NCBI RefSeq assembly: GCF_001194135.2
Contig: NC_068982.1
Location: 183,006,340 to 183,070,339, forward strand
Source of the DNA: Octopus bimaculoides
Lineage: Eukaryota
Reading direction: 5' to 3'
Length of the DNA stretch: 64,000 nucleotides
Part shown: positions 1-64,000 of the stretch, one piece after another
How the letters are laid out: the number at the start of each line of letters is the position of its first letter
How positions within the stretch are numbered: position 1 is the stretch's first letter
Program-made: the position numbers and the translations under genes
The notes under the pieces: generated by a model
Told to the model about the DNA's origin: nothing
Seen by the model: only the letters and a program-made list of their open reading frames with translations
Databases searched by the model: none

Positions 1-964
1 ATTAATTAACTCATCACATTTAGTAGTTATCATAAACCAGGCACGACCTCTTCCCTTACCACCTCGTATATTCAAGTGGTTATAAATGGGTCATTGGGGA
101 AGTAGGTCTAATGCTAACCTAAAGTTGCCTTTGAGGGTGCATTTAGAACCCCATTGGTGCTGAGCTAAATATTTGATACTTGTTATAACTCTTTCCTGGA
201 ACATTCTGCATTCTGTTATTTTACTGCCAAAAACAGTCAATTCTTGTTAAATTTGAATGCATCGTTAAGTCGGCAGATGTTCTGGGGTTTTCTTGTCTTC
301 AGTCCATACGTCGGTTCACATTTTTCCAACCATTATAGCCACTATAAATGAATAAGCTCTAGTCACGGCTCTCTCGATTAGAATATAACTTACAAATGAA
401 GTAGAACCCAAATGCTTGTCCTGGGTTAGGGAAATAACAACGCCATGTTCTCTTTCAATGTTTTCGCCATTGAACGAATGGATTTCATTAAACAGGAACT
501 TTGCGAAAAGCCTCTTATGTTGGTCATCAACTTGTTTTCGGTTACAGAGGAATCACTGTTAAAGTTTTCACAAAACATTATATATGTACCCAGCAATACT
601 ACATTGATTTGGAAATCATTTCCACCCGAAGTGCAGGACACGATTGAAACAGTTCTTACATACTTTTTACTAACTGTGTCAGATCTTCACGCTTGTATCA
701 ATGGAGTCTTTTTTTATTGTTTGTTTCTATTTGATTTGAGCTGTCATCAGCAGCATAATGCAGAATGTTTATTGTTACCGGTAGAGGTATCTTTTGAAAA
801 TGTTGTAAACATCGATCTTATTGCTGAGGTGTATCGCAATAGAACTTCCTTCTGTTGCTTCTTTTGTTCTCTTTCCTATGGGTTTATGGATTTGAGCTCC
901 TGATTTGTGATGTCAGGCAAATATTTGTTTAGTTCTGAAATACAAAACTAACTCAATAAATAAT

Positions 965-972
<8 letters not shown>

Positions 973-1041
<69 letters not shown>
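973..1041. repeat. (TA)n microsatellite, representative of dozens of TA, CA, GA, AAT, GAT and TACA tracts in the window
   Basis: Uninterrupted AT dinucleotide run. Confidence 0.95.
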
Positions 1042-1045
<4 letters not shown>

Positions 1046-1489
1046 AGAAAATATAAATATATAAAATATATGAATCAAGATGTACATAGAAATATCCGTG
1101 AATCAATAGCCTATGGTATAACTTTGAAATATTACCAAAAAAAAATATGGAAATTCATTGGTGACTCGAAGCATGTCTTCTTGCACATCAACCTTTCAAA
1201 TGCTACGTAAACAAACTTTTCTGCAAGATCACTCTAAATGTCTAAAAGCACTGTCCAAAATACCACCATTCTCCTGTATTACTGCAGCATGAATACTTTT
1301 GCTGAGCAAGAAGAGACGAGAAACAACACTTGGCAACAAAGACACCATTCAATGAATGATGTTTCGTTGTTGCTGTCACAGCCACTACTCAAGCCCTACC
1401 GAACCGGGTTCCGCTTGAATAATTCCTTGCATACCAGACCAATATTTTACCCATATTAAACATTTTTGATGAAAAATACAGTTTTGTGC

Positions 1490-1544
<55 letters not shown>

Positions 1545-1739
1545 TCAAATCCTCAATGCGATATTAATCTGCTATTAACAATGGTACACAAGCTCTTCGG
1601 CTAGATGAACCTTCTGAAGCCAACACTAGCATTCGGGTTATGAAGAGATTAAGTTTTTCAAATGTTTTTAAGTTACTTGTGGTACCTATTTACAGTATGA
1701 CGGTAACCATGACAGGTAGAGGTAGATTTAACTAACGAA

Positions 1740-2150
1740 GATTCATATAATAGACGTTGGTGGATATAACATATAAGGTGGATATATAACAGATGTTGTT
1801 TAATATAACAGATAAGAGTAGATATAACAGGTGAGCGTGGGTGCAAGAGTTGTGGGTAGGTGTAACAGATTAGAGACTATATGATATGTGATGGTAGACA
1901 ATGGGTGAGGTGAAGTATAACAGTTGAGGATTTATATAACTTGTGATGCTGGGTATAACAGGTGAGGGGAGCTGTAACTGGAGAAGGGAAATATTGATTT
2001 GGGTAGACATTATGCATGATGGTGGGGGTAGCAATGGAGGGTGGGTATAATATGTGAGAGTTGGCGAGGCATACGATAGGTGGGGAGAAATGTAACAGTT
2101 CTAAGTAGACATAGCAGATGTGTTTAAATACGAGAGAAGATATAGAAAGT
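1740..2150. repeat. Degenerate minisatellite-like tract (GATATAACAG-type units)
   Basis: Recurrent (g/t)atataacag(g/a)tg motifs at irregular spacing of roughly 20-45 bp. Confidence 0.5.
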
Positions 2151-3054
2151 CTATAATTACGTGGAATTTTTAGAGACAATCTTTACATGATATCAGGAAT
2201 CAGAAAGCGATGAAATAAAAAGACTCGTTTGACTTTCTCAAAAGATTAGAATAACTCTAAAATCAACAATTTCCTTAGAACTGTTATTCAAAGTTATTCT
2301 TCAGTTTATATCTTCACGTCTTTCGTTTTCATTTCTGTCCAGACACCTCTAATTTCTGAAAGTAATTCTGCATTTTATTTTAACAACTGCCGATCTTGAA
2401 ATAAATTTCTGCCATGACAGAAATTTAATAAAAGAAATTCTTGAATAATTTTCGTGGTTTTTAAATAACAAAGTAGATTTTTTATACATAAAAAAACATC
2501 GTTTCTTTGTTGCAGTGTTGTTGTGTTGGTGGTGGTGGTGGTGTTATTGTGTTGAAGTGAATCAAATTACAGCCATATTTATAAATGCACCACAAAGTCT
2601 TCCGACTTTTGATCTCTTTTTTATGTTGTTTCATAGCGTACAAAGGTTATTGTTAGTGATTAAAACATTACTCTGTAACATATGATCGGTCACATTCACA
2701 TAAAAGATCGCCTTGCCTCTGACTAGTTCTAACACGAGTGGAAAACACTCAACACAGGAAGAAATACATTTTTATACGGTCGTTAAAGTCTCTTAAAAAT
2801 TCGTAACTTCTGTTGTTACTTTTATATTCAACAGTCTTTTGGAAACATCGCGAATACACTATGTCAGACTACAGTTGTATGGCGTAGTAGTTAGATATTA
2901 CATTACATTGTCATATCGTAAATTGCTACGTTCGAATCAAGAAATATTCTTCTCAGTATCTAAAGAAGTGTATTATATTTGTAGTATAGAAAGAAGGATA
3001 ACAGGGTAACGCCGTTCGTAGGAGAGGCTAGGAAGTGAAAAGACGAGGATAAAA

Positions 3055-3224
3055 TATTCTTTTCTATTCTCGGCACAAGGCCCAAAATTTTGGGGGAGGG
3101 GCCAGTCGATTAGATTGACCCCAGAACGCAACTGGTACTTAATTTATCGAACTCAGAACGTAAAAACAGACGAAATACCGCTAAGCATTTCGCCCGGCGT
3201 GCTAACGTTTCTAGCAGCTCGCCG
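3055..3224 (-). mobile_element. SINE family A (tRNA-like head ggcggcgagctggcag...), internally deleted copy
   Basis: Matches the copies at 20452, 40321, 47213 and 61650 but lacks the central ccccgaaaggatgaaaggcaaagtcgacctcgg segment. Confidence 0.85.
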
Positions 3225-3593
3225 AGGAGGAGGTTGAAATATTGTAACTGAATAAGTCAGAGTAAGTTATGTCAAGTTAAGAGAAGTTAGAAGAAGTCAA
3301 TAGTGCTTCAGAACAAGACAAGAAAAGGTGGAAAAACGAGAAAGTGGAAACTGAAAATTGAAACATTGAAAATATGAAAATGTGTGAAAGGGTAAGGATA
3401 TTAATAAACTACACATACTTCAAAAGACCCTCGAAGAAAAAGTTTCTGGAACAACGCACAGAATATCAAAACTTCTCAAAAGATTCTCAAAGACTCTCAA
3501 AATATTTTGAAGGCTTCTGAGTCATGAAGTTATAAAGTTTTAAAATGTAAAGGTTTAAAGTAGACAGACAGACAAACAGACAGACTGACAGAC

Positions 3594-3654
<61 letters not shown>
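3594..3654. repeat. (GATA)n microsatellite
   Basis: Direct reading of the sequence. Confidence 0.95.
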
Positions 3655-3656
<2 letters not shown>

Positions 3657-3878
3657 ACCTACAAGTGGCCTGTAATCTGTAGATAGCTTGTTGCTAGTTA
3701 TTATGTTAAGTTCACATTTGGGAGCGCTTTTGGATCTAAGATCTTTCGTCAAACGTTCTTTTTGTTTTATGTGAAGGTTATTGCTGGTATTGGTTAGAGG
3801 TTCTGGAAGCAGTAGAAGAATTTCCAGCTATCGAGCTCAACCTGGCGGTTAAGATGCACCACCACATATTTGTTTTAG

Positions 3879-3945
<67 letters not shown>

Positions 3946-3960
3946 CGCGTGTGCGCGCGC

Positions 3961-3993
<33 letters not shown>

Positions 3994-4254
3994 GATATAA
4001 ATAAGATTCAGTTGAATTAGGTTCTTAAATTGAGACACCTCGTTAGGTCGCAATAATATACACACACAACAATATTATGTAAATATCAAACTTGAGACAT
4101 AAGTACCGGCCGAATGATATTCTTGCAGTATATGTAGACAATTAGACCCAGCTGAGTGAAGAAATCTGCTCTAGAGCTATTCAGGCATGTACATTATTTT
4201 AAATATAGTGTCCATAATATTTACGAAGCGCAGATTCCGAGACAGGCGAATGAA

Positions 4255-4781
4255 ATATAAATGAGTAAAAGTAGAGGTACAGGTGTCAATCCATTACGGT
4301 TGTTTCTAACGACTCCTTTAATTGATTAATGAAAACATTATGTCATTGTAAAGAAACCGTTTTCGTCAGATGAATTCATGAACTTCAAAATAAAGTACAT
4401 TCAAAACGATTTAACATAGTTTGAAATTCACGGAGCAAAAACATTTTTCAGTGATTCTGCTCTTTCAGTTGACAGAACGGATTTACCAGAATAGTGAATA
4501 TTTGATCAGAACAGAGAAATTTAGAGGTCGTAGGGTTTTTAGAAGGGGGAAGGAATAATTGACCCTAGTGACCCAATTATATCTACTTCTAACAAGAGAG
4601 GAGGGCGCAGCTCCATTAGTCTTGGGTTTATCTAGATATTAAGGAATTGTTTAATATCTACTGATTAGTGGCAAGAAAATGATTTGTGGTCAGGTCAACC
4701 TACTAAATTATCAATTAAAGGAGTCGTTAGAAACAGCCGTCATGGATTGACACCTGTACGTCTACTGTTACTCATTTATAT
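4255..4781. mobile_element. MITE with ~70-bp terminal inverted repeats (Tc1/mariner-like)
   Basis: tgagtaaaagtagaggtacaggtgtcaatccattacggttgtttctaacgactcctttaattgat (from 4262) versus the reverse complement of 4710-4774: 4 mismatches in 65 nt. The ends are TA-rich and the interior is non-coding. Confidence 0.85.
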
Positions 4782-5010
4782 ATATCTATTCTCTTTACTC
4801 TTTTACTCATTTACTTGTTTCAGTCATTTGACTGCGGCCATGCTGAAGCCCTGCCTTTAGTCAAGCAAATCAACCCCAGGACTTATTCTTTATAAGCCTA
4901 GTACTTATTCTATCGGCATCTTTTGCCGAACCGCTAAGTTAATGTGACGTAAACACACCAGCATCGGTTGTCAAGTGATGTGGGTGGGGGGGATAAACGC
5001 AGTCACACAA

Positions 5011-5048
<38 letters not shown>

Positions 5049-5210
5049 GACGGGATTCTTTCAGTTTCCGTCTACCAAATCCACTCACAAGGCTTTGGTC
5101 AGCCCGAGGCTATAGTAGAAGGCACTCGCCTAAGGTGCCACGCAGTGGGACCGAACCCGAAACAATGTGGTTGGGAAGAAATCTTCTTACCACAGAGCCA
5201 CACCTGCGCC
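4782..5210 (-). mobile_element. SINE family B (tRNA head, CORE-like middle, internal microsatellite, gactgaaacaagtaaaaga tail), near full length
   Basis: Same architecture as the copies at 7947, 28597, 34205 and 39651. Confidence 0.88.
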
Positions 5211-5396
5211 TATATATATCTTGGTTTTATCTTGAAGAGTTCGTTAAAGGAAAGAAAGCGGTAATAAAGAATTATCCAAAATTCTGACGGCCTTCTTTTT
5301 CATAATATTACAATATTTATATATATATGCATAAGTATATATATACATATATNNNNNNNNNNNNNNNNNNNNNNNNNNNNNNNNNNNNNNNNNNNN

Positions 5397-5449
<53 letters not shown>

Positions 5450-6225
5450 GTATGTATATATAGCATATTATAAAAGTATATATATATATAAATAGCCAGG
5501 CATCCAATCCTCTTCTTATCAATCGGTCTGCTTTTCATCAGATCACACTATACTTTATAACCTCCCATAGAGTAAAGATCAAATGTAGTATAGTACAGTT
5601 GTACATTATTCGGTTATATATAAAATATATTTTTAATCTGTCGATTAATCGCGTAGTTACGCCTTTGAAAAATTCTCGTTTCAAAGCATGTTACTAAGTG
5701 CAAAATCAATATTTATAGTTAAGGTATGAATGTTATCAATCAAGGCGGGTTAGCCGTTCGAGTAGATTACTTGGGTTTATAGAATGAAGACCAGAAATTT
5801 TCAAGAACTTCGGAAAGAAAGGAGTATCTAATATAAATCTAAAACAATTGAAGCGTGAAAAATACATAGCCAAAAATACGCGAAAACTTCGTAGCTGACA
5901 GAACGAATTTTGACACCAAATGATAGATTTTAAGTTAACAGCTTTTGTGTATTTTTGAATAGCTAATGTCTTCTGCGTTTTAATCGGTTTAGGTTCAACA
6001 TGGTCTCAGACCAAATCACTTGCCTCTTCACATAAATATTTTCAGCAGTAAACAGGCTAATATATAAGTAGTGATTTTCGTAAGCTTAACGTATGCTGTA
6101 TTTTATGTCTAACTTCTTACATTCACATTCGGGTGATCACATCTTTGAAAAATGTTAGCAGCTTTTTGTATCACCAGATACAAAATAGAGGAAACTATTT
6201 ACTGATTAGTTTAAAATTATGCTCG

Positions 6226-6470
6226 AAGGATGTGGCCCCGTAGTTAGAGCATTGCACTCACAATCGCAAGATTGTGGTTTTGATTTCTGGACCGGCCAGT
6301 GCATTGTGTTTTTGTGCAAAACTCTTCATTTCATTTCATAAGCTATAAATAAGTAATCTTACAACAGACTGGCGTCCTTTTTAGGGAGAGCGTTATCTCT
6401 GTCATTTATACACCGTGAAACCCAAGTAATTGGCTCGAGGACTCAAGTCAGTAATATCCATTATACATGA
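6226..6470 (+). mobile_element. SINE family D (tRNA-like head), diverged
   Basis: Shares gcattgcactcac(a/g)atc and tgtgtt(c/t)ttg...cttcatttca with the copy at 27010. Confidence 0.6.
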
Positions 6471-7365
6471 GTCTACACTAAAGCCTCTTCATCCAAATAT
6501 AAACGTTGTTCTATGAAATTAGCGCTTATGTGTAGATGCACGGAGAATATTGACGTTTGTAGTAAAGCTTTTCATTGAACAGAAAATATTTTAAAACCTA
6601 TATCTTCAGTTCAGTACTACTATAAACAATTAAAAAAATACTCTCTCATCACCAAAAAGTGTTTTATTCTTCATCATTCTACAGCATAACACTTCATCCA
6701 AATTTTAGAATTTCCTTTCCTGCATTAGCAAGCGATAGCTTTTACAATGTTATACCAACAAGGTGAAGTTTCGCCCCAAAATTCTTGATATTAGAGTAAG
6801 CAATACTGTAACCCAAATACATTTGATTCTGGTGGTATGAAGCTTAACACCGTTTCTAACACCAGAACCTAGCATTTCCGCCATCATTCGGTCACGATAT
6901 TTCCTTTAACGCTAAATTAGAAAGCCTGTTTGCTTCATCGCTTTTACTCAATAAAGACATTACCACATTTGCTACGGTTCACAAAGCATCGTAAGGATCT
7001 TACGTGGAGAGAAGATTTGTCAACGAATACAAAGGCAGTTCTAACTAATCTAATTAATTCTCAGGTGTAGTCTGATAAAACGGTACGATGATATTTCTCA
7101 CTTCGTGCTATATAGTTCGACTTTGAACAAGTTGGCAAATACGTGAAAATAAAGCGATAGAACGACCTTACTGGCGTAGCAAGGCGGAAAATCGGGTGCA
7201 AGCGAAATATTTATCGAAAACTAAGAAAAGAAATGTGCAGTACAGATGTGATTAGGTTGGCGGTTTCATACATATGCACATACACATACAGACAAACACA
7301 TACACATATCAATGTGAGCATGAACACACGTATGCAATCAAACACACATATACACACACACACAC

Positions 7366-7408
<43 letters not shown>

Positions 7409-7412
7409 AAAA

Positions 7413-7448
<36 letters not shown>

Positions 7449-7509
7449 CTATAGGTATATTATCTAACATATATATATATTATAGAGTATACAAATATAC
7501 ACACATATG

Positions 7510-7550
<41 letters not shown>

Positions 7551-7583
7551 GACACATACACATAAATACATATACTACTTATG

Positions 7584-7619
<36 letters not shown>

Positions 7620-7946
7620 ATGTATGCACATTCATATACATAAATCGATAACTTTTTACAATTTGAAGACAAAAACAGCGGAGAAAATCTCAGTCAAATG
7701 AAGTTTTGCCATTCACCGTATTACATATGTGAAACTCTACGTTATTTACTTCCTACAATGCGCTTCTTTGGAATATTTTCTTCTACCCATTATTGACACA
7801 TTTATATGTATATTTGCTTGTGTATACGCATGTATGCGTTTGTATATTCCAATTAATTTATTCTTTTGCGTGCATTTTTCTTTGGAATACACAAACACAC
7901 ACACACGCACATACACACACACACACTCATACATACACACATAGTC

Positions 7947-8207
7947 ATAGGCGCAAGCGTGGCTGTGTGGTAAGAAGTGGTCTTCCCAACCACACGGTTC
8001 CGGGTTCAGTCCCACTGTGAGAAACTTTAGGCAACTGTCTTTTACTATAGCCTCGGTTCGACCAAATTCTCGTGAATGGATTTGGCAGACGGAAACTGAA
8101 AGAAGCCTGTCGTATATGTGAAGTATATGTGTGTATGTGTCTATGTGTGCACGTCTTTGCGTTTTTTTTCCTACTGCTTTACAATTAGTGTTGGTTTGGT
8201 TAGGTCC
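7947..8207 (+). mobile_element. SINE family B, 5' part (3' tail displaced to 9199-9293)
   Basis: Head ggcgcaagcgtggctgtgtggtaag and the CORE-like middle are present. The family tail reappears about 1 kb downstream. Confidence 0.8.
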
Positions 8208-9198
8208 TGTAGCATACGCTTGAGGGAAATTCCCCTCTCTCTGTTATATATACATAAATACAGACGTAGTAGATAACAGCTGGCCTTCGGCCGCCCTTTT
8301 GCACCCTGTTGTGTCCTCTACTCTGGTTGGTTGGTCGGTATTAGCGCAACTTGTCTCTTGCTCTATTGCGCGCCAATATGCAACCCAACCAATCGCAGTC
8401 TTCTGATAAGGTCACGTGAGACAGTCTGTTTTAAACCTCCTGTGAGCCGACTGCACCCTATAAAACTCTAGCTTCACATCGAGTCGAGGTCTTTGGTTCC
8501 AGACCTTTTAAGGTCTAGCCACTGACCACACAGGACACAGCCAGTTCCAGCGACAACATCACAGCAGCTACATGGAGACTCATCAACTTCATCCAGCAGC
8601 ATTCAGCAACCTCCATCTCGTCTGCTACCATTTGTCCTAACGTCATCACCTCTCTACGTACACAGCAACCAGCAACTCGCACAGGTCTCAACACAACACT
8701 GTTCATGAATTAATTCACCATGGTTAGCAGCAAATACAACCTGCGAGAACTTCCTGTACCAAGTGACCGGCAGCAGCATCGTAGCCACAACTTCTTGCAC
8801 GACAGTACCTCAACCGGCTCTGCATTACAGCCACAACTTCTTGATACAGCTTTTCAACTATCGTGTACATTGACTACGAACTGGTATTTATCATCCTTGA
8901 GTCTGAACCTTCTTCTAACGTCCTATTATAGATTCTTTCAAAGCTCTGTACTTATCGCACACGCATGCATTCATGTTTGTACACACACACTTTGTTCTCA
9001 TGACGGCCTGTCTATTATTATGTATATATGACGCACACACATGTTAACATATAAATAAAATCTTCTCTTAAACATTCGGTTGTGTCTCTCTTTTCCTTCT
9101 GGCACATATACGCATTTATTCTTTTCATATTTATTGCATCGACCGTGTGATGTGCAAAGGAGCCATTCTCGTCACCTCACTTCGCATGGTCGTTTACA
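8208..9198 (+). mobile_element. Probable solo LTR inserted into a SINE
   Basis: TGTA...TACA termini, about 990 bp, internal TATA-like ctataaaa (~8458) and AATAAA (~9055), no convincing ORF, and it interrupts a SINE. No TSD is visible. Confidence 0.5.
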
Positions 9199-9293
9199 AA
9201 TAGAAAAACTACTGGAGCCGATTTGTTCGACTAAGACCCTTCGATAGAGTGCCCTAGCATGGCCACAATCCAATGAGTAAAACAAGTAAAAGA
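9199..9293 (+). mobile_element. SINE family B, 3' tail
   Basis: gatttgttcgactaa...gcatggcc...aaacaagtaaaaga matches the tails of the other copies. Confidence 0.75.
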
Positions 9294-10404
9294 CATTATC
9301 GATCCTTTGTTAACGACTCGAACCTGTTTCAGAACATTATTCATTGCTACAAAACTTCGTTTGCACATCAATTATAAGTTCTAAAACTTCAACAAAGTCC
9401 GAAAATCTCTCAAAACTTCTCTTGAAAAGTTAATAAAGCACAAATTATCAATATAAAGTAAATGCATATAATAAAAAACAATCCCTTGATAGTACAATAC
9501 GCTAATAACTAAGAAAATCAAATAGAAAGAATAAAAAACATTAATAAATAAAAGAAATCTACAGATCATTTGAAAAATCTCTTCCTCACAAAGATATAAA
9601 AGATATAAACATTTATTAAATAAACAGGTGTAATTACACGATAAATAGCATGAATAATTATGTAAAAAAAACAAGTAATTAATTAAATTTCTGAAAATTA
9701 ATTAATCATTTAATTAAATTCATGGTAAGTTCCATTCTTTGTTATAAACTGCTTTGTTATATCTTGCCATGTTATATATATATCATTAAAACGAAATAGC
9801 AAAGTAGACGGTCTAGGGTTAGAATTTCTTTTTCACTTTAATAAAATATCAAGAAGAAACCGATAGAATAAGTGTCAGGCTTTAAAAAGTAAACACCTTG
9901 AACGTGATGCCCCAGTGCGGTTGCAGCCCAATGAATGAAACAAGTAAAAGATAAAAGATAAGGGGATCACCATAGTCAGTTCTTGTGAACATTCCAAAGG
10001 TCTTAATAAACTTCATCAGCAAATTTTTTCAGTCCTGGCTTAATAACCGCTGACGTAGGTATTGTGGTATCACAATGACAAAAAGAAACCTTCTTTACCT
10101 TTTTTCTATATACGCATCTATATTTCGGACGTGGGTGGCACTCCTCAGAGTTTATTCATTGTTGCACAGATTTAGCCTCTCTTCTCGATAGAAAACCCTA
10201 AGCTCTTCACTCTCAGCTCATAAGCACTCAACAAACTTTGAGGAGTTTGAGATTTCAAAGTCAGACTCGGTACGTGACCCGAGAATAAATATGAGAAATA
10301 ATGCATCATGGACATATTATCAAGACAGCATATATGTATATATGCGTACATATATGCATATACATACTTATATATATACATATATGTATGTATGTATACA
10401 TGTA

Positions 10405-10461
<57 letters not shown>

Positions 10462-10471
10462 GTGTGTGTGA

Positions 10472-10502
<31 letters not shown>

Positions 10503-10532
10503 TGTGTGTGTGTCTGTGTGTGTGTGCGTGTG

Positions 10533-10909
10533 TACAAGAGTTACAGAATGGAGTAGATAAGATCCGGGCTGCATATGTTTCACAACGAACGGAACCTCGG
10601 AGGTGGTAAATATCCAAGCGAGATGGATACCGCGGTCTACATGTCATATGAAGGGTATCTTGATCAAATGAAGTTTACATTGTCACAAGGAGATACATTT
10701 TAACACACGTGTGTGTCGCAAGGAGGTACATGTTAACACACGCGTGTGTTAACCTGTACCTCCTCGCGACAATGTAAACTTCATTTAATCAAGATACTCT
10801 TGACCTGACGATTAACCTCCGGTATTCACCTCTCTTGGATATTTACCAAACGAGGTGTATGAAACATATGTATCGCGGATTTTGTTTACTCCATTCCTTA
10901 ACTCTTGTA
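10533..10909. mobile_element. Fold-back (whole-element palindromic) MITE with TA flanks
   Basis: TAcaagagtt...aactcttgTA termini. The arms stay complementary to a perfect central palindrome gttaacacacgcgtgtgttaac centred at 10742/10743. Confidence 0.8.
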
Positions 10910-11139
10910 TTCTTATTCGCATACCCAGTAACAGTGGTTACGTACCGGGAAATATATTTTAAAAAATATCAACTTATAGTACTTCGATACGAAAAATCCC
11001 ACCATAAACCCTCAATAAATCACTATTGTCCCTGAAAGTTGTCTTTATATTTACCACGATTTCTTGAAGCTACCTTACTTCCTACATCTCGATCTTGGGA
11101 TATTATATATATATAATTGTTCATCTCTCGGTGGTGTGT

Positions 11140-11178
<39 letters not shown>

Positions 11179-11184
<6 letters not shown>

Positions 11185-11700
11185 AAAATTCAAAAACTAG
11201 AGTAGTGGGGAGAAATATGTACAGTGATGGGTATGTAATCGTGAATTAGAATATGTATGGAGATCAAAGTTGGTTATGCGTGCATATTTAGACGTGTTCC
11301 GTATTTTTCGATGAATAAATTTTCTTTATTTAAACGTTCTTTTATAGAAATTGTATCTTTGCACTAGTAGAAGGGAAAAACTGTGAAATTTGGTTTGATG
11401 TTACCCGCACATCTCTCTATGTATCCACTTAAAGGAATCTGTCTGTATTGCGGAAACCGGATCTGCTCTCTATGTAGAGTGGTTCTCCGTCTGAATGTCA
11501 TGCTCATCTTTCCTATTAATAAATTAGAATCTCAGAGGCACAGGTGAATTTAGTTTTAATTGTGAACCTCTCTCCTTGTTTGAAAAGGAAATCCTAGCCT
11601 TCAAGTAGGTTGGAGCATGTTCTACATTTTGGGCATCCACATTTTTTAACCGTTGGTTTCGTGGTGGTTGTGTAAAGCTTCGCATTTATTACAAGTATCT
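11179..11700 (-). mobile_element. Penelope-like element 3' fragment (Cys-rich linker plus GIY-YIG endonuclease), decayed
   Basis: The minus strand reads KPTVKKCGCPKCRTCSNLLEG...FTCASEILIY...IGKMSMTFRRRTTLHREQ, with stops and a deletion. Confidence 0.8.
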
Positions 11701-11723
11701 TTAGCAGTTTGTGCTGCATTATG

Positions 11724-12141
11724 CAAAGAGAGAGGTTCATAATTAAAATCAATTTCACTTGTGCCTCTGGGAATCTAATTTATGCAATAACCTGCTCGGG
11801 TTGTGGCATGACTATATAGGAAAGACAAGTATGACATTCAGACGGAGAACCACTCTACATAAAGAACAGACCCGGTTCCCGCAATACAGACAGATTCTTT
11901 TAAGCAAACACATAAAGAGATGTGCCGGTAACATCAAACCAAACTTCACAGTTTTCTCCTTCTACTAGTGCAAAAATACAATATCTACACAAGAACGTTT
12001 AAATAAAGAAAATTTATTCATCGAAAAATACAGAACACGTCTAAATATGCACGCATAACCATCTTTGATCTCTATACATATTAACACACGATTACATACC
12101 TATCACTGTACATATTTCTCTCCACTACTCTAGTTTTTAAA

Positions 12142-12148
<7 letters not shown>
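11724..12148 (+). mobile_element. Penelope-like GIY-YIG endonuclease fragment, inverted partner of 11179-11578
   Basis: FTCASGNLIYAITCSGCG(frameshift)HDYIGKTSMTFRRRTTLHKEQ...KENLFIEKY, with the IY...YIG motif and conserved Arg, His and Glu positions. Confidence 0.85.
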
Positions 12149-12212
<64 letters not shown>

Positions 12213-15200
12213 NNNNNNNNNNNNNNNNNNNNNNNNNNNNNNNNNNNNNNNNNNNNNNNNNNNNNNNNNNNNNNNNNNNNNNNNNNNNNNNNNNNNNNNN
12301 NNNNNNNNNNNNNNNNNNNNNNNNNNNNNNNNNNNNNNTATCAAAGAGAAAAGAAACCCAAGATTTGAGACGAAAACTGCAAGTTTAGTCTATAATATAA
12401 AAACATTAAGTGGCAAACCTTCATTTAATTTTATCACATCTTCTCAAGTATGACCTGGAAAAACGAATGGAGAGCGAATATACTTTGATAATATATATAT
12501 ACATGGCGGTTGCCCATTACTCGATGTGTAAGTACTTTTACTGTTTTACATGTAAAATCTAAAGTTATTGTTCGATATCAAAGAGAAAAGAAACCCAAGA
12601 TTTGAGACGAAAACTGCAAGTTTAGTCTATAATATAAAAACATTAAGTGGCAAACCTTCATTTAATTTTATCACATCTTCTCAAGTATGACCTGGAAAAA
12701 CGAATGGAGAGCGAATATACTTTGATAATATATATATACAACTATTTGTACTAACACATGCTCGCAAAGAATTTAAACACACATTCGTGGATACATTCCC
12801 ATAAATTAGAAACGAAACACTGTCTCGTTCAATTCACTGAACAGTTAGAAATCAATCAGAAAAAAAAAAGCAATCACCCGTGGATACTCCGCTTATTTAA
12901 GTTCTGTTTTTCTGACTTCATTGACTCAAACAGAAAGTTCTGCTAACTTCATGGTATCATGCCTCCAACTTTATTAGAAGAAACCAGTAATGATCTAAAC
13001 AAAGAAACGGTTAACAAATTACGTAATAAGTAAGCTCGGAAGATTTGGGTTTTGACATTAAGTACAGCTTCTTTCTTCGAAGAAATGGTAAGTATCACTT
13101 TAAATGTGTTAGCGTTTATTTACGCACTTCATTTTACGTTGATAAAAGGACTCGACCCCAAATATCAGAACTCATTTCTTATATATATGACAGACGAAGA
13201 GTTAAATCCCATTAGTTACAAGACTCTAAAAGACATTCCTATTTTGGTGGAGCCCATTACAACCAAAACTTTTTTGAACAAGACGTTTTAGGATTCAGAT
13301 ATAATATAGAGATTATGTCTTTCGATTCAAATATAAGTGGAGTTTGTCTATGAATTAGAATATTGCTTCAGTTTTATGACTATCCAGACAAATATATTTA
13401 CCAGCTCAATAACACCTGCAAAATCATTTATCACAGACGATGACATACACACACATACAAAAAAGAAAGACTCTCACATACACGGATACAAATATACATG
13501 CTCGCACGCATACATTCTCACAAATTATAAAACGACGAAACAATGTCTCGCCACAATTTACTGAACAACCAAAAGTCAATCAGAAACGACCAATCGCCCG
13601 TAGATATTCAGATGATTTAAGTTCTGCTTTCCAAACTTCTCTGACTTAAATTGAAAACTATGCGAACTTTATGGAAACTTATTGCCAACATTATTAACTC
13701 AATTACATCTGAATTCACACATAATTCTTCTCAATAAAGATTATATTTCTTATAATCTAATTTTCTTGTTTGTAATTCCATTCCAAGAGAACGAACTAAA
13801 GATTCATTCATACAGTCAATCTATTTCTTTTTGCTTTCAGGAACGCTTTAATAATCCCTTGTACACAGTCACTCCACCACACACACATATATATCAACAC
13901 AAACACACACACATATATCCACACGTTTATATATATTTACGATGTCGTAATCATTGCAATCCATGATTAAATAACAATGTTAAAAACAGAGTAAATATGG
14001 CTTACAATGTGGTTAAGGTGTTTCCGGTCACATTTTTTCAGGGGAATCTGTTCACCCTACACTGCGTGAAGTTTTATATAAATGCATCCTGAAACAGATG
14101 AGCTTTCAATATACACTCCACTCCCCATCAGGATGAAGGGAGAGATATGATATATAACGTACAAAGTCAGTAGCTCATTGCATTCCTATAAAGAATAGGG
14201 AACATGCCAAAAGAATACCTTTTTAGAGGATAAACGAAAGGCATAAGAAATTATAATGATCAATAGTTAAAAGGAAGTTATTCAACTAACAATACAAGAA
14301 ATAAAGTGCAATTTAGTAAGTTTTAAATCCAGTTAAAATAAATATTTTACTTTATTCTTGTTCCCTGGTATAACTATAGAACTGTCTGTCCTCTGACGTT
14401 TCCAGTAGCATATCGAATTGTGTGTGTAGGGGTGGGGGTGCGTATGTGTGTGTGTGTATGTGTGTGTGTGTGTGTGTGTGCGTGTGTGTGTGTGACCAAA
14501 CTGATCTTCAAAGAACATGAATTGTTGGAGTGTGGATGGCTAGAGCTTCAGTCACTAAAACTGTTGAATTGATCTTTTACGTTATATATAGATATATAAA
14601 TAGATAGATGAGTAAATAGGTATATATATATATATATANNNNNNNNNNNNNNNNNNNNNNNNNNNNNNNNNNNNNNNNNNNNNNNNNNNNNNNNNNNNNN
14701 NNNNNNNNNNNNNNNNNNNNNNNNNNNNNNNNNNNNNNNNNNNNNNNNNNNNNNNNNNNNNNNNNNNNNNNNNNNNNNNNNNNNNNNNNNNNNNNNNNNN
14801 NNNNNNNNNNNNNNNNNNNNNNNNNNNNNNNNNNNNNNNNNNNNNNNNNNNNNNNNNNNNNNNNNNNNNNNNNNNNNNNNNNNNNNNNNNNNNNNNNNNN
14901 NNNNNNNNNNNNNNNNNNNNNNNNNNNNNNNNNNNNNNNNNNNNNNNNNNNNNNNNNNNNNNNNNNNNNNNNNNNNNNNNNNNNNNNNNNNNNNNNNNNN
15001 NNNNNNNNNNNNNNNNNNNNNNNNNNNNNNNNNNNNNNNNNNNNNNNNNNNNNNNNNNNNNNNNNNNNNNNNNNNNNNNNNNNNNNNNNNNNNNNNNNNN
15101 NNNNNNNNNNNNNNNNNNNNNNNNNNNNNNNNNNNNNNNNNNNNNNNNNNNNNNNNNNNNNNNNNNNNNNNNNNNNNNNNNNNNNNNNNNNNNNNNNNNN

Positions 15201-15609
15201 NNNNNNNNNNNNNNNNNNNNNNNNNNNNNNNNNNNNNNNNNNNNNNNNNNNNNNNNNNNNNNNNNNNNNNNNNNNNNNNNNNNNNNNNNNNNNNNNNNNN
15301 NNNNNNNNNNNNNNNNNNNNNNNNNNNNNNNNNNNNNNNNNNNNNNNNNNNNNNNNNNNNNNNNNNNNNNNNNNNNNNNNNNNNNNNNNNNNNNNNNNNN
15401 NNNNNNNNNNNNNNNNNNNNNNNNNNNNNNNNNNNNNNNNNNNNNNNNNNNNNNNNNNNNNNNNNNNNNNNNNNNNNNNNNNNNNNNNNNNNNNNNNNNN
15501 NNNNNNNNNATATATATATATATATATATATATACGAAGAGCTTCTTTCAGAGTCAGTTTCTAACAAGTCCACTCACAATGCTTTTGGTCTACCTGAGGC
15601 TATAAGTGA

Positions 15610-16389
15610 CAACAGAACACCTCCATGCTAACCTTGTGTCAACCAAAACTGTTTGTCGAAAGCTTCTTAAACCTGGATACCATGGAAAGGCTACAACTGC
15701 TAAACTTTTTGTTCCCCTATCAACATTTATGAGCGGATAAAATGATGTCTATATTATTAGAAGTGGTCAATTGCTCAATGAAGCTTTTCTTCTTACTTCG
15801 GAGCAAGTTGATGTTTGAAGACAGCCCAAAAATCCTTCAGCCCTGAGTGTCTGTCCTTACTGTTAAGCATGGAGGTGGCCCTGTGATTACTTGGGCAGCC
15901 ATATCACAGAATTCTCTGCGCCCTTTGGTTGTTCTACATAACAGAGTTAACGTCACGGATTATCGGAGTATTTTGGCTGATTATGTTCGTCCGATAGTAC
16001 AAACATTGTTCCCTGACGATAACAATCCTCCAGGGTGTTGAGGCACCGATTTCGCATGGCTAATGTTATTCAAAATTGGTATGAAGAGCACAAAATGTTC
16101 CATGTGGATTAGACCCCAAAATCAATGGATCTTAATATAATTGAACATTTATAGTGCATTTTCGATCAGTTAGTCAGGTTCCACTTCCCTCGGCCATCGA
16201 AAACGATAAAGCCAAAGCAAATTTTACTAGAATAATTGGCACAGAATTCCCCTAACAACCGTTCAGAACCTGTACAAGTCAATTCCTAGGTATATTAAAG
16301 CTGAGATTAATGCCAAAGTTGGACCAACTACGTAATGAATATTAAAATTTCCATTTAACATGTTTTCATTATTCTATCCAGCTTCTGTA
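15610..16389 (+). mobile_element. Tc1-family transposase pseudogene fragment
   Basis: VSTKTVCRKL..G, SFSPECL, TVKHGGGPVITWAAIS, L.DYVRP, D.NIIEHL and NLY.SIPR.I.A.INAK motifs across frameshifts. Confidence 0.85.
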
Positions 16390-17601
16390 TGTATGTATGT
16401 GTGTATGCATGTGTGTATGTATGTATGTATGTATGTATGTATGTATGTATGCATCATATCAATGACCATTCTTGTTCAATTCATATTGCTCTATATTGCG
16501 TGGCAACCCGTGTAACTGTCTTTAGTGCAACATCGACTGTCAAGCATTTAGATGTGCCGCAAGGTAGCTTATGATAGATATTTCATAATTTTTGTGATAT
16601 ATANNNNNNNNNNNNNNNNNNNNNNNNNNNNNNNNNNNNNNNNNNNNNNNNNNNNNNNNNNNNNNNNNNNNNNNNNNNNNNNNNNNNNNNNNNNNNATAT
16701 ATATATATATATATATAAGTTCCTTCTTTTTGTTTGCTTAATTCACATGAAGTTATAGCACCGATTACTTTACGAGCTGTTGTGCACCATCAGTGGTTAA
16801 ATACTTCACGTAGATGAAGCCACATTGTGCTGTCTAGGTTCATGTACATCTATCTGATACACGCACACACACGCACCTACGCACGCATACGGTGAAGGAA
16901 CATGTATTGTAACATCTACATACGTATGTATATACAAGTGTGTCTTTATGTGTGTGTATGAACCGAGTTAGTGCAATGTACAGGAGTTGGGGAAGAAAAC
17001 AAAGGATAGAAAGTTGACGACAAGAAGCTATTTATTCAAACATATTCATTTCGATACAAGCAACTATATTAGCTTCTGAATAGTTTAAATTTTTATTGTA
17101 AAGGTCATGGGTTAAATTCAATATCGGCATTGTTCTGTAGAGAATAAGACATTTCGCCAATTTGATAGACTCTGTGTTGATTGGTAAAAGATAGACTTTT
17201 GTGAGTGTTTTATCACGGACAGCATAATGAAGATGCTTTCAGTGCCTTCAAGCAGGACTTCAGCTAGTGACAATGTTTATTTTATCAAATAAACACGACA
17301 AATATAAAGTGTTTTATGCTAGATATATGTTAGTGATGAGTGAAATGTAGTGAAAGAGATATAAGATGAAGGTTTAGTGTGTGAGTTTCTGCGTCCACGT
17401 GTGTATGGAGAGCGAGAGAGAGAGAGAAAGAGGGAGAACGGGAGAGAGAGAGATCTAAGAGTGGTAAGGTGAAGATAGTCGCATACTATTAAGATTGCAA
17501 ACATACATAGATGGATATACGATAGGGAGGTGGAGGGATAGAGAATGAGCTTTGTGTAAGATGGAGCGAAGACAGATACATATATGAAAAGTTGCAGCTA
17601 G

Positions 17602-17701
<100 letters not shown>

Positions 17702-17703
17702 GT

Positions 17704-17743
<40 letters not shown>

Positions 17744-18327
17744 TTATATATGCGTGTATGTGATTGTGCTTTGGTTTACGTAAGAAAAACTTGAGTCTAT
17801 TGAGACACGTATAAACTGCCAAACGGAGAGACAGCAGGTTCGAAATATAGATATTTTTAGCTTATGGTGGTTAATATACTTAAGGTAGTGATGGAAAATG
17901 AATTAAACATTTGATGTTACATCTATTAGAGACATTAGGATTAATGACAAAATTCATTAAAAATGAAATCGTAATATGCAACTGGAAGTGAATGAGGCTG
18001 ACCTTTGATCGGTTTTGTGTCATTTGTGAACATTTTTCAACTTAATTAAACCTTTTCCAGAAAGTATAATCTAACACAGATCTACAAAATGACTTAGAAC
18101 GGCTTAGAGTAGATACAATTTTTATACCATACATACATGCATGTTCACCCGCTTTGGTCTCCACTTGGCACCAACTCTCATAATTCACCATTGTTATTTT
18201 AATTACAATGCTTAGTTTCTTTATTACTAACCAGATACTTCATTAATGAAAGAATTCAACTAATATATAGAACGATAATATATATTTTTTTCTACATTGA
18301 TGACGGAGGCTCCATTTATCTAATGTT

Positions 18328-18363
<36 letters not shown>

Positions 18364-18402
18364 CGCGTGTGTGTGTGTTCGCCCGCGCATGCGTACGCGC
18401 GC

Positions 18403-18464
<62 letters not shown>

Positions 18465-19399
18465 AATATTAGAAAAAATAGGTCACAAGAATGGAAACGC
18501 CAGTTCTTTGACCATTTAAATCAATTTATATTTGTTTCTTTACCAGAAGAAACTGGCTTTATCTCTTAAGCTAGCTTACAATTTGTTATTCCTTCGAGTC
18601 TCCCATATTTATAACATTTATATATATGAATTCATAGAAAACCTTATAGTCTTGTAATTTAACTATTTGTGCTTTAAACAGACACATTAAATAAAAGAAG
18701 CATTCAATCACAAACATTATCATCAAACATGTTTACCTTAATAGTCTACTAAATATTATTAATGGAGTGCCATGAAAAACACACCTGTACCTAATCAATG
18801 TTTTTTATTTTCTTTTTATTTATTTATTTTAGCAACAATTTATTTGTGAAAACATAAATTTGTTGTCACTTGTTTCCATAGGTTTGTCATCTGCTGCTTT
18901 CAATTTTTTTTTTTTTTGAAAACAAAAATGATTAAACACTTTGTAAAACAATTCTGAGAATATTCTGAAGAATACAGACTTTACCAAAATGAGAACATTT
19001 GTGCTATAAAATATGCTGTTTGCTTGATCTAAAACCTTCTTTTTAAACTTGTTTCTGAAAAGCTGTTATTNNNNNNNNNNNNNNNNNNNNNNNNNNNNNN
19101 NNNNNNNNNNNNNNNNNNNNNNNNNNNNNNNNNNNNNNNNNNNNNNNNNNNNNNNNNNNNNNNNNNNNNNNNNNNNNNNNNNNNNNNNNNNNNNNNNNNN
19201 NNNNNNNNNNNNNNNNNNNNNNNNNNNNNNNNNNNNNNNNNNNNNNNNNNNNNNNNNNNNNNNNNNNNNNNNNNNNNNNNNNNNNNNNNNNNNNNNNNNN
19301 NNNNNNNNNNNNNNNNACATATATATATCGATTTTTTTCAGACAGTATTCATGAAACCGCTATTAGTGGACAATTGTTGTTAGTATGACATTTCTGTAC

Positions 19400-19562
19400 A
19401 CCTTTCATTAATGGGGTAAGGGTAGTGGTAGAGCGGTAACAGGGATGTAATGGTAGAGGATATAGCAAAAGAGGTGGTGGACACGCGGTGGTGATAGTTG
19501 TTGTACGTGTGCGTGATATGATGTTGGTTGTGGTTTCTGTATTGCTATTGTTGCTGTTGTTG

Positions 19563-19623
<61 letters not shown>

Positions 19624-20110
19624 CGGTGGTGTAGTAATGAATATAGTGGTGCAGTTTATGGTTTTGGTGAACGCATTGCAGTTGGTATCGAGACAGTGAT
19701 TTTGGTGGAAGAGGTTGATTGAATGGCAGCGTTGATGCTGATGGTGATTGGATGGGGTGCTGCTGATAGTGGTGGTGTTATGGGAGTTATAGAGGTAATG
19801 AGTGATGATGATGGTGATGGTAGTACGAGAGGAAGTAGTGTGGGTAGAAGAGATGGTGATGATGGCGGTAGGGCTTTGAGTATAGTAGTGGTAGCTGCAG
19901 TAAGTGGTTCTGATGGCTGTGTAGGTGGTGGTAGAAGTAGTAGTTGTGATGCTCATGGTGGAAGTAGTGGTGGTGCTAGTGGTGCTAGTGCTGCTGTTGC
20001 TGTTGCTTATCGATGCCATCGACATATTGATTTTGTTGTTGTTGTTACTGCTGCTGTTGTTATTTTTGTCGTCGTCGTCGTCGTCGTTTTTATTGTTGTT
20101 GTTATTCATA
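19400..20110. repeat. Low-complexity trinucleotide tract (TAG/GGT/GAT/GTT/GTC)
   Basis: Contains a pure (TAG)n run at about 19564-19623 within degenerate triplet repeats. Confidence 0.8.
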
Positions 20111-20451
20111 TCCCAACAGAATTGCAAAGCTACAATACGAATTGAAATGACAGAATTTTTGCAACTCTTAATTGACTTGGGACTCGAAATTTCTGGTGAA
20201 AACTTGTCTCTGGGGACTGTGCCGCGAGTGCAAGTTTAGTAGAACAATCTGGATTCCATTCTAAATAGATTTCCATGTCAAAAACGCTGTTCCGATAGAA
20301 CCTAGTCACCATCATGATCGTCGCCATCTTGGTTATTGTCATCGTCGTTATAATGAGATAGATGATATTTATTTATATATTCTATAAAACAGTAATTGCT
20401 AAGTCGGTGCAGTCGAAGTATGTGATACTTACGTCGATCAACCACTTATAT

Positions 20452-20667
20452 GCCTTTCTTTTAAAGACACAAGGCCCGAGATTTGCGGGGAGAGGACTAG
20501 TCGATTACATCGACCTCGGTGTTTCTCTGGTACCTAATTTATCAGCCCCGAAAGAATGAAAGGCAAAGTCGACCTCGGCGGATTTTGAACTCAGAACTTA
20601 GCGACGGGCGAAATGCCGCTAAACATTTCGTCCAGCGTGCTAACGGTCCTGCCAGTTCGCTGCCTTA
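20452..20667 (-). mobile_element. SINE family A, full length with 15-bp TSD
   Basis: atcaaccacttatat flanks both sides (20437-20451 and 20668-20682). Confidence 0.92.
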
Positions 20668-20888
20668 ATCAACCACTTATATTGCTATATTTTGCTATCT
20701 AGGAATACCCAGTTATACTCCTTTATGGGAGTTTCTGTCAGTTTTTACATTTCATCCTGTTGGTTACAACTATATATTGTTTGATGCTGTTGTTGATATA
20801 TTAAATCCCGATTTGTTATATGTTAGAGAAGCGTTTAGTGAAGATCTAGCCATCTCATCTTGAAGAATAAATACAAATTTGTGTTTGA

Positions 20889-20965
<77 letters not shown>

Positions 20966-20974
20966 TAATAATAA

Positions 20975-21139
20975 TCTATTATTTACATTATTTACAATTG
21001 ACGGATATTTGTCCTCATCTTGTTTGTTGTTAACACAACGTTTCGACTGATATACCACCTTCATCAGGTGTGTTGGGGAAATTTCGAACTTGGGTTCTCA
21101 TTCCTAAGGTATCTTTCGATGTTGTTGTTGTTGTTGTTA
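20975..21139 (-). mobile_element. SINE family E, 3' module (Penelope-like tail)
   Basis: Reverse complement of the 44120-44268 module (ttaggaatgagaaccc...tgatgaagg...cgaaacgttgtgttaacaac). Confidence 0.8.
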
Positions 21140-21248
21140 NNNNNNNNNNNNNNNNNNNNNNNNNNNNNNNNNNNNNNNNNNNNNNNNNNNNNNNNNNNNN
21201 NNNNNNNNNNNNNNNNNNNNNNNNNNNNNNNNTTATTATTATTATTAT

Positions 21249-21540
21249 TCAGTAGTTTTATTTTTATAACGTGCTTTCACTTCACTACCGAGCGCAGCTC
21301 TGTGCGCCTTGGGTATGTGCTGTGGTTTGCTGTGGTGCTCTTATGTTTACTGTATTGAAAGTGTTTTGCGTAGAATGTGTGCAGTACCCAGTAGTGCAAT
21401 TTTCTGTATGTTATATATATTTGTAAGTCCTGGTGTTTTTGTTATGTATTTGTCTGAATATTTTTTTATTATACCTAAGGCACCTACTATGATAGGAATT
21501 GTTTCTGTTTCTGTTTTTAGATTCCACATTCGACATTCGA
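21249..21540 (-). mobile_element. R4/Dong-like (REL endonuclease) non-LTR retrotransposon, 5'-truncated 3' end
   Basis: Encodes MWNLKTETETIPIIVGALGIIKK...IQKIALLGTAHILRKTLSIQ*. It is nearly identical to 40745-41012 and is bounded by (AAT)n on both sides. Confidence 0.82.
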
Positions 21541-21597
<57 letters not shown>

Positions 21598-21673
21598 TCA
21601 AACACAGGTGTGTTGGGGAAATTTCGAACTTGGGTTCTCATTCCTAAGTTATTTTTCGATGTTGTTGTTGTTG

Positions 21674-21707
<34 letters not shown>

Positions 21708-21782
21708 CATTATTATTATTATATTTATTATTCAGGTCACTGCCTGGAATCGAACTCGGAATCTTGGGGTTAGTAGCCAAGA
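21598..21782 (-). mobile_element. SINE family E, partial head plus truncated tail
   Basis: ccaagattccgagttcgattccaggcagtgacc head, (AAT)n linker and the start of the tail, as at 44009-44180. Confidence 0.8.
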
Positions 21783-23084
21783 TATTCAGCAAAAATGTGT
21801 TCTTGATACCAAAATACTACAATGCATATCATAAATCGACTTAGCGAGAAAAGTGAAACTCAAACTACAGTGGGGTAAGTTAAATAATTATAAATCTCAA
21901 CAATATCACCATTAGAATGAACAAAATTACTTGGGTTATCTATTGTAGATTGCTACTAGAAAATGTGGAGCCATACAAGAAAAATACGTGACTGAGAATT
22001 TATATTGATTATCTGACAGAATAATGTAGTCTGACAGATGACGAAATGGAAGGTGTAGATTAATGAAAGGCATGGTAAAAATTAAATGAAGGTCTTTTAA
22101 AAACCCATTAAAAAGTTACTGTTAGCGAGGATGCTGATTCTGACACTGTTTTTCATTGTGCTAGATCCCCGAAAAGCCTACAGACTCTCTATCGAAAAAT
22201 ATTAGTGGACGATTATATTGTTGATAATAGTAGGTTCACGTTTAAATCACAAAATGTTCTGCAAAAGTTTACAGATACTCTCAGCTATAAACCACCCATG
22301 GTTGATCTCAAATACAGCATAAAACAAACATATTAGCAGTCAAGTCAGTAGAAGGAAATATACGCAGTCATAACGCCTCGATTGAAATCGTTTTTCGATA
22401 AAACGCCATATTTTTGTCAATGAATTCTCAGCTAGCTTCATTATTTTCAGATAGTCAAATATGAGCTCATTTGAATAAAAGATGAGCTTGGTGGTTTAGG
22501 TGTGTAGCATAACAAGAATGTTTGTATCACATGTATTAGAGGAGAAAAGCGAATGGTTGTTAACGAGACCATAGCAGACCTATGCAGGTGTGATTGAGAG
22601 GAATTTTGTATTCAGAAGCATAGACAGACTGGAATGTAGCGAGGAATATGTTACAGAATAAAGATCAATAGAGAAGTTGTCTGCTTCAATATACTGCACA
22701 CACTTAAATACACATTATTAATATTCTTGAAAATGTGTAGAAGATCGCGTGTTTGATGGCCTAATATATAGTTGAATCAGTTAGCACCTCACTGCTAAAA
22801 GTGAGCGGTCGGTGAGCCGAATTCGTGCCTTGACTATGTTTCCCAAATACTACTGTTTCTCTTCACTTACGTCACTAAAACACCTGCGAATGTTAAATGC
22901 AGAACATCACCCATTACCTACTTCGGTAAAATCAATAGAAGTTAATCAAATATCGATAAATACCTCTAATTATAAAATGTCAATCTGTTCAATCTCTTTA
23001 TCGCAGTTGCGTGAGACATATACAATATTAATTAATTGAAATTTTTGGTTCTATGCTTATATAAGAAAACGCATAAAAACTTAA

Positions 23085-23132
23085 TCTTTTTTTCTTTTTC
23101 AAAGCCTTTCTCTCCCTTTCTCTCTCTCTCTT

Positions 23133-23167
<35 letters not shown>

Positions 23168-23355
23168 CTATCTCTTTCTCTCTCTCTCACTCTCCCTTTC
23201 TCTCCTTCTCTTTCTTTCTTTCTCTATCCCTCTCTCTTTCTCTCTTTCTTTCTCTCTCTCCATATCTCTCTCCCTCTTACTTTCTTTCTCTCTCTTTCCC
23301 TCTCTCTCTCTTTCATTCTCTCTCTTCCTTTCCCTCTTACTATCTTTCTCTCTTC

Positions 23356-23396
<41 letters not shown>

Positions 23397-23465
23397 ACAC
23401 ACACACACTTTCTCTTTCTTCTTCTACCTCTCTTTCACTTCCTTTTTCTCTTTCTTGCTTTTTCT
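23085..23465. repeat. Polypyrimidine (CT/CTTT/CTAT) low-complexity tract
   Basis: Direct reading. It generates the spurious SLSLSL and ERERER ORFs. Confidence 0.9.
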
Positions 23466-24055
23466 CTGAAAGTTTTGAAGCATAAAATTTCAAATGACAC
23501 ATTCTACTCGAGTAACCATCTTACGTACAGAATGCTGTTGAAGGTAAAGAAGTGATGGCGGTATGTGCTATAGTATGAAGGCAAGTAGTGTACTAATTGA
23601 GGAAGTGCTGGATGCTGTGAGCCTAAAGTCGATGTGACGGTAAAGAGAGTCGAAGAGGCAATAGCGATAACCATGATGATGATGATGAAGGCCATAGACG
23701 ATTGTACTAATGTAGAAGCTGATGGTATTGATGGTTCCAGATGCCGCTGTTCCAATTGTTAAAACAGGCCACCTGAATCGCACACACAAAAAACAATATT
23801 CTGCAATTGTCAAAAAAATACATATTTTTCATAAGTGAAGGAAACTGCACGACACTTGATAGTTAAATTCGATGTTTAGCTCAAATTTTAGCTTGTTTTA
23901 CTTGTCGAGTTTCTCGGTACAATTTGTGTTACATCGTGCACGCACGAACATGTCTCAATAAATACGTGATGTGTATGGTGGAGGAGTATACGTTGCTTAT
24001 GTGGAATAATTCATATGCTGCTGGTTTTTATGAATGTACGTGAAGATTGTGAGTG

Positions 24056-24090
<35 letters not shown>

Positions 24091-24343
24091 GTTGTATTTC
24101 GATGAGGATATGTGCTTCACTCTGTATATGCGGTGAGAAGATGCGCGCGTGTGTGTGTGTGTGTGTGTGTGTGTTGCTTGTGTCTGTGCGTGCAATTACA
24201 AATGCACAATCATGCGATATAATCGAACACTACATAAGCATCAAAGCTTGAAATAAAGAAATTAGTACATTTGTATCAGCTGTAGCACGTACACTTCCGC
24301 ATACACATACGCGCTATCATATGTACATACAAGCACGTATCTG

Positions 24344-24380
<37 letters not shown>

Positions 24381-24474
24381 TGCTTATTTATGTGTATGAT
24401 ACATCAAGCTGTTACACATATATATATATATATACATACGCACGCACACACATATATTTATATGTCTATATTTA

Positions 24475-24568
<94 letters not shown>

Positions 24569-24675
24569 TACACACACACACATATATATACATACACATA
24601 CATATACGCATACACATGCATGTTTATATCTATGTATAAATATTCGTTTTACATGAGGAAAAGTACGCGTTTTTG

Positions 24676-24725
<50 letters not shown>

Positions 24726-25451
24726 CACACACACACACATATATATATACTTACACACGCGGATTTTCTTTATATATGTTTACGTGTTTGCGAGTGTTAG
24801 TATGTACGTACATATGTTGTATGTCTATATTTGTGTGTGTGTGTGTGTGTGTGTATGCATTTTTGTAGGTACGGGTATGCTGTTATATTCTGTTTTCTTC
24901 GTACACACGTGTGTCGTGTAGTCGTGCTACGATGTGGAGAAGGGTGGATGTTAAAAGAAATCTTTTGCACCGGAAAACCTTCTACATAAAGGAATAGACA
25001 TACCATGATCTGATTAGAGTTAACACTCAACTTGTTAATATACCTGCAGTCATCCATCTAAATGACAACGAGTACGCGCTCCCATACACAAACACACGCG
25101 CGTATCTGTATCTGTGTGTGTTTGTGAGTGTGTGTATGTGTGTGTATGTATGTGTGTGCGCGCGCGTGTACATGGACTTATGTGCCTGACAAATTGGCAC
25201 TCAACTGAATTATACGCATGCGCACACATACTGTAATTTTTCGTCAAATACAAATACACACCCATACATGAATATTTTAGAATGTACATATATATATATA
25301 TATATCTATATATATATATATATGTATGTATGTATGTATATATACATATATGTATTTATATGTATTTATATATATATATATATACATACATACAAACATA
25401 TGCATGCATACATACATATATACATATATATATATACAAGCATATAGGCAC

Positions 25452-25504
<53 letters not shown>

Positions 25505-25838
25505 TAAATAAAATTATATATAGTTTGATATACGATTCTGCACACATGCTGCACCTAATTTTGCCAATACTTAAACGCACGCGGACACTAACACACACAT
25601 ACTCGCACACAAGTACTCACATATACACAGACAGACCTATACGCACACACATACACACCCAGGCACACAGAAGATATATAATAGGATGTTTACACACTAA
25701 CATATGAACAATTGCATCATAATAACGATGCACAACTTGTTCTTCATGTTTCCAATTCTTATAAATATATTTTTGACACTTGTTTCTTCAAATAACAAAC
25801 ATATTCACACATCTGTGCACAAGCACAAAAGACTTAAG

Positions 25839-25896
<58 letters not shown>

Positions 25897-26154
25897 GAAG
25901 CGTAGGAAGACACTCACACTCACACATATACATATATACATTTATGTGTACATACATACATTGATGCATATATACGTAACATTTATACATACATTATTGA
26001 GGTATACATACATACATTAATAGATACATACATTAATACATACATACATACATACATACATATCAAGGTAATCTACCCGCTGCTGGGTACCTATACCCGA
26101 ATACTTGCACCGAAAGAAAACATTCTATCATGACTCTTCTTTAACGATTTATCT

Positions 26155-26346
26155 GTTATCTCTCTCCCTTTCATTTTATCTACCCTTCTCTCTCTCTCTC
26201 CCTTTCATTTTATCTACCCTTCTCTCTCTCTCTCCCTTTCATTTTATCTACCCTTCTCTTTCTCTCTCCCTTTCATTTTATCTACCCTTCTCTTTCTCTC
26301 TCCCTTTCATTTTATCTACCCTTCTCTTTCTCTCTCCCTTTCATTT
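26155..26346. repeat. ~35-bp minisatellite (ttatctacccttctctttctctctccctttcattt)n running into a gap
   Basis: At least five near-identical units precede the 600-N gap. Confidence 0.9.
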
Positions 26347-27009
26347 NNNNNNNNNNNNNNNNNNNNNNNNNNNNNNNNNNNNNNNNNNNNNNNNNNNNNN
26401 NNNNNNNNNNNNNNNNNNNNNNNNNNNNNNNNNNNNNNNNNNNNNNNNNNNNNNNNNNNNNNNNNNNNNNNNNNNNNNNNNNNNNNNNNNNNNNNNNNNN
26501 NNNNNNNNNNNNNNNNNNNNNNNNNNNNNNNNNNNNNNNNNNNNNNNNNNNNNNNNNNNNNNNNNNNNNNNNNNNNNNNNNNNNNNNNNNNNNNNNNNNN
26601 NNNNNNNNNNNNNNNNNNNNNNNNNNNNNNNNNNNNNNNNNNNNNNNNNNNNNNNNNNNNNNNNNNNNNNNNNNNNNNNNNNNNNNNNNNNNNNNNNNNN
26701 NNNNNNNNNNNNNNNNNNNNNNNNNNNNNNNNNNNNNNNNNNNNNNNNNNNNNNNNNNNNNNNNNNNNNNNNNNNNNNNNNNNNNNNNNNNNNNNNNNNN
26801 NNNNNNNNNNNNNNNNNNNNNNNNNNNNNNNNNNNNNNNNNNNNNNNNNNNNNNNNNNNNNNNNNNNNNNNNNNNNNNNNNNNNNNNNNNNNNNNNNNNN
26901 NNNNNNNNNNNNNNNNNNNNNNNNNNNNNNNNNNNNNNNNNNNNNNATATATATACATATATATATATATATCATAATGCTGTTTGTGAAACTATATGTG
27001 AATTTGAGA

Positions 27010-27250
27010 AGGCGTGTGGCCTAGTGGCAAGGCTATTGCACTCACGATCGGTAGATCGTGGATTCGATTCCTTAACTGGGCGGCACATTGTGTTCTTGAG
27101 CAATACACTTCATTTCATGTTGCTCTAGTCCTTTCGATCATGGGGAATGCTGGCTTGCTCGCCTAGCCAGCAGGGTGGCATTATTTCAATGCTAAAATAA
27201 TGCAAAGCGCATTGTGACAAGCGATTTGTAACAACCTCTGATAGTCTGGT
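27010..27250 (+). mobile_element. SINE family D (tRNA-like head)
   Basis: A-box-like tggcctagtgg and B-box-like gattcgattcc. The body is shared with the 6226 copy. Confidence 0.7.
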
Positions 27251-27349
27251 CGGTCACGTGATCACGTGTGACATGTGAATCTAAATTAATTGGCCTTGTA
27301 CCCACGTGATTTCAGGCTTAGTTCCACTGCGCGGTACCGTGAGCTATTG

Positions 27350-27660
27350 TGTTTTACAAAAGGCCCTTTCCCCAGCCTTCTAAATGAACTTGGTAGACGG
27401 AAACTGGGCAGAAGCCCGACGTGTGTGTGTTTATATGTGTGTCTATGCGTGTGTGTTTGTCACCACCACCCACTGGTTGACCCAGAGTTGGTTTGTTTAG
27501 CTGCTCATAACTTACCAGTGCAGTAAAACAAACCAACAGAATATGCACCAGGTCTTCAAAATACATAAGTACTAGAGTCGATTTGTTCACGGGACACCTT
27601 TAAAGTAGTGCCCCAGTATAGGCTGAAGGCCAATGACTGAAACAAATAGAAGATAAAAGA
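27350..27660 (+). mobile_element. SINE family B, 5'-truncated
   Basis: ggtagacggaaactg...agaagcccg middle and gactgaaacaa tail. Confidence 0.75.
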
Positions 27661-27992
27661 TTAAAGATTAAAAAATTTTCCACCTAAGAAAACAAGTACA
27701 CTACGATCTATTGATAACTATTTGTCTTTGGACATACATACGTGATTACCTATATTAATAGCAACAGCCTATCGTACTTTCCTCGCTTTCATATGACGCT
27801 ATCTTCAACTGTAATGACAGAGCATCGTCGTTTATATTTTGAGTTCTAACTGAATAAATGATAATATCTGTCAGCATGAAACCTTGGGTTCCAGAAAGAA
27901 AACAAAGATCACATTAAAGGTATGCGCGTGTGTGTGTCGTGTCCTGTGCATATGTGTGTGTGTGTGTGTTTTATCCATATATACATATGCAT

Positions 27993-28044
<52 letters not shown>

Positions 28045-28596
28045 NNNNNNNNNNNNNNNNNNNNNNNNNNNNNNNNNNNNNNNNNNNNNNNNNNNNNNNN
28101 NNNNNNNNNNNNNNNNNNNNNNNNNNNNNNNNNNNNNNNNNNNNNNNNNNNNNNNNNNNNNNNNNNNNNNNNNNNNNNNNNNNNNNNNNNNNNNNNNNNN
28201 NNNNNNNNNNNNNNNNNNNNNNNNNNNNNNNNNNNNNNNNNNNNNNNNNNNNNNNNNNNNNNNNNNNNNNNNNNNNNNNNNNNNNNNNNNNNNNNNNNNN
28301 NNNNNNNNNNNNNNNNNNNNNNNNNNNNNNNNNNNNNNNNNNNNNNNNNNNNNNNNNNNNNNNNNNNNNNNNNNNNNNNNNNNNNNNNNNNNNNNNNNNN
28401 NNNNNNNNNNNNNNNNNNNNNNNNNNNNNNNNNNNNNNNNNNNNNNNNNNNNNNNNNNNNNNNNNNNNNNNNNNNNNNNNNNNNNNNNNNNNNNNNNNNN
28501 NNNNNNNNNNNNNNNNNNNNNNNNNNNNNNNNNNNNNNNNNNNNNNNNNNNNNNNNNNNNNNNNNNNNNNNNNNNNNNNNNNNNTATATATATACA

Positions 28597-28765
28597 AGCG
28601 TAGGAGTGGCTGTGTGGTAAGTAGCTTGCTTACCAACCACATGGTTCCGGGTTCAATCCCACTGCGTAGCACCTTGGGCAAGTGTCTTCTACTTTAACCT
28701 CAGGCCGACCAAAGCCTAGTGAGTGGATTTGGTAGACGGAAACTGAAAGAAGCCCGTCGTATATA
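28597..28765 (+). mobile_element. SINE family B, 5' half
   Basis: Head ggagtggctgtgtggtaagtagcttgcttaccaaccacatggttccgggttcaatccc followed by CORE-like gcaccttgggcaagtgtcttc. Confidence 0.88.
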
Positions 28766-28932
28766 TGTATGTATGTAATGTATGTAATGTATGTATGTAT
28801 GTATGTATGTATGTNNNNNNNNNNNNNNNNNNNNNNNNNNNNNNNNNNNNNNNNNNNNNNNNNNNNNNNNNNNNNNNNNNNNNNNNNNNNNNNNNNNNNN
28901 NNNNNNNNNNNNNNNNNNNNNNNNNNNNNNNN

Positions 28933-28991
<59 letters not shown>

Positions 28992-31889
28992 TATATATAT
29001 ATATACATATATATTGGTTCAAACAAAGAAGGGTACCCTTAGTATTACTGGAACTTGTGAAACTATATATAAAACATGATGAAGAATAACGTTGAAATTT
29101 GGAAAAGCCTTGCAAATGTTTGCTTTTCCGTTTACAGCTAGCATTTGCTCTGTATACGTTAGCTTCTCATTCGCTTTGTTTGCAAATCTTTACTTTTCCG
29201 AGATTGTGACTTATATAGATAGTAAAACAACCAAGCGCACTGACAGCAACAGAAATTTAAATTTATCTGTATGCATATGTACGTATGCAGGTATATATAT
29301 ATATATATAATATATATTTGTTCAAGTGTATATATATCCATAGACTGGTGTGTGCTTATCTCTGAATGTATGCGTATGTAGGCATGTGAATGTTTGTAAA
29401 TATGTGTTGCGATTCTCATCGCAGTCACCCACTGTCATTTACAATGGATCAAAGATCCGATCTAGATATCGATTTTGACGTTAATCAGTTTCCTGTTACC
29501 CATTATTGATATTGAAATATTAAGATTGAGTTTATCTGTGATCGATTGTTCCACTTTGAAAACAGAATATTTTGCCGAATTTCGATTCCTAATACTGATA
29601 TCTAATATTGATTAAGAAAATCATGAGAAATATCGATCTAGATTCTTTTTAAGTCTTTGTTTTGCAGAAAAGAATGGGTGCCATATGACGGCAGAAATGA
29701 AAACATCTAAGTACAGGGCTACATGCAGGGAAGAAGTGTCACAATGTCGAAGACTCGGTGTTTGATTTTACGTGTTTCATATTATGTATAGTGCGCAGAA
29801 GAGATTAGAGATGTCAATATAAATAGTTTAAAGGGAGAATGGCAGAAAGTATTAGAAAGTTGGTCTGAGGGTTCACAACAAACTAAACGTCTTTAAAGAC
29901 ACCCAAGGATCGTGGGTTGTAAATTTAATCCACCTGGGTAATGATTAAGCTTACAATCCAAAATTGAGTAAAATTGAGTAGATTTTCGTAATATACTATA
30001 ATGTAGATGCAAGCAAGAAGCAAGGGTCTTTTCTTTATTTCTTTTCTCTTTTATTTGCTGGGTCTTGAAGAAGGAACAGCACCCATGGCTTTCGCAGACT
30101 TTCTGATACTAGTAAGATTGATTTTTTCTTTTTGTTTATTTTAGTTAAACATGGATAAAAGAAGAGGTTGTGCTCATGGTCTTTGCAGGCCCTCGGAGAC
30201 TAATCAGCTGAATGCCGTTAATATTCCGTCTTAAACTGTTGCAAATCAACAATTGCCGGTAATGTATCACCTGCTTAAGTATGGATCTGTTCGTCGTATT
30301 CTTTGCATGAGAGTGAAACAAAGAGGCAATTGATACATAGAAAGAAGAGATGCCATTAAATTTCTTTTGGAACCATTGCAAGAAGGAATTCCAGAAATCT
30401 CACACCTTGGAAACGAAGAACAGGGCATAGTGATTGTTTTGGGGCCTGGGGGTTGGACATAACAAGAGCGATGAAAGAAGGAGAAGTGGGTGGATCAAGA
30501 TTTCTTGCATGGAAGTTCATTAGCCCAGCCAGCTGTGATGAGCAAAGCTCTTTGTAATAGGCTGTGGGTTTGAAGTTGGAGTGTCTGTAAATGACTTTAT
30601 GCTGATCAGTTACGTTGCCCTTTCCAGATGCGGTTTAGGATGACGTGTATGTGAGCAGAGACGGCACTGCCTCACGTGTAGAAGTAATACTCTGTTGTGG
30701 GCTTCACCTGAGCTTTGTTGAGTATCAATAAAAGGCCTGTTGCTGCGATGCGGCTCTACTTATAAATGTACTTTCACTAGAAATCTTAGGTAATATTGAG
30801 GCACAAAATTTGGAGCGACCGTGAAGACTGTAGCAGCCTGCTAAGTGTTTAAGTGAATTGTGGCTTGAAGTTGCTTTGCTGGTATGGATTTGTACTTTCT
30901 TGTTGTAGGAAGAGACAAGTTTCTTTCATACTCAATGGAATATGAGTTCAAGGCCTGTCTTAATAGAATCGCTGTCTGTTTGGACAAATATATTTTACCG
31001 TAGTGTCGAGTCGATGGAAGCCTAGTGGTCAAATCGGATAAAAGGAGACTATGCGGTAGCACGTCGGATGGACCGTAGCTATAATTCAAAGCTGCAACCA
31101 AATCACATTATGTCATGATGATTCTTCTTAAGAATTACGTTAAGAGTACACGTGTCTGTGAAATACTCAGACTCTTACACGTTCAATTGATCGAACAATT
31201 GAATGGTCAACGTCGTAACGGACAGATAATCCATTATCGTCATCGTCGTCATCATTGTCGTCATCGTCGTCGTCGGCGTCATCAATGTCGTATAATATAG
31301 CCGCTGTTATCGTTTAGACCTAATTCAGTTCTATGAGTAAAAGCGTTGCAAACATTACCGCTCCTCATTTTTTTTTTTTTTTAGTCATACTGGACTACAT
31401 TATCCCGTGTGGTTTTTACTTTAAGATCTTGTAGTTACGTTTGAAGGATGCTTGTTTGCTGTTTCTAGAAAGTCAGACGACCATGTAAAGACTGCTCTGT
31501 GATTCAAAGCTTAGTGTAATAGTCAAATATAATATAAGATTCTTGTTCCATCGTTTCATTTGTATACTAGGACTGCTTCTTGCGTGAAGTTGATCGAGAT
31601 CACACAACAACATTCTAACGCGACTTCTGTTCAGTAGAAGACAATTGACAAGTTCTCCGTCAAACTCAACGATGATCATAGACTCATAAAATTAATTTAT
31701 AAACAGCTAATTTTTCCAAAGACACGTGTATCCTCAGTGTACTTCTCAGGCTGAACAGCGTAGCATTATGTAACAAGCATTGTCTTTTTAATTATTGCCA
31801 CAATAAAGAGAATGGGATGAGAAGAGAGACAGACAGACAGATAGACAGACAGACAGACAGAGAAATCGTTTCTAGTATTGGACAGGTAG

Positions 31890-31990
31890 TTTGTTTAACA
31901 ATCCCAAAACGATGAAGGGCAAAGTTGGCCTCGGCGGAATTTGAACTCGGTGAGCTTGAATGAGTATTGCAAGACATTCTGTTCGACACT
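31890..31990 (-). mobile_element. SINE family A fragment
   Basis: gatgaagggcaaagttggcctcggcggaatttgaactc matches the family core. Confidence 0.65.
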
Positions 31991-32429
31991 TGAAATTATT
32001 CTACTAACACGCTGGTTGGATCAAGTGACGCTATACTCTATAGTGTAATGTGTTGTTGCTTATAGCTGTCTATTATTGTTATACTATCGTGTCGTATAGA
32101 ATATATCGCCCAGGTTGTTACTATTATTTTACAGTATCAATCACGTGAAAGTGAGAGAGAAATTTTAGTGAATATGAAAGGGGGAAAAAAATCTATAATA
32201 GGCACGGCAAAATATTGAGTTGCTTCCCCTGAAAAGTCTATATAGAGTAATCTCCCTTGTATATATTGTGCTTTTGACATGTAATTTTGTATTTTATTTC
32301 TAGTCTAGATTTGATGAAAACAGAAGAATCTTACTGAGCCTACCTTATGCAAGATAAGACAAAAGTTGCTACATGTTCATCGATTTTATATATTTTACAG
32401 TCAATTTTCTGTTACGTCTTGTAAATTCT

Positions 32430-32501
32430 AAATGTTGAAATTTAAAGTGACGTTAAGTCAGGCCGTCTATTTCTTAATGGTCACTTTAAATTTCAGCATT
32501 T
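32430..32501. other. 72-nt near-perfect hairpin (pre-miRNA-like or MITE remnant)
   Basis: aaatgttgaaatttaaagtgacgttaag, a 15-nt loop, then cttaatggtcactttaaatttcagcattt. About 28 bp of stem with G:U pairs and one bulge. Confidence 0.55.
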
Positions 32502-32570
32502 CTATGAATGAAGTGCGAGGGAAATGAGAGAGAGGAAGAGGAGAAGGGAGAGGAGGAGGAGGAGGAGGAG

Positions 32571-32620
32571 GTAACGAAGGGGAGGAGGTAACGAAGGGGA
32601 GGAGGTAACGATGGGGAGGA
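32571..32620. repeat. 17-bp tandem repeat (gtaacgaaggggaggag) x3 in a purine-rich tract
   Basis: Units start at 32571, 32588 and 32605. Confidence 0.85.
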
Positions 32621-33949
32621 GGACAAAAAGGAAGACATGGAGGTGGATGAAAAAGAGAAGGACGAGGAACAGGAGGATGAGGAAGAGGTTACTGTTGATG
32701 ATGATGATGATGAGGAGGAGGAGGAGGATGTTGTTCTGGTGCGGTGGGGGTTGGCGATGGTAGTTGCCTTCGCTCTGTTTGTTTAGCCTCGAGTCAACAC
32801 TGATTGAGCAAACTTTGAAGATCCGTTTGAAATCACGAATAAAATCACTCTTATTGTAATCAGTCCGATACTTAGTGGTCCGTAACTGTTCAGCTGTTTA
32901 CCAAAATGAATCAGAAGAATATAAAAGAACCGCTACTGAAACATTCAAAAAAGAAAAAAACATTGGCTAAACTCCTAAAGATGATACCGAACCAGCCCAG
33001 CATTCAAGGATACACTTAGCGAAGATCAGCTGCTACAAACTCAATAATAGACCAACTTCCTGCTATAAAGCGACAACAAAACCGATAGGAATTAAGTTAC
33101 GGCTGTGCTCCAGCGTGGCCGCAGTTCTACGATTGAAACCATTAACAGAACAGAGTTCTTGTCTTGATGATGCTGGCATTTTTCTCTTTTTTTTTTCTTT
33201 TTGCCATGTATCTAGGATTACATTCTTCAAAAAATCTACAGAGTGGTTGCTATATATTAACAAGGCCCATAGCAACCACATGGAACCCTAAAAGTTTCTC
33301 GTTTATATCCGTAAAGTATATGTATAGTAATTGTGTTCTGATACTGGGAAGAGAAACCAGGTCAGAAACGCAAAATTGTTTGTCACATTTGAAGGCCAGA
33401 TTTGAATTAAATATGCAACAATGGATCTTCATTAAAATGATTTATTTAATAAACGTAAAATTATAATTATAAAAATTGAGAATTTGTAAATTATAAATAT
33501 TAAAGCAATATCTGTAAATGTAAAACTACTCATAACATTTTTAGAGAAATTAGATCATTAGAATAGAAATACAAACTTTCTTTGTGTTATATTTAAGATC
33601 TTGCCATAATGCAGTGTCTGTAACGCGCAAAGCATTTTTTTTTTTTCGGTTGACCACCATGTTACATAGAAAGCAATAAGATTTTCGTGGTAGGGACGAT
33701 ATTTTCATAGCAATATGACGATATTTTCATGGCAATATCGTTTCCATAACGCGGGGTTGTTTGTATCATTTGACCAATAAAAATATATTTTATACGCAAA
33801 ACCCTATCTTCTAGATCAGCATGGGTAAAGGCCTAAAAAACATCATGTGACTATGCAACGAAGTCTAATTTGTAATAAGAATTAAAATGTGGTTTGGAGT
33901 GGGGAGATTCTTAGTGGATGTAATTTAGCTATTGTTACTTAACTTCGAA

Positions 33950-34150
33950 CTGAAAGCGGCGAGCTGGCAGAATCATTAACGCGTGGGGAAAATGCCTTGT
34001 GGTATTTACTCAAGCCCTGTACATTGTGAATTCAAATCCTAAAATCAATTTTGCTTTTCAACTCTCCAAAATCGATCAAATAAGCCAAAAGCCAAATATT
34101 GGAGTTGGTGGTATCGATTAACTCCTTCCCCTGAAAGTGGCTAAATTAGA
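33950..34150 (+). mobile_element. SINE family A, diverged
   Basis: gcggcgagctggcagaatcattaac head, and ttttgcttttcaact core remnant. Confidence 0.7.
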
Positions 34151-34204
34151 AACTGTTATTTAATCTTAAATTAACGTTTATCATTAAAAGTTATAATAAT
34201 CATA

Positions 34205-34520
34205 GATGCAGGAGTGACCGTGTGGTAAGAAGTTTGCTTCCCAACCACATGGTTCCGGGTTCAGTCTCACTGCGTGACACCTTTGGCAAGTGTCTTCTAC
34301 TATAGCTCGTGTGAATGTGTTTGCGTGCTTGTTCCTCACCATCACCTGACAACCGATGTTGGCTTGTTTACGCTCTCGTAACTTAGTAGTTCCGCAAGAG
34401 AGGCCGATAGAATAAGTACCAGGCTTTAAAATAAATAAGTACTGAGATCGATTCATTCGACTAAAATTCTTCAAGGCAGGGCTGCATCGTGGCCGCAATC
34501 TAATGACTGAAACAAGTGAC
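34205..34520 (+). mobile_element. SINE family B, near full length
   Basis: Head, CORE-like middle and gactgaaacaagt tail are all present. Confidence 0.85.
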
Positions 34521-35481
34521 AAAAAAATATCATTATTTCAAAATCAACATTTATCAGGAACAGCCATAACCATCTTCTTGCACTTTATTTAGCCATCGTG
34601 TTTCTACTACTAAATAGAGTATCACTTTTTCAGGTGTGATTTGAAGGATATTAGGCTGCTATTTTTAGCATGGCTAAAAACAATATGGAGGGTTTTTTCC
34701 TTAACATCTATGCGGTGTTAAAGCTGTTGCCCATAGATGTTGCCTGTGTGTGAATGATCAGAGAACAACGAAGGGTGGTATCATGTAAAGGTGAGTGCAT
34801 AATAAAGTTAATCCGTGCCCGGTCCATCAGCAGGACCTGAGTTTAGCTGACTTGAGTACAACTCATTCTTGATTGATTTTAATAGGGTCCACTCTGTTTG
34901 AAACTACCACTACCACCTGACTTTGGATAGCTTCCATTCAGTTAGAATCAATCGGCTCACATCTCAAATCCAATTAAATGGAGTTCATCCTCAATTCCTC
35001 CTACCAGTGAGGTAACCCAATATGCAGAGTCAGTGGAGCAACGGATAGAGTGTTTCGCGGGAATCATTCCGGAGACGGCGGCGGAGGCGGCGGCGAAGAC
35101 GGCGGCGAAGACGGCGGCGAAGGCGGCGGCGAAGGCGGCGGCGGAGGCNNNNNNNNNNTTGGTAGTGGTGGTGGTCGTAGTCGTCGTCGTCGTCGTCGTC
35201 GTCGTCGTAGTCGTCTTCGTGCTACTGGTGTTAGTGCTAGTGACAGTGGTAATGGTGCTTAGGATGCCGGTGACGATGGTGGTAGTGATAGAGCTGATAA
35301 CGATGGAGGTAACTAACATACAGTATATTTCATCCTTTATGGCCCCTATGGAAATTTGCCATCATTTCACCATTCCTGTCTCGGACATATCTACGGGTTC
35401 GGTCACTTGACACTAGCCATCATCATCACCATCATCACCAACACTGCCACTACCACCACAATCATCCTCATCATCATCAGT

Positions 35482-35516
<35 letters not shown>

Positions 35517-35554
35517 TATCATCATCATCATTATTATCATCATCATTTCCGCCG

Positions 35555-35672
35555 AAGATGACTTGGCTTTCATCAATTCGGGATCGATAAAGTAAGTACC
35601 AGTTAAGTTCTGAGGTCGATGCAGACGGCTAACTCCTCCCGGCAAATTTCAGGCCTTTGTGCCTATTGTAAA
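35555..35672 (+). mobile_element. SINE family A, 3' half
   Basis: ggctttcatc...gatcgataaagtaagtaccag...aaatttcaggcctttgtgcc. Confidence 0.7.
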
Positions 35673-36206
35673 ATAAAAAGTATTATTATGACGCAAATTT
35701 CCCTATCAGTTTCGGTCAAGTGCTGTCATTCTATGAGCGTTTTAGAAACGTTAGAATTGTTTTTGTGTTAGAAATCCTCTGACGTTGGAATACTATATTG
35801 GCAGCAAAGTCGACGCGATATTAAAGAGATGTTCGCTGAAAAGAGCGTTTCCATTGATCTTCAAATGTGTCTTGTGTTTTTGGTTTAAAGAACCATTATT
35901 TTTCCTTTTCAAGCTTTGGTCAGATCACGATGACATAACAAGGATAGAGTGACAGGGAGAGAGGAAGAGAGAGAGAGAGAGATATCATAACGGTAAAGCT
36001 ATATTTATTTCAATACTTGTCTGTCTATGTGTCTAGAATATATTTTATATCGTACAGGTCAGATGGCGGAAATGAAGATCAGAGTTATAAATCCTAACAT
36101 TTCGAAGATCTTGTTTTCGTTTATCATCAAAGACTGTAGAACTTCGCTTAATATTTCTTAAAAGAACTTTGGCACGACTCTGAATCAAATACTGTTTATG
36201 TTTTTC

Positions 36207-36252
<46 letters not shown>

Positions 36253-37009
36253 GTATTTCTAATGTTCGTGTAGCTGCTGTTGTTGTTGATGATGTTGTCG
36301 ATGTTGTTGGTGTTGTTGGTGTTTTTGTTGTACTTTTAATGTGGCTGAGCTGTTGTTGTTGTTGTACCACTAATGTTGTTGTAGTAGAATTACTTTCTAA
36401 CATTTGTGATACTTTGGTTGCAGTTAATGTTAAGGCTATGATATACGAATTAAATAATACACTGTGATGTGATTCGTTAAGAGGTGACGGTGGTTGCTTG
36501 TGGTGACGGCAGCAGTGTACGCCTATGTATATGCATATTCATATATATATATATATGCATGTGCATATCTGTGTGTGTGCGTGCGTGTGCATGTGCGTGC
36601 GTGTGTGTGTATGTGTGTGTATGCATGAATGTATACATGTAAATCTCGTCGTCGTCGTCATCATCAGCTTTCCTCTCTTTTAGGAGACGATGAAAATGTT
36701 CCCTTTTCCTTTCTTTTCCATTTCTAACTCACCCTACTTCCGCTCTACGCTCAAAATATGCCGACTCATTGTATGTAGTGTCCATTCATGCCAATTCAGA
36801 AGTGATGTGACAGCCAGTCCTTATTGCAGTCACCACAGATGACGGCTGAGTCTTCGTGTAAAGTTGATAGCTTCCACTTTCGTCTTTTTAATGCCAGGAA
36901 TTGGTTTCGATCGCCGTCCGTTTTATTCACTTCTTCTTTTACAGCATATTTCCAGAAGAAATGACTCCTTGATATGTTCTCTCGCGACTATTTTAATGTG
37001 TGTGCTTAA

Positions 37010-37405
37010 CGGAAAGCGGAGGCGCAAGGGCCCAGTGATTAGAGCACCGGACTCGCGGTCATAGGATCGCGGTTTCGATTCCCAGACCGGGCGTTGTGAG
37101 TGTTTATTGAGCGAAAACACCTAAAGCTCCACAAGGCTCCGGCAGGGGATGGTGGTGAACCCTGTCGTACTCTTCCACCACAACTTTCTCTCACACTTAC
37201 TTCCTGTTTCTGTTGTGCCTGTAATTCAAAGGGTCAGCCTTGTCACACTGTGTCACGCTGAATATCCCCGAGAACTACGTTAAGGGTACACGTGTCTGTG
37301 GAGTGCTCAGCCACTTGCACGTTAATTTCACGAGCAAGCTGTTCCGTTGATCGGATCAACAGGAACCCTCGACGTCGTAAGCGACGGAGTGCCAACAACA
37401 ACAAC
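37010..37405 (+). mobile_element. SINE family C, full length, (CAA)n tail
   Basis: tRNA-like head with A- and B-box-like motifs (ggcccagtgattagagc; ggtttcgattccc), a ~390-bp body and a caacaacaac end. A related fragment lies at about 31130-31215. Confidence 0.8.
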
Positions 37406-38559
37406 GGAAAGCGCTTTTGTACGTATCTTTATATCACAGGTAACGACGGTCTATTTGGACGTGATCTGCACTCAAGCATTCTTAGGGCTGCAATCACCGT
37501 CCAGCCGCTACTCAGGACCAAGCTGTTCCTATTAATGGCTTCAGACTCAATGTTAGATAACTTCAGCTAATTACAGCCAATCGTAATAAAAAAACTTGTC
37601 TCTTAATACTAGGATTTATGTGTGAAACGATATATTAACAGATATACAACCTATCTTCAAAGATGTGTTGTGAACGTTTTGAAGATAGAAAGTTAATATG
37701 ATGGCAAGCACCTAGGAATTTACTTGGAATTAGAATAACATTAACTTAGATAATCTGGCGGCAAAGTAGATAATCCAACATAGACGGATTATCCAATTTG
37801 CCGGATTAATTGAAAATAATCCGTAGTGTATCTACTCGCACGAGCGCGTGTGCATGTTTATAATATATATGTATATATCTTTTACTTGTTTCAGTCATTA
37901 GACTGCAGCTATGTTGGGGTACCATATATGTATATATCTTTTACTTGTTTCAGTCATNNNNNNNNNNNNNNNNNNNNNNNNNNNNNNNNNNNNNNNNNNN
38001 NNNNNNNNNNNNNNNNNNNNNNNNNNNNNNNNNNNNNNNNNNNNNNNNNNNNNNNNNNNNNNNNNNNNNNNNNNNNNNNNNNNNNNNNNNNNNNNNNNNN
38101 NNNNNNNNNNNNNNNNNNNNNNNNNNNNNNNNNNNNNNNNNNNNNNNNNNNNNNNNNNNNNNNNNNNNNNNNNNNNNNNNNNNNNNNNNNNNNNNNNNNN
38201 NNNNNNNNNNNNNNNNNNNNNNNNNNNNNNNNNNNNNNNNNNNNNNNNNNNNNNNNNNNNNNNNNNNNNNNNNNNNNNNNNNNNNNNNNNNNNNNNNNNN
38301 AATATGATGGCAAGCACCTAGGAATTTACTTGGAATTAGAATAACATTAACTTAGATAATCTGGCGGCAAAGTAGATAATCCAACATAGACGGATTATCC
38401 AATTTGCCGGATTAATTGAAAATAATCCGTAGTGTATCTACTCGCACGAGCGCGTGTGCATGTTTATAATATATATGTATATATAAAAGACATTAACTGT
38501 ATAAAAGTCAATACGAAGTGTATTCCATCCAATGAGAGTTCAATATTACTAAACGTTTC

Positions 38560-38851
38560 AGCTACATGTACTTATCGCGCTACTAATAGTTTCCTGTACT
38601 CGCGTAGGTTCATCAGGCGCCAATCAAAACGCTCAGTAATCTTGACTCAAAACGAAAAATTGCACAGCACACTCTTCACGTCTGTACTCAACGCGTCACT
38701 GCGGGCAAATAGCACGACCAACAGACACGAAAATTTTTCCGCATGCTCAGGAAGGACTCGATCACTTAATACCCAAGCGGATTTTGCTCACGCATTATTA
38801 TTTTGTGCAAAAGAAAAGTCAAGGTCAAAAATTTTTTGACTACACCTCGTA
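38560..38851 (-). mobile_element. Mariner-like terminal fragment
   Basis: The right end reads tacgaggtgtagtcaaaaaattt on the minus strand, resembling the tacgag-type TIRs at 50549 and 54318. The coding part is not recognisable. Confidence 0.4.
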
Positions 38852-39474
38852 TATGTATAGATTTTGATTCTCTGACAACCCCTCAATAGGGCAATCAAGA
38901 CATCACTTTGTTAAAACCAACAAGAAGGACATCTTTGACTAATTTCCCAACTATTCTGAACCCTGTCTTTGAAAGCCAGCTTCCCCTCCAATTCATATTA
39001 TCTGCCATCACAGAACATGACAGTTTCTTAATTGCATATTAACATAATTATGTCAGCACGACTGGCGAAATACAGCTTAATTATACAAGAGGTATTCCAT
39101 ATTAATGGTTGTCTAAGCCGAGATATGGAATTAATTTAATCAAAGACAGCAAAATTTAAATATTAAACAGAACTATTTCTCTTCTTCGTCATTTCCTCAA
39201 CTGTAATTTGCTAATCTATATTTTTGTTTGTTAGTTTGTTTGTTTGTTTGTTTTTTTGTATTTTTGTTTTTTTTTTTGTATTTTGTTTTTTGATTAGGAC
39301 ACCTTATCTTGAAACAGGAAGAAAATAGTAACAACGACAATATCAACAATAACAAGTAAAATTATATTTCTGATTAGTTCGTCACAAAGACAGCAAACAC
39401 GACAGCGTTGGAAACTGATATAATGTACAATACAGTGCAGACTTATACACTATGCAAGCATTCCTTGCGATGTG

Positions 39475-39552
<78 letters not shown>

Positions 39553-39566
39553 CCTTTCTACTATAT

Positions 39567-39807
39567 CAGTGGTTCCCAACTTGTGGTCCACAGACCTCTG
39601 GTGGTCCGCAAAGGCAGTACTGGGTGTCCGTGAACTAAATTCAAAATTTCATGGCTGTGTAATAAGTAGTTTGCTTACCAACCACATGGTTCCGGGTTCA
39701 GTCTCACTGCGTGGCATCTTGGGCAAGTGTCTTCTACTATAACCTCGGGCCGACCAAAGACTTGTGAGTGAATTTGGTAGAAAGAAACTGAAAGAAGCTC
39801 GTCGTAC

Positions 39808-39906
<99 letters not shown>

Positions 39907-40129
39907 TGTGTTTGTGTGTATGTTTGTGTGTCTGCGTTTGTCCCCCCACCTTCTATTGACAACTGATGCTGGTGTGTTTACGTCCCCCTAACTTAGAGGC
40001 TCGGTAAAATTGACCGATAGAATAGGTATTAGGCTTGCAAAGAATAAGTCGATTTGTTCAACAAAAGGTGGTGCTCTAACATGGCCGCAGTCAAATGACT
40101 GAAACAAGTAAAAGAGAATATATATATAC

Positions 40130-40202
<73 letters not shown>

Positions 40203-40313
40203 TGTGTGTGTGTGTATGTGTGTGTGTGTAAGGATAGGGATATGAAGTGCGGTCAGTGGAAAAACACATTTAAATAAAAGGGGTCTTAGTACCCAAAAGG
40301 TTGGGAATCACTG
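39567..40313. mobile_element. hAT-type MITE with 8-bp TSD, carrying a nested SINE
   Basis: TIRs cagtggttcccaac and gttgggaatcactg (13/14 match), flanked by tactatat (39559-39566) and tactatag (40314-40321). Confidence 0.88.
39651..40118 (+). mobile_element. SINE family B nested in the hAT MITE
   Basis: Slightly 5'-truncated head, internal (GT)n and a gactgaaacaagtaaaagag tail. Confidence 0.88.
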
Positions 40314-40320
40314 TACTATA

Positions 40321-40519
40321 GGGATAAGGCCTACAATTTTAGTGGAGAAGGTAAGTCGATTAAATCGACCCCAGTACTTAACGTGTACTTAATTTATCGA
40401 CCCCGAAAGGATAAAAGGCAAAGTCGACTTCGACGGAATTTGAATTCAGTGCGTAGCGGAAGACGAAATACCGCTAAGCATTTCGCCCCAGCGTGCTCAC
40501 GATTCTGCCAGCTCGCCGC

Positions 40520-40520
<1 letters not shown>
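40321..40520 (-). mobile_element. SINE family A interrupted in its 3' tail by the hAT MITE
   Basis: Body at 40321-40520. The tail remnant atcctttctactata and (AAT)n lie on the far side of the MITE at about 39476-39566. Confidence 0.85.
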
Positions 40521-40583
<63 letters not shown>

Positions 40584-41012
40584 GATAGAGAAATTAAGGC
40601 AAATAGACCAGATATAGTTGTCAAAGATCATGAAGAAAAAAAATGCTTTCTAATTGATGTATCAATACCAGCAGATGACAACGTTTCTCTAAAAGAAATG
40701 GAAAAACTTTCAAAATACAAAGACCTGGAAATAGAGATAACTCGAACGTGGAGTCTAAAAACAGAAACAATTCCTATTCTTAGGTATAATAAAAAAATAT
40801 TCAGACAAATACATAACAAAAACACCAGGACTTACAAATATATATATAACATACATAAAATTGCACTACTGGGTACTGCACACATTCTACGCAAAACACT
40901 TTCAATACAGTAACCATAAGAGCACCACAGCAAACCACAGCACATACCCAAGGCGCACAGAGCTGCGCTCGGTAGTGAAGTGAAAGCACGTTATAAAAAT
41001 AAAACTACTGAA
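40584..41012 (+). mobile_element. R4/Dong-like non-LTR retrotransposon 3' end with REL endonuclease motif
   Basis: ANRPDIVVKDHEEKKCFLIDVSIPADDNVSLKEMEKLSKYKDLEIEITRTW...KIALLGTAHILRKTLSIQ*, with the PD-(x)n-D and K..KY motifs. It is flanked by (AAT)n on both sides. Confidence 0.88.
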
Positions 41013-41013
41013 C

Positions 41014-41082
<69 letters not shown>

Positions 41083-41084
41083 AC

Positions 41085-41430
41085 AAATAGGGACAATACA
41101 ACACAAGGGACAAGTGGGGGGTTGGCACAATGTTGTATATAAGATAAATAACAAATAATAAAATAAAAGAATAAAAATTCTCTAAATTGGGGCTGGTTCT
41201 TCACAGAGACAACCGAAGAACCCTACACATCCTGGTTACCCCGACCACCAGGGGCACCTTAGTAGGTGCCTCTCTCCTTCTCAACTCCTCGTTTACAAGC
41301 GAATGTTCAGAGTAGGTCCATTCATACGAGCCATCCTCGCTACATTCACCCACCTTTCAACAAAAATACTGAGGGGCAGTACTTCCCTCTCCACCCTCAC
41401 TTTTTGTTTTTCAAGTAAAATAGTAGAGGT
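41085..41430 (-). mobile_element. Probable L1/Tx1-type LINE 3' end
   Basis: The minus strand reads KVRVEREVLPLSIFVERWVNVARMARMNGPTLNIRL*, followed by a 3'UTR ending at the (AAT)n tract. The family call rests on recalled resemblance only. Confidence 0.4.
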
Positions 41431-41784
41431 CTTGTTGCAATACGAGGCAGTGGTTCTCAAGTCTTCTAATCTTAACTGTGTTTTGTCTTGGTTTAAAAGC
41501 TACAGCAAATATTCTGCTCAAAACCACAGAACTGCTTGTAGGTTGCTTGACCTTAACGAATTGAGCATGTCCCTTAGTGTCTGACGATATGCGAATTTCT
41601 GATCATGCGCAAGAGTAGGGGGATAGCATCATAGCCATGTGTTGAGAGTGTTATTTGGGGATTAGAATAATTCACCTCTGGGGACATGGATGTTTCGTTC
41701 ATCATCATAAAAAAAACAATCCTTATTTAGGGATCTCTGAGTGGGATAAGCTACTCGACCTGAGGGAAATTCTAGCTGGGCCTT

Positions 41785-41855
<71 letters not shown>

Positions 41856-43355
41856 ATATATATAAACCATACATATATACACAATATATATAAATACATA
41901 CATACATACATACATACATACATAGACACACATACACCTTGTCTGAAGATATTATGCAAATCGGTTCTTTTTAATAAAATGAATGTACATAGGAAGCTGA
42001 AATTTCAGGATGTTGGTACAAATGCTTTTTCTTAATTGTGACTAAAATTTGACACACATCTGATCTGTTTTTCGTGAGTTATTGAGAATTTATTGAAATT
42101 GGTTGTATGAAGTTATCATGTATCTTCTCCAGTCTGTATCCTTCCTTGGTAGAGTTGCAGTCTTGGATTGTGTTGGTTGATGATGACGATGCATAACAAT
42201 AGAATGTGATGACAGAAGCAAAACGAGGCACTTCACTGCCAGAATATGAGTCGATTAAACAATGAATTTTACCTTCTGTTGAGGATTAATGAAAGGAATT
42301 GGCGGTGTTCCCTTTAGACGTATTCTGGACATTGACAATGATACATTGATGTAGCATGTTCTGGTGGACTTTCAGATTGAGCATTATAGGAAATAACCAG
42401 ATATCCTCACTCCATAGTTTGTCAATAGTATTAAGGGTTATATCAGCTGATAGCTGCACAGGCACAGACGTACAAACAACAGAGAATGCCTAACATGCAG
42501 TGGAGTCCGCGATATTGATCTACACGAGATCAAGTGTTCAGGATGTTTTAGTTGTGTCGCGTGAGAACAACCAAGTCGTGCAGCGGAGCCACCAAAGTGA
42601 GTATTTTGCTGCTTTGCTTCAACAAAGAAGACAGTAGAGTACTTATATATCATTTGACAATACAACAGCGGCAGAGTTGTTATTTGATCCATTTCAAATC
42701 TAATCGAACAGATTCGTTGATGAAAGGCATTGTGTTCATGACCATCCAGTTTCTTAGCATGTATCTAATGTGTTTTTTTACTTCTTGAAGACAGTATGAT
42801 GTGCTTTGAGACAGATTTGGCTACTAATTTTAGCAAGTCGAGTAACCACGATAAGGCTTCCGTGATGGATGAGGTTGAAAGATATGTGATTATTTTTTTG
42901 ATTTTTGTTGTAGTTTTGTTTTGTTTTCCAATTCCACCATATCTTCATTCTCCTATATCACTTAAAGTGAGATACGAAAAAGATGGCGGAGCAAAGCTGT
43001 AAAATTATTGAGTGATATGTGTGATAAGGTAGATTATAAGAGTCAGGCCCAAACATCCAACACAACAACAACAACAACAACAACAACAGCAACAGACAAA
43101 TATTAAGTTAAACACTAATATATCTTACTGATTAAAATGAGTTCTAACCGACATTGATACAAAAGTATCAGATAAATTTTCGAATTATTTTATTTCATTC
43201 TTGTAGAATTTCTTGGATTCAATCAACGGTTTGAATTCTTAAAATATTGGTTCCATGTTCGATACAGATGTTTGATATTAATGGATTAATTCTCCTTCTT
43301 ATTTCTTTCTCATTCTTTCACATCGCTTTCATTTATTTTAAACGTACTCTCTCTC

Positions 43356-43386
<31 letters not shown>

Positions 43387-43420
43387 TTCTCATCACTTTC
43401 ATTTATTTTAACACGTACTC

Positions 43421-43498
<78 letters not shown>

Positions 43499-43569
43499 TC
43501 TTTCTGCTTCTCTGCCTCTCTTTTTTCCTCTTTCTCCCTCCCTCTCTCTTTCTGTCTACCTCTCTCCTT

Positions 43570-43850
43570 GGGTGTGGACAAGCGAGGTCATACCATCTTT
43601 GATCAAAAACTGTCTCACACTCAAGGCAGTGTGCACAACTGCATTGTCGTGATGAGACCACTACTCTCCACTTTACCACTAGTCGGGACGTTTTCGTCTC
43701 GCCGTGTCTCACAGAACTACCAAGTAGAATGTCTGGTTAACAGTTTAACCAAGAGGAACAAATTCTGTGTGGACAATTCCTTTCGCATCAATGGAACAAA
43801 TCAGCATCGTCTTCACATTGGACTTCACTTGATGCGCTTTGGCGGGAGGG
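43570..43850 (-). mobile_element. Mariner transposase catalytic-domain fragment
   Basis: KTMLICSIDAKGIVHTEFVP..TVNQTFY...RRKRP..W.SGEW..HHDNA..HTALSVRQFL, with stops. Confidence 0.85.
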
Positions 43851-44008
43851 CGTGGTGACATTGAATGATTCCATATGCCCGTCTCTCAACATCTCCTCTT
43901 CTTCTCTTCTCCCCTTCTTCTTTCTTTCTATCTATCTACCTATCTATCAATTTCCTACTTTTTCATATTTATAAAAGGAAATTCCGTTTTCAGATGTTTC
44001 TAGTGTAG

Positions 44009-44083
44009 GGCATATGGCGTAGCGGTTAAGAGCGCGGGCTACTAATCCCAAGATTCCGAGTTCGATTCCAGGCAGTGACCTAA

Positions 44084-44114
<31 letters not shown>

Positions 44115-44268
44115 TAATAATAACATCGAAAAATACCTTAGGAATGAGAACCCAGGTTCGAAATTTCCCCAAGACACGTGATGAAGGCTGGAGGGTATAT
44201 CAGCCGAAACGTTGTGTTAACAACAAACAAGATGAGGACAAATATCCGTCAAATGTAAATAATGTAAA
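44009..44268 (+). mobile_element. SINE family E, complete: tRNA-like head, (AAT)n linker, Penelope-like tail
   Basis: Head ggcatatggcgtagcggttaagagcgcgggctactaatcccaagattccgagttcgattcc. The tail contains tgatgaaggctggagggtatatcagccgaaacgttg. Confidence 0.82.
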
Positions 44269-45249
44269 ACCTTACATATTAGCAAAAATTACATAGTAGA
44301 CTAATCTATATATAACTTAAATTTACTCTCAACATCTTCCCTTCTTCTCTCTTTCTATCTATCTACCTATCTATCAATTTCCTACTTTTTCATATTTTAT
44401 AAAAGGAAATTCTGTTTTCAGATGTTTCTAGTGTAGCGGTATATATATCGAAAGAACTAAGTTCAATAAATTTCATTAAAATAGTTAAGGCTACAGCTTT
44501 GTACAAAGAGGATTCTACAGTTTTGCAGGCAGGGCTTTTCTTTATTCCACATGCTAAATATGGATATCTTTATATCTTTTATCGTTAGATCTGAAGTTTA
44601 AATTTATCATCTTTTATCTTTCTAATTCATATTCTCATTTGGTCAGACTGACATTGCTGTGTTTAACTTTATTGATTTACTATTTCCTCTCGTCTTTTCT
44701 GCAATATTCTTCCATTTTCTTGGGATTTCATTTAATTTTTGTTTTTCAAATATTCCGAAAGCCAGATGGAAGGTGTGTCTCATTTGATTGATAATTTATT
44801 CAAATTCTATTCGCATTTCTCCCTGAAGTAGTATATCTTTATCTATCAGTCTCAACAAATTGTTGAAATAGTCTCTTGGGTCTTATTTTGAGTTTATTTT
44901 ATTACTTCATTGCCAACAACAAATATTTCAATTATGATTCGTATCTGAAAACTCGTTTATTATCGTCAAATGATAGTAAAGATATGTCTTCATAGATATA
45001 TCATGTATCAAACCAGTATATTTTTCCATCTCTCACAAAACATCGTTCCATCTCACACAGAATTTCCAAAGAATAAAATTATGCCTACAGCACCATAAAT
45101 TAAATGTTAGTTAATTAACGTTTCTTAGTTCAACATAGTAAATATGTTAGCACATAGCTACCGCTGTTTATTCAAGCAGAGTATAATTTTTTGTATATTT
45201 CCTTATTTCAGTCATCACTCTACTTAGTGTTGTTCGCATATATAAGTGT

Positions 45250-45676
45250 TTCCAGTAATGAGAAGGGCACGTAATCCTTCACTGCACAACTTGACTTATC
45301 TGCGACTAATCCAATGGCAAGGAGGAGATCCAGGACGAATGAGGTCAGGGAGAAGATGTAGCGAACTGTCGCGTCCACGGAATGTAGTGCAACCCCTGGC
45401 TGTTAATTGGAAGGCATGGCGGTCCGTGTATGATGCTGGGTTGGAGCGATTTGAAACCAAACGCAAGAGACTGCATGAAAGGAGGAGACGTCGTCACCAA
45501 TCGCTAGCGGGTGTTTTTCGGGGTCACTTTCAGTGCTCTCATTACCAGGGGATCTGACAATCGCGTATCGGTCTTGTCGGCCACGTCCGCTCCCATGAGA
45601 AACAATGTGTGCTGGAGACAGAGTAGGATGAATGCCCTGGATCAACTATGATGGGATATCATAAGCAAGCAAGCAA
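45250..45676 (+). mobile_element. RTE-clade LINE 3' end
   Basis: LAVNWKAWRSVYDAGLERFE...HFQCSHYQGI*QSRIGLVGHVRSH matches the RTE C-terminal C..C..SRIGL..H.R.H pattern. It ends in a (GCAA)n tail. Confidence 0.8.
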
Positions 45677-45789
45677 TGTATACACACACACATACGCGCA
45701 CACACATACACATATATATATACACACGCACACATACACACATACATACACACACACACACACATACACATATACATACACATACACGT

Positions 45790-46254
45790 GAAGGTAACTT
45801 TCATCCATAGTAATGAAACCAGCAAGAAAATTCTCTTCATCGGCTTCTAAAAGTTCCAGATTGCTCGTGGACAAATTGCACCTGGTGCGGTTCTGTTCAA
45901 GAGTCAAAAGGTGAGGGACTCATCTTGCGGAAACCTTTGAGAACCCAAGTTCTTTTGTCAGCTATCTGACGGCATGTTTATGAGATGCCCAGTCTCTCGG
46001 CTATCTGACGACGTTATCATACTAAGAACAAAGTCAAGGTTATCCTTGGTGGTTGCAGTTGGAGATCTCTCTGATCTGGGATCATCTTCCACACTCTCCC
46101 TGCCACGCTTAAATTCATTAACTCAACATTTGACTGTTGCATATGAAGGAGCATTGTCTGTTAAGGTTCTCACCGTAATATCACGGATTTTTGATGGAGT
46201 CATGACTTTCAAATGAAGATACTTTATGACACCATGATACTCAGTTTTCTCCAT
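45790..46254 (-). mobile_element. Mariner transposase N-terminal fragment
   Basis: MEKTEYHGVIKYLHL...APSYATVK.*VNEFKRGRESVEDDPRSERSPT...FLAGFITMDES. Confidence 0.88.
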
Positions 46255-47212
46255 TTCCCTTGTAACCTCGACATTTGTTTATTCAAAAATCTGCAACAAC
46301 AGAAAAATTAAAATATCACAATCATGAAAATACTCCGAAAAGACTGTACTTACCTGAAAAAATTGTTTCAGCTATCTAGCAGCCCATTTTCTAGGTTAGG
46401 CTCGAAACTTTTCATACACACTTTGTAATTCAGATTTGTGAGCTGTCTTCCCATCATTTTCTTTTTCTCTTTTTTTTTTTCACATTATTGGTGTCATTTT
46501 AATTAATTAAAATTTTTGACAGACTGCACGAAGTATATTAACATCGACATAATGTCCAATTGCTATCAGTCAGCGGGACTTTTCTTTTTAACTCGTTTTT
46601 TTATACCCTAGTAACTCTATAATAACCTACAGAAGACAATTAAAAATTTTCTATTATTACATTAACGCTGGTGCGATTATTAATAATATATAAGATTTCT
46701 GTTCTAGATATTAGTTAAAATGACATGAGTGACAAGGTCATTGTATCTGAAATGAAGATTTATATTTACTGAGCCTGAAATCACAGAGAAAATGTTGACT
46801 GTTAGAAAATCATATAGAAAAAGAACCACTTTGTGGCTACATGTTCAATCATTTCAAAGTGGTGAGTAATATTTTGCTTTTACTTCAGTTCCGAAGTCGT
46901 GTCAATAAAGCGAAAATAGGTGAAAAAGTCAGATGAGCTTTCCAGATCTGAAAAAACAACTAACAATCTAACAGAACATATCGCAACCACGCAAGTATTC
47001 TTCCCTGAATTGGGGGAGACTTCACGTGAGTAAATTTAGCATTAAATTATTGACGCAAACAAAAGAAATTCAGTGACTGGTGACACAACAATTCAAAGAT
47101 AGATATTTCTTTCGAAATTAGAATTCAAAGTCGGCACTCGCTCTTGACATTGCTGTTTCGAACTTGAAGGTCATCCTTCATACTCAGTAACATCGGTTTC
47201 AATGTTTCAAGT

Positions 47213-47404
47213 CCAGCAATTTCGGGGGAGAGAGTAGGCCGATCACATCGACCCCAGTATGCAACTGGTACTTATTTTATCGATCCCGAAAGGATGAAAG
47301 GCAAAGTCGACCTCGGTGGAATTTGAACTCAGAACGTAAAGACTTACGAAATGCCGCAAAGCATTTTACCCGGCATGCTAACAATTCTGCCAGCTCGCTG
47401 CCTT
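47213..47404 (-). mobile_element. SINE family A
   Basis: Core ttatcgatcccgaaaggatgaaaggcaaagtcgacctcggtggaatttgaactcag. Confidence 0.9.
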
Positions 47405-47826
47405 AATTTCATTCTCATACACAATAATATTGCCATCTTCTATAATATTACAGACTTTAACCAACCAGCTACTGTAATATTCAATATTTTGTGTTCGATA
47501 AGGCGGCAAATAGGGCTGGAGAGGAGATGTTTGAGAGGAGACATGTTTGGAAAAAGATGGAAGAATGTCGCACGAATGTTGGGCATGAAAGGATCCGCGT
47601 GAATGTGTTATGGTTTAAAAACCCAGGTCAGTGGTAAGGCAGGGTTCATGGGGTGCGTTATAATCCCGCCTCCACTCCATCTTTTATGTCTTATTGTGTC
47701 CTATCATCCGTATCATATATATATTTTATAATTTTTAAAAGGACCCCAATCGCATTTCTTGTAAAATCATTCGATTTCATTGTGTTGTCCCTTCTATGTA
47801 TGTCCTTATGGATAATAAAAAATTAA

Positions 47827-48024
47827 GAAACGTTAGCATGCCGGGCGAAATGCTAAGCTGTATTTCGTCTGCCGTTACGTTCGGAGTTCAAATTCCGCCG
47901 AGGTCGACTTTGCCTTTCATCCTTTCGGGATCAATAAATTAAGTGCCAGTTACGCACTGGAGTCGATATAATCGACTTAATCCCTTTGTCTTTGTTTGTA
48001 CCCTCTATGTTTAGCCCCTTGTGG
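47827..48024 (+). mobile_element. SINE family A, inverted relative to the 47213 copy
   Basis: gttcaaattccgccgaggtcgactttgcctttcatcctttcggg core on the + strand. Confidence 0.9.
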
Positions 48025-48803
48025 NNNNNNNNNNNNNNNNNNNNNNNNNNNNNNNNNNNNNNNNNNNNNNNNNNNNNNNNNNNNNNNNNNNNNNNNNNNN
48101 NNNNNNNNNNNNNNNNNNNNNNNNNNNNNNNNNNNNNNNNNNNNNNNNNNNNNNNNNNNNNNNNNNNNNNNNNNNNNNNNNNNNNNNNNNNNNNNNNNNN
48201 NNNNNNNNNNNNNNNNNNNNNNNNNNNNNNNNNNNNNNNNNNNNNNNNNNNNNNNNNNNNNNNNNNNNNNNNNNNNNNNNNNNNNNNNNNNNNNNNNNNN
48301 NNNNNNNNNNNNNNNNNNNNNNNNNNNNNNNNNNNNNNNNNNNNNNNNNNNNNNNNNNNNNNNNNNNNNNNNNNNNNNNNNNNNNNNNNNNNNNNNNNNN
48401 NNNNNNNNNNNNNNNNNNNNNNNNNNNNNNNNNNNNNNNNNNNNNNNNNNNNNNNNNNNNNNNNNNNNNNNNNNNNNNNNNNNNNNNNNNNNNNNNNNNN
48501 NNNNNNNNNNNNNNNNNNNNNNNNNNNNNNNNNNNNNNNNNNNNNNNNNNNNNNNNNNNNNNNNNNNNNNNNNNNNNNNNNNNNNNNNNNNNNNNNNNNN
48601 NNNNNNNNNNNNNNNNNNNNNNNNNNNNNNNNNNNNNNNNNNNNNNNNNNNNNNNNNNNNNNNNNNNNNNNNNNNNNNNNNNNNNNNNNNNNNNNNNNNN
48701 NNNNNNNNNNNNNNNNNNNNNNNNNNNNNNNNNNNNNNNNNNNNNNNNNNNNNNNNNNNNNNNNNNNNNNNNNNNNNNNNNNNNNNNNNAAAAAAAAAAA
48801 AAA

Positions 48804-48871
<68 letters not shown>

Positions 48872-49063
48872 TAATAATAATAATAATATTAGTAATCTAT
48901 CCATCTAATAGGTATATCTATATCATGTATTTATTTTATGCAGTCGTGATGTATTCGTGTACATCATATATTCGTATAGTTGATATACCTATATCATGTA
49001 TTCATGTAGTCAGTATGGTGAACTGAACAGATGAGGACTTAAAAAGCGGACAACGTAGAAAAG

Positions 49064-49151
49064 ATGTCAAAATATTTTTTGAAATGGAAACAACGTATTC
49101 ACAATGAAAATGACGTGTCTAAAGAAGATGTCTTTCAGTTTATCGTAATAG
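49064..49151 (+). CDS. Rab gene coding exon 1 (MSKYFLKW...VFQFIVI-G)
   Basis: ATG at 49064 with an in-frame upstream stop (TAA 49040-49042). It encodes a beta1-like FQFIVIG and ends at a strong donor G|gtaagt. Phase 1 completes the P-loop Gly with exon 2. Confidence 0.85.
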
Positions 49152-49263
49152 GTAAGTATGGAAGAGAGGATCGCGGTTAGAACGATGTGTAACCTATTGA
49201 ATATTGAAATATTTCTGTTGCAAGATAAAAACATGTATATAGACACAAACACTCATACATACA

Positions 49264-49298
<35 letters not shown>

Positions 49299-52200
49299 GC
49301 ATACATATATACATATATATGCATACATATAGAACAATATAAGTATTTTGATATTGGTTCCTCGTAACTTTCTGCAAAATGCAGATTTCTAAATGAAATT
49401 TTGCAGAGACAGGTTATGCAAGGAGGAAATTATGAATAACACGATATTTCTATCTTTTCTTTTTTTTTTTTTTNNNNNNNNNNTTTTTTTTTTTTTTTTA
49501 AATGGAAAAAAAATTAAATTTAGAGTTCTAAAAACAAAAATGGAAAACAAATTTCGGGTTCTAAAAATAAAAATGCAAAAACATTTGGGGATTCTAAAAT
49601 CAAAAATGGAAAAAAATTTGGGGTTCTAAAAACAGAAATGGAAAAAACTTTGGGGGGTTCTCCACAACAATTTTACTTTTTACCAAAACTGTCTTCAAAA
49701 TACATTTGCTTCAAGGAAATTTTACTAAGATGAGATTTTGAGAACAATAAGGTACAACATAAAACAATTATATTTTAAAATTATTTCTTCTCGAAATAAT
49801 TACAAGCTACACCGTGAAAATGTAAATTAACAAAATTTTATTTAAAAATAAATATTTCAAAAAGAATCACAAGAAAGAAAAGATAAGAAGTGGAAGACTT
49901 TGAAAATCTCCAAAAATATCAATTTTTTTCCCCTTAAACTTATATCTTGAATAAGTGTGTTTGCTAAATTTCATTACGCAATATGCATTTTTAAGACAGT
50001 TGGGAGGAAACAAAGACTGTGCCAGATACATCTCAGTGGATGGGTTTATTCATAGACAAACACACACACACACTCTCAAATATATATCCACCCCTACACA
50101 CGTGCACACACACATGTAAATATGTATATATGCATACATACATACATATATATATATATATACACACACATATGTGTCTCTCTCTATATATATATATACA
50201 CACACACGTATCTGTCNNNNNNNNNNTCCATTTGTTGTTTACACCACCTGTCTTCGTCTGTTGTTTTTTTCGTGAACCCTCCCATACATACATACATACA
50301 TACATACATACATACTTTTTTTTTCTCTCCTTGTTTCTCTTCTTGTTTTTTTCTGTGTTCCTTTCTGTTGAAGAGCGTAGGCTCGAAACGTTAAAGACTT
50401 TCTCTGTTCCTGAGCGTTATACTAATACATCCATTTGTTGTTTACACCACCTGTCTTCGTCTGTTGTTTTTCGTGAATTCTCCTATACATACATACATAC
50501 ATATATACATACATAACGTCTTTAAAAGCGTCTTTTTGTAGCATGGTGTACGAGCGGGTGCTGAAAATTTCCTGGCTTTGGGTAAAAGAAAATACATGAG
50601 GATCAGTCAGTTATGATTTTATTTAACATATTCTCCTTTCAAATTCAAACACTTATTGCAGCGGTCCTTCAGTTTTTCTAAACCCTGTAAAAGAGCTCGG
50701 AAGGTTGGACCTCGAACCAGGCCTTTCGCGACATCCTTAAAGCAAGGAACTTTTCAGCACTCCCTCGTACAATGATTAATTCATCTTTGGATATTGCCCT
50801 TCAGTCAATAAATTCGAGAGGAATTTATCGTGTGTAGGTCCCTAACTTAAAAGGGTATGCTAACATAAATGTTTTAATTAGGCTCGGTTGACAACTCCGT
50901 TAACCTGCTTTACCTTAGAGGCTAGTCATCTTTCTTTGGATGGTCGTATAACTGTTTTTCGCATATTTAATATTTCCCTTTTAAAAGTCTGTAACTAACT
51001 TTATTATGCATGATTTTATTACAGGCGATGCTTCAGTCGGCAAAACAACATGGATCAATCATTTTTTCAGCGGCTATACAAGCAGGAGTTTTGCCCCGAC
51101 GGTCGGAATTGATTTTCGTTGTAAAAGAATGGTCAGTAACAAGGGAACACCTTTATAAAAGGGGTCAATGTAAATAGACTAGTGTTTTTTTTTTAATTAT
51201 TTTTTGTACACATCTTTCAAAATCATATAACCATATATAGTACTACTGACACGGTACGAATCTATCGTACTATCGACAATGTTACATGCACCTATTGGTC
51301 TATTATGATAACACACACATTATACAGTGCTTTAGATACATTACACTCTGTTGTATAACTAACACGATGTATATTATAGTCCACGTATATAGAGAGGGCT
51401 TCTCAATCACAAGAACAAATATCTACATGGGCTTCTGCTCAAATGTTCCATCATTCCTACACACATCCGGCATCGAACTTGCTATTTACCTTCGACCATA
51501 CGCTGGCGTCTTCATCATCCAAACTAGAATCCTACTAGGCCCAACCAACGTTCAGCGTAACCTTCCACATCGAATGTACACCTTCCAAAATACTGCGTAC
51601 TCTACAATACACTATAGATAGACAAGGCATGTTATTGGCTGGTTGAATGGTTTCATAAGCTCCTCCCTAGTGTCCATAACAACACTCAAACAGTTCCCGT
51701 GGTCAGTCACTTTATCATGTCTGGTCAGTCAGCGTCAACATCTTGGCTTGTCTTTTCCTAAACTATGGCTCATCTTACTTACGTAAAGGCATGGGATAAT
51801 GACTTATTTTTATTCTCTGAATCTTTGTTCTGCAAGAAAGGAATGTATGCCTCAAATTCCTACGAATCTGCTCTACCACCACAAAATTCTTACTGCCCAC
51901 GTTCGAAGCAGACTTCTCAACCATACAATCATGGCTATCGAATATATATATATATTCGATATACCCACATACCCCACCTCTACCTCCACCTCCAGCCTAA
52001 CCGACACCCCACCCGTGCTTTCCCCACTCTCGCCTCTTCACCTCCCAACACCATCACACCACACCACGCTACACCTTACCACGCAACACATCACATCACA
52101 ACACACCACCACTGACCAATTCCCATCCCCACATTTTCACACCTTCACACCTACATACACACACGCATAAGTTAAGATCACCAGCATTCTCTCACACACA

Positions 52201-54334
52201 CGCACGCACCTTTGTTTTGGGATCACTACTACTTTGTTATCTCCCCTTCTTCTTAACTCCCCTGTGTGACCCTTCTGTCCGGCATTCGCCATGATAGATC
52301 GCTGACCACTACACACATTTTTTTGTCTCCTTGTTTTTCTCCTTGTTTCTTTTTGTGTTCCTTTCTGTAGAAGAGCGTAGGACGAAACGTTAAAGACTTT
52401 CTCAATTCCCGAGCGTTATACTAATACATCTATTAATTTTCAACACCAACTGTCTTCGTCTGTTGTTTTTTTTTTGTGAATTCTCCTTATATATATGTCG
52501 AATACCACTATAAATTTAAGTTTGCTATATACCCGTGTATATAAAGAAATCTGTATAAGTGCGTGTGTATATGCGAGCGCTTCTATGAATGAGAACATGT
52601 ATTTATATGTTTATGTACTCTTGCATATATGCGAATGTGTATATCAATACAAATCTCTTTTGGTACAACAGCTTGAGTGTGTGTCTATTGGTGCATCTGA
52701 ATGCTTATATATAATGATATTTACTACAGATGACTTACCGCCATAACATTAATGGCCTCAATCGCATCTGTCTAGGAGGGCCAGCAAATTCATTTAACTA
52801 TACAATTACATTAACGTAATGTAACTCTTTGTATATCTAGATGTAATGTCACTTAACTCAGCTGAAACCTCACGGGGGTTTTGTGCGTTGCTTTAGCACA
52901 CAGAAATCCTAATAACTTACTGAGAAATTCTCATTATCTCCCCTGTTCAAATAACACTGAGAAGCATATGTGACAGAGTTGACAAAGGCCTGAAGTCGTA
53001 AGTACCATCACACACACCTACAGATGGAGTTCATTGAAACACTACATGTCACTAAAATGGTCATTGACTTTACAATGCTACAACGGCTCACTTCGGGAGA
53101 ATGCTGTATCCTGTATCCTTCATAGTTCGAGATTTTTCCTCCTTCATAAAGATCACAGAATATCGAAATACCCATTAATAGTCCAACCAAGCATCCCATC
53201 AAAGTCCCATTGTGTTCCTATTCTGTCCCATATACAAGAGGTTTTACAGATGATGAACAACTCATGTGCTTCGTTTTCATTTTACCCCAATCAATCATCT
53301 AAAAAGAAATATATCAAAGTTGAACTAAAAGGCTAGAAACATTCTCCCGGGCAATTCTTTGCAGAAATATCTATGGAGTTTTCGGGATGGCCGAAGAGAC
53401 ACTTTGCATCAATGACAATCAGTGATTCTTTTGGCCCTGTATGAGTCATTGTACGAGATCAGATCGTGTTTAGAGTTTTTTCCAAGAATATGCAAATGTA
53501 ATGTCCACTCGAGAAAGAGAATGAAGACTCGGGGAAGTAAATTCCTTATTCAATAGTGCAGTCGGTTGAGAGTCGAACAGTTCTTTTGCTGTCCGCAGTG
53601 AGATTGAATAAGCACAACAGACATTTACGTGTGTTTTATTGCATAACATGTAAATTTGTTTCATTTATGAGTGCAGTGACAGCTAAAGTTTTGGGTGAAG
53701 CCGCCGGGCACAGATTAATGTGCACTAAGTCAGACATTTCCAAGATGGCCGAAAAAATGTCGATATTGACGAACGTTTTGGGAGACCCGCAACCAGCCGA
53801 ACTGAGAAAAACATCGTAGATGTGCGTGCAGCTGTGAGGGGAAATCGTCGAATCACCATCCGTGAGTTATCAGAGGATGTGAAGATTAGTTACGGTTCAG
53901 TTCAGTTTATTTTCACTGAAGATTTGGGTATGAGATGCGTGTCTATAAAGTTTGTGCCAAAAGTGCTTTCAGCTGACACTTGGGTTTCAGTTGCACAAAA
54001 TCTCCTTGATTGTGATGAGAACGATGAAAACTTTTAGAAAACTTTGTGTAGGCCTCTGAGTAGATATCGCCAAGCTTTTGGCAAAATTTGATGCCGATTC
54101 TCTGCTCAACTTTCTCTGTCATTGTCAATGCGACGAACACACGCTACACAGGTTAATTCCAAGCACTGCTGTAAATAGCTGAAGTGAGCTAGAACGTTAA
54201 AACTTAGTACCAATGCACAACAGAGTTCAAAGTCAATCTGTGCCAAACGGCTTCACTCTGCGTTCTTTAGCTTCGTTACTTTGGTGACAGTCCGGATACT
54301 TATTGATCAGACCTCGCATGTATAATACATATAG

Positions 54335-54390
<56 letters not shown>

Positions 54391-55790
54391 CAACATATAG
54401 ACAACGCAACACAAGACTTTAAAAAAAGACTTTCACTTTGAACAATTTATGAAGGTATGCGCTTGACTAACAAATAGTTTTACTGGCAGCGTAACGACGG
54501 GTAACGACATACCGTCGTTCATTTTAGTCCCTCTCTTTTGACAACGGTTAGATTGTATAACCATGACGAGCGTTTTTGTCTCTCTCTAACGTATATAGCA
54601 AATTTATTCCGTTTACGAATGCAGAAACAGCTAAAATTTTGGCGTGTACCCCATTGTGAACTATAGTTCTCTATGTATTTTATTCACAGCTTCGTGTTCC
54701 ATATTTTTCTGAACAGCAATCTAATTGATCTGTCGTCTGTTTCATCAATCTTTTTTTTTTTTTCTGCCATCTATTTCACCTAACTTATTCTTCATCCGTC
54801 ATCTCTTTCATCAGTCATCCGTCTATGAACAATTAATTGAATACCAGCAGGAGATTGGTCACTATTTAAAATCAACTACTATAATTTTTTTGCACAAAAC
54901 AATGACAATCTTTAGTGAAAATAAAACTGTTGCTGCTATGATGATGATGATGATGATGATGATGACGACGATGACGACGATTGGTGGGGAGGAGAAAAAA
55001 TGGTGAAAGAGAAGTGTAAATAAGAGGACGAGGTGTTGATATGAAAGAGGAGATAAGGATCGTTAGTAACTGTTTTTTGTTGCTTTTTTTGTTTTTTCAC
55101 GTTGCAGAACTATAGAATCATCCAAACATTACCGAACGGACAGTCAAAGGTTTACTATCGCCAAGCATCTGTACAAATCTGGGATACGGCTGGAATGGAA
55201 AGGTGCCCCTGTTTGTATATAATTATAAACAAGTATTCATTTTATGTATATGTGAGTGTTGGTGTGTGTGTGTATGTATATCTATATATCCATATATGTG
55301 TGTTTATTACTATATATATTATATCATATTATGATGTATATATATATATATATATATTATTTTGTTTAAACAAAATAATATATTCCTCTATACACAATCA
55401 TACAAAAAAACCACCTTTTTTGTATTTATTTTTACTCGCATATATATATATATATATATANNNNNNNNNNNNNNNNNNNNNNNNNNNNNNNNNNNNNNNN
55501 NNNNNNNNNNNNNNNNNNNNNNNNNNNNNNNNNNNNNNNNNNNNNNNNNNNNNNNNNNNNNNNNNNNNNNNNNNNNNNNNNNNNNNNNNNNNNNNNNNNN
55601 NNNNNNNNNNNNNNNNNNNNNNNNNNNNNNNNNNNNNNNNNNNNNNNNNNNNNNNNNNNNNNNNNNNNNNNNNNNNNNNNNNNNNNNNNNNNNNNNNNNN
55701 NNNNNNNNNNNNNNNNNNNNNNNNNNNNNNNNNNNNNNNNNNNNNNNNNNNNNNNNNNNNNNNNNNNNNNNNNNNNNNNNNNNNNNNNNN

Positions 55791-55831
<41 letters not shown>

Positions 55832-58800
55832 ATATATTATATATATATTCGTATATATGGGGAACAATTTTTCATTCATGCATGTTTCCTTAAGTACGAC
55901 ACTATGTTCAACCCTTATCTATTTCTATATTAGATTTCTTTTCTATGTTCTTATTAGTGTTATTCAGTTGGTTAGGAACAGAAGAGTTCCTAAATCCAGA
56001 TCCGATATTTCCAGACTTTCTCTGCCTCATTGGGTATATTTTGCATTTGTATTGGTTGATTACGTGCACTTTCAGTCAAATGTTTTTTAACCCTTAACAT
56101 CATGAATCATTAGTCACATGTTGATTTGTTTGTTGCGGTTAAATGTTAACCGTTATCATTTTACTATTACATGTCGGTAGCCACGTATCAATTTTTTGTT
56201 GTATGTGTTTGCGTATTAATTTTGGCATGAGTATGATTTCAATAAAATTCTATGTGGAATTTTATAAGATATATAAATATTGCAAGTGCACGATGAGCTT
56301 ACATAACAGACTAGTACAGCATTCAACACAGACACCAAATAAATGTTATCTTGGAAATGACGCTGTGAATATCTGGAAACGTTTAATGTGGATTTAGGAA
56401 CTCTATTGTTCTGAACTAACTGTAAAAAAAACAGCTAAGAAAATACCAAAAAATACTTGAATAAAAATGATAACTTAGTCACGTATTTAATGAAACGTAT
56501 ATGTTTATATGCACATATATGCGCTTGTTTGTGTGTGTAAGTAAATATGTAAGTGTGTTGTCTTTAATTATTAATTATTTGAAGTCTTCCTGTGAGGAAG
56601 GAGTTGTTTTCTAACAAAAACCAAATCCACATTTAGAACTTAAGAAACGTCTTACATATATATGTATATATGCATGTATGTATGTACGTACGAACGTACG
56701 TACGTACGTACGTACGTATGTATGTATGTATGTATGTATGTATGTATGCATGTATGTATGTATGCATGCATGCATGCATGCATGCATGTATGTATGTATG
56801 TATGTATGTATGTATGTATGTATGTATGTATTGTAGTAGCCAAAATAGTATTTTACTAATATTTTAAAATTGCTTTATAACAATCTTCCACTTCAAGTCA
56901 ATGATGCTTCACCGCGTCTGTTAGTAGTCAGTTGTTGGCCAGTTCTCATAGACTATGATGTATATCTATGATCTAGTAACAAATATTCCACTGTATCTGC
57001 TAGAAGTCAGTAATTGGTTAGTTCTTACAGACTGGGGAGTACTGAGGCCTGACCATTAATAACTCACTTTACTGTATTTGTTTGTGTGCAGTTGTTGGTC
57101 ATTTTTCTCAACTGTTAAGTACATTGTTATTTTACTAGATCTGTTAGATCTAAGTTGTTGCTCAGTTCATTTTCTTTTTCATTTTCCGGTTTTTCATTCT
57201 TCTACCTTTTATATCTACTTTCTTTCTTGCTTTTCTCGCTTTTTCTCTCATCCTATCGCCTCACATGACATAAGACGCAACACAACTAGTGGTGCAGGAT
57301 GTGTCGAAACGATCGTTGTGTTGAATAAGGATTCTTGCTAATACCATTTTCCGTTTCCCTCATTCATTATGTGTGTATGTATGCGTGTGTATGTGTATGT
57401 GNNNNNNNNNNNNNNNNNNNNNNNNNNNNNNNNNNNNNNNNNNNNNNNNNNNNNNNNNNNNNNNNNNNNNNNNNNNNNNNNNNNNNNNNNNNNNNNNNNN
57501 NNNNNNNNNNNNNNNNNNNNNNNNNNNNNNNNNNNNNNNNNNNNNNNNNNNNNNNNNNNNNNNNNNNNNNNNNNNNNNNNNNNNNNNNNNNNNNNNNNNN
57601 NNNNNNNNNNNNNNNNNNNNNNNNNNNNNNNNNNNNNNNNNNNNNNNNNNNNNNNNNNNNNNATATAGGCCTGTGGGGTGAATGTGTGTGTGCTGTGTGT
57701 GTATGTGTTTGTTGTGTGTGTGTCTGCGTGTGTGTGTTCGCGTGCGTGTGATAGTAAGTGAGTCTGTCTAAAATTCCAGCAATGTGTTGCAGGTTTCGAT
57801 CCTTGACTTTGTCTTACTTCAGACAAGCCAGGGGTTTCCTTCTAATGGTTGATCTGACCAACGAGAATACTTTCGTCAATGCATTTGATTGGCTACAAAA
57901 GGTGGATGAATTGGCTCCTGTTACAGGCTATGATATCATTATTTTGGCCAACAAGTGTGACCTCAGGCGTTTCAAAGACGTCAACGATATAACTTTAGAA
58001 GAATTCGCTATCAAAAACAGGTTCGTCTCTTCAATTGATTCATTTCATAAATTTCTTTTCTTTTTGTTTCTCTTTTTTTTTTCTTTTGCCTTACATGTCA
58101 TGTAACCTTCTATCTTCTAAGTAGAATATCACTTTACTCAGTCGAAACGTAGCTAGAGATTTTGTGTATTGCTTCGTGACATGGAAATCCTAATACCTTG
58201 CTGAAAACATTCTCATTTTCTTCTTAACAAGTATTAGCGGCAGAGATGACGGTTGGAATTGTAAATACCATTAGACGCACCTACAGAAGGAATTGAACGA
58301 AACACTGCATGTCAATAAAACATTCGTTAACTTTACAATGCTACTGGTGCTTACAACAGAGAACTATTCTGCATTCATACTGTACTGGCTAAGACTTGGT
58401 GGATGTAAACACTATGCTGTTAGATGTCTAAATGTCATGGTGGATTTAGACACAATTCTTCCTATCTTGGTGGGCGTTCATACAGTAAAATATTTGATGC
58501 TTTGGTACATGTAGATGCAGATGAGTTAACAGTATCGTGGGCGTAGACATAGTGTAGTTAAGTGTCTTGTTGGATACAGGCTTAATACAGTTAAATGTCT
58601 TGGTACGTTGGTATATAGAAACACAATATTAATAACAGTATGTAAAACACTGACTTCTCAGATGTTTTATCGATAATCTTTCACTCGGATAAATACACGT
58701 CTTGGAGTTTTAATCATCCATGGTGTACGCTTCTTGAAATATACATTACATGGTATACAATGTATTATACTCATTACATGGTATTTATATATACGTATTC

Positions 58801-59445
58801 CATGGTATATTCTACATCACTTTATGATATGTATAATATAGTATATATTCCATGAAAATATAACTAGTCCATCTTTCTACCATTTTTACCAACATACCTC
58901 ACCTCAACCATATAATTACAGTATAAAGTGTTCTAAACTCGACTTCGATGTTTATCCCTCAGCAGCCCGAAAGTAAATATCAGTTGTATACTGTGGTTCT
59001 TTGAATCGACTCTGATCTCATTTGTAGCTCCTCAAAAACGAAAATTATTATCAATCTTTCCTCTCTTTACAGCTGTAAACCAAAATTTAGTCAGACGGAA
59101 TTATTCGATTTTTTTTATTGTATCAGAGTTATGTGTTAATTGGTTAAATGAACACGTACTTCATAAGAATTCTTTGAAAGTTGATGTAAAAGTTGTTTGA
59201 AGTTTTGCCATAAATGTTTTATTATTTATCCATGTTACTATTTCAACAGCCTGGTCTATCTTGAAACAAGTGCAGTCACTGGTAAAAATGTTACAGAAGC
59301 AATTAGACTCTTGCTACGAATGGCTGCTTACCGTAGACATTGTTCTCTTACCGATGAATGCCAGGAATTGAAAGAAAAAGACATAAAACTTGATTTCAAT
59401 AAGCTAACTCAGAATAATTCTGTTTGCAACTGCTGTACCAACTGA
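49064..59445 (+). CDS. Divergent Rab-family small GTPase, Rab27-like, 237 aa; join(49064..49151,51025..51131,55108..55202,57793..58020,59250..59445)
   Basis: Manual splicing gives a 714-nt ORF: MSKYFLKWKQRIHNENDVSKEDVFQFIVIGDASVGKTTWINHFFSGYTSRSFAPTVGIDFRCKRMNYRIIQTLPNGQSKVYYRQASVQIWDTAGMERFRSLTLSYFRQARGFLLMVDLTNENTFVNAFDWLQKVDELAPVTGYDIIILANKCDLRRFKDVNDITLEEFAIKNSLVYLETSAVTGKNVTEAIRLLLRMAAYRRHCSLTDECQELKEKDIKLDFNKLTQNNSVCNCCTN*. G1 GDASVGKT, G2 T(VGIDF), G3 DTAG, G4 NKCD and G5 ETSA are present, as are RabF-like VGIDF, RFRSLT, YFRQA and MVDLT, and C-terminal cysteines. Four GT-AG introns have phases 1,0,2,2. Confidence 0.92.
49366..50001. mobile_element. Degenerate MITE-like element with an internal ~32-bp tandem array (49495-49660)
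   Basis: Imperfect inverted ends aactttctgcaaaatgcagatttctaaatgaaattttgc and (reverse complement) aactgtcttaaaaatgcatattgcgtaatgaaatttagc. About five units of aaaaatggaaaaaaatttggggttctaaaaac lie inside. Confidence 0.5.
50228..50482 (+). mobile_element. Penelope-type terminal fragment with a short direct terminal repeat
   Basis: gaagagcgtaggctcgaaacgttaaagac motif. tccatttgttgtttacaccacctgtcttcgtctgttg occurs at both 50228 and 50430. Related copies lie at about 52320-52490 and, on the minus strand, at about 62255-62340. Confidence 0.6.
50549..50769. mobile_element. 221-bp mariner-derived MITE in Rab intron 1
   Basis: 31-bp TIRs including the TA ends (tacgagcgggtgctgaaaatttcctggcttt), 27/31 identical. 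Confidence 0.88.
51025..51131 (+). CDS. Rab gene coding exon 2 (P-loop and switch I)
   Basis: Acceptor ttttattacag|, then DASVGKTTWINHFFSGYTSRSFAPTVGIDFRCKRM, then donor ATG|gtcagt (phase 0). Confidence 0.92.
51560..52490 (+). mobile_element. Highly decayed Penelope-like element (GIY-YIG C-terminus and 3' end) in Rab intron 2
   Basis: WFHKLLPSVHNNTQTVPVVSHFIMSGQS resembles the RF.EH..SV.NN...PVA.HF...GHS pattern. A Penelope-type terminus follows at about 52320-52490. Confidence 0.45.
53685..54318. mobile_element. Mariner 5' half with an internally inverted segment, in Rab intron 2
   Basis: The TIR and MTEKVEQRIGIKFCQKLGD lie on the minus strand (54040-54318). The continuation DGRKNVDIDERFGRP...RRITIRELSEDVKISYGSVQ.I.TEDLGMR.VS.KFVPK lies on the + strand (53685-54034). 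Confidence 0.85.
55108..55202 (+). CDS. Rab gene coding exon 3 (beta2-beta3 loop and G3)
   Basis: Polypyrimidine tract plus gttgcag|, then NYRIIQTLPNGQSKVYYRQASVQIWDTAGME-R, then donor AG|gtgccc (phase 2). Confidence 0.92.
57793..58020 (+). CDS. Rab gene coding exon 4 (switch II to G4)
   Basis: Acceptor gttgcag|G completes Arg, then FRSLTLSYFRQARGFLLMVDLT...LANKCDL...EEFAIKN, then donor AG|gttcgt (phase 2). Confidence 0.93.
59250..59445 (+). CDS. Rab gene coding exon 5 (G5 and C-terminal prenylation motif)
   Basis: Acceptor tttcaacag|C, then LVYLETSAVTGKNVTEAI...VCNCCTN and a TGA stop. Confidence 0.93.
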
Positions 59446-59592
59446 AAAAGAATTATAAATATCAAGATAAACTAGATTGGTATTCTGGTTTTTACGAAGA
59501 TTCAGTTCCAGAAAAGAAAATTCATTTAATTATTTTTAAACAGTCGATAAAAAATAGATACGCCGATTTTTTCCTATTTTTTGCAGTTCATT

Positions 59593-59598
59593 AATAAA
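59593..59598 (+). promoter_or_regulatory. Candidate polyadenylation signal of the Rab gene
   Basis: AATAAA about 150 nt downstream of the stop codon. The hexamer is common in AT-rich DNA, so support is weak. Confidence 0.35.
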
Positions 59599-61429
59599 CC
59601 TAGCTATGTTAAACTCGTCTATTAACCCAGAGAATAAGATGAACTAAATTAGTAGAAAAGGAAAGGACAACAGAATCGAGTTTATAGTAACAGTGGGCCG
59701 GTTTCATTCTGTCCTTGGTATACTATAGTATATTAACAGTAGACGAGGTATTAGTGATAAGCAGCAAGAAACAAAAGTAGTCAGTAGGTGGATCTCTAAT
59801 ACGAGGTTGTCACATAAAATTACTTTTGGTTTTAGAGTGACTTGGCTTTGCATTCAGGAGTGTAAAGTGAATCAGAGATGAAGTATTCCATAGCACTTAA
59901 GTCAGTCTTACAACAAGCATTCATTTGATCAGGTCGTCCATTCTTCATAGCTTGGTGAACTGTAGTGTGATTAGATATATTGACTGAGTCAAGAACAAGA
60001 CAAAACACCTGCAGAGGTTTTGCACACATAGCCTATTGGTTATCTATTTCGTCTTCATTCCCACACAGCAGGGTACTTTTCTTTTACTTTTTGTCAAAAG
60101 GGGAAGCAGTACCTCAGTCACGTTTAGAGAGTTTCCGGCGCAATTGGAGAGGAAGTAGAACATTGTCTTCATACTGCAGTCCTGATCCGAATGCTTGGAC
60201 TATCTTAATGGTAGCTAATGTGTCATGTAGTTGTTTTAAATCCGGTGAGGGTTTCAGTCTACCACCTAAGTCGGCCATGGTAAATTTCAAACTCTAAGAG
60301 CCGAAATAAATACCGGAAGATTTTTTTTTTCTTTTTTTCTTTTTGCATTTCCACCAAATATAGATTGGTGCTTTTTATCGACTACGAATAAATGAAAGGT
60401 CACGTTGAACTAATCGAGGATTGAACTCAGAAAGATAAAAGATATTTCTTATTCCATAAAACTTAAATACATTGAACGAATTTGGGGAAATTCTGGTAAC
60501 TTTTTAAAGTCTTGCAAACTAGAATACTTTTAAAGTTTATTAATTCTTGAAATAAATATGTTGTTTGATATCTTTAGTTCCAGGCTGCTATTATATTCGA
60601 ACACAACCCAATACCTGCTCTTTTTATGGTAAGATATAAATATCAAAGTAGAAAGAAGGAGGCATCTCATTATTACTTTTAACTAATTTAATATAGTCAG
60701 ATATCGCAGCGAGTTAGTTATTCTTTTAAATTATAAATTCTACCATAATTTGGTTTCCTGAAATTCGTATGATAGGAAGACTATAGTTTTGTTATTTCTT
60801 TGTTGTATAGCATTTTCACTTTTCTTTTTTTTATTTTAATGGCATAGACAGTCGGGAAAGACCTTTGAGATTGGTGGAAGTAAGGGAGGTTATTCTCAGA
60901 CTGGAAATTTGATTTGAATGTTTGGAACAGTGAGAACTCCATTGAAGACAACCAAAGATCGAGTGATGGTGTCAAACCGGGTGACTAATTATGTCTGCCG
61001 CTCAAAAACAGCTTCGGTCTTTCTCACAAACTTCCACACAGTTTTCGTCAAATTTCGCTCACAACACTGTTATCGATCCGGTAAAAGATGGTAAAAGCCA
61101 AATGCCCAAAGTACCAGGCAGTAGTTAAGAACCCGGAACATATAGTTAAGATGAAAACCTCTTAACAAAACACCCAAGACTGTGTTAGCACGGAAAATGT
61201 CTTCCTTCAAACATTTGTGAATGAGGCAAATATGAATTAATAAACATTTCTAATGAGTAGGTAGAAGGCGGCCAAAAGATTTAAATATAGCTCCAGCACT
61301 TCACTGGCATTTCTTTCAGAGATACAGACAGAAAAACTTCGTGAAGCGACGTGCATAAATAATGCGCAACATTTTTTCTGACAAACCGTGAATTGTACTA
61401 TTCACAACAAAAACAAAAACAACAATCAT

Positions 61430-61642
61430 AATGATAGCCCTTTCTACTATAGGCACATGGCATGAAACTTTGACTGGATAGCGCTAGTCGATTCCATCGA
61501 CCCAGGTGTGCAACTGGTAAGTTATTTTATAGACCTCGAAAAGATGACAGACATAGTCAACCTCAGCAGAATTTGAACTCAGAACGAAAACTGCTGCGCA
61601 TCTTGCCAGGTGTGATAATTATTCTGCCAGCTCACCGCCTTA
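61430..61642 (-). mobile_element. SINE family A, diverged, first of a tandem pair
   Basis: tttctactataggcac tail, core, and ctgccagctcaccgcc head. Confidence 0.8.
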
Positions 61643-61649
61643 CTAATCA

Positions 61650-61857
61650 TTTTTATTATAGGCACAATGCCTGAAATTTTGATGAGGAGGATAGCCGATA
61701 ACATCGAGCCTAGTACTCAGATGGTACTTAATTTATGAACCCCAAAAGGCTGACAGGCGAAGTCGATCTCGGACGAATTTGAACTCAGAACGTAAAGACA
61801 CGAAACGTTGCTAAGCATTTTTCCCGGCGTGCTAACGTTTCTGCCAACTCACCGCCT

Positions 61858-61858
<1 letters not shown>
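61650..61858 (-). mobile_element. SINE family A, second of a tandem pair
   Basis: Same architecture directly adjacent, followed by (GAT)n. Confidence 0.85.
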
Positions 61859-61918
<60 letters not shown>

Positions 61919-62140
61919 ATATNNNNNNNNNNNNNNNNNNNNNNNNNNNNNNNNNNNNNNNNNNNNNNNNNNNNNNNNNNNNNNNNNNNNNNNNNNNNNN
62001 NNNNNNNNNNNNNNNNNNNNNNNNNNNNNNNNNNNNNNNNNNNNNNNNNNNNNNNNNNNNNNNNNNNNNNNNNNNNNNNNNNNNNNNNNNNNNNNNNNNN
62101 NNNNNNNNNNNNNNNNNNNNNNNNNNNNNNNNNNNNNNNN

Positions 62141-62229
<89 letters not shown>

Positions 62230-63714
62230 ATGTTTATATATATACATAGTTCAAGTTTATAGAAAAACAAAAGACGAAGACAAGCGTAGAAACAACAAGG
62301 AAGTGTATTGGTTTGACGCTCGGGAAAATGGAAAAATCTTTTATGTGTGTATACACACACACACACACACACACACATGCTCATTTTTCTATATACTAAT
62401 TTTATCCATCGTAGGCGCACTATTTGGGGGTGTGGTGCGGATCGAAGTGGGGCGAAGAACACAAAGGGTTAGAAAAAACTTTAAAATCATTTCTATACCC
62501 AACAATACTTTCTTTCAAAATAAGACTATTAAAAAAAATTATAGAAAAAAGAATAAAATGAACAAAATTCATTTACGAAGAAGTACAATGAAAGCTCGAG
62601 GAAACTAATGGTCAATCGGTGAAAAACACTTCATAAAACAATTAATTATCATACATTGAGAATATTCCCGAAATCCCTCTCAGTATACGATTTATGAAAA
62701 GGCTTTCGATAAATATTTTATCAAGGGAAGTAACTTTGTCAATACATGAAGTTATTTCCCATTTTTGTTTGAAATATTTATTTTCTACAACGATTGATTT
62801 TATTTTAAAAGGGCGGGGGTGGGGAGAGGTTTCTCAACATTGCAATTAAAATTCAAAATATATTTGCAAATTAAATTTATAAAAAAAAATATGTTGAACT
62901 TAATTCGTTGAAAAAATCTATGCACTTTTAAATGAATATTTTGTTATAATATCAATTTATGGAAATATCTGTTTTTTATCAACTGAAAATCTCAAAACGA
63001 GAAATGTTTTTCAAATAAAAACTTGAATTTTAAATATCCACACAAATATTGTAGCTTCACTTGAATTTAGAAAGTATAAGCAAATAACTCATGGCTCAAT
63101 TTGATATAATTAGTTTCTTTTTTACAAGATCAGGTGGCGTAACGTTCTTGGTTCAACGATGTGCTTGCAGGAAATCTACAACGATGTGGTGTCAAGTTTT
63201 AATCAAATTTTAATTAAAGTTTTAATTTCAATTTCAATTTCAAGAACTCTCTTTTCTATATAAATTATTCGGTTTGAAAACCAGGAATTACAAGCCGTAG
63301 ACAAAAAAAAGGTAAAAATTAAAAGAAAAATAAATTAAACCGAGGTAATAAAATCTTGAAAGATGCAACATAATCTATGAGAAATAAACTCCAAGTAATT
63401 ACAAGATTTCATAAGAATGGGTCTCGTCGAATCACAGTGAAATATAAACGATTCTCACAGGATAAAGCAAAACTGAGTGGAAAGCTTTACTCATGGAGAA
63501 ATTATCATCATACCGGGACATCAGACTCATGACAACTTGCAAGGGTTTCAGAAATGGATTAGTACAGAGAATGTCCGAGATTAGTACAGATAAAAGTGTC
63601 CAGATAATGTATCTAGTAAGCATAGTCAACCATGAAATTCAACTGTTAGACGGAGAATCAAAACTAGGAAAAGTGGTTAGTATGGGACCTGGAGGGAAGC
63701 ACTCTACTGAAAGG

Positions 63715-64000
63715 TGGCGGCGACAGCGGAGAAGGGGGAACAGGAGCAGGAGCAGGAGAGAGGATGAGACAAAAGAAGGGGAGCAGGAAGCGGAGAAGGA
63801 TGAAGAGGGGGTGAGAAAGGGAAGAGAAAAGAAAGAGGAGGAAAGGAAAGGAAAAGGACGAAAGGAAAGAGGGAGAGAAAAGGAAGAGGGGCAGGAGGAG
63901 GAGGAGCAGCAGGAGCAGGAGCAGGGGCAGGGGCAGGGGCAGGAGGAGCAGGGACAGGAGGAGCAGGGGCAGGAGGAGCAGGGACAGGAGGAGCAGGGGC
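63715..64000. repeat. Purine-rich tract ending in a 15-bp tandem (caggaggagcagggr)n, cut by the window end
   Basis: Nearly T-free + strand. The units repeat from about 63940 to the end. Confidence 0.85.

What the first reader, a model, noticed from the sequence alone, without database searches (positions are those of the whole stretch)
49064..59445. Highly divergent Rab27-like GTPase, mostly invisible to the ORF track
The gene is recoverable only by manual splicing of five exons, two of which are absent from the ORF track. Seen in sequence: all G-boxes, VGIDF, RFRSLT, DLTNE and a long beta2-beta3 loop. Known from Rab biology: that long loop is a Rab27 hallmark. As I recall the human RAB27A structure, introns fall after KRV (phase 0), inside the Arg of AGQER (phase 2) and just before the YFETSA strand (phase 2), and three introns here occupy those same positions. 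Much of the rest (TTWINHFFSG, NAFDWLQKVDEL) is far from Rab27 consensus. This suggests a fast-evolving lineage-specific paralogue rather than the conserved orthologue (inference). Rab27 governs secretory-granule and pigment-organelle transport, which would be relevant if this is a cephalopod.
Basis: partly seen in the sequence, partly recalled or inferred. Interest (0 to 1): 0.72.

Follow-up and report, generated by a model that had tools for sequence, protein, structure and literature searches.

The report
Divergent octopus Rab27-like GTPase gene
This is a real five-exon Octopus bimaculoides gene, already in RefSeq, for a very divergent Rab27-type membrane-traffic GTPase; it is one of a tandem pair seen only in octopods, and residues normally needed for GTP hydrolysis have been replaced.

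Summary
Five GT-AG exons on the + strand (49064-49151, 51025-51131, 55108-55202, 57793-58020, 59250-59445) give a 237-aa protein. It is 100% identical to RefSeq XP_014787369.1, "ras-related protein Rab-27B" of Octopus bimaculoides. All four assembly gaps lie in introns, and the gap-free O. vulgaris orthologue has the same five exon lengths.

Descent from Rab27 is supported. The best sequence and fold matches are Rab27A/B. The beta2-beta3 segment is long (29 residues, against 26 in Rab27 and 16 in most other Rabs). All four introns match canonical molluscan Rab27A in position and phase.

The protein is nonetheless far from canonical Rab27. G-domain identity is 41%, against 77% among canonical Rab27s, and only 6 of 21 Rab27-diagnostic residues survive.

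- The gene is already annotated.
- A tandem paralogue lies 16.9 kb downstream.
- The whole octopod clade has DTAGME (switch II Gln to Met) and a GDASVGK P-loop, which predicts impaired GTP hydrolysis.

The gene is under purifying selection (dN/dS about 0.37, p=0.015). I could not determine whether octopods also keep a canonical Rab27. Interest is modest: an uncharacterised lineage-specific Rab variant.

The parts
49064..49151 (+). Coding exon 1 (ATG at 49064; aa 1-29 plus the first base of Gly30). It ends at a GTAAGT donor, phase 1.
   Evidence: The intron sits at the same place and phase as in canonical molluscan Rab27A (L|GDSGVGK). The upstream ATG at 49031 runs into TAA after 3 codons.
49152..51024 (+). 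Intron 1. It contains the assembly gaps 49474-49483 and 50217-50226 and microsatellite-rich sequence.
   Evidence: It is about 1 kb longer than the O. vulgaris intron.
51025..51131 (+). Coding exon 2 (107 nt). It encodes the P-loop GDASVGKT (49151 plus 51025-51047) and the switch I / RabF1 motif TVGIDF (51099-51116). It ends after KRM, phase 0.
   Evidence: Exon 2 is also 107 nt in Liolophura, Patella and Pomacea Rab27A.
51132..55107 (+). Intron 2. It contains a transposase-like ORF fragment at 53729-54034.
55108..55202 (+). Coding exon 3 (95 nt). It encodes the extended beta2-beta3 hairpin NYRIIQTLPNGQSKVYYRQASVQI and the G3 motif WDTAGME. The Met95 codon, ATG at 55195-55197, replaces the switch II Gln. 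The exon ends inside the Arg97 codon, phase 2.
   Evidence: The same intron position and phase occur in fish and molluscan Rab27A.
55203..57792 (+). Intron 3. It contains the assembly gaps 55461-55790 and 57402-57662.
   Evidence: It is collinear with gap-free O. vulgaris sequence on both sides of each gap.
57793..58020 (+). Coding exon 4 (228 nt). It encodes RFRSLT (RabF3), YFRQA, LMVDLTNE and the G4 motif NKCD (57950-57961). It ends in phase 2.
   Evidence: The corresponding exon is also 228 nt in canonical molluscan Rab27A.
58021..59249 (+). Intron 4.
59250..59445 (+). Coding exon 5. It encodes the G5 motif ETSA (59263-59274), the hypervariable tail, the C-terminal Cys cluster CNCCTN (59425-59442) and the TGA stop (59443-59445).

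Best explanation
The locus is a functional protein-coding gene of Octopus bimaculoides, called 'gene A' here (RefSeq Rab-27B, XP_014787369.1). It encodes a small GTPase that descends from the molluscan Rab27 gene.

Shown:
- It is the upstream member of a same-strand tandem pair. Gene B starts 16.9 kb downstream, outside the window.
- The pair was found only in octopods (Octopus bimaculoides, O. vulgaris and O. sinensis; Argonauta hians has a B-type gene).
- Both copies keep the Rab27 exon plan and the long beta2-beta3 hairpin. Both have diverged far from canonical Rab27, and A is the less constrained copy.

Inferred mechanism: the protein still binds guanine nucleotide and Mg2+, because the P-loop Lys/Thr, the switch I Thr, DTAG, NKCD and ETSA are all intact. 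Its C-terminal cysteines (CNCCTN) should be geranylgeranylated, anchoring it to a membrane. The switch II glutamine is Met (DTAGME). The P-loop is GDASVGKT, with Ser at the Ras Gly13-equivalent position. For these reasons intrinsic GTP hydrolysis, and perhaps GAP-stimulated hydrolysis, should be slow. Activation by DENN-type exchange factors may also be altered. The protein would then act as a long-lived, mostly GTP-bound membrane tag rather than a fast switch. Because 15 of 21 Rab27-diagnostic residues are replaced, its effectors probably differ from the classical Rab27 set.
For: Gene model:
- Clean GT-AG splicing gives a product identical to RefSeq and UniProt entries.
- The O. vulgaris orthologue is intact, gap-free, and has the same exon lengths.

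Selection (O. bimaculoides vs O. vulgaris):
- The CDS differs at 3.8% of sites, against roughly 8-11% for most aligned non-coding blocks (6-16% overall).
- Gene A has Nd=16 over 563 sites and Sd=11 over 148 sites, dN/dS about 0.37, Fisher p=0.015.
- Gene B has dN/dS about 0.16, p=0.0002.

Rab27 descent:
- PDB sequence search: Rab27B/A score 116-141 bits; the next family, Rab1, scores 103.
- Apart from one two-domain rotifer model (Adineta, P0005), every named non-octopod hit among the 120 listed is a Rab27.
- The AF2 model has G-domain pLDDT mostly above 90. Its top 15 Foldseek matches are all Rab27A/B, at rmsd about 2.5-3.8 A; Rab1 and Rab8 give 3.4-4.8 A.
- The beta2-beta3 segment is 29 residues. 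Canonical Rab27 has 26, and 34 of 40 other Rabs have 16.
- All four introns match Liolophura, Patella and Pomacea Rab27A in position and phase, and exons 2 and 4 match in length (107 and 228 nt).

Tandem pair: O. vulgaris L002 carries A at 10001-19856 and B at 36044-52623, with the same internal exon lengths (107/95/228). O. bimaculoides B lies on the same chromosome and strand.

Clade signature: every A and B sequence has GDASVGK(T/S) and DTAGME.

Restriction to octopods: an exhaustive profile search of 1.84 billion representatives found nothing between the octopod proteins (431-488 bits) and canonical Rab27 (about 190 bits per domain).

Consequences of losing the switch II Gln: in Rabs, mutating it lowers basal hydrolysis (Rab5) or GAP-stimulated hydrolysis (Rab1, Rab35). 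It can also block DENN-GEF activation (Langemeyer et al. 2014, PMC3919270).
Against: - Phylogenetic support for the Rab27 link is moderate. 'Octopod + canonical Rab27' gets 66% NJ bootstrap, and the clade falls outside all canonical Rab27s (99.8%) rather than among molluscs.
- Only 6 of 21 Rab27-diagnostic residues are kept. Non-Rab27 Rabs keep at most 4.
- G-domain identity is 41% to Rab27 and 37% to the best non-Rab27 Rab.
- I examined no transcript or junction data. The protein's listed sources include no Logan run assemblies, so expression may be low or restricted.
- dN/dS of about 0.37 is relaxed for a Rab.
- The biochemical consequences of Met95 and Ser33 are inferred, not measured.
- No A-type copy lies within 10 kb of the Argonauta B gene, so the age of the duplication is uncertain.
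Confidence: 0.65

Rival explanations
1. Octopods have no canonical Rab27. The divergent A/B pair is then the orthologue lineage itself (accelerated evolution followed by tandem duplication), not an extra paralogue next to a conserved Rab27.
For: - The exon plan is identical to molluscan Rab27A.
- No octopod sequence appeared among the 120 best hits to a canonical protostome Rab27, whereas about 16 other molluscan species did.
- RefSeq names both genes Rab-27A/B(-like).
Against: - The top-120 display limit hides more than 1000 further hits. I saw no oyster or scallop sequence among the 120 listed, so absence from that list cannot count as absence of the gene.
- Canonical Rab27 is at least 65% identical from cnidarians to mammals, so loss would be unusual.
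- No synteny evidence either way.
Confidence: 0.2
2. The gene belongs to another Rab lineage, or to an ancient separate one (Rab3, Rab26/37, Rab8/10, Rab44-like, or a lost bilaterian Rab). Its resemblance to Rab27 would then be superficial.
For: - It lies outside the canonical Rab27 clade in the NJ tree, and the link to that clade has only 66% support.
- 15 of 21 Rab27 signature residues are absent.
- Its identity margin over other Rabs is small (41% vs 37%).
Against: - In 500 bootstraps it never grouped with the Rab3 representative (P0398, identified) and grouped with the Rab26 representative (P0351) only 9 times.
- The best PDB sequence and fold matches are all Rab27.
- It has a Rab27-length hairpin.
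- Its exon plan is identical to Rab27A.
- No non-octopod relative is closer than Rab27 among 1.84 billion representatives.
Confidence: 0.1
3. It is a decaying or non-functional duplicate (a transcribed pseudogene) that gene predictors model only because its reading frame happens to be open.
For: - Constraint is relaxed (dN/dS 0.37-0.50).
- The catalytic Gln and canonical P-loop are lost.
- The protein's listed sources include no run-assembly (Logan) source.
Against: - The ORF and all eight splice sites are intact in O. bimaculoides and O. vulgaris, and the O. sinensis RefSeq protein has the same sequence after an 11-residue N-terminal extension.
- Nonsynonymous changes are significantly under-represented (p=0.015).
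- Exons are more conserved than introns.
- The nucleotide-binding motifs are kept, and the same Gln-to-Met change is kept in the better-conserved paralogue B and in Argonauta.
- The fold prediction is confident.
Confidence: 0.05

Closest known systems
Canonical metazoan Rab27 (Rab27A/Rab27B; molluscan Rab27A such as Liolophura sinensis, Patella caerulea and Pomacea canaliculata)
   Same: - Ras-family G domain; VGIDF and RFRSLT motifs.
- Long beta2-beta3 hairpin.
- Identical positions and phases for four introns, and exon lengths of 107 and 228 nt.
- Best sequence and fold match.
- C-terminal cysteines suitable for prenylation.
   Different: - Only about 41% G-domain identity, against at least 65% among canonical Rab27s.
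- 15 of 21 diagnostic residues replaced.
- GDASVGKT instead of GDSGVGKT, and DTAGME instead of DTAGQE.
- Hairpin 3 residues longer.
- Tail ends in CNCCTN, not CXC.
- Found only in octopods, as a tandem pair.
Laboratory 'constitutively active' switch II mutants such as Rab27A/B Q78L (e.g. the mouse Rab27B chains of PDB 2ZET and 2IF0, which show DTAGLE)
   Same: The switch II Gln is replaced by a hydrophobic residue in an otherwise Rab27-like fold. The expected effect is slower GTP hydrolysis.
   Different: Here the change is natural, is Met rather than Leu, is conserved across species and paralogues, and comes with a P-loop change. Its effect has not been measured. Langemeyer et al. 2014 warn that such mutants can also resist GEFs.
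Octopod gene B (O. sinensis XP_036369962.1; O. bimaculoides XP_014787372.1; Argonauta hians GAB1604771.1)
   Same: Same five-exon plan, same GDASVGK and DTAGME, same 29-residue hairpin. It is the adjacent gene on the same strand.
   Different: - 52% G-domain identity to A.
- B is more conserved: 76% between Octopus and Argonauta, and dN/dS about 0.16.
- Different N-terminus, and a different tail ending (CSCI or CTPCS).
Rab3 and Rab26/37 (the neighbouring exocytic Rab subfamilies)
   Same: Same Rab supergroup, with RFRS/T-type switch II; both are regulated-secretion Rabs.
   Different: They lack the long beta2-beta3 hairpin (16 residues). They score lower in every comparison and grouped with the octopod clade in 0 and 9 of 500 bootstraps respectively.

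Membership tests
Rab small GTPases (Ras superfamily) | Ras-type G domain with G1-G5 nucleotide-binding motifs | tested here: met
   Pfam PF00071, E=1.9e-36. GxxxxGKT, switch I Thr55, DTAG, NKCD and ETSA are all present. The AF2 G domain has pLDDT mostly above 90.
Rab small GTPases (Ras superfamily) | C-terminal cysteine motif for geranylgeranylation | tested here: met
   The tail ends in CNCCTN, a double-Cys, CCXX-type motif. That this class is a RabGGTase substrate is established knowledge. Prenylation itself was not tested.
Rab27 subfamily | Best and reciprocal similarity to Rab27 over all other Rabs | tested here: met
   PDB: Rab27B/A 116-141 bits against at most 103 for the other families. 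The top 15 Foldseek hits are Rab27. Apart from one rotifer two-domain model, the named non-octopod hits are all Rab27. In the reverse direction, A's best representatives are Rab27-type.
Rab27 subfamily | Extended beta2-beta3 hairpin (about 10 extra residues) | tested here: met
   29 residues between G[IV]DF and WDTAG. Canonical Rab27 has a median of 26, and 34 of 40 other Rabs have 16. The AF2 model has strands at 59-72 and 78-91.
Rab27 subfamily | Gene structure shared with Rab27 genes | tested here: met
   All four introns match three molluscan Rab27A genes in position and phase. Three of the four match fish Rab27A. How specific these positions are relative to other Rab subfamilies was not tested.
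Rab27 subfamily | Monophyly with canonical Rab27 in a phylogeny | tested here: inconclusive
   NJ, 175 columns, 500 bootstraps: octopod + Rab27 66%; canonical Rab27 excluding the octopod clade 99.8%. Long-branch effects are likely. No ML program was available.
Rab27 subfamily | Rab27-specific (subfamily signature) residues | tested here: not met
   6 of 21 data-derived diagnostic positions are retained. Non-Rab27 Rabs have a median of 1 and a maximum of 4. E of FREKR, D of FFRDA, R of NxRNW and AY..NP are all replaced in A.
Rab27 subfamily | Canonical catalytic and P-loop residues (GDSGVGKT, DTAGQE) | tested here: not met
   GDASVGKT and DTAGME, conserved in every A and B sequence.
Rab27 subfamily | C-terminal CXC motif | tested here: not met
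   A ends in CNCCTN and B in CSCI or CTPCS. Canonical molluscan Rab27A ends in CAC or CLC.
Rab27 subfamily | GTP-dependent binding of Rab27 effectors (Slp/Slac2/Munc13-4) and regulation by the Rab27 GEF and GAPs | not testable with these tools
   Needs biochemistry. The substitutions in switch II and the signature positions suggest altered specificity (inference).
Rab27 subfamily | One-to-one orthology or synteny with the Rab27 locus of other molluscs | tested here: inconclusive
   tblastx of the flanks (10 kb or less) of the Liolophura, Patella and Pomacea Rab27A loci against the octopus loci and the window gave no hits. The flanks are too short for these genome sizes.

The most novel reading that the evidence does not exclude
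Octopods have lost the canonical Rab27 that is otherwise conserved from cnidarians to mammals. They rely instead on a tandem pair of rapidly evolved Rab27 descendants that lack the switch II glutamine. That would mean regulated exocytosis and lysosome-related-organelle transport in octopods (ink, chromatophore pigment granules, secretory glands) run on a rewired, slowly cycling Rab27 module.
Probability: 0.15. Interest if true: 0.55.

Novelty: new variant of a known kind. Interest (0 to 1): 0.3.

Why it matters
Rab27 is among the most conserved regulators of secretory-granule and lysosome-related-organelle exocytosis. Here a natural, selectively maintained Rab27 descendant has lost both the switch II glutamine and the canonical P-loop. 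It is duplicated in tandem and confined to octopods.

This offers a natural experiment on how far a Rab can drift while keeping its fold. It also bears on whether a 'GTP-locked' Rab can be a normal cellular component.

Practically, the automated name 'Rab-27B' overstates equivalence with vertebrate Rab27B, and users of octopus annotations should know that. Two neighbouring public gene models are also wrong: a fused A+B model in O. vulgaris, and a B model without its P-loop in O. bimaculoides.

Lineage-specific Rab paralogues and Rabs without this glutamine are both known phenomena, so the finding is incremental.

Tried and rejected
- Search for a canonical octopus Rab27. A word-indexed search with a canonical protostome Rab27 (P0016) returned 1144 strong hits, of which only 120 are shown. 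About 16 molluscan species appeared and no cephalopod. I saw no oyster or scallop among them either, so this says nothing about absence.
- Synteny. tblastx of the flanks of the Liolophura, Patella and Pomacea Rab27A loci against the window and the octopus loci gave no hits. The only octopus neighbour seen is a SASH1-like gene downstream of B in O. vulgaris. The only Pomacea neighbour seen is a clathrin-adaptor sigma subunit.
- A second Rab gene in the window. tblastn of A, B and canonical Rab27 against all 64 kb found only the five exons.
- Search with gene B. It returned only octopod relatives plus unrelated Rabs pulled in by the shared word AGMER, which is a bias of the word index.
- Pfam scan of ten other long ORFs in the window. 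Nothing above threshold.
- Literature searches for Rab27 with octopus or cephalopod. Nothing relevant.
- Gene look-ups for Hydractinia, Daphnia and Owenia Rab27. Not on record.
- First tree test. It 'failed' only because unnamed Rab27-type representatives sat inside the clade. I redid it with those removed.

Full report
**What is there**

The window is AT-rich (GC about 0.2-0.4), full of microsatellites and has 17 assembly gaps. Between 49064 and 59445 on the + strand, five reading-frame segments join through canonical AG|exon|GT boundaries into a 714-nt CDS. The exons are 49064-49151, 51025-51131, 55108-55202, 57793-58020 and 59250-59445, with intron phases 1, 0, 2, 2. The 237-aa product is:

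MSKYFLKWKQRIHNENDVSKEDVFQFIVIGDASVGKTTWINHFFSGYTSRSFAPTVGIDFRCKRMNYRIIQTLPNGQSKVYYRQASVQIWDTAGMERFRSLTLSYFRQARGFLLMVDLTNENTFVNAFDWLQKVDELAPVTGYDIIILANKCDLRRFKDVNDITLEEFAIKNSLVYLETSAVTGKNVTEAIRLLLRMAAYRRHCSLTDECQELKEKDIKLDFNKLTQNNSVCNCCTN

It matches Pfam Ras at E=1.9e-36.

**Already annotated**

The product is 100% identical over its full length to 'ras-related protein Rab-27B [Octopus bimaculoides]' (XP_014787369.1/70.1/71.1; UniProt A0A0L8FSB4). The annotated gene spans CM046602.1:183,055,403-183,065,784. That is 10,382 bp, exactly the finding's coordinates. The window is therefore from O. bimaculoides, and the gene model is public. Being 'invisible to the ORF track' is just the normal result of splicing.

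**Assembly gaps**

The four gaps flagged by the scan program lie in intron 1 (49474-49483 and 50217-50226) and intron 3 (55461-55790 and 57402-57662). None touches an exon. The O. vulgaris orthologous locus (L002) has no N at all. It carries an intact gene with the same exon lengths (88/107/95/228/196). Its sequence aligns collinearly on both sides of each gap; for example, the 261-N gap corresponds to about 242 bp in O. vulgaris. No exon is hidden, and the frame across every junction is confirmed.

**Is it Rab27-like?**

Several independent lines say yes by descent:
- PDB sequence search: all Rab27A/B chains come first (116-141 bits, E down to 6e-40). The next family, Rab1, reaches 103 bits and Rab8 reaches 99.
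- Apart from one two-domain rotifer model (Adineta, P0005), all named non-octopod proteins among the best 120 database hits are Rab27A/B, at 33-43% identity.
- An AlphaFold2 model has mean pLDDT 81, with the G domain mostly above 90. Its 15 best Foldseek matches are Rab27A/B, at rmsd about 2.5-3.8 A. Rab1 and Rab8 give 3.4-4.8 A, because the long beta2-beta3 hairpin fits only Rab27.
- The segment between G[IV]DF and WDTAG is 29 residues in the octopod proteins. Canonical Rab27 has 26 (range 21-27), and 34 of 40 other Rabs have 16.
- Gene structure. Exact spliced alignment shows that canonical Rab27A of a chiton (Liolophura), a limpet (Patella) and an apple snail (Pomacea) each have introns at L|GDSGVGK (phase 1), EKRV| (phase 0), AGQE|R (phase 2) and just before the ..Y[FY]ETSA strand (phase 2). 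Their internal exons are 107, 86 and 228 nt. The octopus gene has the same four positions and phases, with exons of 107, 95 and 228 nt. It lacks the phase-1 intron and has one extra.

**How divergent is it?**

- Over 175 G-domain columns, gene A is 41% identical to canonical Rab27 (39-43%). Canonical Rab27s from cnidarians to mammals average 77% (minimum 65%). The best non-Rab27 Rab is 37% identical to A.
- I defined 21 Rab27-diagnostic columns: residue at least 90% conserved in 31 canonical Rab27s and at most 15% frequent in 55 other Rabs. The octopod proteins keep 6 of them. Other Rabs keep a median of 1 and at most 4.
- In NJ trees the octopod clade is solid (99%). It joins canonical Rab27 in 66% of 500 bootstraps. 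It sits outside the canonical clade, which is monophyletic in 99.8% of bootstraps.
- It never joins the Rab3 representative (identified). It joins the Rab26 representative in only 9 of 500 bootstraps.
- A position outside all animal Rab27s, for a clade seen only in octopods, most likely reflects long-branch behaviour. The shared molluscan exon plan points to a derived origin. This is inference.

**A tandem pair restricted to octopods**

The O. vulgaris annotation CAI9718309.1 (360 aa) fuses two genes. The locus L002 in fact holds gene A (10001-19856) and a second five-exon gene B (36044-52623). B has the same phases and the same internal exon lengths.

In O. bimaculoides, B (XP_014787372.1) starts 16.9 kb downstream of A's stop on the same strand, beyond the window. 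Argonauta hians has a B-type gene with the same structure, and no A-type copy within 10 kb.

Searches with A, with B, and an exhaustive profile search of 1.84 billion representatives all agree. Nothing lies between the octopod proteins (431-488 bits) and canonical Rab27 (about 190 bits per domain). Squid, cuttlefish and Nautilus proteomes may be poorly represented, so 'octopod-only' is provisional.

All A and B proteins have GDASVGK(T/S) instead of GDSGVGKT. By alignment to Ras, that is Ala at the position-12 equivalent and Ser at the Gly13 equivalent. All also have DTAGME instead of DTAGQE; in the window Met95 is ATG at 55195-55197. The other nucleotide-binding elements are intact (Lys36/Thr37, Thr55, Asp91, NKCD, ETSA).

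In Rabs, mutating the switch II glutamine lowers basal hydrolysis (Rab5) or GAP-stimulated hydrolysis (Rab1, Rab35). It can also block DENN-type GEF activation (Langemeyer et al. 2014, PMC3919270). In TBC-GAP complexes the GAP supplies the catalytic glutamine in trans (Pan et al. 2006, as cited there). I therefore infer a slowly cycling, mostly GTP-bound protein. This has not been measured.

DTAGME also occurs in scattered unrelated Rabs, so the substitution is not unique in nature.

**Functional or decaying?**

- Between O. bimaculoides and O. vulgaris, A's CDS differs at 27 of 714 nt (15 amino acids). Most aligned non-coding blocks are roughly 8-11% divergent, with a range of 6-16%.
- Nei-Gojobori counts are Nd=16 over 563 sites and Sd=11 over 148 sites. 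That gives dN/dS of about 0.37 and Fisher p=0.015. For B exons 3-5, dN/dS is about 0.16 and p=0.0002.
- All splice sites and the ORF are intact in O. bimaculoides and O. vulgaris. The O. sinensis RefSeq protein XP_029651694.2 matches O. vulgaris A apart from an 11-residue N-terminal extension. That extension is closed by a stop codon in O. bimaculoides.

A is therefore under purifying selection, though it is the less constrained copy. I could not check RNA-seq junctions. None of the listed sources for the protein is a run assembly.

**Open question**

I could not establish whether octopods also keep a canonical Rab27. A search with a canonical protostome Rab27 listed about 16 molluscan species and no cephalopod, but only 120 of 1144 hits are displayed. 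Flank comparisons gave no synteny signal. Literature searches found nothing on cephalopod Rab27 paralogues.

**Verdict**

The gene is Rab27-derived, highly divergent and lineage-restricted, but 'paralogue rather than orthologue' is untested, and no data support the pigment or ink link.

The gene model is already public. What appears undescribed is the character of the clade: a tandem pair, loss of the switch II Gln, an altered P-loop, and loss of most Rab27 signature residues. That makes it a new variant of a known kind, of modest interest.

Noticed in passing
Outside the window: about 16.9 kb downstream of 59445 (L007 10001-20325; CM046602.1:183,082,674-183,092,998): The tandem paralogue 'gene B' (XP_014787372.1, 228 aa) is mis-modelled in O. 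bimaculoides. The exon 1 found by tblastn (L007 8991-9155) is not used. The P-loop exon was not found by tblastn and probably lies in the assembly gap L007 12855-13450. The RefSeq model substitutes an unrelated, possibly transposase-derived first exon (my reading; not searched) and a 25-nt mini-exon.
   Followed up: partly
L002 (O. vulgaris OX597815.1:143,257,148-143,321,814), 10001-54667: The O. vulgaris annotation CAI9718309.1 (360 aa) fuses exons 1-4 of gene A with exons 2-4 of gene B. Both genes are separately intact five-exon genes in that gap-free sequence.
   Followed up: yes
window 53729-54034 (+), inside intron 2: A 102-codon open frame (…RAAVRGNRRITIRELSEDVKISYGSVQFIFTEDLGMRCVSIKFVPKVL…) looks to me like the N-terminal HTH region of a mariner-type transposase. 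Pfam gives only a sub-threshold HTH_41 match (E=0.007).
   Followed up: partly
window 4953-5261 (+), 7749-8243 (-), 34187-34537 (-), 39678-39977 (-): A dispersed repeat whose translation carries the recurring string …RLNPEPCGWE..FLP.SH.C.YDY…. It is presumably a SINE or another interspersed element common in this genome. It has no Pfam match.
   Followed up: partly
window 49314-50485 vs L002 10256-10429: Intron 1 is about 1 kb longer in O. bimaculoides than in O. vulgaris. The extra stretch is microsatellite-rich and contains the two 10-N gaps, so it may be a repeat insertion or a scaffolding join.
   Followed up: no
window 49031-49063: An upstream in-frame ATG is followed by TAA after three codons in O. 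bimaculoides. The O. sinensis RefSeq model (XP_029651694.2) uses the equivalent ATG for an 11-residue extension. The conserved start is therefore probably the ATG at 49064.
   Followed up: partly
proteins P0130, P0132, P0134, P0137, P0140, P0142, P0144, P0149-P0152, P0161, P0162, P0406: DTAGME (Met at the switch II Gln position) recurs in unrelated small GTPases from nematodes, mites, Tritrichomonas, a fungus (Pisolithus) and unnamed environmental sequences. The substitution has therefore arisen repeatedly. Most of these hits were pulled in by the word-index bias for 'AGMER'.
   Followed up: no
window 1-49000 and 59500-64000: No other convincing coding exons were seen. Long ORFs are mostly translated microsatellites (CA/TG, TATG/CATA, poly-A/T runs), and ten tested ORFs had no Pfam family. 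A Glu/Lys/Arg-rich open frame runs off the window end at 63466-63999 (+).
   Followed up: partly
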